This document shows positions 1 through 64,000 of a stretch of DNA of 64,000 bases, piece after piece. Source of the DNA: Spizellomyces punctatus DAOM BR117 (taxonomy: Eukaryota). The first letter of the stretch is position 1, and every line of letters starts with the position of its first letter. A program made the translations under genes and the position numbers. The notes below the pieces were generated by a model. That model was not told the DNA's origin, ran no database searches, and saw only the letters and a program-made list of their open reading frames with translations. The stretch lies in NCBI GenBank assembly GCA_000182565.2, contig KQ257472.1. One strand, 5' to 3'.

Positions 1-41
1 AGTTATGATCGAGGCATCGGCACTGACGGTTTTCCTACTCA

Positions 42-239
42 TTATAGACTACTTTTAACATGCTCGATAAATACACTAAATGCATTGCAACACTTTCTAA
101 CCATTAAATAATGCTTTCTCCACATGTACTCAGCAAAATATCCACCAATATCTGCTCTTCCAGTCTTAGGAATGCTTATTTTTATAGCATTCCAAGTAGA
201 TTCAATTCTTTGACTGTGTACACCTATATCTGGGTTAAT
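42..239 (-). pseudogene. C-terminal remnant of a Merlin/IS1595 (ISXO2-like) DDE transposase
   Basis: Manual minus-strand translation (not in the ORF track): INPDIGVHSQRIESTWNAIK...GGYFAEYMWRKHY...NAFSVFIEHVKSSL*. This fits the Merlin/IS1016 C-terminal pattern DP.TG.HT..IES.W...K...Y..E..WR. Truncated at ~239 by copia sequence. Confidence 0.75.
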
Positions 240-1851
240 GGAGTGATGCTGGAAGGCCTCTGAGTCTCTTGAACTGTAGCAAGCCCTTCTTGGTTGTCCA
301 AGAACAAAGGCTCCCCTCCCAGAGGAATCTCAAGCTTGCTGTCTTGCTGTGGTACACTCTGCTCCCATTCCTGAGTGCTCCACATGAAGTTTCCATCAAA
401 GATGACATCCATTGAGATAATAACTTGGCTCATTTCAGGTACCCACAGTCTGTAGGCCTTACTCTGGGTACTGTAGCTGACCATGACTGCCTTCTTGGCC
501 TTCTCATCAAGTTTTGACCGCTTTTCCTTTGGAATATGAGTGTAGGCCATGCAGCCAAACACTCTGAGGTGCTGGAGATCTGGTTTACCGCCTGTAAACT
601 CTTGAAATGGTGTTGATTGGTTGCTGAGTGCTGCAGTGGGGCTCCTGTTCCTGAGATAGACCACTGTCATGATTGCCTCGCCCCAGAACTTGTAGCTGAG
701 TCCACTGTGGTGCAGCATGCACCTTCCCATTTCCACCAGCATCCTGTTCATCCTCTCAGCAACACCATTCTGCTCTGGTGTGTAGGGGGTGCTGAATTGC
801 TGCTGAATTCCCTTCTGTTTGCAGAATTTCTTGAATTCTTCACCCACATACTCTTCCCCATTGTCTGATCTGAGAGTTTTGATCTTCTGCCCCGTGAAGT
901 TGGTTGCCCAGGCCTCAAACTCCTTGAATTTGCTGAGAACCTCACTCTTCTCCTTCAGAAGATAAACTGCCATCATCCTTGACTTGTCATCAATGAATGT
1001 GACAAAGTACTTTGCTCCACCATGACTTGGTGTCTTCATGAGCCCACACACATCACTGTGAACCACCCCCAGCAATAGAGCCACTCTAGCTGCTTCTCCC
1101 TTTGGAAAGGGATGCCTGGTGATCTTTCCAATGGCACAGGCTTCACATGGTGATGTTTCTGTGTGATTCTTGACCTCCAGACCGCTTCCCAGCTGGTTCC
1201 TAGCCAAGATTTTGATGCTGTTGACATTCAGGTGTCCTAACCTGCGATGCCAGAGGTCCAAACTCATTCCAGAGGCTATGTTTGCATGTTCTCTTGCATG
1301 AAACATGTATAGACCGCCCCCTAGAGTTCCCTGGATTGCTTCCTGGCCATCTGAAGTCTTGATACAGCATCCCTTGCTGCCAAACTCAACTTTGGCACCA
1401 TTTTCAGTGGCTCTTCTTACTGAAAACAAGTTCTTTTCAAGCTTGGGAACAAACCACACGTCTCTGAGGGTACAGAATCGGTTTCTGCCTGTCTCAAGTG
1501 TGATCTGGCCCTTCCCTATTGCCTGAACTGTTCTGTTGTCCGCCAGATGGACTTGAATTGGTGACATCTCCGTGTAATTGGTCATCCAATCCTTCCTATG
1601 TGACATGTGCTGTGAGGCACCCGAGTCCACAATCCACCAGACTGCTCCCTGAGAGGTTTTGGTGTCATCTCCCAACTGAGCAAAGAATAGGAATTCATTC
1701 TGAGTTGCCTGACTGGTGCTGGCTTGATTGGCTTGTTGTTTGGTGTCCGCCAGAAACTTCCTGCAGTCCTTCTTGAAGTGACCTTTCTTGTTGCAATAGA
1801 AGCACTTCCCTGCTATCTTCTTGGTCCCACCATGCTTGCCAACCTTCTGCC
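240..1851 (-). mobile_element. Copia-A internal fragment (zinc knuckle, protease, integrase; no RT)
   Basis: ORF 224-1876 has CFYCNKKGHFKKDC, WIVDSGAS, WHRRLGH...CEAC and the rve core. Joined directly to LTR 1852-2364 on one side and to Merlin sequence on the other. Confidence 0.95.
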
Positions 1852-2364
1852 TATTGAAACTTAGCGCTTGGAACACTGATTTCCCGTGTAGAAATCACTT
1901 CTGAAAGACCTAGTAATGCCTGTGGCCGCTAGTAAGACTTCTGGGTGCAGTAACTTGTGGGATAACACGCTTGTATTAATCCAGAGATGTTCAAAAGTCC
2001 CCTTTATATAACCCAGTACATTCTCCAGCCTCCCTCCACCTTTGTTTACTGTTTACATGCTTCAGCCCACTTGTTTACATGCTCAGCCGTGCTCAGCAGT
2101 GCTCAGCAGCTTCAGCCATGCCTTGGCAAACATTACCTGAAGATCTAGATCATCACAAACCTTCCAGACCTTCTAAGAGTGCTTACATGATGATTTACCC
2201 CTTTAAATCATTCCCACACGCGTCTGTGATCATTCTGATTACTCTAAGTCCAATTCCCCACGTTGCAACTTAGCCAAATCAGATGTGAACTGTCTAATGA
2301 CATCCCAGCATGATCTCACATGATTTATAGATCATACAGCGTGGTTTAAGCCTGAATCTCAACA
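1852..2364 (-). repeat. Copia-A LTR (513 bp)
   Basis: Element-strand termini TGTTGAGATT...GTTTCAATA. Same haplotype as LTR 15865-16377. Confidence 0.95.
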
Positions 2365-5300
2365 CTCCCACTCAGTGAATCATCTGATTTCCGACAGAGA
2401 CCCATTTCACCACAAAGTTTAAGGTGCTTTGTCTTGGGTAGAGCCTTGGTGAGAATGTCAGCCATCATTTCTTCTGTCTGACAGTACTTGAGGCTGATTT
2501 TCTTGTCTTCTACTGCTTGTCTGATGAAGTGGTGCTGCACATCAATATGTTTGGTCCTTGCATGATGTGTTGGGTTGTTGGCAAGTGCTATGGCGCCCTG
2601 ATTGTCACCATACAATGTTGTAGGACCACTTTGCTGATGTCCTAGCTCGCCTAGAAGTGTTCTGAACCAGATAACTTCCTTGGTAGCTTGACAAAGAGCC
2701 ATGTACTCTGACTCTGTTGATGATAGAGCGACTGTAGGTTGCCTCTTGCTTTGCCAGCTGACTGTGCTGCTGCCAATCTTGACTAAGAAGCCAGTGGTAG
2801 ACTTCCTGAAGTCCAAATCACCGCCCCAATCTGCATCAGAGTATGCAGATAGCTCCCACTTGCTCTGAATGCCACCCAGTTGAAGTCCTAGGTCTGTGGT
2901 GCCATTCAGGTACCACATGATCCGTTTGACTGCTATCCAGTGCTGATGTGCGGGGTTGGAAAGGTACTGGCTGACTGATCCAACTGCCGCTGCTATGTCT
3001 GGTCTGGTGCCCAGCATTGCATAAATGAGACTTCCAACAGCACTTCTGAAAGGAACCCCATTCATTTCTTGCTGTTCTGCCTCAGTTTGTGGTGACATGG
3101 CCTTGGTGAGCTTCTGGCCATTCTCTAGTGGTGTGGCAACTGGTTTGCTGTTACTCATATTGAATTTCTGCAATGTTTGACTGAGGTACCGCTGTTGGGA
3201 GAGCCAGATTGACCTGTTGGCTCTGTCCCTGACCACTTGAATGCCGAGAAAATGCTCTAACTGGCCCATATCAGCCATCTTGAACCGCTTCTTGAGTTCT
3301 TCTTTGAGTTTTAACAACTCCTGGTCGTCCTTTGATGCCAGAATAAGGTCATCCACATATAGGATAAGGTGGATGCCCATCTTCTTGTTGATGTACAGCC
3401 CGTGGTCTGATTCACACCTTTCAAAGCCAAGTTCTTTGAGTTGCCCATCAATGACTTTGTTCCAGGCTCTTGGAGCTTGCTTTAGCCCGTACAAACTCTT
3501 CTTCAGCTTGCAGACAAGCCCATTTGCCATGGTGAAGCCTTCTGGTTGGTCCATGTAGATGTCCTCCTCAATGGTCCCATTCAAGAATGCTGTTTTGACA
3601 TCCATTTGGTGAATCTCCATGTCCTTCATGGCTGCTAGTGTCAGGACCATCCTGATGGTTGCAAACTTGACTACTGGGGCAAATGTCTCCTTGTAGTCCA
3701 GTCCTTCAACTTGGGAGTATCCTTTGGCTACCAGTCTGGCCTTGTAGCGCTCTACAGAGCCATCTGACTTGAGTTTCAGCTTGAAAACCCACTTGCAGCC
3801 AACTGTGGATCTTCCTGGTGGTAGTTTGACTAAGTCCCATGTCTGATTCTCCATCAGAGAGTCATATTCTGCTTTGACAGCTACCTCCCACTGTTTGGCA
3901 TCATGTCTGGTCCTAGCTTCGGCCAGAGTGCTGGGTTCTTCCTGTGGAACTTCCCCAATGGTGAAGGCAAAAGCCAGATTTGACTGAGTTGGCTTTGCAA
4001 TCCACCACTCTCCCGGTGGTTTGTGAAATCTGGCACTCTTCCTGCTGAGTTCTGGCACTTCCTCAGCATCCTGGAAGTCGTCCCCATCATCTTCTGATGC
4101 TGAAGAGTTGTCTGGAGTGATGCTGGATGGTCTCTGAGTCTCTTCAACCATCCCTAGCCCTTCTTGGTTGTCCAAGAATGAAGGCTCCCCTCCCAGAGGC
4201 ATCTGTAGCTCTTGGTCTTGCTGTGGTACACTCTGCAGTCGCTGCTGAGTGCTCCACATCAAGTTTTCATCAAAGATGACATCCCTTGACATGACAACTT
4301 GGTTCATTTCAGGTACCCACAGTCTGTAGGCCTTACTCTGAGTGCTGTAGCCGACCATGACTGCCTTCTTGGCCTTCTCATCAAGTTTTGACCGCTTTTC
4401 CTTTGGAATATGAGTGTAGGCCATGCAGCCAAACACTCTGAGGTGCTGGAGATCTGGTTTACCGCCTGTAAACTCTTGAAATGGTGTTGATTGGTTGCTG
4501 AGTGCTGCAGTGGGGCTCCTGTTCCTGAGATAGACCACTGTCATGATTGCCTCGCCCCAGAACTTGTAGCTGAGTCCACTGTGGTGCAGCATGCACCTTC
4601 CCATTTCCACCAGCATCCTGTTCATCCTCTCAGCAACACCATTCTGCTCTGGTGTGTAGGGGGTGCTGAATTGCTGCTGAATTCCCTTCTGTTTGCAGAA
4701 TTTCTTGAATTCTTCACCCACATACTCTTCCCCATTGTCTGATCTGAGAGTTTTGATCTTCTGCCCCGTGAAGTTGGTTGCCCAGGCCTCAAACTCCTTG
4801 AATTTGCTGAGAACCTCACTCTTCTCCTTCAGAAGATAAACTGCCATCATCCTTGACTTGTCATCAATGAATGTGACAAAGTACTTTGCTCCACCATGAC
4901 TTGGTGTCTTCATGAGCCCACACACATCACTGTGAACCACCCCCAGCAATAGAGCCACTCTAGCTGCTTCTCCCTTTGGAAAGGGATGCCTGGTGATCTT
5001 TCCAATGGCACAGGCTTCACATGGTGATGTTTCTGTGTGATTCTTGACCTCCAGACCGCTTCCCAGCTGGTTCCTAGCCAAGATTTTGATGCTGTTGACA
5101 TTCAGGTGTCCTAACCTGCGATGCCAGAGGTCCAAACTCATTCCAGAGGCTATGTTTGCATGTTCTCTTGCATGAAACATGTATAGACCGCCGCCTAGAG
5201 TTCCCTGGATTGCTTCCTGGCCATCTGAAGTCTTGATACAGCATCCCTTGCTGCCAAACTCAACTTTGGCACCATTTTCAGTGGCTCTTCTTACTGAAAA

Positions 5301-6350
5301 CAAGTTCTTTTCAAGCTTGGGAACAAACCACACATCTCTGAGGGTACAGAATCGGTTTCTGCCTGTCTCAAGTGTGATCTGGCCCTTCCCTATTGCCTGA
5401 ACTGTTCTGTTGTCCGCCAGATGGACTTGAATTGGTGACATCTCCGTGTAATTGGTCATCCAATCCTTCCTATGTGACATGTGCTGTGAGGCACCCGAGT
5501 CCACAATCCACCAGACTGCTCCCTGAGAGGTTTTGGTGTCATCTCCTGACTGAGCAAAGAATAGGAACTCATTCTGAGTTGCCTGACTGGTGCTGGCTTG
5601 ATTGGCTTGTTGTTTAGTGTCTGCCAGAAACTTCCTGCAGTCCTTCTTGAAGTGACCCTTCTTGTTGCAATAGAAGCACTTCCCTGCTATCTTCTTGGTC
5701 CCACCATGCTTGCCAACCTTCTGCCTGCCATCCCTGCTGAAAAAGGCCTTCCCTTTGCTATCTCCTTCACCCCCAGCTTCCTTCCTGCGTGTTTCTTCAT
5801 GCAAAAGCCATGATGTGAGGAATTCCAGCGTCAGAGAATCACTCCTGGCCTCCAAAGACACCACCAGCTGTTCATAACTCTCTGGTAGGCTGTAGAGTAG
5901 GGTGATGACTTGGTCTTCTTCACTGACTGGCGCCCCAATGGCCGCCAACTGCTGACCCATTGTCCTGACCATGTTTATGTGTCCCAGCATGCCCCCAGTG
6001 CCATCTTCCATCTTCAGAGTGAGAAATTTCCTCCTTAGATAGAGCCTACTGGCAATTCCCTTCCTTTGGTGGATGTCACTGAGCTTTAACCAGGCCTCCT
6101 TTGCAGTTACAGCGGTCTGTACATGCATGAGTTGGGCATCACTCAGTGACAGAGTAATTACAGCCATTGCCCGCTCATCCCTTCTCCTCCAATCCTTCTC
6201 AGAGGTTCCCTCCATGCTCTCATCCCCCTCAATCACACCCCACAGCCCCTTTTCCTTCAGCAACATCGTCATTTTGAACTTCCAGAGGTGGTAGTTGATG
6301 CCATTGAACGTTTCCATCGTGAGTTTGGTGTCCAAGTCTGTGTTTGACAT
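2346..6350 (-). CDS. Copia-A Gag-Pol polyprotein (Gag, CCHC knuckle, PR, IN, RT, RNase H), 1334 aa, uninterrupted
   Basis: Copia domain order with motifs DSGAS, HSDVCG, QMDVKTAFLNG, YVDD, YSDADW, TKHIDV. The stop codon lies inside the 3' LTR. Confidence 0.97.
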   Translation of the reverse strand: MSNTDLDTKLTMETFNGINYHLWKFKMTMLLKEKGLWGVIEGDESMEGTSEKDWRRRDERAMAVITLSLSDAQLMHVQTAVTAKEAWLKLSDIHQRKGIASRLYLRRKFLTLKMEDGTGGMLGHINMVRTMGQQLAAIGAPVSEEDQVITLLYSLPESYEQLVVSLEARSDSLTLEFLTSWLLHEETRRKEAGGEGDSKGKAFFSRDGRQKVGKHGGTKKIAGKCFYCNKKGHFKKDCRKFLADTKQQANQASTSQATQNEFLFFAQSGDDTKTSQGAVWWIVDSGASQHMSHRKDWMTNYTEMSPIQVHLADNRTVQAIGKGQITLETGRNRFCTLRDVWFVPKLEKNLFSVRRATENGAKVEFGSKGCCIKTSDGQEAIQGTLGGGLYMFHAREHANIASGMSLDLWHRRLGHLNVNSIKILARNQLGSGLEVKNHTETSPCEACAIGKITRHPFPKGEAARVALLLGVVHSDVCGLMKTPSHGGAKYFVTFIDDKSRMMAVYLLKEKSEVLSKFKEFEAWATNFTGQKIKTLRSDNGEEYVGEEFKKFCKQKGIQQQFSTPYTPEQNGVAERMNRMLVEMGRCMLHHSGLSYKFWGEAIMTVVYLRNRSPTAALSNQSTPFQEFTGGKPDLQHLRVFGCMAYTHIPKEKRSKLDEKAKKAVMVGYSTQSKAYRLWVPEMNQVVMSRDVIFDENLMWSTQQRLQSVPQQDQELQMPLGGEPSFLDNQEGLGMVEETQRPSSITPDNSSASEDDGDDFQDAEEVPELSRKSARFHKPPGEWWIAKPTQSNLAFAFTIGEVPQEEPSTLAEARTRHDAKQWEVAVKAEYDSLMENQTWDLVKLPPGRSTVGCKWVFKLKLKSDGSVERYKARLVAKGYSQVEGLDYKETFAPVVKFATIRMVLTLAAMKDMEIHQMDVKTAFLNGTIEEDIYMDQPEGFTMANGLVCKLKKSLYGLKQAPRAWNKVIDGQLKELGFERCESDHGLYINKKMGIHLILYVDDLILASKDDQELLKLKEELKKRFKMADMGQLEHFLGIQVVRDRANRSIWLSQQRYLSQTLQKFNMSNSKPVATPLENGQKLTKAMSPQTEAEQQEMNGVPFRSAVGSLIYAMLGTRPDIAAAVGSVSQYLSNPAHQHWIAVKRIMWYLNGTTDLGLQLGGIQSKWELSAYSDADWGGDLDFRKSTTGFLVKIGSSTVSWQSKRQPTVALSSTESEYMALCQATKEVIWFRTLLGELGHQQSGPTTLYGDNQGAIALANNPTHHARTKHIDVQHHFIRQAVEDKKISLKYCQTEEMMADILTKALPKTKHLKLCGEMGLCRKSDDSLSGSVEIQA

Positions 6351-6515
6351 GTCTGAGCTGATTTGGTGAGTGGATTTGTTGTTGGGGAAGAGGTGAAATC
6401 ATCCTGGTATGGTAGGTGGTCCAAATATGAGGTTGGGAAGAAGATAGGTCTGTCAGGAAGATGGTGTGGCTGTCAGGAAAGAGATTTGAAGCAGGAAAAT
6501 ATCAGTGACAGCTAT

Positions 6516-6529
6516 CAGGGCTCATAACC
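6516..6529 (-). promoter_or_regulatory. Primer-binding site GGTTATGAGCCCTG (half tRNA-iMet type); also at 9009-9022 and 11116-11129 (+) and 38331-38344 (-)
   Basis: Reverse complement of CAGGGCUCAUAACC, the anticodon arm of fungal initiator tRNA-Met. This is the priming mode of yeast Ty5 and Drosophila copia. Confidence 0.85.
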
Positions 6530-7041
6530 TATTGAAACTTAGCGCTTGGAACACTGATTTCCTGTGTAGAAATCACTTCTGAAAGGCCTAGTAATGCCTG
6601 TGGCCGCTAGTAAGACTTCTGGGTGCAGTAACTTGTGGGATAACACACTTGTATTAATCCAGAGACATTCAAAAGCCCCCTTTATATAACCCAGTACATT
6701 CTCCAGCCTCGCTCCGCCTTTGTTTACTGTTTACATTTTTCAGCCCACTTGTTTACATGCTCAGCCGTGCTCAGCAGTGCTCAGCAGCTTCAGCCATGCC
6801 TTGGCAAACATTACCTGAAGATCTAGATCATCACAAACCTTCCAGACCTTCTAAGAGTGCTTACATGATGATTTACCCCTTTAAATCATTCCACACGCGT
6901 CTGTGATCATTCTGATTACTCTAAGTCCAATTCCCCACGTTGCAACTTAGCCAAATCAGATGTGAACTGTCTAATGACATCCCAGCATGATCTCACATGA
7001 TTTATAGATCATACAGCGTGGTTTAAGCCTGAATCTCAACA
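6530..7041 (-). repeat. Copia-A 5' LTR (512 bp)
   Basis: Abuts the PBS. Near-identical inverted copy at 8497-9008. Confidence 0.95.
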
Positions 7042-8437
7042 TCTGCAAGCCCTCAGGCAGAACAAGCTGTATGCCAACCCCAGCAAGTGCCAGTTCTTCA
7101 AGCAAGAAGTAGAGTTTCTTGGCCATGTAGTCTCACATGAAGGAGTCAAGCTTGACCCCAAGAAAGTGCAGACTGTTCAAGAATGGCCGACCCCCAAGAG
7201 TGTCACTGAAGTCAGACAGTTCATGGGACTAGTGAACTACTTCCATAGCTTTCTGAAGGACCTGGCAAAGCAAGCTGCACCATTGACAGACCTGTTGAGG
7301 AATGACAAGCCCTGGACCTGGTCTGAACCTCAGGAGAAAGCTTTTCAGCAGCTGAAGGATATGGTTACCAAAGCTCCTGTACTCAGACCCTTTGACCCAG
7401 CCTTGCCTACCACTGTCTTCCCTGATGCCTCAGGTTATGCAGTTGGTGCATGGCTTGGACAGGATGATGGGAAAGGCATGAGACCAGTTGCCTACCACTC
7501 CAGGAAGATGGCCCCAGCAGAGACCAGATATGACACCAGAGAACAAGAGCTGTTAGCCATCCATGATGCCCTCAGAGTTTGGAGGCCCTACTTGGAAGGA
7601 ACCCCCTTCAAAGTTATCTCAGACCACCAGTCCCTCAAGTGGCTACAGAACCAGCCCTTCTTGACCAGAAGACAAGCCAGATGGGTCATGAACTTCCAAT
7701 CTTTTGACTTTGAGATTGGTTATGGCCCAGGAAGACTCCACATAGTGGCAGACATCCTGTCTAGAAGACCAGACTTGGTCCCAAGATGCATCAAGTGCAA
7801 GGCCTTAGTGACAGCAGAGTTGAATGCTGTAACCCACACCACCAGCACCCTTCAACAGAGATTGAAGACCAGTACCATAGAAGATCCAGAACTGCAAGAG
7901 CTCATCCAAGCTTTGGATGACCCCAAGAGACCAGAAAATCAGCAACAAAGGCTCAAGTACCTCAGACATGAAGATGGGTTGCTCTACTTTCAAGATAGGA
8001 TCTTTGTCCCCAATGACCAAGACCTAAGGTTGAGCCTACTCCAAGAAACCCATGACACTCAGTATGCTGGACACTTTGGCATCACCAAGACCCATGATGC
8101 CCTAGCAAGGCATTACTACTGGCCAAGGATGTACAAGGACATTAAGAAGTATGTCAAGTCTTGTGATTCCTGCCAGAGAAGCAACCCTGGTCAGCAACCA
8201 CCAGCAGGCTTGCTGCAGCCCCTCCCAGTACCTAAGACCAGATGGAGCCAGATCTCCATTGACCTGATCCCTGACCTACCTATGACTTCCTCTGATCACA
8301 ATGCCATCTTTGTCATTGTTGACAGATTGTCAAAGAGAGGCCACTTCATCCCTACCACCAGCAGAGCCTCAGCCAAGAACCTGGCCCTGCTCTTCTTGAA
8401 GCACATCTTCAAGCACCATGGCCTCCCAGAAGTGATT
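7042..8437 (+). mobile_element. Gypsy-B pol fragment (end of RT, RNase H, integrase N-terminus)
   Basis: Homologous to the minus-strand Gypsy-B pol (~19,760-21,155). Motifs PDASGYAVGA, GHFG...CDSCQ, ISIDLI. Bounded by Copia-A on both sides. Confidence 0.93.
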
Positions 8438-10603
8438 CTTAAACTTTGTGGTAAAATGGGTCTCTGTCGGAAATCAGATGATTCACTGAGTGGGAGTGTT
8501 GAGATTCAGGCTTAAACCACGCTGTATTTTCTATAAATCATGTGAGATCATGCTGGGATGTCATTAGACAGTTCACATCTGATTTGGCTAAGTTACAACG
8601 TGGGGAATTGGACTTAGAGTAATCAGAATGATCACAGACGCGTGTGGAATGATTTAAAGGGGTAAATCATCATGTAAGCACTCTTAGAAGGTCTGGAAGG
8701 TTTGTGATGATCTAGATCTTCAGGTAATGTTTGCCAAGGCATGGCTGAAGCTGCTGAGCACTGCTGAGCACGGCTGAGCATGTAAACAAGTGGGCTGAAA
8801 AATGTAAACAGTAAACAAAGGCGGAGCGAGGCTGGAGAATGTACTGGGTTATATAAAGGGGGCTTTTGAATGTCTCTGGATTAATACAAGTGTGTTATCC
8901 CACAAGTTACTGCACCCAGAAGTCTTACTAGCGGCCACAGGCATTACTAGGCCTTTCAGAAGTGATTTCTACACAGGAAATCAGTGTTCCAAGCGCTAAG
9001 TTTCAATAGGTTATGAGCCCTGATAGCTGTCACTGATATTTTCCTGCTTCAAATCTCTTTTCTGACAGCCACACCATCTTCCTGACGGACCTATCTTCTT
9101 CCCAACCTCATATTTGGACCACCTACCATACCAGGATGATTTCACCTCTTCCCCAACAACAAATCCACTCACCAAATCAGCTCAGACATGTCAAACACGG
9201 ACTTGGACACCAAACTCACGATGGAAAAGTTCAATGGCGTGAACTACCACCTCTGGAAGTTCAAAATGACGATGTTGCTGAAGGAAAAGGGGCTGTGGGG
9301 TGTGATTGAGGGGGATGAGAGCATGGAGGGAACCTCTGAGAAGGATTGGAGGAGAAGGGATGAGTGGGCAATGGCTGTAATTACTCTGTCACTGAGTGAT
9401 GCCCAACTCATGCATGTACAGACCGCTGTAACTGCAAAGGAGGCCTGGTTAAAGCTCAGTGACATCCACCAAAGGAAGGGAATTGCCAGTAGGCTCTATC
9501 TAAGGAGGAAATTTCTCACTCTGAAGATGGAAGATGGCACTGGGGGCATGCTGGGACACATAAACATGGTCAGGACAATGGGTCAGCAGTTGGAGGCCAT
9601 TGGGGCGCCAGTCAGTGAAGAAGACCAAGTCATCACCCTACTCTACAGCCTACCAGAGAGTTATGAACAGCTGGTGGTGTCTTTGGAGGCCAGGAGTGAT
9701 TCTCTGATGCTGGAATTCCTCACATCATGGCTTTTGCATGAAGAAACACGCAGGAAGGAAGCTGGGGGTGAAGGAGATAGCAAAGGGAAGGCCTTTTTCA
9801 GCAGGGATGGCGGGCAGAAGGTTGGCAAGCATGGTGGGACCAAGAAGATAGCAGGGAAGTGCTTCTATTGCAACAAGAAGGGTCACTTCAAGAAGGACTG
9901 CAGGAAGTTTCTGGCGGACACTAAACAACAAGCCAATCAAGCCAGCACCAGTCAGGCAACTCAGAATGAGTTCCTATTCTTTGCTCAGTCAGGAGATGAC
10001 ACCAAAACCTCTCAGGGAGCAGTCTGGTGGATTGTGGACTCGGGTGCCTCACAGCACATGTCACATAGGAAGGATTGGATGACCAATTACACGGAGATGT
10101 CACCAATTCAAGTCCATCTGGCGGACAACAGAACAGTTCAGGCAATAGGGAAGGGCCAGATCACACTTGAGACAGGCAGAAACCGATTCTGTACCCTCAG
10201 AGATGTGTGGTTTGTTCCCAAGCTTGAAAAGAACTTGTTTTCAGTAAGAAGAGCCACTGAAAATGGTGCCAAAGTTGAGTTTGGCAGCAAGGGATGCTGT
10301 ATCAAGACTTCAGATGGCCAGGAAGCAATCCAGGGAACTCTAGGGGGCGGTCTATACATGTTTCATGCAAGAGAACATGCAAACATAGCCTCTGGAATGA
10401 GTTTGGACCTCTGGCATCGCAGGTTAGGACACCTGAATGTCAACAGCATCAAAATCTTGGCTAGGAACCAGCTGGGAAGCGGTCTGGAGGTCAAGAATCA
10501 CACAGAAACATCACCATGTGAAGCCTGTGCCATTGGAAAGATCACCAGGCATCCCTTTCCAAAGGGAGAAGCAGCTAGAGTGGCTCTATTGCTGGGGGTG
10601 GTT
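8438..10603 (+). mobile_element. Copia-A copy 2: 59-bp 3' end with PPT, shared LTR 8497-9008, PBS, gag-PR-IN N-terminus truncated at 10603
   Basis: ORF 9188-10609 ends where the next LTR (TGTTGAG at 10604) interrupts LLGVV|HSD. Confidence 0.93.
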
Positions 10604-13600
10604 TGTTGAGATTCAGGCTTAAACCACGCTGTATGATCTATAAATCATGTGAGATCATGCTGGGATGTCATTAGACAGTTCACATCTGATCTGGCTAAGT
10701 TACAACGTGGGGAATTGGACTTAGAGTAATCAGAATGATCACAGACGCGTGTGGAATGATTTAAAGGGGTAAATCATAATGTAAGCACTCTTAGAAGGTC
10801 TGGAAGGTTTGTGATGATCTAGATCTTCAGGTAATGTTTGCCAAGGCATGGCTGAAGCTGCTGAGCACTGCTGAGCACGGCTGAGCATGTAAACAAGTGG
10901 GCTGAAGCATGTAAACAGTAAACAAAGGCGGAGGGAGGCTGGAGAATGTACTGGGTTATATAAAGGGGACTTTTGAACGTCTCTGGATTAATACAAGCGT
11001 GTTATCCCACAAGTTACTGCACCCAGAAGTCTTACTAGCGGCCACAGGCATTACTAGGCCTTTCAGAAGTGATTTCCACACGGGAAATCAGTGTTCCAAG
11101 CGCTAAGTTTCAATAGGTTATGAGCCCTGATAGCTATCACTGATATTTTCCTGCTTCAAATCTCTTTTCTGACGGCCACACCATCTTCCTGACGGACCTA
11201 TCCTCTTCCCAACCTCATATTTGGACCACCTACCATACCAGGACGATTTCACCTCTTCTCAACAACAAATCCACTCACCAAATCAGCTCAGACATGTCAA
11301 ACACGGACTTGGACACCAAACTCACAATGGAAAAGTTCAATGGCATGAACTACCACCTCTGGAAGTTCAAAATGACGATGTTGCTGAAGGAAAAGGGGCT
11401 GTGGGGTGTGATTGAGGGGGATGAGAGCATGGAGGGAACCTCTGAGAAGGATTGGAGGAGAAGGGATGAGCGGGCAATGGCAGTAATTGCTCTGTCACTG
11501 AGTGATGCCCAACTCATGCATGTACAGACCGCTGTAACTGCATAAGGAGGCCTGGTTAAAGCTCAGTGACATCCACCAAAGGAAGGGAATTGCCAGTAGG
11601 CTCTATCTAAGGAGGAAATTCCTCACTCTGAAGATGGAAGACGGCGCTGGGGGCATGTTGGGACACATAAACACAGTCAGGACAATGGCTCAGCAGTTGG
11701 AGGCCATTGGGGCGCCAGTCAGTGAAGAAGACCAAGTCATCACCCTACTCTACAGCCTACCAGAGAGTTATGAACAGCTGGTGGTGTCTTTGGAGGCCAG
11801 GAGTGATTCTCTGACACTGGAATTCCTCACATCACGGCTTTTGCATGAAGAAACACGCAGGAAGGAAGCTGGGGGTGAAGGAGATAGCAAAGGGAAGGCC
11901 TTTTTCAGCAGGGATGGCGGGCAGAAGGTTGGCAAGCATGGTGGGACCAAGAAGATAGCAGGGAAGTGCTTCTATTGCAACAAGAAGGGTCACTTCAAGA
12001 AGGACTGCAGGAAGTTTCTGGCGGACACCAAACAACAAGCCAATCAAGCCAGCACCAGTCAGGCAACTCATAATGAATTCCTATTCTTTGCTCAGTTGGG
12101 AGATGACACCAAAACCTCTCAGGGAGCAGTCTGGTGGATTGTGGACTCGGGTGCCTCACAGCACATGTCACATAGGAAGGATTGGATGACCAATTACATG
12201 GAGATGTCACCAATTCAAGTCCATCTGGCGGACAACAGAACAGTTCAGGCGATAGGGAAGGGCCAGATCACACTTGAGACAGGCAGAAACCGATTCTGTA
12301 CCCTCAGAGATGTGTGGTTTGTTCCCAAGCTTGAAAAGAACTTGTTTTCAGTAAGAAGAGCCACTGAAAATGGTGCCAAAGTTGAGTTTGGCAGCAAGGG
12401 ATGCTGTATCAAGACTTCAGATGGCCAGGAAGCAATCCAGGGAACTCTAGGGGGCGGTCTATACATGTTTCATGCAAGAGAACATGCAAACATAGCCTCT
12501 GGAATGAGTTTGGACCTCTGGCATCGCAGGTTAGGACACCTGAATGTCAACAGCATCAAAATCTTGGCTAGGAACCAGCTGGGAAGCGGTCTGGAGGTCA
12601 AGAATCACACAGAAACATCACCATGTGAAGCCTGTGCCATTGGAAAGATCACCAGGCGTCCCTTTCCAAAGGGAGAAGCAGCTAGAGCGGCTCTACTGCT
12701 GGGGGTGGTTCACAGTGATGTGTGTGGGCCCATGAAGACACCAAGCCATGGTGGGGCAAAGTACTTTGTCACATTCATTGATGACAAGTCAAGGATGACG
12801 GCAGTTTATCTTCTGAAGGAGAAGAGTGAGGTTCTCAGCAAATTCAAGGAGTTTGAGGCCTGGGCAACCAACTTCACGGGGCAGAAGATCAAAACTCTCA
12901 GATCAGACAATGGGGGAGAGTATGTGGGTGAAGAATTCAAGAAATTCTGCAAACAGAAGGGAATTCAGCAGCAATTCAGCACTCCCTACACACCAGAGCA
13001 GAATGGTGTTGCTGAGAGGATGAACAGGACGCTGGTGGAAATGGGAAGGTGCATGCTGCACCACAGTGGACTCAGCTACAAGTTCTGGGGCGAGGCAATC
13101 ATGACAGCGGCCTATCTCAGGAACAGGAGCCCCACTGCAGCACTCAGCAACCAATCAACACCATTTCAAGATTTTACAGGCGGTAAACCAGATCTCCAGC
13201 ACCTCAGAGTGTTTGGCTGCGTGGCCTACACTCATATTCCAAAGGAAAAGCGGTCAAAACTTGATGAGAAGGCCAAGAAAGCAGTCATGGTCGGCTACAG
13301 CACTCAGAGTAAGGCCTACAGACTGTGGGTACCTGAAATGAACCAAGTTGTCATGTCAAGGGACGTCATCTTTGATGAAAACTTGATGTGGAGCACTCAG
13401 CAGCGACTGCAGAGTGTACCACAGCAAGACCAAGAGCTACAGATGCCTCTGGGAGGGGAGCCTTCATTCTTGGACAACCAAGAAGGGCTAGGGACGGTTG
13501 AAGAGACTCAGAGACCATCCAGCATCACTCCAGACAACTCTTCAGCATCAGAAGATGATGGGGACGACTTCCAGGATGCTGAGGAAGTGCCAGAACTCAG

Positions 13601-15338
13601 CAGGAAGAGTGCCAGATTTCACAAACCACCGGGAGAGTGGTGGATTGCAAAGCCAACTCAGTCAAATCTGGCTTTTGCCTTCACCATTGGGGAAGTTCCA
13701 CAGGAAGAACCCAGCACTCTGGCTGAAGCTAGGACCAGACATGATGCCAAACAGTGGGAGGTAGCTGTCAAAGCAGAATATGACTCTCTGATGGAGAATC
13801 AGACATGGGACTTAGTCAAACTACCACCAGGAAGATCCACAGTTGGCTGCAAGTGGGTTTTCAAGCTGAAACTCAAGTCAGATGGCTCTGTAGAGCGCTA
13901 CAAGGCCAGACTGGTAGCCAAAGGATACTCCCAAGTTGAAGGACTGGACTACAAGGAGACATTTGCCCCAGTAGTCAAGTTTGCAACCATCAGGATGGTC
14001 CTGACACTAGCAGCCATGAAGGACATGGAGATTCAGCAAATGGATGTCAAAACAGCATTCTTGAATGGGACCATTGAGGAGGACATCTACATGGACCAAC
14101 CAGAAGGCTTCACCATGGCAAATGGGCTTGTCTGCAAGCTGAAGAAGAGTTTGTACGGGCTAAAGCAAGCTCCAAGAGCCTGGAACAAAGTCATTGATGG
14201 GCAACTCAAAGAACTTGGCTTTGAAAGGTGTGAATCAGACCACGGGCTGTACATCAACAAGAAGATGGGCATCCACCTTATCCTATATGTGGATGACCTT
14301 ATTCTGGCATCAAAGGACGACCAGGAGTTGTTAAAACTCAAAGAAGAACTCAAGAAGCGGTTCAAGATGGCTGATATGGGCCAGTTAGAGCATTTTCTCG
14401 GCATTCAAGTGGTCAGGGACAGAGCCAACAGGTCAATCTGGCTCTCCCAACAGCGGTACCTCAGTCAAACATTGCAGAAATTCAATATGAGTAACAGCAA
14501 ACCAGTTGCCACACCACTAGAGAATGGCCAGAAGCTCACCAAGGCCATGTCACCACAAACTGAGGCAGAACAGCAAGAAATGAATGGGGTTCCTTTCAGA
14601 AGTGCTGTTGGAAGTCTCATTTATGCAATGCTGGGCACCAGACCAGACATAGCAGCGGCAGTTGGATCAGTCAGCCAGTACCTTTCCAACCCCGCACATC
14701 AGCACTGGATAGCAGTCAAACGGATCATGTGGTACCTGAATGGCACCACAGACCTAGGACTTCAACTGGGTGGCATTCAGAGCAAGTGGGAGCTATCTGC
14801 ATACTCTGATGCAGATTGGGGCGGTGATTTGGACTTCAGGAAGTCTACCACTGGCTTCTTAGTCAAGATTGGCAGCAGCACAGTCAGCTGGCAAAGCAAG
14901 AGGCAACCTACAGTCACTCTATCATCAACAGAGTCAGAGTACATGGCTCTTTGTCAAGCTACCAAGGAAGTTATCTGGTTCAGAACACTTCTAGGCGAGC
15001 TAGGACATCAGCAAAGTGGTCCTACAACATTGTATGGTGACAATCAGGGCGCCATAGCACTTGCCAACAACCCAACACATCATGCAAGGACCAAACATAT
15101 TGATGTGCAGCACCACTTCATCAGACAAGCAGTAGAAGACAAGAAAATCAGCCTCAAGTACTGTCAGACAGAAGAAATGATGGCTGACATTCTCACCAAG
15201 GCTCTACCCAAGACAAAGCACCTTAAACTTTGTGGTAAAATGGGTCTCTGTCGGAAATCAGATGATTCACTGAGTGGGAGTGTTGAGATTCAGGCTTAAA
15301 CCACGCTGTATGATCTATAAATCATGTGAGATCATGCT
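10604..15338 (+). mobile_element. Copia-A copy 3: 5' LTR 10604-11115, frameshifted gag-pol, 3' LTR truncated to 58 bp (15281-15338)
   Basis: LTR, PBS and ORFs 11294-11545 plus 11634-15299. An extra T at 11543 (GCATAAGG vs GCAAAGG in copies 1 and 2) creates a stop and frameshift. Confidence 0.95.
11294..15299 (+). pseudogene. Copia-A Gag-Pol with a single 1-nt insertion
   Basis: Otherwise colinear with the 1334-aa ORF. Retains more consensus-like residues (CGP, DNGGEY, TAAYLRN) than copy 1. Confidence 0.9.
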
Positions 15339-18300
15339 TAGGACTTCAACTGGGTGGCATTCAGAGCAAGTGGGAGCTATCTGCATACTCTGATGCAGAT
15401 TGGGGCGGTGATTTGGACTTCAGGAAGTCTACCACTGGCTTCTTAGTCAAGATTGGCAGCAGCACAGTCAGCTGGCAAAGCAAGAGGCAACCTACAGTCG
15501 CTCTATCATCAACAGAGTCAGAGTACATGGCTCTTTGTCAAGCTACCAAGGAAGTTATCTGGTTCAGAACACTTCTAGGCGAGCTAGGACATCAGCAAAG
15601 TGGTCCTACAACATTGTATGGTGACAATCAGGGCGCCATAGCACTTGCCAACAACCCAACACATCATGCAAGGACCAAACATATTGATGTGCAGCACCAC
15701 TTCATCAGACAAGCAGTAGAAGACAAGAAAATCAGCCTCAAGTACTGTCAGACAGAAGAAATGATGGCTGACATTCTCACCAAGGCTCTACCCAAGACAA
15801 AGCACCTTAAACTTTGTGGTGAAATGGGTCTCTGTCGGAAATCAGATGATTCACTGAGTGGGAGTGTTGAGATTCAGGCTTAAACCACGCTGTATGATCT
15901 ATAAATCATGTGAGATCATGCTGGGATGTCATTAGACAGTTCACATCTGATTTGGCTAAGTTGCAACGTGGGGAATTGGACTTAGAGTAATCAGAATGAT
16001 CACAGACGCGTGTGGGAATGATTTAAAGGGGTAAATCATCATGTAAGCACTCTTAGAAGGTCTGGAAGGTTTGTGATGATCTAGATCTTCAGGTAATGTT
16101 TGCCAAGGCATGGCTGAAGCTGCTGAGCACTGCTGAGCACGGCTGAGCATGTAAACAAGTGGGCTGAAGCATGTAAACAGTAAACAAAGGTGGAGGGAGG
16201 CTGGAGAATGTACTGGGTTATATAAAGGGGACTTTTGAACATCTCTGGATTAATACAAGCGTGTTATCCCACAAGTTACTGCACCCAGAAGTCTTACTAG
16301 CGGCCACAGGCATTACTAGGTCTTTCAGAAGTGATTTCTACACGGGAAATCAGTGTTCCAAGCGCTAAGTTTCAATAGGCAGAAGGTTGGCAAGCATGGT
16401 GGGACCAAGAAGATAGCAGGGAAGTGCTTCTATTGCAACAAGAAAGGTCACTTCAAGAAGGACTGCAGGAAGTTTCTGGCGGACACCAAACAACAAGCCA
16501 ATCAAGCCAGCACCAGTCAGGCAACTCAGAATGAATTCCTATTCTTTGCTCAGTTGGGAGATGACACCAAAACCTCTCAGGGAGCAGTCTGGTGGATTGT
16601 GGACTCGGGTGCCTCACAGCACATGTCACATAGGAAGGATTGGATGACCAATTACACGGAGATGTCACCAATTCAAGTCCATCTGGCGGACAACAGAACA
16701 GTTCAGGCAATAGGGAAGGGCCAGATCACACTTGAGACAGGCAGAAACCGATTCTGTACCCTCAGAGACGTGTGGTTTGTTCCCAAGCTTGAAAAGAACT
16801 TGTTTTCAGTAAGAAGAGCCACTGAAAATGGTGCCAAAGTTGAGTTTGGCAGCAAGGGATGCTGTATCAAGACTTCAGATGGCCAGGAAGCAATCCAGGG
16901 AACTCTAGGGGGCGGTCTATACATGTTTCATGCAAGAGAACATGCAAACATAGCCTCTGGAATGAGTTTGGACCTCTGGCATCGCAGGTTAGGACACCTG
17001 AATGTCAACAGCATCAAAATCTTGGCTAGGAACCAGCTGGGAAGCGGTCTGGAGGTCAAGAATCACACAGAAACATCACCATGTGAAGCCTGTGCCATTG
17101 GAAAGATCACCAGGCATCCCTTTCCAAAGGGAGAAGCAGCTAGAGTGGCTCTATTGCTGGGGGTGGTTCACAGTGATGTGTGTGGGCTCATGAAGACACC
17201 AAGTCATGGTGGAGCAAAGTACTTTGTCACATTCATTGATGACAAGTCAAGGATGATGGCAGTTTATCTTCTGAAGGAGAAGAGTGAGGTTCTCAGCAAA
17301 TTCAAGGAGTTTGAGGCCTGGGCAACCAACTTCATGGGGCAGAAGATCAAAACTCTCAGATCAGACAATGGGGAAGAGTATGTGGGTGAAGAATTCAAGA
17401 AATTCTGCAAACAGAAGGGAATTCAGCAGCAATTCAGCACCCCCTACACACCAGAGCAGAATGGTGTTGCTGAGAGGATGAACAGGATGCTGGTGGAAAT
17501 GGGAAGGTGCATGCTGCACCACAGTGGACTCAGCTACAAGTTCTGGGGCGAGGCAATCATGACAGTGGTCTATCTCAGGAACAGGAGCCCCACTGCAGCA
17601 CTCAGCAACCAATCAACACCATTTCAAGAGTTTACAGGCGGTAAACCAGATCTCCAGCACCTCAGAGTGTTTGGCTGCATGGCCTACACTCATATTCCAA
17701 AGGAAAAGCGGTCAAAACTTGATGAGAAGGCCAAGAAGGCAGTCATGGTCGGCTACAGCACTCAGAGTAAGGCCTACAGACTGTGGGTACCTGAAATGAA
17801 CCAAGTTGTCATGTCAAGGGATGTCATCTTTGATGAAAACTTGATGTGGAGCACTCAGCAGCGACTGCAGAGTGTACCACAGCAAGACCAAGAGCTACAG
17901 ATGCCTCTGGGAGGGGAGCCTTCATTCTTGGACAACCAAGAAGGGCTAGGGATGGTTGAAGAGACTCAGAGACCATCCAGCATCACTCCAGACAACTCTT
18001 CAGCATCAGAAGATGATGGGGACGACTTCCAGGATGCTGAGGAAGTGCCAGAACTCAGCAGGAAGAGTGCCAGATTTCACAAACCACCGGGAGAGTGGTG
18101 GATTGCAAAGCCAACTCAGTCAAATCTGGCTTTTGCCTTCACCATTGGGGAAGTTCCACAGGAAGAACCCAGCACTCTGGCCGAAGCTAGGACCAGACAT
18201 GATGCCAAACAGTGGGAGGTAGCTGTCAAAGCAGAATATGACTCTCTGATGGAGAATCAGATGTGGGACTTAGTGAAACTACCACCAGGAAGATCCACAG

Positions 18301-18368
18301 TTGGCTGCAAGTGGGTTTTCAAGCTGAAACTCAAGTCAGATGGCTCTGTAGAGCGCTACAAGGCCAGA
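15339..18368 (+). mobile_element. Copia-A composite: RNase H end, LTR 15865-16377, then internal region from the zinc knuckle to RT start; cut by Gypsy-B
   Basis: ORFs 15326-15883 and 16353-18473. Copia sequence ends at ERYKAR (18368), where TGTAACAGG begins. Confidence 0.93.
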
Positions 18369-18858
18369 TGTAACAGGCTAGCAGGGACAAGAAGACAACA
18401 GAAAACTAGGGAAGACTTGGTTACTACTTGTTCTTTTCCTTTGAGGGGCCTCAGAGAGGTCCTCTTTTTATAGACAAAGGGGCTGACAAATGCTATATCC
18501 TAACTACCCAATCAGATCTCACCCACATCATCCTAAGCTATTTGTCAGCCTATTGCACCATTTGCAACCAATCAGAACTCATACATGTCATCCTAAACTA
18601 TTTGTCAGCCTATTGCACCATTTATAGCCAATCACAAGTGAGACAAGTCATCCTAAATACACTGTGCCACTTGATTGAAAGGGGCAGATGCCAGTGTGTC
18701 AGGATACTCATCTAATTTAGCCAGAAATGGCTAAATCTGCTTATTTATCTAACTCTGGTCAAATGAATGCTGACACCATCAGCAAAGTCATGTGACCACT
18801 AGTTTGGAACCACATCTAACCAGTATAACCATAGCACTGACAGAAGAATTCTGTCACA
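18369..18858 (-). repeat. Gypsy-B 3' LTR (490 bp)
   Basis: Direct repeat of 24466-25015 minus one 60-bp unit. Confidence 0.95.
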
Positions 18859-18874
18859 CTCCCCCACTTTAAGA

Positions 18875-21800
18875 TTAAGCTCCCTTCTGGGCTAGGAACT
18901 CCTTCAAGATTTCTCTGCCATGGGGTAGCAGGTTTTCTTCTGGTTCCCAGGTGTTCTGAGAGGAGGGATAGCCCTTCCACTTGATGAGGTAGAGATTCTT
19001 CTTCCTTCTAGTCTTGTGGTCAAGAATCTTCTCAACTTCCCAAAACTCTTCTCCTTGCTGGATAGTGGGCTCAGGCTCAGGGGGTACTGGTCTGGTAGGG
19101 AAGTCCTCTGTGGGGTCCAGGTAAGGCTTGAGGAGTCTCACATGGAACACTGGATGAATCTTCATGGTGCTGGGGAGCTCCAGGGTGTAATTCTGAAATT
19201 CATCCTTGGCCTTGATTCTGTAAGGTCCAAGCCAGGGGTGAAGAAGTTTCTGGGCTGGCCTCTGGGCTTCTTCTTCTGGGGTGATACCTTCTCTAGATAG
19301 CCAAACTTTGGAGCCTAGGGGGTAGCTTGGGGCCTTGCTGAGAGACTTGTTGGCTTGCTGAACTTGTCTTTCTTGGGCCAGTATCATGTTATCCTTGGCT
19401 ACTTGAAGCAGTTGCTGAATATACTGGTGGAAGTCTGTTGCTTCAGGATCATTGCTTTCTCCTGGTGGTGTTGCTGGGGTCCTGGGATGCTGGCCATTCT
19501 CCAAGTAGAATGGGGTGAAGCCTGTGGTTTCTGAGATGCTGCTGTTGTAGGCAAACTCAGCAAAGGGGAGAAGATCTTCCCAATTCTTCATGTTGTACTG
19601 CAGGAAAGCTCTGAGGTAGATCTTCAAAGTCTTGATGGTTCTCTCTGCCTGTCCATTGGTCTGCTGGTGCCTTGCAGTGGCTAGGAGGGTGTTGCAGCCT
19701 AAGAGTTGCATCAAGTTGGACCAGAATGAACTGGTGAACTTGGTGTCTCTGTCTGATACAATCACTTCTGGGAGGCCATGGTGCTTGAAGATGTGCTTCA
19801 AGAAGAGCAGGGCCAGGTTCTTGGCTGAGGCTCTGCTGGTGGTAGGGATGAAGTGGCCTCTCTTTGACAATCTGTCAACAATGACAAAGATGGCATTGTG
19901 ATCAGAGGAAGTCATAGGTAGGTCAGGGATCAGGTCAATGGAGATCTGGCTCCATCTGGTCTTAGGTACTGGGAGGGGCTGCAGCAAGCCTGCTGGTGGT
20001 TGCTGACCAGGTTTGCTTCTCTGGCAGGAATCACAAGACTTGACATACTTCTTAATGTCCTTGTACATCCTTAGCCAGTAGTAATGCCTTGCTAGGGCAT
20101 CATGGGTCTTGGTGATGCCAAAGTGTCCAGCATATTGAGTGTCATGGGTTTCTTGGAGTAGGCTCAACCTTAGGTCTTGGTCATTGGGGACAAAGATCCT
20201 GTCCTGGCAATAGAGTAACCCATCTTGATGGCTGAGGTACTTGAGCCTTTGTTGCTGGTCTTCTGGTCTCCTGGGGTCATCCAAAGCTTGGATGAGCTCT
20301 TGAAGTTCTGGGTCTTCTGTGGTACTGGTCTTCAATCTCTCTTGAAGGGTGCTGGTGGTGTGGGTCACAGCATTCAACTCTGCTGTCACCAAGGCCTTGC
20401 ACTTGATGCATCTTGGGGCCAGGTCTGGTCTTCTAGACAGGATGTCTGCCACTGTGTGGAGTCTTCCTGGGCCATAGCCAATCTCAAAGTCAAAAGATTG
20501 GAAATTCATGACCCATCTGGCTTGTCTTCTGGTCAAGAAGGGCTGGTTCTGTAGCCACTTGAGGGACTGGTGGTCTGAGATAACTTTGAAGGGGGTTCCT
20601 TCCAGGTAGGGCCTCCAAACTCTGAGGGCATCATGGATGGCTAACAGCTCTTTTTCTCTGGTGTCATATCTGGTCTCTGCTGGGGCCATCTTCCTGGAGT
20701 GGTAGGCAACTGGTCTCATGCCTTTCCCATCATCTTGTCCAAGCCATGCACCAACTGCATAGCCTGAGGCATCAGGGAAGACAGTGGTAGGCAAGGCTGG
20801 GTCAAAGGGTCTGAGTACAGGGGCTTTGGTGACCATATCCTTCAGCTGCTAAAAAGCTTTCTCCTGAGGTTCAGACCAGGTCCAGGGCTTGTTATTTCTC
20901 AACAGGTCTGTCAATGGTGCAGCTTGCTCTGCCAGGTCCTTCAGAAAGCTATGGAAGTAGTTCACCAGGCCCATGAACTGTCTGACTTCAGTGACACTCT
21001 GAGGGGTGGGCCATTCTTGAACAGTCTGCACTTTCTTGGGGTCAAGCTTGACTCCTTCATGTGAGACTACATGGCCAAGAAACTCTACTTCTTGCTTGAA
21101 GAACTGGCACTTGCTGGGGTTGGCATACAGTTTGTTCTGCCTAAGGGCTTGTAGAACCTGCTTGAGGTGGTCCAGGTGGTCTTCTGGGGTCTTGGAGTAG
21201 ATGAGGATATCATCTAGGTAGACAATGACAAAGATGTCCAAGAAGGGTCTAAGGACATCATTCATCAAAGTCATGAAAGTGGCTGGGGCATTGGTCATTC
21301 CAAAGGACATGACCAGGAACTCAAAGTGACCATATCTGGTTCTGAAGGCTGTCTTGGGGATGCCTTCTGGGTGGACTCTGATCTGGTAATAGCCTGACTT
21401 CAGATCTAGCTTGGTAAACACCTGGGCTCCATTCAGCCTATCCATCAGCTCATCAATCCTAGGGAGGGGATATCTGTTCTTGATGGTGATTTTATTCAGA
21501 GCCCTGTAGTCCACACACATCCTCAAAGAACCTTCTTTCTTCTTAACAAAGAGGATAGGTGCTCCAAATGGGCTCTTGGATGGTCTGATGTGGCCTGCCT
21601 CCAGAAGCTCTGAAAGCTGCTTCCTCAGTTCTTCTAACTCCAAAGAGGAGAGGTGGTAGGTTGGTCTCCAGGGGGTCTGGTTGGGGTCACTGAGTTCAAT
21701 TCTGTGATCTACTGATCTCTCAGGGGGAAGTCCTGGGGGAAGCTCTTCAGCAAAGACATCTTGATAGTTTTCAAGAAGCTTGGTGACTTTGGAATCCATG

Positions 21801-22995
21801 GTGTCTGGAGGGGTGCTGGTATCTTGAGGGTTCTTGAGATACACAGCAAAAGCTGTTGCTGTCCTCTTCTTCAGTGTTCTGGCCAACATCTTTGCTGATA
21901 CCATGGTGATAAGATTGGACTTCTGGGATTTGTTGGAAGAGCTGGCCTGCTTAACAAACCATCTGACTCTGGGGTGCTGGAAGGTGGTGAAGGACACAGT
22001 GTTCTTGTTGTAGTTGATACTGGGATTCCTCCAGGCAAACCAAGGTATACCCAGGATCAAGTCAAACTTGATTGGGGCTACTATAAAGTCTGACTGTTCA
22101 GTGTAGGTTCCTACTGAGTACTGAAGACCTTTGACAAAGCCTATTTCTTGGTGCTTTCTGTCATCAGCCATAGAGATTTCTGCTCCAGGGAGAGAATGAG
22201 TCACCAGTTGTGGTGCCTTCTTGACAAAGGACTGTGACACATAGAGCTGGTTTGCCCCATTATCCAGGAGATTGGTTACTGGGATTCCTTGGATTATACC
22301 TTGCACAGTTAACAAGTGACTCTGGGGAATCCTTGGCCCTTTGGGGGTACTTAAAGAGTATGGAGCCACCTCTACTACATGGATCTTGCTTTCTTGGTAG
22401 GTGGTCTGGGTGGTCTGGGGTTCTGGGGTTCTCTGGGGTTCCTGGGTTTCCTGGGGTTCTAGGATTCTCTGGGGTTCTGGGGTTCTCTGGGGTTCTTGGG
22501 TTCTCTGGGGTTCTGGGGTTCTCTGGGGTTCTTGGGTTCTCTGGGGTTCTTGGGTTCTCTGGGGTTCTTGGGTTCTCTGGGGTTCTTGGGTTCTCTGGGG
22601 TTCTTGGGTTCTCTGAAGTTCTTGGGTTCTCTGGAATTCTGGATTCACTGGGGTTCAGGGGTTCTCTGGGTTTCTGGGGTTCTCTGGGGTTCTGGGATTC
22701 TCTGGGTTTCTGGGGTTCTCTGGGTTTCTGGGGTTCTCTGGGATGCTGGGGTTCTCTGGGGTTCCAGGTAAAGTCCATGGATAGTTAAAGTCTCAGGGGT
22801 GGTTTCAGGTGGGTCCAATAGGTCCAAGGGTTGAATAACAGGAGAGTGTACCAGGTAGTGGGTGTCAGGGTGGTGGTTCTTGATATCTTCCCCAGTAGAG
22901 GCAGAACCTCTATCTTCTACTGAGTCTGCTTGCCATTTCCCTGCTGCTTGGTCTTCAAGGGGCATAGGGGGGCAATATGGCCTGGTTTTCTGCAC
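18875..22995 (-). pseudogene. Gypsy-B pol (repeat linker, PR, RT, RNase H, IN, chromodomain) with a frameshift at ~22648 and an in-frame TAG at 20849
   Basis: [50 protein letters not shown]...TWEPEENL. The TAG at 20849 is CAG in the 7042-8437 copy. Confidence 0.92.
22400..22770 (-). repeat. 18-bp coding minisatellite (~20 units; [12 protein letters not shown])
   Basis: Plus-strand units such as GGGTTCTCTGGGGTTCTT repeated. Confidence 0.95.
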
Positions 22996-23866
22996 CGGAA
23001 ACAGGCTCCCTTCTTTCTGAGCTCAGTCTTCTCAGCCTCAGTGAGTTTGGAGAGAGGCTTCCCAGAGTTGGTGGATATACTATCTATCTCCATAGGGACT
23101 ACTCCAGAGTTCTCAGTCTTTGGGGAGTAGTAGCTGGTGGCCTGGCTTCTTCTCTGGTAGCTGAACTGGATCTGGTCAATCCTATCCGCTGTTGCTGCAG
23201 CTGTGGCTAAGTTGATGGTACTGGTGGGGTTGAGCTCCAGTTGTTCCTGAACCCTGGGTTTAAGCCCTCTGATAAACTTGTCTAACTTTTCAGCTTCTGA
23301 CAAGTCATCCACCTGAAGGCATAAAGTATTGAACTGGTTTAGGTACTCCTTTACTGAGCCTTGTTGTTTGAGCCTGGCCAACTGGTCTCTTGCTGCTCTG
23401 GTGGCATTTGCTGGGAGGAAGTTCTCTTGAAGGGCTCTCTTGAACTGGTCCCAAGACTGGATTCTGAGAGGGGATCCTACTGGGTGGTTCTTGACATGGC
23501 TTTGCCACCAGACTTCAGCATGGAGTTCCAAGTAGGTGGTGGCTACTAACAGTTGGCCTTCTGGTGATAGATCTGCAGCTGCCTGGAAGTACTCTTCAAG
23601 TCTGAGGAGGTATGTCCTAATCTCTTGGACATTCCTGTTGCCTTTGTAGGGCTTCAACTTGCTTTGGAGGACTTTTACCAGGGATTTATCTACTCTGGGT
23701 TGGTACTGAGCAGTGGCTGGTGTGGTGGAGTTCAGCTGCTGGAGCTTTGCTTGATAAAGCTCCTGCCTGACCTGGTCTATGTCAAGCTCAGCAATGGTGT
23801 TGAAGTGACCTGGTCTATGTCAAGCTCAGCAATGGTGTTGAAGAGAATCTCTTCCTGGCTGGTCAT
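22917..23866 (-). pseudogene. Gypsy-B gag with CCHC knuckle, frameshifted by a 38-bp tandem duplication (23768-23843)
   Basis: Removing one duplicate restores MTSQEEILFNTIAELDIDQVRQELYQ...SKLKPYKGNR. Knuckle CFRCRKPGHIAPLC. Confidence 0.88.
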
Positions 23867-23897
23867 GGTGGTAATGGGGTGGAGTCTTGGGTAGTTA

Positions 23898-24058
23898 CAA
23901 TATTACTTGTAACAACAACAATAGGGTGGGTCACAGGCCCAAGAGATGCAATGTTACTTGCAGTCAAGATAGGGTGGGTCACAGGCCCAAGAGATGCAAT
24001 GTTACTTGCAGTCAAAATAGGGTGGGTCACAGGCCCAAAATATGCAATATTACTTGCA
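23898..24058. repeat. 48-bp tandem repeat (~3.3 units) in the Gypsy-B 5' leader
   Basis: ATAGGGTGGGTCACAGGCCC recurs at 23921, 23969 and 24017. Confidence 0.9.
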
Positions 24059-24465
24059 AGTACAACTGGTGGGGAGGATACAGGGGGACTCTACAGCTTC
24101 TTCACAATCCCACAATAGAAAAACTCTATCTGTTTTCTCAGAGCTTCTGATGCTAACCAAGTGGTGTGTTTGGTGGTAGTTCTGGAGGTTGTGCTGGGGG
24201 TAGGTTTGTGGTATGGGGTGGTGTGGGCTGGTCTGTAGGAGTCCTTGAGGGGGGGTTCTGGGCATAAGTTGGGTCTGGGATAAGAGGCAGGGGTCTTCTG
24301 ATATTACTCAGAAGGACTAAGGCTGGGTCTGGGGTCTGGGGTCTGTTGGTCTTCTGATATTACTCAGAAGGTCTAGGGCAGGTTCTGGGGGTCTGGGGAT
24401 CTTAGCTTCTGATCTCTCACAGAAGGTCTAAGAGTCTGGGGTTGTTGTCTAAGGTGGTGCTACCA

Positions 24466-25015
24466 TGTAACAGGCTAGCAGGGACAAGAAGACAACAGAA
24501 AACTAGGGAAGACTTGGTTACTACTTGTTATTTTCCTTTGAGGAGCCTCAGAGAGGTCCTCTTTTTATAGACAAAGGGGCTGACAAATGCTATATCCTAA
24601 CTACCCAATCAGATCTCACCCACATCATCCTAAGCTATTTGTCAGCCTATTGCACCATTTGCAACCAATCAGAACTCATACATGTCATCCTAAACTATTT
24701 GTCAGCCTATTGCACCATTTGCAACCAATCAGATCTTGTACATGTCATCCTAAACTATTTGTCAGCCTATTGCACCATTTATAGCCAATCACAAGTGAGA
24801 CAAGTCATCCTAAATACACTGTGCCACTTGATTGAAAGGGGCAGATGCCAGTGTGTCAGGATACTCATCTAATTTAGCCAGAAATGGCTAAATCTGCTTA
24901 TTTATCTAATTCTGGTCAAATGAATGCTGACACCATCAGCAAAGTCATGTGACCACTAGTTTGGAACCACATCTAACCAGTATAACCATAGCACTGACAG
25001 AAGAATTCTGTCACA
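24466..25015 (-). repeat. Gypsy-B 5' LTR (550 bp)
   Basis: Abuts PBS TGGTAGCACCACC. Contains 60-bp tandem units. Confidence 0.95.
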
Positions 25016-28000
25016 TGAGGCCAGCGTGGATGGCGGTGATGAGTGCAGGCTGTAATGCCAAATGAAATATGGCCTCTGCCAGTGTTGAGGAGGGTGCAGG
25101 ACTGGCTGGTGGGGTGCACAGCCGTCATCTTCTGCATTCCGACACCCATATTTTGGTCACGGTAAAGCAAAGAAGTGTTTCCGTGCCAAGTAGCCACAAA
25201 AGTGTATCAGCGATGATGTGGAAGCATCCTGGTTTGTGAATGATTGTCATCCATTCGGACCAGTAACTAAGATCGAGGGCCCAGCGGAGGAGCTTTCGGT
25301 TCTCGCCTTTGTATTTGGCAAGCCACAAAAGAGCTCGGTGATCAGTAATGACTGTGAAAGGCAGGCCTTCGAGGTATGGGCAGAGTTTTCCGAGGCCCCA
25401 AATGAGGCATCCGGCCTCGAGTTCGACAGGGGGGGCCTTCTTTTCCAAGGTGGTGGTGCCTCGGGAATGGTAGCACAGCGGGCATTTAGAAGCATCCAGC
25501 TGTAACTGTTCGAGCATGACATTAAATGCTGTGTAGGAAGTGTCACTGTGAAGGGTGTAGGGGAACCCTTTTCTGGGTGCCGCAAGCACTGGAGCTGTTG
25601 TCAGCGCCTGCTTGGCAGCTGTGAAGGCAGAGTTTTGGGAGTCAGTCCATGAAACTTCACACTTTGCGACAAATCTGCACAGACCTTGGTTGGGGTGCTT
25701 GCGAGCAAGGTATCCGACACAAAAGGGGTCAATGGGCAAGTCGGCCAGCAATGATTGGCATAGATTGACTGCTGGTAGGTCTGAGGAGCTAGATTTAGGA
25801 TGTTGCGAAACCTCAAATCGGGCTCCGGTTGCTGTGATTGATGGGGCCACTGCTGTGTCAAGCATGGACAGTGAATTGAGCTTTTCAGTGCCTTTCTTTG
25901 GGTCAGCGTGACCCTTTTTAAGGTCTCGGTATTCACAAATGCCCTCTTGGATAGCATCTTGCAGGGGTCGGATGAGTTCCACGTAGCGAGGGATGAATTG
26001 GGCATAGAACCCCAGAAGACCCACGAAGGACCATAGGTTGCCAATGAATTTGGGTCGTGGCCAATTGACTATGGTTGCAACCTTGTCTGGATTGGTAGCG
26101 AGGCCCTGGGAAGAGGCAACGAAACCGAGGGCCATGAGCTGGTGAAAGAGCCATTGACACTTGTCGAGTCTTAGGGTGAGTTTGGCCCTGGAAAAGCAGT
26201 TGAGCCAGTCCGCAATGGCATCTAGGGCTTCCATAGCTGTCTCCGCTTGTGTATGGATATTGTCGATGAAGTTGTTGATATTTCGCCATTTGGAGGGACC
26301 CAAGGTGTCATCCATCACCCAACAGAAGTGCGAGGGGGCAGTCTTGGGTCTGAAGGGCATGAAAGGTGGTTCGTAGATGCCATTGTGGAGTCTGATTGCG
26401 GGCCATTTGCGTACTGACATATCAGTGATGGCGATTTGGTAAAATCCTTTGTTTGCATCACCTCCTGATATGTATCGGAATGGGACTGCAACGATCCAGT
26501 TCAGGATGTCGAGCATGATGGGAAAGGGATATGGATCCCAGGCCATGCAGTCATTGGCTCAGCAATAGTCAAAGGCTACCCGCGGGGGTTTGTCTGTGTA
26601 GCAAATAATAACAGGATCGCTGGCAAAGGTTACTTTGGTGGTTCGTTTCCACCTCTGAAGCCCCATCATGGTGTCTTGCTCTGTCTCGAGGGCTGTCCGC
26701 TCCAACGGAGAGTACGACCGTGGCCTCAAAAGGGGTGGCAGAGCCAAGATAAATTGAGGTGCATAAGGAATCTTGGTGTAGTTCCCTATGAGATGACCCT
26801 CATAGCTGAAGGCTTGATGGAAGTGTCGTAGAATGTTGATTAGGGCCCAGACCATGGGTTTGGGTCATTTGAGATCGACGTGGAAATGTTCCGCGTCTTT
26901 TAATTGGGCTTCAAAGGCCCCTGGAGCCTTCTCTGTAGAGTTGAGGTTCCATTTGTTCCGAAGTGTCTGCCATTCTTCTTCGGAAATGTTCTCTTCGGGG
27001 TCCGCGACCGAATTATGGGTCGCGGTGGACAGTTTGAGGCCTAACGGGGCCGTTGTGCTAGCAGCAGTGGCCTCAAGAGGGTTTTTGATGAGAAAAGTTT
27101 GGGCTGCCATGCGCATCTGTCCTGTGATTAACATGGTTAATCTAGACTTCTGAGCTTTGGCTTTGGTCAGCCATGGCATTGACACATCCTTCATGAATTC
27201 ACCCTGCTTGGTCTTGTATGGTGTGCTGTGCATGTGATCAGTGTCCAGCTCATCTGTTATGAAGCAAGGGATAAGGATGTCCAGATTCTTGAGTGTCACT
27301 GTGAAACTGGGTAACAGGGGTTCCTGAACCAAGATTTGGAGTTTCAAATGTCCCAGAACATTGTTGGCTAGGATGATGAGAGGTTTCCCATATGCAATGA
27401 CTCAGAAATAGGTGCGGAAAGTCAGGTATTCTCCTCTGCAGCCTCTGAGGGAAGTTTCGAGGTATACTGTCTTGGTAGATGAGATACATCCACCAATGCC
27501 GTTGAAAGCCATCATTTCCGCATCCTGCAAATCGGTTTCGGAGAACAGAAGGCCCTGGTATGTGTCAGAAATCAGAGACTCGCAGGCTCCTGTGTCTAGT
27601 ACCACAGGTGCCCAGAGCTGAGCAATGATGGCTAGTGTCCAGCAAGGCTGCGTTTGGGTCTTGGTCTGGCTTTTGAGTACATCGCCTAAATCTACCATGT
27701 AGAAGGCATTGATAGAAGGCACCGCGACCTCGAAATGGGGCGCGATGTCGTTAATTGTTGCTTCCATAGCCTTGATCAAACTCTCAAAGTGTTCTCTAGG
27801 TTTGTCATTTTGTGGTTTTGTTGGTTTATTCTGGCAAGCAACTTGTTCAATAGCCAGCATGACTATATGCATCCATTCACTCTCTTCGTGTCTTTGGAGA
27901 CATGGATGGTCTTTAATGTGCAGGAATTTGGGGTTTCCACAACGATAATAATAGTCTGAGTGAATGATATTGCCTGTCAGGAGAAATGCCACCAGTTGCA

Positions 28001-30623
28001 GGTTGGCATAAGAATCAAAGATAACAGGATCTTCAGAGCTCCACATCAAGAATTTCTCATGCTCATCGAGCCTTATCCAGGCAAGGAGGATCAAACGAGG
28101 GGTACCATCTTCTCGGACCTTTCGCAGGATTCGATCCTTGTTAGCTTCAGCTGTGGCAGTGATGTAGAGGTGGTGGGAACTCCATGCAACTGCATAGGGG
28201 TTGTTCCCGAGGTGCCTGGTGCCTCGCTTCGGTTCTTTGGCAAAGAAGCTGAGCACACGGGGGTTGTTGCCCATCATCAGAGCCACTTGCAGGGTGCCCC
28301 AGATGATGGCTATTTTGTCCCAGACTCGGTCCCAGCCCTGTGTGGGCATGCAGGGGTCCTCTTCCTTAGTCTCTGTGACCTCGGAAAGAGGTGCGGTCAT
28401 CAAAATTGTTGATTCCAAGTGCTTGGGTGAATGAAAGAATCCGATGGTGTGGAATCCTTGATTAGCGGCGGCTGTCCTTTCCAGTTCCAAAGCCAAAAAA
28501 AGAGTCTCAGTGGTAGCGGACGTCAAGTCCAGCTCCACTATGTAAGACTTCTTGGACTCCTGTTTGGGTTTCCAACCTGCGGGCATGGGTTCTCCATATG
28601 GTCCCTTCTTTCCATCTTCAGGATCTTTTCGGTTCGGGTTCTGCCAGCAGAAAACATTCCAATGCTTTTTCTGACAGAATTTGCAGGGTGCCAGTGGTTC
28701 CTTGTTGGGGTCCAGAACCATCTTCTGAAGACCATTGTGACCCTTTTCGGGGTTTCTGGTTTTATGTTGAGCCGTCTGCTTAGGGCCTTTGTTGGTTCTG
28801 GTCTTTTGTGACTTCTTCTGAGCTTCTGTGGCACCGCTGTAGCAAGGGTCTCATTTTCTGGTGTCATCAGAGCTGAAATAAAGGCACAGGAAGTCTTTTA
28901 ATTTGGTCAGGTTCATGATGTTACAGGATTTGACCATGATTTGGATGTCGCTGGGCAATTGTTCGACTATTAGGTCGAAATGCTGGTCAGCGGGACATTC
29001 TATGTTTGCCCAGTCACCATATGTGAGGTGCCGGAGATGAGTTTTGTGGTCAATGAATGCAAGAAAGCTGCGAAATTCTTTGGGGTTCACATGGCAGTGC
29101 ACATATTCAGTTTTGCACTTGGACTCAGTTAGGGGGTCTCGGAACTCTCGAAGCAGTTCTTCCTTCCACCTTTTCCAGGTCCATGAGCGAGTTTCCTGGG
29201 CTTCCAGAGTGTAAAACCAAGCATTGGCAGGGGTTTTCTCGGCTATCATGGCTGGCAGGAGCTGTACCATCCTGGCATCCAATGTTGTGCTAACATTTTG
29301 AAGAAGTTGGACTTTGTTAAGCCATTCTTCAATGCCTTGGTTTCTTCGACCCATAAACTTGGGTATGTCCTTTGCTTTCAAGGAATTGACCTTGGTGTCA
29401 CTGGCCCACGGGGCTGCTGGCACTTGGATTGGAGGCACCACACCTGAAAAACTTGGTTTGGTATGCTCCCTTGGTGTGTCCGCCATTTCCCACCGCGTTG
29501 CGGACCATTCTCTTGTAGCTCATGCTATGGGAGGTTGTTCAGGCAGCGGGTGATGCACTAGGGCTTCTAAGGCTCGTGCGAGGTGCTCATCCGCTGCTGT
29601 CTGACATTTGGAAAGCCTATGAAGCTGTTCCGTAAGGTTTTGAGTTGCCAACTGCATTGCAGCAGTCGAGTGGGCAATGTCTTCTTTTAACGCTGCCACT
29701 TCAGAGGCCATCATGGCCAAGCGAGGGGCTTCCGGCTCAGCGGAAGCGGTCCCTGAACACCTTGGGCATGTTGCGGGAGGGACTTTGACGTCCTCCGCAG
29801 GACCCTGACTACAAGTATGGATCACAGGTGAGCGGCCTTGCGTTGGTGAGCGTTTGACTGGCATCATTCTCAGTTTCGTGAAGTTCTGTCTCTGAAACAA
29901 GAGAAAAAGTTTCTGAGTAGCTACCTGAGTGGATCTCGGTTTGTGCAAGAGTTTCGGTATGACCGAATAAGGTTTTCAGCTGAATTTGAGAGGGGAAGGC
30001 AGTTCGTCGTGCTTCTCCACCATGTAATGGATTTTTTGTAGGTAGACTATGGTAAAGACAACTTGGGTCTCCTAGCAGGTTATGGGGGTGGCCGTACTAG
30101 GAATCATAGTCTCCAAATCCTTTCTTTGGGTGTCGGGAGCGAATTGGGGGCAATAGGCAAGGAGAGTCAGTTAGTTGTGAACTGAGCAGGATTTAGAGGC
30201 TTCAGTGCAGGTGATCAGGCCATTGAAGCGCTCTGTTAGGTTCCTGGTAACCTAAGATTGGAGTTGAGAAGCTAGTTGTGGGGATTTAGTGTCGCTACAG
30301 CTTCTGCCTGCATCTTGTTTCTATTGAATACATCCTTTTTATACAAGATTCTTGGATAAACTGTTAAACTAAACTAAACTAATGGGTACCGCTGCACCGC
30401 AACTGATTTATTGGTGGCGGTACCGATCTCTTCCTTTTCTGCACTGGCTCGGGCCTCCACAGGTTGTACGAGGCATGCTGAAATCTAATGCACCAATTGC
30501 CATTCTCCGAACCGGTTTTTTCAGTCACGGTAACCCAATCGGTGGAGTTGGTCACGCGATTCATGCTTCCTGCATCCGATTTGGGCTTACTGGCGATCTC
30601 TCAAAGATGACCTCATTGTTACA
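25016..30623 (-). mobile_element. Gypsy-C degraded, 3'-truncated copy (5' LTR 30023-30623, gag to RNase H)
   Basis: Colinear with 41658-47264 at offset 16,642, with many CG>TG/CA changes and stops. Integrase and 3' LTR are missing at the Gypsy-B junction. Confidence 0.93.
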
Positions 30624-30625
30624 GG

Positions 30626-31462
30626 TGTTGCATTGGATGCAATCACATGGGTCATGCTGGGAAAGCCCAGTAGTCCCAGGGACAGCCCCACTGGCTGAGC
30701 CACAGAGCTCAACCGGTCTGGTTATCCGGAGCAGGATGCGACCTGGGGTGGAATTTTGCCATTCATGTGAGTAAACCTTTCGTATAGTAGTAGTCGAATT
30801 CAAGGGCCAAACTAATGTATACCTCACTACATAGAGATAGATAGAGCTCTTGTTTCCAGACCAAAAGAAAGGTCAAGAAGAGATTAAAGCCTTTGCTACT
30901 GCTGCAGGTATAATCTGCAGTGGGTGTAAGGTAGACCTGTCCTTTGGTATTCGCATGCAAGTGTGAACTTAGATTTTTGTGATGCATCTCATTGTCATAT
31001 CACCATATATAGCTATAGTGATCATGTAGCCATGTATGGCCAAAGTATGGCACAGCATGTAACAGTAGTTAGATTATATAAGCCCTGCCACACTGATGAC
31101 CTGTCAAAGTAGTTCAGTTCCACAGCAGCCCCATAGTTAGAGGATTATTTGTCCCTTTATTTTGCTAGCACCAATCACTTCTGATTGGTGCAAGAGGGAC
31201 CGCACTGGTGGAGGCAGGAAATCTCATGCTGATGCCCCACTGAAGGAGGGAGCAAGCATAAAAGAGCGCTGCTCCAAAGCCCCTCAAAAAGGGAAAAAAA
31301 AGGAAAAACTAGAAGAACAACTAGCCCAGTTAGCAACTTGAGGAACTATCAATAGTTCCCTTTCTCTTGTATTAACAACAAAGTCTTTATACAGCCCTCC
31401 TGCAGGGCCCAATGATTCACAAGAAAATGTCGACTAGAGCAATCTGGTTGATTGACATTACA
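30626..31462 (+). repeat. Gypsy-D-family LTR in opposite orientation (solo or orphan); left boundary uncertain
   Basis: 31015-31462 is the reverse complement of 37472-37918 and ends ...GACATTACA with no PBS after it. The TG at 30626 is only a candidate start. Confidence 0.7.
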
Positions 31463-32043
31463 GGCTGACCCCTGGAGCAGCTTCACCCGGTGCCCACAGG
31501 GACCATTTGCTGAGTTGTCACTCATTTCTGGTCATGTATATACTTTATACAAAAGTGTGCTTATTGCTATCTTAGTGCTAGGCAAGCCTTTACTTTTGTT
31601 GCATCATCTTTGTACTAGCAGAAGCCCTACTGAATATACATGCATACTTGGAAGCTTCTTTACATACAAAGAACTAGTTGCTTCATCCTTTTAAATGGAA
31701 GTGTATTTTGCTTTCCCCTCTATCATTTGTATTACCCACTGTCAATAACATCTTTCTTCAAAGAATGTCTTTTCCCCACATGGACATCACAATATGCCTT
31801 GGTCCACACTTGAGACCAACTGCACATGTAAGCCCTGCATGATTTATGCAGGCACCTTGCTCATCACATCATGGGAGTGGTTATGGAGGTGGTGACTGTA
31901 GGTCATTGCCTCCACAGTCCCATGCATAGTGTTTGCATGCTTGGGTAGGTCATTGTTTGTTTTTGGTTTCTGTTGCCTTTCATGTTGTTAACTGGAGTGG
32001 ACTGGATTTAGATTTTCAACCAGTCGGGGGCTTGAGAGTATCT

Positions 32044-35000
32044 TCAAGCCCAGTCATTTCCAACAAACCCCCGAAGAACATATTGCTTTTGTTCCATTTT
32101 GGGCTGTTGGGACCTTGCACTCAGGGTTTGTGGTTGGTGTGGGTCTGTTGGGTATGCTTGTATACTTGTAATAGACATCATCCTCGTAAATATATGTTTC
32201 ACATTCTTAATGTTCCATTTTCCAAATCTTGTAAATGTTTGTCTGTCAAATGTGGTGGAGAGGTTCCCAAGTGTTTTTGCTATGTGGGTATCCCTTCCAT
32301 TTGATGAGGAATTGTGGTTTACCGAGTCATCAGCATTGGTCAATAATCTCCTCAACTTCATATTCAGGAATCCCTGTGATATGAACAGGAGGTGGAAGTA
32401 CTATTACATTCCTGTAGTGGTGAGACACTGGGTCTTCATATTTCTTTAGGACACTAACATGGAAGATAGGATATAAAGCAGATAAGCGAGTATCCTGTAG
32501 GTTGAGCTCGTAAGTGTCTGGGTAAGGTCCTTTTGCCTTGACTGTGTAGGGACCAATCCAGCTAGTGGCTAGCTTTGCTGGTTTTCACAGACTAATGTCT
32601 ACCTCAATCCCTTTGCAATTGAGTAGGACCTGGTCTCCTACGGTGAAGGTAATAGCTGTGCATTCTTTGTCATAGTGTTCAGCATATTTATCCTGTAGTT
32701 CCTTCATGCAGTGTTGAATGATTATGGCTATTTCATCCATCGCTTTTTTGATGTCCTTAATCTCATTTCAGTCAATAGGTTTCATTGTTTGGAGTTCTGT
32801 GGAAGTAATGACTCCATCTGCTTGTAAGGGCATCCACCTGATATCTGCCTCGAATGGTGTCAGTCCATGTTGATTCAGGGTGTTGTTCAATGCAAACTTG
32901 AGGAGAGGAAGATACTGTGGCCAATTATCTGCTGCATAGTTGAGGTATGGCCAATATATGGACTTTACTGTCCATATCATCCGTTCACATTTGCCATCAG
33001 TTTGTTGGTGTTGGGCGCTAGCAAATTGGTGTTTTGTACCAAGGATTTTACAGAAGGCCTCAGAGAAATCAGAAAGGGCTTTCGGGTCATGGTCTGTAAT
33101 AAAGATCCTGGATGCTCCTACATTCTTGTAGACTTGGGACAAATATGTCTGTGTGAGATCATGAGCATTGGAAGTTTGGAGTGTTGGTACAAGGATGGTC
33201 TGGCTAGTCAAGTAATCAACAAAACAAAGAATGGCATCAGGTTGGAATCCATGGGTGCTATTGCCTGGAGGCATATAAGTCATATCGAACCCGATCATAT
33301 GCCATTGACTGTTAGGGATTGGTAATGGTTGCAAAAACCCATGCTTCTGTAAAGGGTTCTTGTATTGTTGGCATTCAGGACAAGTCCAAATGTATGCATA
33401 GACATCACATTCAAGGTGAGGCCAATAGAATCTTCATAGAACTTTAGTGAATGTGCATCGTTGACCTTCATGCGAGCCATCTATTAGGCTGTCATGATAT
33501 TGCTGTAAGACTCTAGTACGCTGCATTTCTGGTACATATAGCCAGTCCTTCTCATAAGTTAGGAGGTCATTTTGTATTGCATAGGGTCATAGCCTTGACC
33601 CTAAGGCACAGGCTGGTGTTGTCTTCAACATTTCGATTATCATAAGGGCATAATTATCTTGGCTCAGTGCCTGAATCCCTTCTTCGTGATTGAATGGCAT
33701 TAGTGTGGTCTCAGTGCTGGCGACTAATATGGCTTGCAACTGGATTTGTTGTTGACACTCTGCACATTGGGGCACATAGTGTGGGTTCCTTGAAAGAATG
33801 TCCGCAACATGGTTAATTTGTCCAGGCATGTATTTGATCATCATGTCAAATTGTTGTAATGTTTTAACCCATCCTGCATCTGAAGGTAGATCAGACTTTT
33901 ATGGTCAGTAAAGGTGCGGAAGAAGATACCAATCAGATATGGGTGGTTATGTTTCAAGAACTTGACTAGGGCTAAAAGTTCCTGTTCATGAACTGGATAC
34001 CGTGTCTTGGCAGGCTTCATCTTATGGGAGTAAAATGAGACTAGTCATAGATGGGGTAGTGCTTTAAGTTCTTGGATGGTTTTTGGCAATGGAGATGGTA
34101 TCTCATCTTCTGGGTCTGTGGTCTGGGCTAGCCATCCACCAATTGTGAATCCTGATGAATCAGTGAAGATGAAAGTGTCTTTGGTCAGGTTGAAGGTCAC
34201 CAGGATGGGTGCAGTGGTAATAGCATTTTTGATCTTTTTGAATGCCGCTTTTTCTTCCTCTTTCCATTGCCATGTTTTCTTTCCAGATTGTAGTTGCAAG
34301 AGGGGCATCATGATTTCTGCATATCAGTTGATGAAGTCAATGAAGTAATTAGTTAATCCTAAGAATCATTGGACATCATGATGGTTTCACAACTCTGGCC
34401 AGTCTTGGACAGCTAGAATCTTGCTTGGAGTGATCCATATGCCATTTCATCCAATAATGTGTCCACAGAACTTGACCTCAGGTTGTCCCCACATGCACTT
34501 GACTGGGTTCACATAGAGTTTGTGTTCAGTTAAGACTCGAAGCACAATATCTACATGCTTCTGGTGTTCCTCCATTGTCCTGGAGAATACCAGGATGTTG
34601 TCGAGGTAGGCGAGGACTAGGTCATCATAATGTGGGCTGAGGATCTTGTTGATGAGGCACTGAAATGCAGCTGGAGTGTTAGTTAATCTGAAAGGCATCA
34701 CAAGATACTCAAAGTGTCCAAATTGTGTATGAATGGCAGTCTTTTCCACATCATGTGGGTTTATTCTAATGCGATGGTAAGCATCTTTGATGTTGATACT
34801 CATGAAGAACTTTGCACCAGCTACACAATCTCGCATCTCCTGTAGATTTGGTAGCAGGGTCCAGTCCTTTTTGGTTACAGCATTTAGTCCTCGATAGTCT
34901 AAACATACTTGTAATCCCCCATCCTTCTTCTTGGCAAACACTATCTGGGTTCCCCAGGGGCTAGTGGAGTGTTGTATTCATCCTTTTGCTAGGAGGTCAT

Positions 35001-37918
35001 CGAGCTGTTGATGAAGCTCCTCTAACTCATTGGTACTCATATGTTGTAAGGGGTATGTGAGTGGTTTAGCTCCACGAAGGAGTTCAATGCTAAAGTTGTC
35101 TTCCCCTCAATCTGGGGGGAACTTGCCATTCTCAGTAAAAAGCGTGTTGTTGTATTTATTGAGTGTAACCTTAAGGAATCCTGTGCACCCATTATCAGCT
35201 GCATCAAAGTCTTCTTTTCTTTTCTTGCCTTTTGCATAGAGCCTTGCTGCATGGAAACTCATGTAGCGATCATCGACTCCCTCTGGTTGGATCCTCCATG
35301 CTGTCAGGTATCTGTTATGTTTGATACCTTTGTCAGATTGCTTGGAGGAGCATTCATTCCATGTCATCTTGGGTTGAATAAACCGTGAGGGAGGTTTGCC
35401 GAATCCTCTCAGATGGGCGGCATGATATGAGGCAGTGGCTTCCCATGCTCTGCTGGTCCATTGCACCTCAATGTTATGGCTCATGTTGTTAAAGTTAAAC
35501 CATAGGGTTGGTCATTGTGCTGTTCAATTGTTGGAGACTTGCTTAAGGAGTTTTAATAGAGGTAACCCTATCACTGCATCAATGCCAATATTTGCTACAA
35601 CAAAAGGGATCTTTCCAAGGTTTATGAATCCTCAAGGTTGCAAATTGGACAAGAGTAGTGAAGAGGTTATCATCAAGTTCGATAGGCTCTGAGATCCTTC
35701 TTTGCCCCATTTTATCTGAAGGGGTTGCTCTGGAGCATACTGTTTGAAATGATGTCGGGTTGTGAACTTCTTGTTGATAAGGTAGCTTGTACATCCAGTG
35801 TCAAATAATATTCTAGCAAACTTATTGCCAATACATCCATGGATAATGAAGGGCTCCTCAATCTCAGGATTTTTGATCTTGGTGTCATTGCAACATAACA
35901 GTTCTTCCTTCTGGTCCTGATCTGGTAGTCATGGTACAATGGCCTCATGCATGTGTACCATAGCCACTGAAGGGATCAGGGCAGTCAGCGGCTTTACTAA
36001 AAATCCTCCATTTGTTCATCCTCAAAGATTTCTTCAATTGAGGATGGTTCCTCTTGCTCTGCCCAGGTGGGCTCATTGACCTCCATGGTCTGGTACTCAA
36101 TTGGAGGATGTTCAGTCATCATTGAGTGAACCTGGGATTGGGACATTCTGACCCCACATCCCCTTCCTGGTCCTGTACCTCTGGTAGAGGGTTGTCTGGA
36201 TTCACAAGGAATTCCTCGACCTTGTGGCACCTGCATGGGGTACGGGGCAGCTTGTACTGGAGCAGATGGGCATTGGCAAGCATAATGCCCTCTTCCTCCA
36301 CAGTTATTGCAGACAATGCCAGAGCTTGCTCTCATTACTGGCCAAGTGGCACCTCGGGTTACTGTGGATGTCATGCGGCCATGAAAGGATCCTCGTCCAC
36401 AGGTGGACAGGCAACTTGGTGTTGTTGAGGATGGTGTGGGCATGCTGATTTGATCAATGAGTCCCTGATCATTATATGCCATATGAAGGCTCTGCTGCAG
36501 GGGGACCAATACATCTTCTTCATCATTCATTAGTGACAACATTGTTTTCATCAAGATGAGATGATTGTATAATGCTTCCCCTACTCTGCGGTTTTGGCGG
36601 ATGCCCTCCATATAATATCACAGAATGTCAGCATCCGGTATTCTAGGTCGGCCTGTAAGTCAATGGCCTGAGATATCTTCTCCCACAAGGGCGTTAAAGG
36701 CCTGGGTGTACTCCATGACACTCTGGCCCATGGTTAAGTTCCGGAACTGCTGGTGGAGATTATTTCAAGAGTCACGGGGGATGAACCTGTGAACAAAGGT
36801 GGTTTCCAGCTCCTCGAGAGTATTGGCATAATGGTTGAAGCTAGTCCAGTTGTGCCACCAATCTAAAGCTGGACCCATGAGATAGGTTTGGATATGTGCC
36901 TCCACATCCGATCTTCTTCCTTCATTAGTGTGTGCAACACAAAGGTAGCTCCTATGGGCTCCTAGGAACTCTTCTAGTTGACAAGCATCTGGCGTGCCAT
37001 TGTACATATGCAACCATGCCCTGAGTGTGCTGAGCATTGCATTAATCGTCATTTCTTGCTGGTGCTCAATGCGGCAGGCAGCTGCAGCATTGGCCGCAGC
37101 TTGTTGCATGATCATGTTCCCGAATGCTTGCTGTTGCGCTAGGTTGGTGAGGGTTACCAGGAGCCTGTCTAGATGACCAGCACCTGGAGGGATTGGCAGC
37201 TGTGGTGGGGGTGGCATCGGTGCCGGCCCTGGTTCTTGCGGCGGCTGGTTGTTCCCCGGTACAGCCTCGAATTGGAAGACTGGGTCCTCTCCCTCTTCCT
37301 CGACAGTGATGAACGGGTGATTGTCTTTGGACATTTCGGATCGTTCACGGGGCTCTGGGCTGAAGGTAGAAGCTTCTGAGTTTCTATCAGAGGCGAATGG
37401 GTCAAAGACAATAGAGGGTCAAATGTCTTCCGATTCCGTAGCGTGTGTGGTAGTCTCAGGTGGTGCTACCATGTAATGTCAATCAACCAGATTGCTCTAG
37501 TCAATGTTTTCTTGCAAATCATTGGGCCCTGCAGGAGGGCTGTATAAAGACTTTGTTGTTAATACAAGAGAAAGGGAACTATTGATAGTTCCTCAAGTTG
37601 CTAACTAGGCTAGTTGTTCTTCTAGTTTTTTCCTTACTTCCCTTTTTGAGGGACTTTAGAGCAGTGCTCTTTTTATGCTTGCTCCCTCCTTTGGCAGGGC
37701 ATCGGCCTGAGGTTTCCCACCTCTGCCAGTGTGGTCCCTCTTGCAGCAATCAGAAGTGATTGGCACTAGCAAATAAAGGGACAAATAATCCTCTAACTAT
37801 GGGGCCGCTGTGGAACTGAATGACTTTGACAGGTCATCAGCATGGCGGGGCTTACATAATCTAACTACTGTTACATGCTGCGCCATACTTTGGCCATACA
37901 TGGCTACATGATCACTAT
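32044..37918 (-). mobile_element. Gypsy-D degenerate Ty3/gypsy element (partial 5' LTR 37472-37918, PBS 37459-37471)
   Basis: Fragments: gag 36765-37334, knuckle CNNCGGRGHYACQC, protease ILFDTGC (~35,800), RT 34447-34941 (YLDNILVFS), RNase H FTDSSG, integrase 32768-33480. Many stops and frameshifts; no same-orientation 3' LTR found. Confidence 0.88.
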
Positions 37919-38373
37919 CCCTATGCCTCCAGTCCTGCTCTGGCTTTGATAGCATGTCCTGCACTATCCTAGGAAGTGTTTCTGTGGCCCTAGCTGGCTG
38001 GGTTTGGGTCCTCTGTCCCAAAACTTCCTGAATATTGTGCAGAAACTCTCTTCTGAACATCCTCATCTTGTCCTTGAACTCCAAAAAGGACTCCTGAGTG
38101 AGGTACTGGGGCTCCTCCTGAGCTTCCAGGTAACTACTGAAGTTGTTTTCCTGAGCTTGTTGAGCTTCCCTTCTGGCTTGCTCTTCAATCTTCTCAAACT
38201 GACCAGAAAGAGACATCTTTCTCTTTCCTTTTTGTGCTGGTGTTCTGTCCAGGGGCATCATTTGCTTCTGGTTTCAGTACACTGCTCAGTAGTTTGTATT
38301 TACATTGTTCTCAGCTGTCTGACAGGCAATCAGGGCTCATAACCTGTTGGGAAAGTCAAGAAATAGGTGTTAT
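37919..38373 (-). mobile_element. Copia-E 5' fragment: gag N-terminus, half-tRNA PBS 38331-38344, LTR 3' end 38345-38373
   Basis: ...CCCAACA|GGTTATGAGCCCTG on the minus strand, followed by an ORF starting at 38261. Sequence unrelated to Copia-A. Confidence 0.7.
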
Positions 38374-41300
38374 TGTAGCGGATTTTTTGTTGGTAGACTA
38401 CGGTAAAGACGACTTGGGTCTCCTAGCAGGTTATGGGGGTGGCCGTACTAGGAATCATAGTCTCCGAATCCTTTCTTTGGGCATCGGTAGCAACTTGGGG
38501 GCGAGAGGCAAGGAGAGTCGGTTAGTTGTGAACCGAGCAGGATTTAGAGGCTTCGGTACGGGTGATCAGGCCGTTGAAGCGCTCTGTTAGGTTCCTGTTA
38601 ACCTAAGATTGGAGTTGAGAAGCGAGTTATGGGGATTTTGTGTCACTACGGCTTCTGCCCCCGACTTATTTTATTGAATACATCCTTTTTATACAAGATT
38701 CTTGGATAAACTGTTAAACTAAACTAAACTAATGGGTGTCGCTGCACCGCAACTGATTTATTGGTGGCGGTACCGATCTCTTCCTTTTCCACACTGGCTC
38801 GGGCCTCCACAGGTTGTACGAGGCACGCTGAAATCTAATGCACCAATTGCCATTCTCTGAACTGGTTTTTTCGGTCGCGGTAACTCAATCGGTGGAGTTG
38901 GTCACGCGATTCGTGCTTCCCGCGTCCGATTTGGGCTTACTCGTGATCTCTCGAAGACGTCCTCATCGTTACATCCCCCCTTTGAAGAGCCAATGCACCG
39001 GCGCTCCGAGCGGGGGTGTTGGGACGTCAATTACCAGGTTGGTACCGGATCTGTGGGGTCCGCTTCATCTGCATCTTGGTTCACGACCCAGATGATACTG
39101 GCACGGCCACCGACGTTGCAACAAAACCAGATTTGATCTGTTGCGGTACAAACGATGGTACCCGGGGTCACGTCGGGGCCAGTTCTGGTTACGTAGAGGG
39201 CCGTAAAGGTCTCCGCGGCCCTTTTCAGGTTTGTCGCGCGGAAATGGTACTCCGCGTGCTCGTGATGTCGGGGTCTGGTGAGCCTTGCAGAGGCTTCCGC
39301 TGCATTCGCCGTCCTTAGGAGCACCGTCCTAGCTGCTTCAATGATGGCAGACGCAAACTCGTGGGCATCATCGTTCGGCCAATCGGTGAACGGAGCCATT
39401 TTTCGGCTTCCCGCCTCGTGTTGGGGAACCCCGCAGTCGAGCCAAGCGGCGCACGGAGCTGGGCGCCCTCTTTTTCCGGGTTTTTTCGTGTCGGCAACTA
39501 TTCCGACTGCTGCTTCACCACCATCGGTGGCCTTGCTGTAGGGGTCCGCGATGTGGTTTGTGAGGGGCTGGCCCACCGCGTAAGGTTTCGGAGCGTCGAC
39601 TCCCAGCCAAAACTCATGCCCTGGAGTCTGCAGCGGCGCGTTGGGGTTGGTCCGAAGCTGATGAACCCAGGAGTGAACCCAGGTAGCGATCGCAACCCCA
39701 AGGTGATCCAGCACGCCCTCGGCCTCGAAGTTGCCCGAGTCTTCCTCCCAAGGGTAGCCGGACATGTACGTGGAGGGTATGCTCACTCCTGCTTGTCCTC
39801 TGAGATCGGTGTTCATTGTGTTAGAAATGGAAGTTTTAGTTTCGGTGTCGATAGAAGGGGTTTGCGAAGCAGAGTGAGTGTGTAAGGGAAGTAGGTCATG
39901 GGCGGTTGAAGAAGAAAAAAGAGGGGGAGCGTGCAGGGGCGTCCTTTTAAGGTCGTCGCCGGCTGATTTTGACAGCTCGGACGTGCGTAAGCGTGATCGG
40001 GAGGCTTGGTGTGGCGTTCTCGACTGGTGAGGTAAGCCACGCGAAACTGGTTTTCTTTCTGGTGAGAGGGCGTGATTATCACGTGAGCTATCATCCGGAT
40101 AAACTGCGAAGCATTGGTGGTCAGAAGCATAAGCCGTATCTTCCGGGGCGTCGCCTGCAAGGCTGACTACCAAAGAGTCCTCTACTAGCGCGCTAGTGGG
40201 AGCTCTGGATCTCCAGTACTCTTCTAAGGCTTCGGAAGCCTCTGTTAGGGCTTCCTCTGGTTCCCAGGTATCCTCATGGGGTGGGTATCCGGACCAACGT
40301 ATTTGAAATTGACGTTTTCTGTGCCTGGTTCGATGGTCTACTATCGCTTCCACTTCAAACTCGCCATCTGAAGCGTTGGAATCCTCCGCTTGTGCTTCCG
40401 CGACCTTTTCCTCAGTTTCGGCGTCGACAGGCTTCTGGTATGGATGTAATTTCGATATGTGAAACCATGGATGAAGTCGTCTCATCTTGTCTGGCAGTTT
40501 TAACTTGTAGTTGTCACGGAGAGGGTTACAGTCGGTCACCGTGACTGGTCCCAGCCATTTCGGAGCGATCTTGGACTCATACCCTGCTAGGTTTTTCGTA
40601 CTCAGAAGCACCTTATCTCCTCTCCGGAACTCCAAATGTCGTCGCGATAAATCGTAATATCTTTTCTGCAAATCCTGGGCTTTGATCATCAGATCTCGGA
40701 TAAGGATGTTTAGGTCGCCGAGGTGTTTACAGAGCTCTTCCGCATCTGCATTTCTGGTTTCTGACGGCCTTTCGACGATGTCCGCCAGTGGATTGTGGGG
40801 CTCATAGCCTAGGTCCATTCTGAATCGTGTCATTTTTGTCGCCTCGTGTACCGTATCGTTGATAATGAATTCCGCAACCGGAAGAAAGGTGTCCCAGTCG
40901 TCTAATCGGGTGTTGACCATTGTGGTAAGGACCTGCAAGACCGTTGCGTTGTCTCTTTCTGATTGTCCATCACCTTGAGGGTGGTAGGCTGTGGTGAGCT
41001 CTTGATTAATCTTTAGGTTTTTGCAGACCTCCTGCCAAAATCGACTCGTAAATTTGGAGTCGCGGTCCAAGATAATGGTCTCCGGGATGCCGTGCAATGG
41101 GACGTAGTGCTCTATAAAGAGTTCTGCGACCTGAATAGCTGTCACAGTGCTCTTGAGGGGCCATACGTGGATCCTCTTTGAGCATTTACATGCTATTAAC
41201 CAAAAGGCGTCGTACCCTCTGGAAGTAAGTGGGAGCTTGGTTACGAAGTCAGTTGTGATGACTGTCCAGCGTCCCGGAGCTGGTGGTATGGGTTTCAGCA

Positions 41301-44300
41301 ACCCCGGAATCAGTTGCGGTACCCTTTTTGAGCGTTGACAGGTTTCACATCCTGCGCAGTGTTTTCTGAAATCTTGTGCCATTTTCGGCCACCAGACTTG
41401 CGCTGCAGCTCTAGCGTAGGTTCTTTTGAATCGGAAGTGTCCTCCCCCCTCGTGAAAAAGCTTGCGCACCTCAGGGGTGCAAGCAGGGGGCACGTAAAGG
41501 CGCCAAAGGTCTTCGGAGACTGAAAAACGGTGCCACAGCAGGTTATCTGCACGTTGCCAGTCCTGAAGAAAGCGTGTGTCGGCGGTAGTGTACGTGTTGG
41601 GGCTGGTCTCCTATAGAAGGGTGCGGGCCTGTTGGGTGATGGGGTGGAGCGGGCCGGTGAGGCCAGCGCGGATGGCGGTGATGAGTGCGGGCTGTAAGGC
41701 CAAACAAAAGATGGCATCTGCCAGTGTTGAGGAGGGTGCGGGACCGGCTGGCGGGGTGCGCGGCCGTCATCCTTTGTGTTCCGACACCCATATTTCGGTC
41801 GCGGTAGAGCAAAGAAGAGTTTCCGCGCCAAGTAGCCGCGAAAGTGTATCAGCGACTATGTGGAAGCGTCCTGGTTTGTGTACAATTGTCATCCATTCGG
41901 ACCAGTAACTAAGATCGAGGGCCCAGCAGAGGAGCTTTCGGTTCTCACCTTTGTATTTGGCGAGCCACAAAAGAGCTCGGTGATCGGTAATGACCGTGAA
42001 AGGCAGGCCTTCGAGGTATGGGCGGAGTTTTCCGAGGCCCCAAATGAGGCATCCGGCCTTGAGTTCGACAGGTGGGGCCTTCTTTTCCGAGGTGGTGGTG
42101 CCTCGGGAATGGTAGCACAGCGGGTGTTTAGAAGCATCCGGCTGTAACTGTTCGAGCATGACATTAAACGCTGTGTAGGAAGCGTCACTGTGAAGGGTGT
42201 AGGGGAACCCTTTTCTGGGTGCCGCAAGCACTGGAGCTGTTGTCAGAGCCTGCTTGGCGGCTGCGAAGGCAGAGTTTCGGGAGTCGGTCCATGAAACTTC
42301 ACGCTTCGCGACGAATCTGCGCAGACCTTGGTCGGGGCGCTTGCGAGCAAGGCGTCCGACACAAAAGGGGTCAATGGGCAAGTCGGCCAGCGATGATTGG
42401 CATAGATTGACCGCCAGTAGGTCTGAGGAGCTAGATTTAAGATGTTGCGAAACCTCAAATCGGGCTCCGGTTGCTGTGATTGTTGGGGCCACTGCCGTGT
42501 CAAGCATGGACGGTGAATTGAGCTTTTCAGCTCCTTTCCTTGGGTCAGCGCGACCCTTTTTAAGGTCTCGGTATTCACGAACGCCCTCTTGGATAGCGTC
42601 TTGCAGGGGTCGGACGAGTTCCGCGTAGCGAGGGATGAATTGGGCATAGAACCCAAGGAGACCCATGAAGGACCATAGGTCACCAATAAATTTAGGTCGT
42701 GGCCAATCGACTATGGTTGCGACCTTGTCTGGATCGGTAGCGAGGCCCTGGGAAGAGGCAACGAAACCGAGGGCCGTGAGCTGGTGAAAGAGCCATTGAC
42801 ACTTGTCGAGTCTTAGGGTGAGTTTGGCCCTGGAAAAGTGGTCGAGCCAGTCCGCGATGGCATCTAGGGCTTCCGCAGCTGTCTCCGCTCGTGTATGGAT
42901 ATCGTCGATGAAGTTGTTGATATTTCGCCATTTGGAGGGACCCAAGGTGTCGTCCATCACCCGACAGAAGTGCGAGGGGGCAGTCTTGGGTCCGAAGGGC
43001 ATGAAAAGTGGTTCGTAGATGCCATCGTGGAGTCTGATCGCGAGCCATTTGCGTACCGACGTATCAGTGATGGCAATTTGGTAAAATCCTTTGTTTGCGT
43101 CACCTCCTGATATGTATCGGAATGGGACTGCGACGATCCAGTTCAGGATGTCGAGCATGATGGGAAAGGGATATGGATCCCAGGCCATGCAGTCATTGGC
43201 TCGGCGATAGTCGAAGGCTACCCGCGGGGGTTTGTCTGCGTAGCGAATAATAACAGGATCGCTGGCGAAGGTTACTTCGGTGGTTTGTTTCCACCTCTGA
43301 AGCCCCATCATGGTGTCTCGCTCCGTCTCGAGGGCTGTCCGCTCCAACGGAGAGTACGACCGTGGCCTCGAAAGGGGTGGTGGAGCTGAGATAAATTGAG
43401 GTGCATAAGGAATCTTGGTGTAGTTCCCTATGAGATGACCCTCATAGCTGAAGGCTTGATGGAAGTGTCATAGAATGTTGATTAGGGCCCAGACCATGGG
43501 TTTGGGTCATTTGAGATCGACGTGGAAATGTTCCGCGTCTTTTAATTGGGCTTCAAAGGCCCCTGGAGCCTTCTCTGTAGAGTTGAGGTTCCATTTGTTC
43601 CGAAGTGTCTGCCATTCTTCTTCGGAAATGTTCTCTTCGGGGTCCGCGACCGAATTATGGGTCGCGGTGGACAGTTTGAGGCCTAACGGGGCCGTTGTGC
43701 TAGCAGCAGTGGCCTCAAGAGGGTTTTTGATGAGAAAAGTTTGGGCTGCCATGCGCATCTGTCCTGTGATTAACATGGTTAATCTAGACTTCTGAGCTTT
43801 GGCTTTGGTCAGCCATGGCATTGACACATCCTTCATGAATTCACCCTGCTTGGTCTTGTATGGTGTGCTGTGCATGTGATCAGTGTCCAGCTCATCTGTT
43901 ATGAAGCAAGGGATAAGGATGTCCAGATTCTTGAGTGTCACTGCGAAACTGGGTAACAGGGGTTCCTGAACCAAGATTTGGAGTTTCAAATGTCCCAGAA
44001 CATTGTTGGCTAGGATGATGAGAGGTTTCCCATATGCAATGACTCAGAAATAGGTGCGGAAAGTCAGGTATTCTCCTCTGCAGCCTCTGAGGGAAGTTTC
44101 GAGGTATACTGTCTTGGTAGATGAGATACATCCACCAATGCCGTTGAAAGCCATCATTTCCACATCCTGCAAATCGGTTTCGGAGAACAGAAGGCCCTGG
44201 TATGTGTCAGAAATCAGAGACTCGCAGGCTCCTGTGTCTAGTACCACAGGTGCCCAGAGCTGAGCAATGATGGCTAGTGTCCAGCAAGGCTGCGTTTGGG

Positions 44301-47264
44301 TCTTGGTCTGGCTTTTGAGTACATCGCCTAAATCTACCATGTAGAAGGCATTGATAGAAGGCACCGCGACCTCGAAATGGGGCGCGATGTCGTTAATTGT
44401 TGCTTCCATAGCCTTGATCAAACTCTCAAAGTGTTCTCTAGGTTTGTCATTTTGTGGTTTTGTTGGTTTATTCTGGCAAGCAACTTGTTCAATAGCCAGC
44501 ATGACTATATGCATCCATTCACTCTCTTCGTGTCTTTGGAGACATGGATGGTCTTTAATGTGCAGGAATTTGGGGTTTCCACAACGATAATAATAGTCTG
44601 AGTGAATGATATTGCCTGTCAGGAGAAATGCCACCAGTTGCAGGTTGGCATAAGAATCAAAGATAACAGGATCTTCAGAGCTCCACATCAAGAATTTCTC
44701 GTGCTCATCGAGCCTTATCCAGGCAAGGAGGATCAAACGAGGGGTACCATCTTCTCAGACCTTTCGCAGGATTCGATCCTTGTTAGCTTCAGCTGTGGCA
44801 GTGATGTAGAGGTGGTGGGAACTCCATGCGACTGCATAGGGGTTGTTCCCGAGGTGCCTGGTGCCTCGCTTCGGTTCTTTGGCAAAGAAGCTGAGCACAC
44901 GGGGGTTGTTGCCCATCATCAGAGCCACTTGCAGGGTGCCCCAGATGATGGCTATTTTGTCCCAGACTCGGTCCCAGCCCTGTGTGGGCATGCAGGGGTC
45001 CTCTTCCTTAGTCTCTGTGACCTCGGAAAGAGGTGCGGTCATCAAAATTGTTGATTCCAAGTGCTTGGGTGAATGAAAGAATCCAATGGTGTGGAATCCT
45101 TGATTAGCGGCGGCTGTCCTTTCCAGTTCCAAAGCCAAAAAAAGAGTCTCAGTGGTAGCGGACGTCAAGTCCAGCTCCACTATGTAAGACTTCTTGGACT
45201 CCTGTTTGGGTTTCCAACCTGCGGGCATGGGTTCTCCATATGGTCCCTTCTTTCCATCTTCAGGATCTTTTCGGTTCGGGTTCTGCCAGCAGAAAACATT
45301 CCAATGCTTTTTCTGACAGAATTTGCAGGGTGCCAGTGGTTCCTTGTTGGGGTCCAGAACCATCTTCTGAAGACCATTGTGACCCTTTTCGGGGTTTCTG
45401 GTTTTATGTTGAGCCATCTGCTTAGGGCCTTTGTTGGTTCTGGTCTTTTGTGACTTCTTCTGAGCTTCTGTGGCACCGCTGTAGCAAGGGTCTCATTTTC
45501 TGGTGTCATCAGAGCTGAAATAAAGGCACAGGAAGTCTTTTAATTTGGTCAGGTTCATGATGTTACAGGATTTGACCATGATTTGGATGTCGCTGGGCAA
45601 TTGTTCGACTATTAGGTCGAAATGCTGGTCAGCGGGACATTCTATGTTTGCCCAGTCACCATATGTGAGGTGCCGGAGATGAGTTTTGTGGTCAATGAAT
45701 GCAAGAAAGCTGCGAAATTCTTTGGGGTTCACATGGCAGTGCACATATTCAGTTTTGCACTTGGACTCAGTTAGGGGGTCTCGGAACTCTCGAAGCAGTT
45801 CTTCCTTCCACCTTTTCCAGGTCCATGAGCGAGTTTCCTGGGCTTCCAGAGTGTAAAACCAAGCGTCAGCAGGGGTTTTCTCGGCTATCATGGCTGGTAG
45901 GAGCTGTACCATCCTGGCATCCGACGTTGCGCTAACGTTTTGAAGAAGTTGGACTTTGTTAAGCCATTCTTCAACGTCTTGGTTTCTTCTGCCCATAAAC
46001 TCGGGTACGTCCTTTGCTTTCAAGGAATCGACCTTGGTGTCGCTGGCCCACGGGGCCGCTGGCACTTGGATTGGAGGCACCGCACCTGAAAAACTTGGTT
46101 CGGTATGCTCCCTTGGTGTGTCCGCCGTTTCCCACGGGGTTGCGGACCGTTCTCTTGTAGCTCGTGCTATGGGAGGTTGTTCAGGCAGCGGGCAATGCGC
46201 TAGGGCTTCTAAGGCTCGTGCGAGGCGCTCATCCGCCGCTGTCTGACGTTCGGAAAGCCTATGAAGCTGTTCCGTAAGGTTTTGAGTTGCCAACTGCGTT
46301 GCAGCAGTCGAGCGGGCAATGTCTTCTTTTAACGCTGCCACTTCAGAGGCCATCGTGGCCAAGTTAGGGGCTTCCGGTTCGACGGAAGTGGTCCCTGAAC
46401 GCCTTGGGCGTGTTGCGGGAGGGACTTTGACGTCCTCCGCAGGACCCTGACTACGAGTCTGGATCACAGGTGAGCGGCCTCGCATTGGTGAGCGTTCGAC
46501 CGGCATCATTCTCGGTTTCGTGAAGTTCTGTCTCCGAAACGAGAGAAAAGGTTTCTGAGTAGCTACCTGAGCGGATCTCGGTTTGCGCAAGAGTTTCGGT
46601 ATGACCGAATAAGGTTTTCAGCTGAATTTGAGAGGGGAAGGCGGTTCGTCGCGCTTCTCCACCATGTAGCGGATTTTTTGTTGGTAGACTACGGTAAAGA
46701 TGACTTGGGTCTCCTAGCAGGTTATGGGGGTGGCCGTACTAGGAATCATAGTCTCCGAATCCTTTCTTTGGGCGTCGGTAGCAACTTGGGGGTGAGAGGC
46801 AAGGAGAGTCGGTTAGTTGTGAACCGAGCAGGATTTAGAGGCTTTGGTACGGGTGATCAGGCCGTTGAAGCGCTCTGTTAGGTTCCTGTTAACCTAAGAT
46901 TGGAGTTGAGAAGCGAGTTATGGGGATTTTGTGTTGCTACGGCTTCTGCCCCCGACTTATTTTATTGAATACATCCTTTTTATACAAGATTCTTGGATAA
47001 ACTGTTAAACTAAACTAAACTAATGGGTGTCGCTGCACCGCAACTGATTTATTGGTGGCGGTACCGATCTCTTCCTTTTCCGCACTGGCTCGGGCCTCCA
47101 CAGGTTGTATGAGGCATGCTGAAATCTAATGCGCCAATTGCCATTCTCCGAACCGGTTTTTTCGGTCGCGGTAACTCAATCGGTGGAGTTGGTCACGCGA
47201 TTCGTGCTTCCCGCGTCCGATTTGGGCTTACTCGCGATCTCTCGAAGACATCCTCGTCATTACA
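38374..47264 (-). mobile_element. Gypsy-C full-length chromodomain Ty3/gypsy element (8.9 kb) with 4-bp TSD TTAT
   Basis: 600-bp TG..CA LTRs 38374-38973 and 46665-47264, PPT at ~38974-38984, PBS TGGTGGAGAAGCGC (46651-46664, tRNA-Ala-like), TTAT at 38370-38373 and 47265-47268. Confidence 0.95.
39031..46509 (-). pseudogene. Gypsy-C single-frame Gag-Pol (~2,490 codons) broken by seven in-frame stops
   Basis: ORFs 45493-46590, 44755-45417, 44044-44736, 43507-43989, 41767-43347 and 39031-41493 share one frame. Motifs CKFCQKKHWNVFC, VLDTGA, FIDDIH, HSDAS, GHF..CETCQ, KWLGP and a chromodomain. Confidence 0.9.
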
Positions 47265-47617
47265 TTATCCTACAACTAGACTGGGTGCACCTGAGAGGTG
47301 GATAGCTGTGTTAGAAGCTGTGCCATCACTAGAGAATGTCTCTGGGGGCTTTGTGTCAAAAGAGCAGTGAAATAGTTGTATTACAGAAAGAAAAATGGGG
47401 GTCCTAAATACAGTACAGATCACATGATGACAACCTGACTTCAACCTCTAATTTTGGGATAAAGCAACTAACTAAGAAAGTGTTTTGCCAAGCCTGTAGC
47501 ACAGATTCAGGGCTTTCTAAAACCATCTTGGTCTTGTCAATAAGTTAATAACTCACTAAGTTATTCAAGTTACCATCCCATGGCAACTTTGATGAAATCA
47601 ATCAATTAATTCCAACA
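47265..47617 (-). repeat. Remainder of the Copia-E LTR split by the Gypsy-C insertion
   Basis: Rejoining across the TTAT duplication gives a ~378-bp TGTTGG...CCAACA unit. Confidence 0.65.
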
Positions 47618-47963
47618 CATGACAGTCCAGTAGCCACTATCTTCTTAATATATAATTTATATATATTTATAAAAATTATAAGAATAGGGTGAAAGATCCT
47701 TTTCAAGAACCTCACAGTATACCTGACCAGTTAATCTGTTAGCAATCACAGGTAGCAGACCTCTAAGCCACTTAACCGCTATGCCATGTGGGTGCATCTT
47801 CACTGCACCACACGCGTCACTAGATTTCTTTTGCATTGCTAGCTAGTACATTCATTAGTGACTTCTTAACATACAATAGACTTACATCTATACAAGAGTA
47901 GAGTTCACTCTGTTCCTACTCTCTATCACTAATGCATTCCTTATAGGAATATACCCTCACTAG

Positions 47964-48803
47964 CTAACATAATCCTCCATCTAAAGTAACTAAAGGGTCA
48001 GTTCCACTTCCACACTGCCCAATTACACCCCAAACTATTATATATATACACATACCCCTCATCCCAATGCTGCACTTGGGGAATACAGTTTTCTCACAAA
48101 TATCTGTTATATTCACCAGGCTCATACCCAACTCATATTCTTTAAAGATAGTAAATAATCTATTACTAAAATAAGGATTTTTCCATTGTTGTACTATCCA
48201 GTTACATTTTTCCATGCACCAAGCCCTCCTTTTATCTGCAAAGGCCAAGCTTGTATACAGTAAATAGCAGAGTGTTGTAATGGAGCATAACTTGAAAATT
48301 TAACTCAAGCTCATATTGGAGTTGTTACAGGGCTATTTACTATTTTTAACAACTGATTTAACTGTATCCAACTGCTCAGGTGTACACTTGCTCAGAGGAC
48401 CAGGTTGTTTTTGGGGTATTGTGCAACCAGTAGATTTCCACCTCAAAATTGTGTCAATAACCATAGGTTGAGGAATATCCAGGGTTCTGGCAATATGTCT
48501 GTTGCTACATTTGGATCGGTGAGCTCCAATAATTTGCCATCTGATTTCGTTCGATAGTTCTGATGTTTTGTGGTTTGGCATCGTGTGCGATCGCGAGAAT
48601 TTAGGAGGCCCTGCGTCGTCATTCTTTGATTCATCAGATTCGAGATGAATATAGTCTCTGATGTTGAAAGCACCATCATCAGAGTTAGATTCAGCTGGTG
48701 GAGGACCCCAGTAAATCTCATCAGTTGTGGTGTTGGTTTTGTCTGTCGACATTTCGAGAGAGATGCTGGGCGACCAGTGCAGTAGCAAGCAAGGGGGATG
48801 CAA
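47964..48803 (-). pseudogene. Degenerate Tc1/mariner-like transposase
   Basis: Paired-like HTH (ELSNEIRWQII...SNRHIARTLDIP...TILRWKSTG...PGP) then KRRAWC...WIVQQWKNPYFSN, resembling the Tc1 W..V.FSDE region. TIRs not resolved. Confidence 0.7.
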
Positions 48804-48951
48804 TGCTCATCACGTCATCAGTAATTCAGAGTCATATGACGCACGTGGTTGCAACCTGGGTGATTAACAGGATGTCAAACCAGCTCGCGTTGACTTCAAG
48901 TGACTGCTCGTAGTTGATGGTGGATCTAAATCCATAAACTTCCTCCATACC

Positions 48952-51900
48952 ATGACGAAGATTGAAAAAGAGGATGATCAAACGGGCATTGGGGGAAGCC
49001 CAGGGAAATCTGTAGTTTTGACAGGAGACAGTCCGTTCTTGTTTCCCTTCGACCCATGGCCGATACAGCTGGCATTTATGAACAGGTTACAAATGTCCAA
49101 CGTTGAAGATATTTGAAACATCGACCTCATGTACTTACAGTGAGTACGTCCTTGTTCAGCCTCTACGAGGGTCTAAGTCTTGGGAAAGTTATGATAATGG
49201 AGAGCCCAACTGGAACGGTTCGTACTTTTTCAAGACGGTGTTGGACAACCAGCTGACTCTGTTCAAATAAGTAGGGAAAGTCTTTAAGCCTTCTGTGCGG
49301 AAGTCTCAAGTGGCTGCACGACTTCCATCGTCAATTGGAAGTGGAGGAATATGCGAAATGTGTCCCCAATGAGCCTGGTATATCCAATTCTGGTACCGAT
49401 GGTATGTTGGCATTTTCGAAAAAGAACTCTGTTGGATACTCACAGTCGGCTGCACGCCTTATTGTTGGGCAGAACCTAGTTGGGTTTTGGAGCATGAGAG
49501 AAAGGAAGCTTTGCGCGAATTGGAATACACAGCAGAGAGAAAGCGAAAACGAGCACAACGCCTCGAGGAACTTCGGCAGGCGGAGAAAGAGAATGGGTGG
49601 AGACGAACTGTAAAACGACCGGTTGGTGGTGACATTCCAACATTTTACATGCAACCTTGTTGTCCCTTACCTTTGATGTAGAAGAATCATCATTGCAACG
49701 ACGAGGGCGAAGAAGAACCTCAAGAATTTTTAGTGGACGAGTACGAGAGCGACCCAGAAGCTTCGGGCACAAGGGGGTAGGATGTTGACCACTTAGCTGA
49801 ACTCTCAGGCATCGTTTTTCCAAGAAAATCAACACGCTATTTCACGTACCATTTAGTGATCTTGCGGACAACCCAACCGACTCTGATGATCATCAAGATG
49901 AACGCGACGAGATGAAGATTATCTATTGCAGTCGAACGCATTCACAGATATCTCAATTTATTAAGGAAATGAAAAAAACAGCCTATCAAACTGTGAAATC
50001 CGTATCCCTCGGGTCGCGCCAGACGATGTGCATCAACGACAGCGTAAAGCAACTAAAATCCGTGTCCCGTATGAACGACAAGTGCTTAGACCTCATTAAA
50101 GGTGTGTAAACATCCACATAGGCAATTGGATGACGGCAAATTGTTATAGTGGTTTAGCAGGCACCTCGAAACAAGGAGGGTCCTGTTGCCCGTACCTTAG
50201 CAAAGATCAGCAGAAGAGAGCACTGTTCACCGACCATCTCCATGCAGTCATTCGGTATTGCATTGAAGAGTTTTACTGCTGGAAGTACGGGGATTCTAAC
50301 AGCGATCGTAGAGACATAGAGGAGATTGTTGAAACGGGAAAACGGCAGGATACCTGCCCATACTTCGGCTCTCGCTACGCTGTTCGGACATCCCAGGTGC
50401 GATATTGGCGCTTTTTAACAATTTCCACCGTCCTTTGTAACAGTAAAAACTAGGTGGTCACTTTGCCTTACTCTATGTTACTGCAGAAGACAGCTCGAGA
50501 ATCCGTTGGGATAACGGTCAAGGGAAATATCGTGATTATCGGTATGTTATCTAAAGATCTTTAGCTAAGGGTGATACATGAGCGTAACAGCACCTTTAAA
50601 AATTCAAGACGAAGCCCATAATCTAATTGGTATAGTTGGCGAACTGCCACCGTCTGAGAGGCACCGTAATTCTAATGAAGTCGTTGATGTAGATGCCATC
50701 ACGTCCGTTCATTCTGTCTCACTGGATTCGCGGCAGGTGCGGTGGTAGGAAAATTGAGTTCACTGTGCCTTCTTATTGTTTACAGGATCCGTGCCACAGC
50801 TTAACCGGTCGGAAGCCCAATTGCAATCGTACTTGCAGAAGTACAAGAGTCGGTTGAAGGGGAAAAACCTTGCATATATCCGCCAGTTACTTTTATTGAT
50901 AAAGGCATTGCAGAGGGCCCTCAGACCGCTGATGTCTGAAGGTAAGCCGTTGGCCTCAATGAATCCATTCAGAAGTCGATCACTAATGTTAACCGGTCAA
51001 GAGCGAGCTCAATCGTATATCCGAAGGACCAATGACTTCGTCCATGATTTAGATATTGATCACATTAAGTAGGTAGACGAATGAGGAAAGGCGAAGGGAA
51101 TAAAGTGGGAAGCTGATTCTGCATCCTACAAGCCTCTTCAAAATTGAAAAGTATCTCGTCAACAGCAGGCTTGCTCAAAAGGTAGTCCTGCCCAATATTT
51201 ATCCACAATAAAACGCATGTTAACGACGATCTAACTAGCTGCAAGGATTTGCCGAAAAAACTGAAGATCCTAAAGTTGCTGCAGATTCTGAGGATACTGG
51301 TAAGCGAAGCAGCATAGAGGGGTGCTCTTTAACGGCGATTGTAGACTGAGATATTTGTTGAAACCAACAAAACCGACAGACTTTATGCCTAAACATGTTT
51401 CTCCGCTTAAGCCGGTGGAGACATTTTTGATGTCGCTAACCAATCCCGACTTGGAAGGGCGCATTGTGGTAAACATCAGTGGTAGGTGGTCCCGGTGGCG
51501 AGAGCGACTGCATGCGACAATAGTCATATGTTGCTGATAGAAGCTGATTCGAGTGCATCAAGTTTGAAGTATCTCTTACTCAACCCAGCGAACTGCTTTC
51601 GCAGCATTGTGGAGGATGCTAGAGCGGTTGTCCTCGCTGGCGGGACAATGGAGCCGGTAAGATATCAAGCCCCTTGATAGTTTGTTATCAGGTTACATAT
51701 CAATCAAGTATTGCCCCAGGTACAAGACTTATTAGATGAGGTACCACAAATCCTAGCTTTCGAAGAGTTACTATGTTTTCTCAACGGTTCTTTCAGCTCT
51801 TTCCATATCTTCCCACCGACCGTATCTCTCGATTCACATGCGGACACATAATCCCCCCAACGTCTTTGTTAACTACAATCGTCGCTAAAGGTCCCAGCCA

Positions 51901-53075
51901 GATTGATTTTGACTTCACGTTTGAAAAGCGGAATGACGGGAAAATGGTGAGGTTGTGGGTTGCTGGACAACTTTACTATTCCTGGCAGCTCTGAATTTAT
52001 GAATCCATTGTGAAGATTGATGAGCTGGGTGGTGCAATTGCCAATTTTTGTAATGTGACTCCAGGGGGAGTCGTCTGTTTCTTCGCCTCTTACGACTATC
52101 TCGAAGTGGTCTATAATCGATGGCAAATGGGACGAATTCTTTCTAGAATTAGTAGTAAGAAACAGGTATGAACAACATTATAAACGATTGGAGACTGCTT
52201 CATGATGTCATGCTGGCAAACTGATTTGTATCGCAGGTGTTCAAAGAGCCGAAGCAGAGTGTCCTGGTTGATACGACCTTGACGGCGTATGCGCAATGCA
52301 TCCGAAATACTAGCAATCGGCAGGTAAGAAACATTTGTATTCTTATATGTCGGGATGTTATGACTAATCGTATACGTTCAGGGGCACACGGGTGCCATTC
52401 TCTTTGCGGTCGTTGGAGGTAAAATGAGTGAAGGAATAAAGTAAGCGTTTGAGCCATAGAGCTGTTCTTCCGGTACAGTGTATTAACTAGCCCCAGCTTT
52501 TCAGATGATTTGGGAAGGTAATGTCATTGGCGATCTGCAAACGTCTGCTTGCATGTGGCGCACAAACTCAACATGGCCGGAAATAATTTTAGACTGGTCA
52601 TTATGGTTGGTTTACCGTTTCCCAACATCCGTTCCCAGGAGTTGAAGGAGAAATTGAATTACGTTAAAGCTCGTGCTTCATTACGGGGTTTAGACGGCGC
52701 GGTAGCCAATGATTACTATGAAAACCTGTGTATGAAAGCTGTAAATCAGTCTATTGGTAAGCTGAAACCCGAACCACGGTTCACTCTTCGACTGATGCTG
52801 ATTGAGGATTTGCGGCAGGCCGCGCGATTCGCCATAGGGATGACTATGCGGCGATCGTGCTATTAGATTACCGCTACGGACAGCAGCGCATAAAGCAGAA
52901 ATTACCTGGGTGGATTAGAGACGCGGGAATAAGTGAGCCTGGTGGATTTGGGAGGGCGATTGCAGAGATTTCCAAGGTATTGCGGCGGTGCGCCCGACCA
53001 ATTATTAGCTCTAATCTCATTGTGCAATATTTGCAGTTTTTCCGCGGTATAAAAAGCCAGGGTGCTAGTCTTTGA
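48952..53075 (+). CDS. CHL1: ATP-dependent Fe-S DNA helicase Chl1/DDX11 (multi-exon)
   Basis: [10 protein letters not shown]-motif, [24 protein letters not shown], Fe-S cysteines (CIN, KCLDL, CPY, CPYF), [48 protein letters not shown]. Short GT-AG introns. Confidence 0.95.
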
Positions 53076-53664
53076 CGCGTTTCCTTGAATTCAGGATTCA
53101 TGCATGTTAGGGAAGACGAGGCTAGACTGGCTTGCAGCACTGTAGCTGGCTTCAGTGATCGCAGGGAATTTTAGCCATAGATTCATCAATAGTACTAGTG
53201 TTAGACGTGCAGCCATTATCTTCTTTCACCCAATTCACTGAGCAATTGACCATGTTTTTATAGCAAGCATGGGAGTCTTATGATAGATTGAATTGCAAAA
53301 ATTCTGGAGCTCCTTACTTGTTATACACCACCCTTTTCACTGGCAACCGGAAACCGAAGAACACAGCTCTGCGCTCTGGATCGATTGCATCTGGATTGAA
53401 GACAAGTATTTAGATATCGGCCATCCGCTCTGGAGTGTGTTGCTATTTTAACTCCACAGATGGTTGCGGTCGTTGACGTCGTCTACACGGTTGAAGAGCG
53501 CTTGACAGAATCTGTAAACTCGGTAAAAACAAGGTTGCTCAACTTTAGCACGTGATTAATTAATTTCGGAACCCAACGCAAGTTTTGCAGAAAAGTTTTT
53601 CTGCATATTTTTTTTTGCCTTAGGACGACAACCCTCTTTTTATTACCACTAACGTAACCTCACC

Positions 53665-54547
53665 ATGTTCGTCGACATCGTCCCAACAGAGTCTTCCGGT
53701 TTGAAAATTATGCAATGTCACTGCACAAGGCCTCCTTAGAAGCACTATTTGCTTTCGACGCAACCTCACATGTTCCTGCAGAGTTCACCTTTGGAGTTGA
53801 GATAGAGATATGGTCTCCATATCCGCGGGATGAACTTGCCGAAAAGCTGCAAGAGCGATTTGATATTGATGCAAGAGTAGTATGGTAAGGCCGGTTTCAT
53901 CCCAAAGTTTATCTTGAGCATTCTGGTTGACAAATGCATTAAGGTTTACTCATCAATGCACACCATACTGGAAAGTGTTACGGGACAGCACTCTGGTGGA
54001 CTCGCCTAAGGGCCAATATGGCATGGAACTGGTATCGCCTATTTTGCATGGCGGGACGGGGATTCAAGAAATCAAAGGAATCGTACATGCTTTACGGGCC
54101 TTGAATGTCAGGTGTGACGCTTCTACCGGCCTTCATGTGCACGTCGGTCGCCATAATATGGAATGGACCTTGACCGAATTGCAAAATATTTGCACGCAGT
54201 TCATTCGGAACGAGACTTTTTTTGATGCGATGGTACCTGTAGAGAGACGAGGTGATACTAACAGCCAATTACGATCAAACGCAAATCTGTTTATCGGTTG
54301 TCCTGGACCGCACATACATGCGACAGCTGATGTAGACGCACTTATAAAGTGTGTGAATAGCAACGGGTACGATGGGTCCACGCGGTATTTCAAGTTGAAT
54401 GTTGAATCATTGCGAACCTTCCGAACGATAGAGTTTAGGCAGCAGGTGGCGACTGTCGATTGGCAAAAGGCCGTGGCATGGGTGGCCGGTATTTTGGCAT
54501 TTTGCAAACGAGCTTGCTTGGAAAACGACACCGATGTGGGTAGATGA
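53665..54547 (+). CDS. Putative amidoligase (Amidoligase_2 / COOH-NH2 ligase type 2); two inferred 5' introns, 3' end uncertain
   Basis: FTFGVEIE, WKVLRDS, ELVSPIL, STGLHVHVG, RYFKLN, TIEFRQ motifs. Confidence 0.85.
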
Positions 54548-54905
54548 TCTCGCATGAAACATTTCTGCGGAGCATGGCCTATCCACAGTTTTTTGACCGT
54601 AATGGCAACCGAGTGGTGCTCCACCGAAACGTTAGTACCGAGCTTCCTCATTAACAAATGTAATTTACCGGATACGGACCCTGCCGAGTTGAGGATGTGC
54701 TGGGTAGATTCACAGCAACGACATTGATGCTGTGCAAACTGGCCAGACCAAGAAGTAGTTGATAACCAATATAACTAAAGAGAAAGGTTTCCATCACTTT
54801 TCGATAGGTTAGGAGGTGTGACCCTAGTCATGATTTCTCATTGGCAAAAGATGGGTTACACAACATCGTGATATTCTGATACAATTAGATACAGTATATA
54901 AACAA

Positions 54906-57603
54906 CTATCTGGTTTCAATCTCGGCTAAAGTGCGTTGAAATAAAGCCCATTCATCGCTCCGGGGTTGGGACATCTGGTGAAGAAAATGGTCAATCATAT
55001 GTATACTAGATGCCCATGACATTGATTGCGTTGGCCATCTGAAAAGGGAACACACCTCTCCAATATCGTACACAAAAACTTGGCCATCCGACGATCCAAT
55101 GGCAGTTCGCCGTCCCTCCTTGTCCCAAGCAAGCTTGTTGAGAGCATGTCCTTGTCCTACGCGCATACTGACGATGGGTACCTGTAGGAAAATGAATTCA
55201 GCTTGTTGAAAGTTTGGATATGTGCAAATGCTCCCACCTCCATCTCTTGGTTGAGATCATACAGATCGAAGCGTCCACTTCCATCTACCGACCCGAAAAC
55301 TGACGGGTGTACAGGGGACCACCGTACATCATATACGTAGTCGTCGGCCTCTTCAAAAGAATATAAAGGGGTTATAGTTTGTGTAGATGTTGGTGCCTTT
55401 TGAATTGACTTCACATCTGTTTAGTGCACTTGATGAGACTGCTGAATTGGCACAGCTACCACCTTGGCTCTCCACAGCTTGATAGTCCAATCGACGGACG
55501 AAGTCAAGAATAGATCTGAGAAATCCGCAGAGCCGCTCGGTGGATGAAAATTTAATCCGGTAACCATGCTGTAGTGTCCTTTGTATATATCCTGAGCATT
55601 GACCCCTGCTTTACTGCTCACCAATTTTGCTTTAGTGCGTAATCCGTGCGCAGATCTTCACATCATTTCCTCACAAACCTTCCAGCTCGGTCATATCTAT
55701 TAACTTGATGAATGCTACCTTCTTCTGTTCCTATCCAAAAGGTCGCCGTTTCGTTATGTGGGAAGGCCATTGTTGTCACAGATACACCGTCGGTTTTGGC
55801 GTGCGTTGGATGAACGAGGTCCAATATCTCCTGCATATCACTAGGCGTCAGCTACATTAGAACTGCGGGTTGAACAGCACTCCGCGTACCGTCGGTTGAG
55901 CTAACATATCCAATTGCCACGAGCAGACAAGTCCATCTGTTGATGCAGATACTAGATTGTGTGCGTTTTGTGTGCCCACAATCGTCATTGAATATACGGG
56001 ATGGGTATGACCCGCAGCGGAGAGGGGCGTCTTGAGCACCGGTAAATTCTTGGCACGCGTATCCCAGATGACAATTTGTCCGGAGTATGTCCCTCCTATA
56101 ATATAATTTGGATGGAAGTCCGCAAACCGTGCTACAGTCAGATCCGACTGTTTATCAAATCGCAACAGAGTAAATGAGGTCATCAACGGGATAGGCGAAA
56201 TCACGCTCGCACGAACCTGAGATTGGAATACGAACTCGGGTCGGTCCCGTAAATGCAGGTTCCAGATGAGTACGACCCCGTCTGGCTCGCTAATCGCGGC
56301 GTGGTTTTTTCCGCAGGAAGCTAACACTAACTCTGGGTGCTGGAGAGAGGAACTAGCTCAGTAGAGGCGGATATGCGCAAACGAAAAAAAGTAGTTGCCT
56401 CACCTTTTGTGACCAGCTGACATCAGTTACTGAGCGATTTCTTGTCCATCGTTCATCAGAGAATGAGCAGAACAGTTTCACAGTCTTCCCTTCAGCGCGA
56501 TCTCTGCCGATTACTCATTAGAACTGGCAGACACCTTACCAGTCTCTACGCAACGACTTTCTCACATGACACCCGAATCTCCTGTGGTGTAGTCTGTCAT
56601 AAAGTCATATGCTGTGTCACTCAACGCCCGCTCAACCAGTTTAGTGGTGTATTCAAAGAAATCAAGGAAGGTCTCCGATGCTACGATCGCCTTGCGCTCA
56701 TCCTCTGACAGCTCTAGAGTCGACGCGTTAGAGCGGGATTCGCTGATCGTGAGAGATGGAGTAATATACCTCGTGGTTGCGGCGTTACAACAGTCGACAT
56801 GTTCTCGGAGGCCGGGATAGGTTGGACGAGCACATCAACGGATTCTGGCGTATTGGCAGATTTTTGAGATTTTTCGACATCACTAGTACCAGCCTCCTCC
56901 ACATAAAGAGTCTCAGTTTGAATCTCTTTGGTGTACATTACTTTTTCCTATCAAAACGGAAATGAGAGTCAATATCGAACGCTCAAGGGCTGCCGGACCA
57001 TACTTTTGGCGCAACATCTAGAAAAATGAATTCAGCGGAAGCTAATGTTGGCTGGGGTCTGAGTACGCCGTTAATGATAAGGTTAGAATATAGGTAATAT
57101 GAAAAAACTTCGCGCAAAGGAAGCCTACTTCTCCTGAGCGGAAGCAATAGCATCCGGTTGCGGTTCTGCGTCTTGTCGCAAGCTTCTTGTCTCCCTTTCA
57201 TCATGCTTTCGTGGCTCAGTGAATGAGAGAGATGGTGAGGAGGATCGTAATTCATCGGTACTGGAAGCCCTTGAGCTCGGTCTGTCTCCGACTAGCGACG
57301 CAACGAGGTCGTCGATGTCTTTCCTGTCCCTTGTCGGCTTCCCTGGGTTTCAGAGCGCGTGTGAACACTTTCCAGCCCATGTTCTCAAGTGCTGTTACCG
57401 TTCCCGAGACTATACCTACAGAGTCCCTCTTCTGTGCATCCAGGAGGGCAACTTTCCTTTCCTCTTTCGCACGTCGCAACTCGGCGATCCGCGCTCGTTT
57501 CTTCTCCAGTTCTGGAAGGAATATCATATCAGCTTTGTGCAAGGCAACCATGAGATAGTCTTGCCAGTTATATACCCTCTTTTCGTCTATCCACTGGCAG
57601 CAT
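54906..57603 (-). CDS. dic1: Cytoplasmic dynein intermediate chain (WD40), multi-exon
   Basis: N-terminal [19 protein letters not shown], light-chain-binding YTKEIQT, and WD segments [47 protein letters not shown]. Confidence 0.93.
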
Positions 57604-57739
57604 TTTCAATCGCTTGAAGCCCAGCCCTCGCGATCTGATACCAGGCGAGCTTGCAGTGGTCGCCAGTCGGTTTGAACCGGATCGTAAGTTGTGGTCCAGT
57701 GAGGTAACAAACAACACGATACGCAAGTCGCTGTTTGCT

Positions 57740-59485
57740 ATGGCGGCTTCGCCAGCACGTCTCTTTCTCCAGCAAAAGCTCGATACGATACGACCTACCC
57801 TAGTGTCGCCAGCTAATCATGCAGGAGTTCGTCCTTCATCGTCGGGAACGTCCACCCCTAGGTCACAGAATAGGCCACCACAGAACCCCCTGCAGGCTAC
57901 CGAAGAGCTTCTCATCTCTTTATTCATAGCCCTAACTGCCGGACAGCGGGCTATGTTGGTATCCACTAAACAAGAGTTCGTGCGCGACTTACGGAAAGCT
58001 TTGGATCAGGTGTGCAAGTGATGTTGTTTGACGACTGAAACAATCTGTTCATCTTTCCGCGTTCACAGTTGTTTGCGTTTGTCTTCAATTTTACAGTTAC
58101 ACATGTCCAAATAGAGAGAACCACCACGCATTCCGACTTCCTGTCAGCTCTTTTCTACCGGCGGGTTGCCGATGGCACCGCGGGGGCGGGTAGTGATACA
58201 TCAGTTTCCAATACGTCGCGGCGCAGAGGCCCTGCACAGTTGTCCAGAGCAGAGTCCGAGGAGGACAAGGATTTCTTGGTAGGCATTGACGCACAGATCG
58301 GAGATAATCGCTCAGCTTCTTTATACTCTCTTGTGTTTAAACCATGGTTCATTTTCCAGAAATCCTCCAGATCCAGCACTCACGCTCGGCAGACCTCAAT
58401 GAAATCCGACTCGGCATCTGAACTTGAATCCCCTGCCTATTCTTTGTTTGCACCGTCATACAGAAGCCAGAGAATGCACAGTCATAGCCGAAATGCAGCA
58501 ACCGCCGGTTCCCGTCCCTTGCTCTACCCGTTTTCAGCAGCTGGAGGCGAGACGCATTTGGGGTCTAACACTTCATTGGTGACAACTAAACAATTACCGA
58601 ATATCGTGTTAGTGGATGGACTCCATCTTGCGAGCGGTGCAGTGCACGGTGCTCTACTAGAGGTACCATCCTCCTTCGCCAGTCACATTAGGTCTTGCTG
58701 ACACTTGGTTCCACCTACGTCCATAGGTTCTTGAGAGGGGACAGGTTACCGATAAATTCACCGTGTTTCCTTGTCCGGTACCCTTCCTTGTTGTGGGCTT
58801 GATATGTCCTTCTTCCCGCAAGCAAACAATACCACCGCAATTGGTAATATCCTACTTCCAGCACAGGCACTCAGTATCTACGTTCTTATAAGATCAGTCT
58901 TCCAATCACAGTTGGACAAGTTTTTTCTTTGTCATACGCTGAATTCTCATATATGTCGCTGCATCATTCCATATCCCCTACGGTCGCCCTTAGTGAAAAT
59001 GGAGGTAATGCCATCGGTCTGCAAATAGTAGCCTTCAACTTCAGTCCACTGATGGTTTTACTTGAAGGACTTAGAACAATTGACATTGGAGGCGTCTCGC
59101 ATATATATGCACGCGGAAGTCTCTTACTACCTGCGTGATTTACTGACAGGCTTGCGGAATCACCAATTGGTGAGCACAGGTGTATCTGCCAAAGGTGGTA
59201 TCGATCTTGCACACGCTGCCCGGTGAGTTACATTTTAAATATCATTGTGTAAGGACTGTCCAGTCTTAAGGTACGCCATGCTGCAGAACTTTAGCGGTGC
59301 TCTCCGGGCATCTGATCGTAAGCCCGGATCATGTAACTCTGATGGCTGACAAAGTCATTGCCCACCGATTATTGCTTGCGCATCAGTCACCATATGTAAC
59401 GCCTGAGATCCGGCTACGATTAAAAGGGCTAAGTGGTGTCGACGTTGTCGGGAAGGTTATCAATAGCATGACAATTCCAATGTAA
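57740..59485 (+). CDS. Uncharacterised protein with a degenerate ChlI/MoxR-type AAA+ fold and lid (possibly Mtc2-like), multi-exon
   Basis: LPNIVLVDGLHLASGAVHGALLE and a C-terminal GVSAKG...AAR...LAVLSG..IVSPDHV...VIAHRL lid-like segment. No Walker A seen. Confidence 0.6.
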
Positions 59486-59525
59486 ACCTATCAGGATAAC
59501 ACTCCACACTGGCTTGCATCTGTCG

Positions 59526-61562
59526 TTACACCTTGTATGCTTTCTGTAACCTGTGTATATCTGATGGATCGATCTTGTTGTCGTCAGCGCATGCCTTCAA
59601 CCAATCCAAAATGTCTCTCAGTGCTAAGTGCAAACCATTTGCGTTGTATTAGTAGACGTCACTGTGAGCGTTTGAGCAATCACCGACCTTGTTTGTCAGC
59701 CTTCGATAAAAACATTGCATTCATGTCGAAACGTGGCAGTAGGGCTAAGTGCTTAAGGGTGTCTAATGCCTCGTTCGCCTTATTGTCTCTACCGAAACAA
59801 ATACCATAAGTCGCAATAGGGCTTCACTGGACTCGTCAGATACTCACTTTTTGTAATGATCACGCAGGACGAAGATAATCTTGGATATGTAACTGCTCTC
59901 TAGCGAATTTTTGAAAATTCTTTGGTAGCTCTTGGGATCGATTATCTAGAGCTTGATGGTAAGAATTTGAAAGACATCATCCTGCACGAATAGGCTATAC
60001 CTTGAGGTAACCATATATCGCGGCACTATCGCCCTTCAGGCTTTTCCAATCACGCTCAAACTCATACATACTCTTAGGAGCAGCTGATGCGCTGACGGAG
60101 GGGAGTACTACTGGCTTTGAAATGTCTGCAGCAGCATTTCGAACCAGCTGCGATTTTTGAATTTGCGCAGGGGGTGGTGAAAGTGAGTTGACGGGAACCT
60201 TCACATCCCGCTTTGAAACCTCCTGAGCCGCAATCGGCATTGTGGTGCCATTGCCCTGGAGGCTTGTGATTTGATGTGCCTTGAGAGATCTGTTGATACC
60301 AACTGCTTCCTCACCAACTTCTTCGATTGCTAAACGCCTTCGTACTGGTCTTGTAGGATTCTTTCTGTCATTTTTCGTTGCCTGCAATACACGCCATGAG
60401 CAGGTCAGCATGGCAAAAGAAACTAAGAAATGTGAAGTGCACTCACCTTTTCCTTTATACTAGTAAGAACATCGCTCAGGTCTGCTTTAATCGACTTGTT
60501 GGTTGGTTCGAGCACGACTGCGGCCTCCAAGTCTAGTTTGACAAACACTCAGTACTACTGCTTGCAGTTTTGTATTAACAATTCTGGGCAAGGCCACCTT
60601 GTCGTGCTTCTTCGGCCTTCCCAAGTTTCGCCCGCGCAATTCCTCGTCGCCACAATGCCTTGACGTTCTTTGGGTCCATTTCAATTCCCTGAGTACAATC
60701 GGCCTCAGCCTCTGCGAATCTTATCAACAAATGAGCTTCTCGGTTCATAATATTAATCTTCCAAGCATAATTTTGAAGCGCACCTATCCAGTTTCAGATA
60801 TGCCAGTGCTCGATTAACGGGAAGCACCGCGCTCGTAGGATCGAGCTGCATGCTCTTGCTATAACACAAAATAGCGCGCTTGTAGTCCCCCTTCTTAAAC
60901 CATGCGTTGCCCTTCCCCTGACCTGTTAGACAGTGCGGTTCCGCTAATCCTTGGAAGTGCCTAGATTACCTTCTCCTTTTCCAGAATTGCCCGCTCTCCA
61001 AAGTCCTTCTGATCAGCAGATACTTTGGCAGACTTGGAACTACATAATTCTGGGCGCTGTGCATCGACGGCATCTAGCGCCTTATCCTTTTCCAAAGGAG
61101 ACTTAGTATCCAGCACTCAACAGCTTTTAGCAGACCTTCCGCCCTACCGCGTCCCAAGCCTTATAGTCCTGCGACTTTATCCTATCCTCTCCTAGAACTG
61201 TTCTTGTGTCCGAGCTTGCTCTTACCATTCCCGCCCCCTGATGTTCAAGTGTTATCGTTGTCTCAGGGATGATCCTCGCATTCTGATTTCGGATCGGTGG
61301 AATGAACTAGAATCTTGAGGTTATAGGAAGCCCCTATACTATTGTGGAGCATAGGTCACTTACGTTATTGCCTGTAGTTTCCTTGTTGACGGCCCGGTCC
61401 TTTCGTTTTATGTCGCTTTCCCATGACTCCAAGTCTTTTAGATAGGCCTGATACCAGAGATCTGCAATTGTTACATATTGAAGGTACGTATGGAATCAAG
61501 GGCCATTCAATGACCTTCAGCTCCTCCGCATTTTGTCGTATTTGAAAAGCGGTTTTTGACAT
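59526..61562 (-). CDS. RPAP3: RNA polymerase II-associated protein 3-like TPR co-chaperone (R2TP), multi-exon
   Basis: N-terminal QIRQNAEEL..YLKDLESWE, TPR clamp KEKGNAWFKKGDY...NRALAYLKL, C-terminal PKSMYEFERDWK...IFKNSLES...LPRFDM. Confidence 0.88.
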
Positions 61563-61672
61563 ATTCGCAGTTAGGAAGTTAAAAAGGACGAAGTTGAAGC
61601 TGCCCTCGAATATGCAGAAAGGTCGCGCGTTGAGACGACGACCGCGTCGTGCGCATCAACCAATTACGACAA

Positions 61673-64000
61673 ATGGCTGCCCTCTTTTCTGCAGGCGTCT
61701 TAGGAACACTGATGCTAAGTAGCTTGCATAGCCACCTTAAGCAAGGAAGCCCGCTACCGGATACACCCGGCTATCGCAAAGGCAAGCGACGGAAGGCCGC
61801 GAGTGATGGTACGTTGCGACGATCACAAGGTTTGCATGCCAGGTTGCGAGGATACTCATAGGGTTCTATGTGATAGTTATCAGTTTGAAGGCTCTGGAAG
61901 GTATGGTGCTCATAGTTGAACCGCTGACGGCATTCGACCATTCATAAACTGCTTGAAGAGGTCTTCCGCTCCAGTGACCCGCAATTGCAAGAAAGGTAAT
62001 GCAATAACACCGACCTCTCCTTTCAGACACTTTTAGACAATATTTCTTAATGATGTTCATGATTTTAGTGCCTTACAAATTCTTTTGGATAGAGCAATGA
62101 CAGGTGGGCTCCGAGGTGAATTCAATAATATCTTTGGTATTGACATCGTGACTCTTGAAAGAGCAATCCCTATCCTATATCATTAAATGTTGCAAGAACA
62201 GTAAAATTCCTGTTACGCAGCGAAGGGCTGTTGCTGTGATTCAGCAATTAACAAAGCAAGGTTTGTGTTCGGACCCGTAGGACTGAGTGCATAGGAGCTG
62301 ACTTCTGATGCATGCCCTGTAGAGCAAAATCGGTTAGCCGGAAGGAGGGGCATTTCTTTGTTTATATCAATAATGCGTAGTCTAACAATGACATCCAATT
62401 AGCGTAATACTTGTACGTCGAGGAATTCTGAAGATTTTCTGCCACATACTTCTACAGCCTGCGGACGAGACGACTTATCGCTATTGCATCATATCGATGT
62501 TTCGCTTGGTGCAGAATAAAGGTCGGTTGTCTTCAGCCATTAAAATAGATTATATGTTGGTAAAATTTTCGATAGACCAGCGAAAGGTGCAGATTGTACG
62601 TTACGGGATTCTAGGGCCGCTGAAGAAGTTTCTCTCTATATCATCCACTCATAGTAATGATTTGATGTACTGGAGTCTTTTGCTCACGCACCAGCTCTCC
62701 CTTATTGGTGAGTGCGCTTTTGGGGCCTGTTACCCATCTTTCTGTGAGCCCAGAGACGCTGACGATAAACATTGATAGATGAGCTACAAAGCGAGCTAAT
62801 TGGAACCGGATTTTTATACATACTTGCCTATATGATACGTCTGACATTTGGCAACGCAAGCATGCAAAGGCTATGTCTTCACTCTCTTGTCCGGCTCCTA
62901 TCTAAAATGGAGAACACAGGTTCGCTGTAGCGTGACGCTTATACTGATTGGGAGAACTGACCCAAATGTTGCAGAGGTTGTCAAACAAGTAAGCGACAGA
63001 CATACGAATTTGTTTATTGAGGTGTATCTTAATTGGAGCCATCGAAGCTCCAGTCGCTTTTGCAAGTCAACATTGTGCCCCTGTTGGTGACCTGTTTACG
63101 GAACGGTTCGGATGTCGACTACCGATGTTTGTGTGTTCCATATATTCTCAATGCTGACCATTTCATATTCTAGAGGATGTCGAGCTTGCGTCATGGGCGG
63201 TCTTCCTAATACACGAATTTGTCACAAAAGGTGCGGCCATACAGAATTCACGAATATATGAGATATTGAATTACTCTTGGGATGACAGATGTTGCAAAAG
63301 AAAATTTTCAATCCATGAAAGGACTGCTCCCTGCACTTGCTGCACTACTTAACAGCGAAGAAGCTTGTGTCCCTCGTCTGGTTCTCAGGTCATTGAAGTA
63401 TTTGGGAATGAGAAATGGTTCGTGTGGAAAAGACGCGTTAGCTGCAATCTGGTGTCTTCTGAGAACCTTCATTCCAGATCAATATCAAATAGAAATGATC
63501 CGCGCTGGAGTCGTCTCGAAGATCGTGCCATGTTTAATAGGCGGAGAGCACTCCGATCCGGACTCTCCCCTTTGGGCCTTGGTAAAATATCGCCTAGGGT
63601 CCTTTCACGGAAGCCAGTTAGACTTACGTACTGCAACTTGTACACTCAGGCCCTATTGCACGACCTTTTGGCGCACGGTACGTATTTTTGCTTGTGATTG
63701 ATGATTTTCGGAACAGAATCTCGCTGACGGTTATTGGCGTTCAGCTGAAGCACATGCTCAATTTTTGGAAGCTAAAGGATTAGATACATTGATACGCATA
63801 AGCTACGATACAACTGTTCATCTATCGCTGTAAGTAACCTCATACGGGTGGATTGGTAGGCGGTAATCATAATCTAAACCCAAGTGAAGATATATAGCCG
63901 ACATCATTGTGTATCTAGCATCTTCATTGCAAAATCGTGATATGCTAGAGAATTCGGAGGTTTTGGATGCTGTCCTTCACTTCTGCAAATCTGACGAGGC
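61673..64000 (+). CDS. Armadillo/HEAT-like repeat protein, uncharacterised, runs off the window
   Basis: Helical repeat-like exons (IVRYGILGPLKKFL, GLLPALAALLNSEE, MIRAGVVSKIVPCL) separated by GT-AG introns. Start codon inferred. Confidence 0.6.

Follow-up and report, generated by a model that had tools for sequence, protein, structure and literature searches.

Chromodomain-bearing Ty3/gypsy LTR retrotransposons (chromoviruses) are known from fungi, with MAGGY and Tf1 as examples. CpG methylation is thought to be the ancestral eukaryotic DNA-level defense against transposons, whereas the countermeasures of the transposons are much less clear. Methylation-driven depletion of CpG occurs in vertebrate L1 elements and ERVs, in CpG-poor gammaherpesviruses, and as CpG hypermutation of transposons in Pucciniomycotina, and leaves observed/expected (o/e) ratios of about 0.1 to 0.4. 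RIP in Ascomycota has a preference for CpA, occurs in bursts, and disrupts reading frames. Finally, RNA viruses and retroviruses suppress CpG under ZAP-like sensing, and we know of no ZAP-like sensor in fungi.

In a 64-kb window, i.e., the whole stretch of DNA analyzed here, we examined a chromovirus with almost no CpG. The element shares with described chromoviruses the order of gag, PR, RT, RNase H, IN, and chromodomain between LTRs but differs in its CpG o/e (0.005; median for 80 related metagenome loci, 0.845) and in an 18-nt repeat array encoding PQRTQE before the protease. With methylation-driven depletion, it has in common the TpG/CpA products, the CpG-specific transitions in other transposons of the host, and a depletion that is a property of the lineage and compatible with function. 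It differs from those cases in the depth of depletion, in the replacement of all CGN arginine codons of pol, and in the coexistence of families with o/e values of 0.005 (the chromovirus), 0.19 (Copia), and 0.85 (Gypsy-C) in one locus. RIP likewise is a repeat-directed C-to-T process that removes a dinucleotide from transposons; here, however, the target is CpG, and frames and conserved residues are kept (dN/dS, 0.15), so that RIP with its burst-like destruction of frames was rejected. ZAP-type suppression resembles the present case in that a replicating, RNA-borne genome avoids CpG yet retains its proteins, but the depletion of the element is far deeper and includes the U3 of the LTR, and we regard this likeness as an analogy and not as evidence. 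Word matching in open-access text did not bring up any description of a transposon family that is both intact and CpG free, which is weak evidence of absence. By term matching, two papers on fungal methylation and RIP contained almost nothing on chytrids, and in one of them, a fungal RIP survey (PMC12543289), the term "CpG" is absent and Chytridiomycota appear once, in another context.

The element is a young, nearly intact minus-strand Ty3/gypsy chromovirus (Metaviridae) of a chytrid host and is located in a transposon nest (Table 1). The host was placed near Spizellomyces by an exon of a dynein intermediate chain, which has 84% identity to S. punctatus and other chytrids as its next hits; a comparison with a protein atlas yielded just generic WD40 clusters. 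Pfam matches on the minus strand follow the order RVT_1, RT_RNaseH, Integrase_H2C2, rve, and SH3_Tf2-1, which corresponds to PR, RT, RNase H, and IN. The gag frame matches Retrotrans_gag (E value, 5.3e-20), Ty3_capsid (6.8e-14), and, below the curated cutoff, zf-CCHC (0.0048). In the 657-amino-acid (aa) frame, RT_RNaseH (8.9e-33), Integrase_H2C2 (1.2e-23), SH3_Tf2-1 (4.4e-12), and, again below the cutoff, rve (4e-5) were identified, together with a chromodomain at the integrase C terminus (PF00385 Chromo; 3.2e-19; residues 603 to 652 of 657; approximately positions 18893 to 19042).

Table 1. Features of the chromovirus (main copy) and of a second copy in the 64-kb window
Feature	Position	Strand	Description and basis
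5' LTR	24466..25015	-	550 bp, TG...CA; one 60-bp repeat unit more than 3' LTR; no CpG; LTR-LTR alignment
Putative primer-binding site	24453..24465	-	TGG start directly after 5' LTR; assigned by position and TGG start alone
48-nt tandem repeats, untranslated leader	23898..24084	-	Repeat families D3 and D4
gag ORF, capsid domain and CCHC zinc knuckle	22917..23819	-	300 aa; Pfam matches
Bridging frame (-1 versus gag)	22645..23022	-	Enters PQRTQE repeat; translations, junction sequence
18-nt tandem repeat array, PQRT(Q/P)E	22372..22800	-	Upstream of protease; repeat family D1, translations; one unit with 17-nt spacing
Protease and reverse transcriptase ORF	20852..22654	-	601 aa; RT domain at about 21068-21547; RVT_1, E value 9e-43; RVP_2, E value 8.2e-4 (below cutoff)
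In-frame TAG	20849..20851	-	Between RT and RNase H; main copy only
RNase H, integrase (H2C2 zinc finger, core, SH3), and C-terminal chromodomain ORF	18875..20848	-	657 aa; Pfam matches
Polypurine tract	18859..18870	-	Directly upstream of 3' LTR; assigned by position and composition
3' LTR	18369..18858	-	490 bp, no CpG; differs from 5' LTR at 3 sites and by one 60-bp repeat unit
Second, fragmentary copy of same family	7042..8437	+	RT end, RNase H, integrase start; 96.9% identical; one CpG (7188); CAG for TAG of main copy

The coding region of the main copy is interrupted twice, by the TAG codon and by one extra frame change near 22650 within the 18-nt repeat. At the site of the TAG, a contig of sequencing run X1 also reads CAG (A>G at 20851). 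Since the bridging frame and the pol frame encode an identical repeat peptide, the second shift, near 22648 to 22655, is probably an indel of the main copy. The LTRs, which in sense orientation read TGTGAC...GTTACA, show three mismatches in 491 aligned sites, none of them of the CpG type. A target-site duplication is absent, as the element is flanked by CCAGA and TGAGG; its left flank is a Copia element and its right flank is another Gypsy element. Recombination between two copies, or a join introduced during assembly, would fit the mismatch of the flanks, and the LTRs may thus stem from two insertions, in which case their similarity is that between copies and not a measure of age. This concerns the history of the main copy and not its membership in the family.

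Counting CG dinucleotides across the 6,647 nt of the element (18369 to 25015; G+C content, 0.484) returned exactly the two, at 22996 and 23187, that a preliminary description of this DNA had listed; both are in gag, in a CGG and a GCG codon. Base composition predicts about 382.5 (o/e, 0.0052), whereas GpC has an o/e of 0.77, and even at the level of the neighboring Copia copies (o/e, 0.19) about 72.7 would be expected (P for two or fewer, 7.5e-29). The deficit extends to the noncoding LTR and leader sequence, with no CpG in 1,702 nt versus about 15.7 expected at the Copia level (P, 1.5e-7), and is accompanied by an excess of TG (o/e, 1.19) and CA (o/e, 1.45). It ends at the edges of the element, where the closest CpGs outside are those at 18354 and 25025. 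Of all CpG-free intervals in the window, the three longest (4,642, 1,838, and 1,280 nt) belong to the chromovirus family, and the next longest measures 702 nt.

The proteins have been retained throughout this recoding. Over the three open reading frames, 94 of 95 arginine codons are AGR and one is CGN, there is a single NCG codon, and C is never found in third position before G (0 C versus 130 T), in contrast to third positions before A, C, or T (531 C versus 151 T). The element shows how far natural mutation and selection can recode a coding sequence: arginine codons, with one exception in 95, and all C-G junctions between codons have been altered at a protein cost that was not measurable. 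The protein motifs quoted in the preliminary description are present, with AGG or AGA as their arginine codons. In the adjacent Gypsy-D element to which it refers, the corresponding motifs at 34447 to 34977 do have CAA and CAT codons (Q and H) at positions of arginine in chromoviruses. Compared to 120 relatives, conservation of the element's proteins is ordinary. Deviations from the family consensus affect 73 of 433 conserved columns (16.9%; median of 102 sequences, 16.7%). An excess of R>Q/W/H/C and similar changes, which had been named as an observation that would speak against CpG loss under selection, was not seen: arginine is retained at 27 of 35 conserved arginine columns and replaced by Q, H, C, or W at 2. 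For the wider set of CpG-decay-type changes (R>C/W/H/Q, A>V, T>M, P>L, S>L, V>I/M, A>T, D>N, E>K, and G>S/R), 11 forward and 4 reverse changes were counted, i.e., 15.1% of the differences (rank 87 of 102), a mild lean inside the 5 to 95% range (5.1 to 19.3%) that we do not take as decay.

The second copy had been described as diverged and free of CpG, but it is 96.9% identical to the main copy and does contain one CpG (Table 1). The two copies differ at 43 of 1,396 sites, and TG/CA pairs at one site do not occur. Only one of the 43 differences creates a new CpG, compared to 7.9 expected (P, 0.0018), and substitutions between the copies indicate purifying selection (dN/dS, 0.147; dS, 0.094; Fisher P, 2e-9). 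Independent short-read contigs of three runs agree with the CpG-free element. Among the DNA-contig variants listed, none of 24 inside the element creates a CpG, versus 7 of 13 in the Copia flank (7 of the 10 with C/G in place of T/A in the window). The CpG-free state is hence common to separate copies, older than their divergence, and still maintained. Taken together, the CpG-free, near-identical LTRs, the agreement of the two copies, the low dN/dS, and the ordinary divergence from the consensus place the CpG loss in the replicating family, before insertion of the main copy, and not in decay of that copy. On this point, the preliminary description, which had proposed CpG loss in a replicating lineage under purifying selection, is supported.

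Other transposons of the host lose CpG visibly. For Spizellomyces punctatus, 5mC is reported to occur in transposons alone (PMC12695648). In the window, CpG o/e is 0.13 to 0.3 in transposon-rich parts and 0.7 to 1.0 from about 46 kb on, where the host gene fragments found are located. CpG transitions in the host's other transposons are about 20 to 40 times faster than changes at other sites: for Copia, the CpG type accounts for 26 of the 65 differences between copies (k, ~19; confidence interval [CI], 11 to 32), and the CpG losses are common to copies retaining frames of 1,253 to 1,350 aa. In the LTR pair of Gypsy-C, 14 of 16 differences are CpG transitions, and the other 2 fall in about 513 sites (k, ~41; CI, 9 to 370). 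As these LTRs, with similar non-CpG divergence, still have 37 CpGs each, a CpG-bearing element of the age of the chromovirus copy would have kept most of its CpGs. At mutation-only equilibrium, about 12 to 35 CpGs are predicted for a k of 20 to 40, and a count of 2 needs a k of roughly 80 to 100 or more. The depletion therefore exceeds the prediction from the measured rates, although the upper limit of the Gypsy-C interval leaves room for mutation alone. A third-position estimator gave an implied bias of more than 150-fold for the chromovirus; for Copia, which is part of the same genome, it gave about 20-fold. The chromodomain may target the chromovirus to heterochromatin; Gypsy-C also has a chromodomain yet is CpG rich, so that a heterochromatic location does not by itself account for the contrast between the two.

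Furthermore, we analyzed whether relatives of the element share its composition. A total of 1,436 homologues were found at an E value of ≤0.001, with named ones from fungi and a charophyte alga. Of 80 related metagenome loci, 79 have a CpG o/e of at least 0.20. The remaining one (L016) is an intact chromovirus of a different clade with 1 CpG in 6,870 nt and a 1,391-aa pol; its nearest named relatives are proteins of the ascomycete Berkeleyomyces (57 to 58% identity), which are too distant to assign L016 to a host. A scan of viral contigs added six relatives, none of them CpG free (o/e, 0.129 to 0.999). Among these 86 loci, no o/e lies between 0.000 (L016) and 0.129, a gap that would not obviously be expected if erosion proceeded smoothly.

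We consider it rather likely that an active lineage was eroded of its CpGs by a methylation-driven process, with purifying selection as the filter, and that the purge took place before the main copy arose. The host would methylate CpG in its transposons, a step that we infer from the S. punctatus report and the mutation spectrum, and 5-methylcytosine would deaminate to T. All genomic copies would then lose CpG between rounds of retrotransposition, and only those with silent or tolerated losses would found new copies. Over many cycles, third-position C before G would become T, NCG codons would become NCA, NCT, or NCC, and CGN arginine codons would become AGR. Because AGR codons are out of reach of this process from the moment they are gained, the lineage would ratchet toward zero CpG and end without a substrate for CpG methylation or CpG-specific mutation.

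Mutation pressure combined with purifying selection yields the same pattern as adaptive escape, in which positive selection would have driven at least the last steps of CpG loss because a lower number of CpGs would make a copy less methylated, silenced, or mutated and let it leave more daughters. Such an evolved escape from the 5mC defense, put forward as a candidate in the preliminary description, is in our view unlikely, though not negligibly so. CpG methylation is impossible on an element that has no CpG, and several observations agree with escape: the depletion below the equilibrium for the measured k values of 19 to 41, the implied bias far above that of Copia, the empty noncoding sequence, the same state in the fully intact L016, and the lack of related loci with intermediate o/e. 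On the other hand, an unmethylated, nearly CpG-free element should stop losing CpG, so that escape predicts a low plateau and not zero, and the wide Gypsy-C interval permits mutation alone. An expression advantage was not seen either; in about 6% of an RNA run (X24) with the same species label, 79 reads mapped to 9.8 kb, and depth was about 0 to 0.3 on the element, as on its neighbors, which speaks neither for nor against expression. Only tentatively would we extend this idea to complete CpG avoidance as an evolved stealth of some chromoviruses that arose at least twice independently, in the present family and in L016, where CpG methylation is the sole DNA-level defense against transposons. 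If true, such families should be unmethylated, transcribed when conditions are permissive, and the most recently active ones in their genomes.

Import by horizontal transfer from a donor with an almost CpG-free genome or CpG-free transposons, with the composition retained, appears improbable. It would agree with the isolation of the element, whose closest protein relative (P0001, from a metagenome contig) is just 63% identical, followed by relatives at 47% or less, and for which a metagenome scan found none closer than 45%. Metagenome runs from soil, the rhizosphere, and roots also contained parts of the element, as did data under a second organism label (the runs mapped here were X1, X9, X10, and X24), and the wide span of o/e values among the transposon families of the window would fit as well. 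However, the host erodes CpG in its other families, and two copies at a dS of 0.094 have remained CpG poor under purifying selection. Since new CpGs are underrepresented between these copies, the CpG-free state is maintained in the host, whatever its origin. Loss after insertion (methylation linked or RIP-like) or a sequencing or assembly artifact can be dismissed as extremely improbable: neighboring elements do decay in place and the main copy has a stop and a frameshift, but this account is contradicted by the CpG-free LTRs, the second copy and the short-read contigs, arginines preserved as AGR, a stop that arose by CAG>TAG and not by a CpG change, and the presence of L016 in an independent metagenome assembly.

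With CpG-free, eroding (Copia), and CpG-rich (Gypsy-C) retrotransposons adjoining in one genome, of which the last two lose CpG at 20 to 40 times the background, the locus allows one to test directly if methylation, silencing, and mutation load rise with the CpG content of an element and if zero CpG means escape. The chytrid group is culturable, and transformation tools are available for it. In the X24 data, a spike of reads occurred at 20549 to 20661; these reads derive from a different, related sequence, as they show fixed differences and, at either side, ends that do not match.

The chromovirus at 18369 to 25015 (minus strand), here called the main element, contains exactly two CG dinucleotides in 6,647 nt, at 22996 and 23187, as the preliminary description had stated. 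From base composition, 382.5 are expected, giving an observed/expected ratio (o/e) of 0.0052 at a G+C content of 0.484 and a GpC o/e of 0.77. At the level of the neighboring Copia family (o/e 0.19), 72.7 CpGs would be expected (P for two or fewer, 7.5e-29), and the noncoding LTR and leader (1,702 nt) have none, compared with ~15.7 expected at that level (P = 1.5e-7). The deficit has sharp edges at the element borders: outside it, CpG first recurs at 18354 on one side and at 25025 on the other. Across the 64-kb window, the three longest intervals free of CpG (4,642, 1,838, and 1,280 nt) all lie within this family, and the fourth-longest measures 702 nt. The scarcity of CpG in the main element is genuine and much greater than chance could produce.

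The same signature is seen in its codons. Arginine is encoded 94 times by AGA or AGG and once by CGG, in agreement with the AGA/AGG usage described earlier for its conserved protein motifs, and one NCG codon is present. At codon junctions, third-position C precedes G in no case, and third-position T precedes G in 130 cases; before A, C, or T, the third position is C in 531 and T in 151 cases. Read as an equilibrium, these counts correspond to a bias toward C>T before G exceeding ~150-fold (95% bound; our own arithmetic), compared with ~20-fold for Copia (18 versus 140; 340 versus 131) and ~1 for Gypsy-C, a neighboring chromovirus.

The loss of CpG is a property of the replicating lineage and not decay of the main copy. 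Both LTRs lack CpG, and none of their three differences is of CpG type. The Gypsy-C LTRs, used as a control, show two non-CpG differences, a comparable divergence, and keep 37 CpGs each; since they mostly keep CpG at similar age, an element inserted with CpG would still have most of it. A fragment of the same family at 7042 to 8437 (plus strand) is 96.9% identical to the main element, and none of the 43 differing sites among 1,396 pairs TG with CA between the copies. It had been described as free of CpG; one is present, which arose through a C>G change. Comparison of the two copies gives a dN/dS of 0.147 (dS 0.094; 27 synonymous and 15 nonsynonymous differences; Fisher P = 2e-9). Only one of the 43 differences creates a CpG, compared with 7.9 expected (P = 0.0018), and thus the CpG-free state is still being maintained. 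Contigs from the sequencing runs X1, X9, and X10 cover the main element, and among the DNA variants listed inside it, 0 of 24 create a CpG; among those listed in the Copia flank, 7 of 13 do, i.e., 7 of the 10 in which C or G stands in place of a T or A of the window.

Protein conservation was assessed by aligning the main element with 120 homologues and Gypsy-C, 102 sequences having enough columns. Among 433 conserved columns, it carries a nonconsensus residue at 73 (16.9%; median of the 102, 16.7%), and it retains arginine at 27 of 35 conserved arginine columns (median, 80%), with R>Q/H/C/W at two of the 35. Replacements of CpG decay type number 11 versus 4 in reverse, and their share of its differences (15.1%; rank 87 of 102) is within the 5 to 95% range. 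There is therefore no excess of the R>Q/W/H/C, T>M, A>V, or P>L changes indicative of decay. Together with the CpG-free LTRs, the second copy, and the dN/dS value, this upholds the earlier proposal that the replicating lineage shed its CpGs while under purifying selection.

Comparison of the Copia copies (97.5 to 99.4% identical) showed that CpG-to-TpG/CpA changes account for 26 of 65 differences, with a CpG mutation bias over other sites (k) of ~19 (CI, 11 to 32). Twenty-one of these changes share one direction, and the copy at 10645 to 15338 retains 11 to 21 CpGs gone as TpG/CpA from other copies; losses are common to several copies and were therefore inherited along the active lineage. Among the 601 sites of the Gypsy-C LTRs, 16 differ between the two, and 14 of these differences are CpG transitions (k ~41; CI, 9 to 370), a clean in-place record of post-insertion CpG-specific mutation. 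Both values of k indicate that this genome removes CpG from transposons. Gypsy-D, earlier said to have lost CpG destructively, indeed has CAA and CAT codons where chromoviruses have arginine, as expected from in-place decay. The pattern of removal is consistent with methylation-linked deamination; a passage in PMC12695648 describes 5mC in Spizellomyces as confined to transposons.

Metagenome loci encoding relatives of the main element (n = 80; 32 to 45% identical) have a median CpG o/e of 0.845; six are below 0.3 and one, L016, is below 0.1, at 0.000 (no CpG in 1,917 nt). Six relatives from the viral collection range from 0.129 to 0.999. The whole of L016 (1 to 6870), an intact chromovirus, has one CpG in 6,870 nt versus 360 expected, with an uninterrupted 1,391-aa pol, a separate gag frame, 64 AGR and no CGN arginine codons, and C before G in 0 versus T before G in 247 cases. 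Among named relatives, the closest to L016 are ascomycete proteins (57 to 58% identity). In a FastTree phylogeny, L016 stands beside loci L017 and L036 (o/e 0.58), in a major clade other than that of the main element, which pairs with the protein P0001 (support 0.999) near loci L042 and L003 (o/e ~0.84). Given this placement, the CpG-free state arose at least twice. The ends of L016 overlap by 126 nt (1 to 126 = 6726 to 6851), like a repeated element assembled into a circle, and a protein identical to its own (P0241) is found on seven contigs of ENA assemblies.

An equilibrium model built on the dinucleotide counts of the main element yields 12 to 35 CpGs at k of 20 to 40, and two CpGs require k of roughly at least 80 to 100. 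This and the CpG-free noncoding sequence show that the element has lost more CpG than expected from the measured bias. Adaptive escape is a plausible but unproven reading, encouraged by the depth of depletion, the convergence with L016, and the empty o/e range between 0.000 and 0.129 among relatives. Mutation bias alone could also explain the depletion, as the wide Gypsy-C interval leaves room for a sufficient k, but its prediction at k of 20 to 40 exceeds the two CpGs present. CpG-poor transposons are an already known kind; what is new, and of experimental use, is an intact, essentially CpG-free transposon that lies next to eroding families and CpG-rich ones in a chytrid.

Retrotransposons form a nest over the left 47 kb of the window, and from ~46 kb onward, in the region of host gene fragments, CpG o/e is 0.7 to 1.0. 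The identities of the dynein intermediate-chain exon to chytrid proteins place the host as a chytrid near Spizellomycetales. The segment 15339 to 16328 matches the end of the Copia copy at 1901 to 7000 with 100% identity.

Features of the main element and its surroundings
Feature	Position	Strand	Remarks
Copia, five copies or fragments of one family	~239-18368		CpG o/e 0.14-0.23; two copies with frames of 1350 and 1253 aa
Copia copies	239-1852, 1901-7000, 8538-10603, 10645-15338, 16377-18368		
3' LTR, main element	18369-18858	-	490 bp; LTR-LTR alignment
Polypurine tract	just before 3' LTR	-	
Putative primer-binding site	directly after 5' LTR	-	TGG-initiated; position and TGG start
5' LTR, main element	24466-25015	-	550 bp; LTR-LTR alignment
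Degraded Gypsy elements	25-37 kb		CpG o/e 0.2-0.5
Gypsy-D, degraded Gypsy	32261-35142	-	G+C 0.42-0.43; CpG o/e 0.2-0.25
Gypsy-C (chromovirus)	38374-47265		CpG o/e 0.85
Gypsy-C LTRs	38374-38974, 46665-47265		CpG o/e 1.06
Host gene fragments	53918-56357		
209-aa frame	53918-54547		
Dynein intermediate-chain exon	55857-56357	-	84% identical to Spizellomyces punctatus; then other chytrids, 62-66%

The main element belongs to the Ty3/gypsy chromoviruses and lies on the minus strand. Pfam matches include Retrotrans_gag and Ty3_capsid in gag, RVT_1 (E = 9e-43), RT_RNaseH, Integrase_H2C2, and SH3_Tf2-1 in pol, and, at the C terminus, Chromo (E = 3.2e-19); matches to protease, zinc knuckle, and rve are weaker, under the curated cutoffs. 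There are two coding defects. An in-frame TAG at 20849 to 20851 reads CAG in both the second copy and an X1 contig, so it represents a C>T change outside CpG that is unique to the main copy. Near 22650, the frame shifts within an 18-nt PQRTQE repeat array; this looks like an indel, since the peptide is identical in both frames. In the RNA run X24 (one run, ~6% read), essentially nothing was found on the main element or its neighbors. Reads pile up solely at 20549 to 20661 (depth ~4), with A>C at 20578 in 19 of 19 reads; the fixed differences and unmatched ends on both sides show that these reads derive from a transcribed sequence related to the RNase H region and not from the main element.

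The main element has no target-site duplication (CCAGA at 18364 to 18368 versus TGAGG at 25016 to 25020), and its two flanks derive from different elements: to the left is a Copia interrupted at its position 3266, and to the right another Gypsy. As X1 contigs also run past both breakpoints into unbroken Copia and Gypsy sequence, the main copy may have arisen through recombination between two insertions, or it may reflect an assembly join. Alignment of its two LTRs gives 3 mismatches over 491 sites, and the 5' LTR has one additional 60-bp repeat unit. The U3 regions (18508 to 18807 and 24605 to 24964) comprise three or four such tandem units, the number differing between the LTRs, and each unit contains plus-strand CCAATCAG, which in the element sense reads as an inverted CCAAT-like motif.

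What the first reader, a model, noticed from the sequence alone, without database searches (positions are those of the whole stretch)
38374..47264. CpG-exclusive hypermutation of repeats: every Gypsy-C LTR difference is a CpG transition
Seen: comparing the two 600-bp LTRs by eye gives 16 mismatches, all CG>TG or CG>CA, in all 5' contexts (ACG, GCG, TCG, CCG; one site hit on opposite strands). I see no other substitutions or indels, and the TSD is intact. Six of seven premature stops in the ORF are TGA; two of them (44755, 43468) are CGA in the sister copy. Established: LTRs are identical at insertion; ascomycete RIP favours CpA, a RIP-like process in Pucciniomycotina favours TCG, and 5mC deaminates to T. 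Inference: a young insertion was hit rapidly by a CpG-directed, repeat-targeted mutator, either dense methylation plus deamination or a RIP-like system, in an apparently early-diverging fungus.
Basis: partly seen in the sequence, partly recalled or inferred. Interest (0 to 1): 0.8.

Follow-up and report, generated by a model that had tools for sequence, protein, structure and literature searches.

The report
CpG-only decay of a chytrid retrotransposon
A young Gypsy retrotransposon in the chytrid fungus Spizellomyces punctatus has changed only at CpG sites since it inserted, which is best explained by DNA methylation of transposons followed by loss of the methylated cytosines, a known process seen here in unusually pure form.

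Summary
The two 600-bp LTRs (38374-38973, 46665-47264) differ at 16 positions. All 16 are CpG transitions, at 15 of 45 ancestral CpG sites, with no other substitution and no indel. The TSD TTAT is intact. Chance of this under uniform mutation is 6e-14.

The host is Spizellomyces punctatus: a host ORF is 100% identical to a named protein of that species. A 2025 paper states that 5mC is confined to transposons in this species.

Repeats in the window have CpG o/e of 0.00-0.5, while the genic DNA has 0.93. I found no strand clustering, no TCG or CpA preference, and almost no CG>TA double hits. This favours CpG methylation plus deamination over a RIP-like system.

The CpG to non-CpG rate ratio is above 28 from the LTRs alone and above 70 with a second young comparison. 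The human value is about 17, and residual CpGs of neighbouring Copia copies give about 20. This is high, but it does not require an active mutator.

Three of the seven stops lie in a 2.5-kb tract imported from an already decayed copy.

Side finding: two neighbouring retrotransposon lineages keep long ORFs yet are nearly or wholly CpG-free.

The parts
38370..38373 (.). Target-site duplication TTAT, left copy
   Evidence: Same four bases as 47265-47268
38374..38973 (-). LTR of Gypsy-C copy Y (the 3' LTR in element orientation), TG..CA ends, 37 CpG left of 45
   Evidence: 8 CpG sites are lost here relative to the other LTR
38974..38983 (-). Polypurine tract next to the 3' LTR (minus strand reads AAAGGGGGGA)
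39031..41610 (-). Open 859-aa frame with integrase zinc finger, integrase core, SH3 and chromodomain. CpG o/e is 0.94
   Evidence: Pfam matches; composition. Public contigs show CpG-type changes of Y here too: 8 of the 8 shown rows between 38994 and 39984
41767..43467 (-). Reverse transcriptase and RNase H segment of the same frame, bounded by TGA stops
   Evidence: Pfam matches; stops
43389..45864 (-). Tract shared almost identically with sister copy S and CpG-poor in both (o/e about 0.25-0.6 in 400-bp bins). Imported from an already decayed copy. Holds 5 of the 7 stops
   Evidence: 8 differences, all CpG-type, and 0 non-CpG in 2476 bp with 68 CpG sites; stops
45493..46617 (-). N-terminal (gag-side) part of the frame, with no significant Pfam match
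46652..46664 (-). Primer-binding-site-like motif next to the 5' LTR (minus strand starts TGG)
46665..47264 (-). LTR of Y (the 5' LTR in element orientation), 37 CpG left of 45
47265..47268 (.). Target-site duplication TTAT, right copy
25016..30623 (-). Sister copy S of the same family, truncated, 95.8% identical to Y 41658-47264, with its LTR at 30023-30623. It has lost 145 CpG sites against 32 in Y

Best explanation
Copy Y is a young Ty3/Gypsy chromovirus in a transposon island of the chytrid Spizellomyces punctatus. Since insertion it has changed almost only by C>T transitions at CpG, on both strands. The most likely cause is symmetric CpG methylation targeted to transposons. The methylated cytosine then deaminates to thymine, and the resulting T:G mismatches are poorly repaired, against a low background mutation rate. 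Once one strand of a CpG is hit the site is no longer CpG, so the partner cytosine is spared.

Shown here: the spectrum, its restriction to repeats in this window, the lack of strand clustering and of a trinucleotide preference, and a gradient of decay across elements.

Taken from the literature: 5mC on transposons in this species.

Inferred: that methylation is the cause; that deamination is spontaneous rather than enzyme-driven; and that the methyltransferase is of the maintenance type.
For: (1) Spectrum. All 16 LTR differences are CpG transitions. Between Y and S there are 177 CpG-type events against 57 other differences. In the young shared tract, 8 of 8 differences are CpG-type.

(2) Restriction to repeats. 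CpG o/e is 0.00-0.5 across 1-37000, with TpG and CpA in excess. It is 0.93 in the genic part 49500-64000. The borders of Y are sharp, going from about 0.2 outside to about 1.0 inside.

(3) Both strands are hit equally and without runs. S has 65 C>T and 80 G>A, with 83 runs against 72.8 expected (P for fewer = 0.97). Y has 14 and 18, with 17 runs against 16.7 expected (P = 0.61).

(4) Strict CpG dependence. CG>TA was seen once, against 129 single-step losses in S. By my arithmetic, independent hits on both strands would give about two dozen.

(5) No TCG preference. The share mutated by 5' base is A 37 of 71, C 37 of 123, G 38 of 102 and T 55 of 161.

(6) Species and literature. A host ORF is 100% identical to SPPG_08564 of S. 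punctatus DAOM BR117. [quoted passage not shown]

(7) Independent public contigs carry CG where Y has TG or CA. In run X1 the places by kind of change are A>G 127 and T>C 111, against C>T 21 and G>A 34, with 48 transversions. Of the 40 rows shown out of 515, 28 are of this type, 2 are the reverse, 5 are other transitions and 5 are transversions.

(8) Long-term pressure. The neighbouring Copia and Gypsy-A lineages keep long ORFs but have purged CpG.
Against: No methylation was measured at this locus, and the paper's statement covers the whole genome. No genome is held, so I could not check for DNMT1, DNMT5, Dim-2, RID or the T:G repair genes. The papers I could read do not give the species' DNMT set, and Fig. 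4a and the supplements of PMC12695648 were not visible.

The rate ratio in Y is high. It is above 27.6 (one-sided 95%) from the LTRs and above 70 with the tract. The human value is about 17, and the residual CpGs of the Copia duplication arms give 19.9 (13.2-29.7). Getting 16 of 16 at a ratio of 19.9 has P = 0.018, and jointly with the tract P = 1.2e-4. The process is therefore not uniform, and a faster, possibly enzyme-driven component on CpG-rich newcomers is not excluded.

The 5' base shows a weak bias towards ACG (chi-square P = 0.018).

All repeats in the window lie in one island. Targeting of repeats therefore cannot be separated from targeting of a chromatin domain.
Confidence: 0.74

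Rival explanations
1. An active, repeat-directed CpG mutator. This could be a RIP-like system, or a cytosine methyltransferase that itself catalyses deamination. It would strike newly duplicated CpG-rich DNA in bursts.
For: The ratio in the two youngest comparisons (16 of 16 and 8 of 8 CpG-type) is significantly above that of the older Copia arms (joint P = 1.2e-4 at a ratio of 19.9). That is what a burst soon after duplication would give. Methyltransferase-dependent C>T in transposons during mitosis is documented in Zymoseptoria (abstract of PMC8016269). RID-type enzymes are reported outside Ascomycota, in the arbuscular mycorrhizal clade (passage of PMC8298701).
Against: There are no strand runs. 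There is no CpA or TCG preference. The 7-kb inverted Copia arms are 98.6% alike and would be ideal RIP substrates, yet they decay at a human-like ratio. Decay is graded across elements rather than all-or-none. Heterogeneity can also arise if fast, densely methylated sites are lost first. From recall, not from a call: no sexual cycle is known for this species.
Confidence: 0.15
2. Editing of the retrotransposon cDNA by an AID/APOBEC-like deaminase during reverse transcription, leaving differences between the two LTRs at birth.
For: Only the general fact that cDNA editing can hit retroelements. No call supports it here.
Against: Such editing acts on one strand. Here each LTR carries both kinds of change: LTR at 38374 has 3 C>T and 5 G>A, and LTR at 46665 has 6 C>T and 2 G>A. 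The same spectrum is seen between old copies and in a segmental duplication that did not pass through cDNA.
Confidence: 0.02
3. Assembly or base-calling artefact at methylated CpGs, so that some CG>TG or CG>CA differences are consensus errors.
For: From recall, not from a call: methylated motifs can cause systematic errors in long-read consensus. The sequencing technology of this assembly is not known to me.
Against: The decay is coherent over tens of kilobases, with matching TpG and CpA excess. It creates stops shared by two copies. In public run X3, small depths of 2.5-3.7 remain with Y's own letters at the LTR-specific sites 38483 and 38645, beside family depths of 53-175. This is weak support if that run is not the source of the assembly.
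Confidence: 0.04

Closest known systems
CpG decay of methylated transposons by 5mC deamination (vertebrate repeats; Agaricomycotina transposons in Horns et al. 2012, PMC3318451)
   Same: Transitions are concentrated at CpG on both strands. Decay is confined to methylated repeats, TpG and CpA are in excess, and no trinucleotide rule applies. Horns et al. attribute the CpG excess in Agaricomycotina to passive deamination (passages).
   Different: The host is a chytrid, a group usually described as 6mA-rich and 5mC-poor (review passages). The spectrum is purer: 24 of 24 young differences are CpG-type, and the ratio is above 28-70 against about 17 in humans.
Repeat-induced point mutation of Neurospora and other Pezizomycotina
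   Same: Repeats are inactivated by C>T transitions and nonsense codons accumulate.
   Different: RIP prefers CpA and this process does not touch CpA: the CA produced by a hit is not hit again. No strand runs are seen. Dependence on duplication and on a sexual phase could not be tested.
TpCpG hypermutation of Pucciniomycotina (Horns et al. 2012)
   Same: CpG-containing target, and it acts in transposons.
   Different: No preference for T before the CpG. The share mutated is T 34% against A 52%, C 30% and G 37%.
Dim2-dependent mitotic C>T in transposons of Zymoseptoria tritici (Moller et al. 2021, PMC8016269, abstract read)
   Same: Methyltransferase-linked mutation of transposons without a need for sex. 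It is a model for how methylation itself can drive decay.
   Different: The target there is CpA and the enzyme is Dim2. Here the target is CpG and the enzyme is unknown.
Ty3/Gypsy chromoviruses
   Same: 600-bp TG..CA LTRs, a 4-bp TSD, PBS and PPT, RT-RNaseH-integrase order, and a C-terminal chromodomain.
   Different: Nothing unusual in the anatomy. The nearest proteins outside Spizellomyces are only 38% identical or less.

Membership tests
5mC-deamination decay of methylated repeats | Substitutions are transitions at CpG, on both strands | tested here: met
   All 16 LTR differences. 177 CpG-type events against 57 others between Y and S. C>T and G>A are near equal
5mC-deamination decay of methylated repeats | Confined to the methylated compartment; unique DNA keeps its CpG | tested here: met
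   CpG o/e is 0.93 in 49500-64000 against 0.00-0.5 in the repeats of 1-37000. This covers one window only
5mC-deamination decay of methylated repeats | The sequences carry 5mC | not testable with these tools
   No methylation data can be laid on the window. PMC12695648 section 9 states that 5mC is confined to transposons in Spizellomyces
5mC-deamination decay of methylated repeats | A CpG-capable cytosine methyltransferase is encoded | not testable with these tools
   No genome is held. Literature searches gave no repertoire for this species
5mC-deamination decay of methylated repeats | After one hit the site is no longer a target, so CG>TA is rare | tested here: met
   1 CG>TA against 129 single-step losses in S
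5mC-deamination decay of methylated repeats | Rate ratio within the range known for passive decay | tested here: inconclusive
   Copia arms give 19.9 (13.2-29.7). Y gives above 27.6, or above 70 with the tract. The human value is about 17
RIP (Pezizomycotina type) | Preference for CpA | tested here: not met
   Non-CpG transitions number only 30 in 5.6 kb, and CA products are not hit again
RIP (Pezizomycotina type) | Mutations of one event lie on one strand, giving runs | tested here: not met
   Runs test gives P = 0.61 for Y and 0.97 for S. Many superimposed rounds could blur runs
RIP (Pezizomycotina type) | RID-type enzyme; dependence on duplication and a premeiotic phase | not testable with these tools
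   No genome is held
Pucciniomycotina TpCpG hypermutation | Excess at TCG over VCG | tested here: not met
   T 55 of 161 mutated, against A 37 of 71, C 37 of 123 and G 38 of 102
Ty3/Gypsy chromovirus | LTRs, TSD, PBS and PPT; RT-RNaseH-integrase order; chromodomain | tested here: met

The most novel reading that the evidence does not exclude
In this chytrid, CpG methylation works as a mutagenic genome defence on a par with RIP. It destroys a CpG-rich newcomer before any other substitution accumulates, at a rate more than 28-70 times background, possibly helped by enzyme-catalysed deamination. It has also driven resident retrotransposon lineages to purge CpG altogether while keeping long ORFs. 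Gypsy-A has 2 CpG in 6.6 kb and 94 of its 95 Arg codons are AGR. This would be an arms race in which transposons escape by becoming invisible to CpG methylation.
Probability: 0.2. Interest if true: 0.7.

Novelty: new member of a known kind. Interest (0 to 1): 0.4.

Why it matters
Early-diverging fungi are usually presented as 6mA-rich genomes in which 5mC is marginal (review passages). This window suggests that the small transposon-bound 5mC fraction reported for S. punctatus has strong evolutionary effects. It appears to inactivate a CpG-rich retrotransposon almost purely through CpG transitions. It also appears to have shaped the coding sequence of resident elements.

The case gives a clean in-genome estimate of the CpG to non-CpG rate ratio in a fungus outside Dikarya. 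S. punctatus is described as genetically transformable in the title of a paper cited by PMC12695648 (reference list). That makes it a possible system for asking whether the methyltransferase itself is mutagenic. My searches for chytrid together with CpG depletion found only the 2025 6mA paper and its preprint, and that paper treats CpG depletion only at whole-genome level. I therefore found no printed description of this transposon-level decay in chytrids.

Tried and rejected
- **Whole genome:** none is held. Genome-wide LTR pairs and a search for DNMT, RID or repair genes were therefore impossible.
- **Earlier findings of the scan:** none.
- **Atlas search with a host WD40 ORF:** it gave only generic WD40 clusters and no usable taxon.
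- **Protein search with Gypsy-A pol:** the best hit was 63% identical and unnamed, and no S. punctatus copy was listed. It says nothing about copy number.
- **DNMT repertoire in the literature:** not found in any text I could read. Two papers were not held.
- **Strand-run test for processive events:** negative.
- **Copia LTR pairs as independent clocks:** rejected. The two elements are mirror copies within one inverted segmental duplication, so I used the duplication arms instead.
- **Gypsy-A LTR divergence as a clock for the age of S:** rejected. Gypsy-A has Copia sequence on its left and Gypsy-C sequence on its right, so it is not a simple nested insertion.
- **Depth in the public contigs:** not used as a copy number, as the tool warns against it.

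Full report
**What is there.** Window 38374-47264 is a complete LTR retrotransposon on the minus strand, which I call Y.
- Its LTRs are 600 bp with TG..CA ends, at 38374-38973 and 46665-47264.
- It has a 4-bp target-site duplication, TTAT. On the minus strand a TGG-initial primer-binding motif sits next to the 5' LTR and a polypurine tract next to the 3' LTR.
- One minus-strand frame runs from 46617 to 39031. It carries reverse transcriptase, RNase H, the integrase zinc finger and core, an SH3 domain and a chromodomain. Y is therefore a Ty3/Gypsy chromovirus.
- A truncated sister copy, S, lies at 25016-30623. It is 95.8% identical to Y 41658-47264.

**The observation.**
- The LTRs differ at 16 positions with no indel. 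Fourteen are CG against TG or CA. The remaining two are one CpG hit on opposite strands.
- Each LTR lost 8 of 45 ancestral CpGs.
- The sister LTR carries the unmutated letter at 13 of the 16 positions and shows parallel hits at the other 3.
- The chance that 16 uniform substitutions all fall on the 90 CpG bases of 601 compared is 6.4e-14.
- Six of the seven premature stops are TGA. At 44755 and 43468 copy S reads CGA.

**Host.**
- The integrase frame is 95% identical to a protein named for Spizellomyces punctatus DAOM BR117.
- A host ORF at 53918-54547 is 100% identical to SPPG_08564 of that strain, and the next hit is another chytrid at 53%.

**Landscape of the window.**
- CpG o/e is 0.13-0.27 over 1-18000, 0.00-0.03 over 18001-24000, 0.3-0.5 in S and 0.2-0.3 over 30600-38373.
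- It is about 0.9-1.1 in most of Y and 0.93 in the genic part 49500-64000.
- TpG and CpA are in excess wherever CpG is low.
- The borders of Y are sharp: Y inserted into older CpG-poor DNA.
- The CpG bias is absent from the unique DNA in this window.

**Spectrum in larger samples.**
- Between Y and S there are 145 single and 16 double CpG-type sites (177 events), against 30 other transitions and 27 transversions.
- S is the mutated copy at 145 sites and Y at 32.
- Public contigs laid on Y show the same polarity. In run X1 the places where the contigs read G for Y's A number 127, and C for Y's T 111. The reverse directions number 34 and 21, and transversions 48.
- Of the 40 rows shown out of 515, 28 are Y TG or CA against CG elsewhere. 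Two are the reverse, 5 are other transitions and 5 are transversions.
- Eight of the shown rows lie in 38994-39984, a part of Y with no partner in the window, and all eight are CpG-type. Y has therefore decayed along its whole length.

- From 43389 to 45864, Y and S differ at only 8 positions, all CpG-type. There is no non-CpG difference anywhere between 43043 and 45898.
- In this tract both copies are CpG-poor, at about 0.25-0.6. Outside it Y is near 1.0 while S stays near 0.35-0.7.
- The simplest reading is that Y acquired this tract from S, or from a twin of S, after that copy had decayed. The route would be template switching at reverse transcription or later gene conversion. This is inference.
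- Five of Y's seven stops lie in the tract. Three of them (45493, 44044, 43507) are shared with S and so were imported. Two (44755, 43468) arose in Y afterwards.
- The TGA at 41767 is shared with S outside the tract and may be a parallel hit. The TAG at 41611 lies outside the part covered by S.

**Tests that separate the mechanisms.**
1. *Strand runs.* Hits on the two strands are interleaved at random: 17 runs against 16.7 expected in Y, and 83 against 72.8 in S. Single-strand processive events would give few runs.
2. *Context.* There is no TCG preference and only a weak excess at ACG (chi-square P = 0.018).
3. *Second strand.* CG>TA occurs once against 129 single-step losses in S. If both cytosines were hit independently at the frequency seen in S, about two dozen would be expected (my arithmetic). 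The target is therefore the CpG itself, and a CA product is not a target. This excludes a Neurospora-like CpA preference.

These four points fit maintenance-type CpG methylation followed by deamination.

**How fast.** I treat each difference as CpG-type with probability R*Nc/(R*Nc+N0), where Nc and N0 are the numbers of CpG and non-CpG bases compared.
- The LTR pair gives R above 27.6 (one-sided 95%). Adding the tract gives R above 70.
- For comparison, CpG transitions in humans are about 17-fold faster than other types (passage of bioRxiv 10.1101/091579).
- The two arms of an inverted segmental duplication of Copia DNA (239-7041 against 10604-17990) provide a second in-window clock. They show 37 CpG-type events against 62 others, giving R = 19.9 (13.2-29.7).
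- At R = 19.9 the LTR result has P = 0.018, and the LTR and tract results together have P = 1.2e-4.
- CpGs of the CpG-rich newcomer therefore decay several times faster, relative to background, than the residual CpGs of a CpG-poor element.
- Two readings remain. Dense methylation of CpG-rich DNA, with fast sites lost first, explains this without a new system. A burst-like active component would explain it too. The data cannot decide.
- From recall, not from a call: the chemical deamination rate of 5mC in double-stranded DNA is orders of magnitude above realised mutation rates. Weak T:G repair alone could therefore give such ratios.

**RNA.**
- In RNA run X22, about 6% of which was read, reads pile up on the LTR at a depth of about 390. 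The internal region has depths of 0-6.
- At six sites where the LTR at 38374 carries its own mutated letter, 98.7-99.6% of RNA reads carry the unmutated letter; for example 217 of 219 at 38483 and 392 of 394 at 38791.
- Y itself therefore contributes at most about 1% of this RNA. That fits silencing but does not prove it.

**Side finding.**
- *Copia.* The Copia copies keep ORFs of 1350 and 1253 aa with a full gag-pol domain set, at CpG o/e 0.17-0.20. Their Arg codons are 11-12 CGN against 50-54 AGR.
- *Gypsy-A.* Gypsy-A (18368-25015) has 2 CpGs in 6648 bp. Its pol of 601 + 657 aa is broken by one stop. Its Arg codons are 0 CGN against 76 AGR in pol, and 1 against 18 in gag.
- *Why this is not post-insertion decay.* Decay after insertion would turn CGN into Cys, Trp, His, Gln or stop codons, not into AGR. 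These lineages were therefore CpG-poor while still under selection.
- *Contrast with Y.* In Y, CGN Arg codons number 32 against 28 AGR in the integrase frame, and 31 against 8 in the RT-RNase H segment.
- *Reading.* This points to long-standing CpG-directed pressure on resident elements. It also suggests that Gypsy-C is either a more recent or a faster-cycling lineage. This is inference.

**Verdict.** The best explanation is transposon-targeted CpG methylation plus deamination, a known kind of process, here in a chytrid and in unusually pure form. A RIP-like or enzyme-driven component is not needed but is not excluded. I could not see supplements or figures of the cited papers. The DNMT table of PMC12695648 (Fig. 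4a) in particular may bear on the enzyme question.

Noticed in passing
window 18368-25015: A second Gypsy chromovirus (Gypsy-A) is virtually CpG-free, with 2 CpG in 6648 bp (o/e 0.005). Its pol of 601 + 657 aa is broken by a single stop. Its Arg codons are 1 CGN against 94 AGR (pol and gag together). This cannot come from decay after insertion, so the lineage itself had purged CpG.
   Followed up: partly
window 239-7041 and 10604-17990: Ty1/Copia DNA forms a large inverted segmental duplication with arms about 98.6% alike. It has ORFs of 1350 aa (2346-6398, minus) and 1253 aa (11538-15299, plus), at CpG o/e 0.17-0.20. The CpG to non-CpG ratio between the arms is 19.9.
   Followed up: partly
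window 43389-45864 and 26747-29222 approx.: Mosaic structure. Y and S are near-identical and equally CpG-poor in this tract but diverge on both sides, which points to recombination or gene conversion between a young and an old copy.
   Followed up: yes
window 38374-38927: RNA reads cover the LTR at a depth of about 390. First mates lie on the plus strand in 38374-38650 and on the minus strand in 38651-38927. Poly-T loose ends sit before 38636, which suggests a poly(A) site of minus-strand transcripts. The internal region is almost bare. The transcripts on the other strand are unexplained.
   Followed up: no
window 18508-18657 and 24605-24814: A 60-bp tandem repeat inside the Gypsy-A LTRs differs in copy number between the two LTRs.
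   Followed up: no
window 31009-31462 and 37472-37924: A 455-bp inverted repeat, 91% alike, brackets an integrase remnant at 32768-33433. Among its differences are 8 TG<->CA double sites, the mark of CpGs lost independently on opposite strands.
   Followed up: no
window 47266-48806: Y's right flank is CpG-poor (o/e 0.0-0.2). It contains a fragment with a Tc1/mariner-type HTH domain at 48333-48806, so Y inserted into an older decayed transposon.
   Followed up: no
window 53918-54547: A host gene encodes an Amidoligase_2 protein. After two chytrid hits (100% and 53%), its relatives are metagenomic or bacterial at 27-38% identity. This distribution could reflect an old gene transfer.
   Followed up: no
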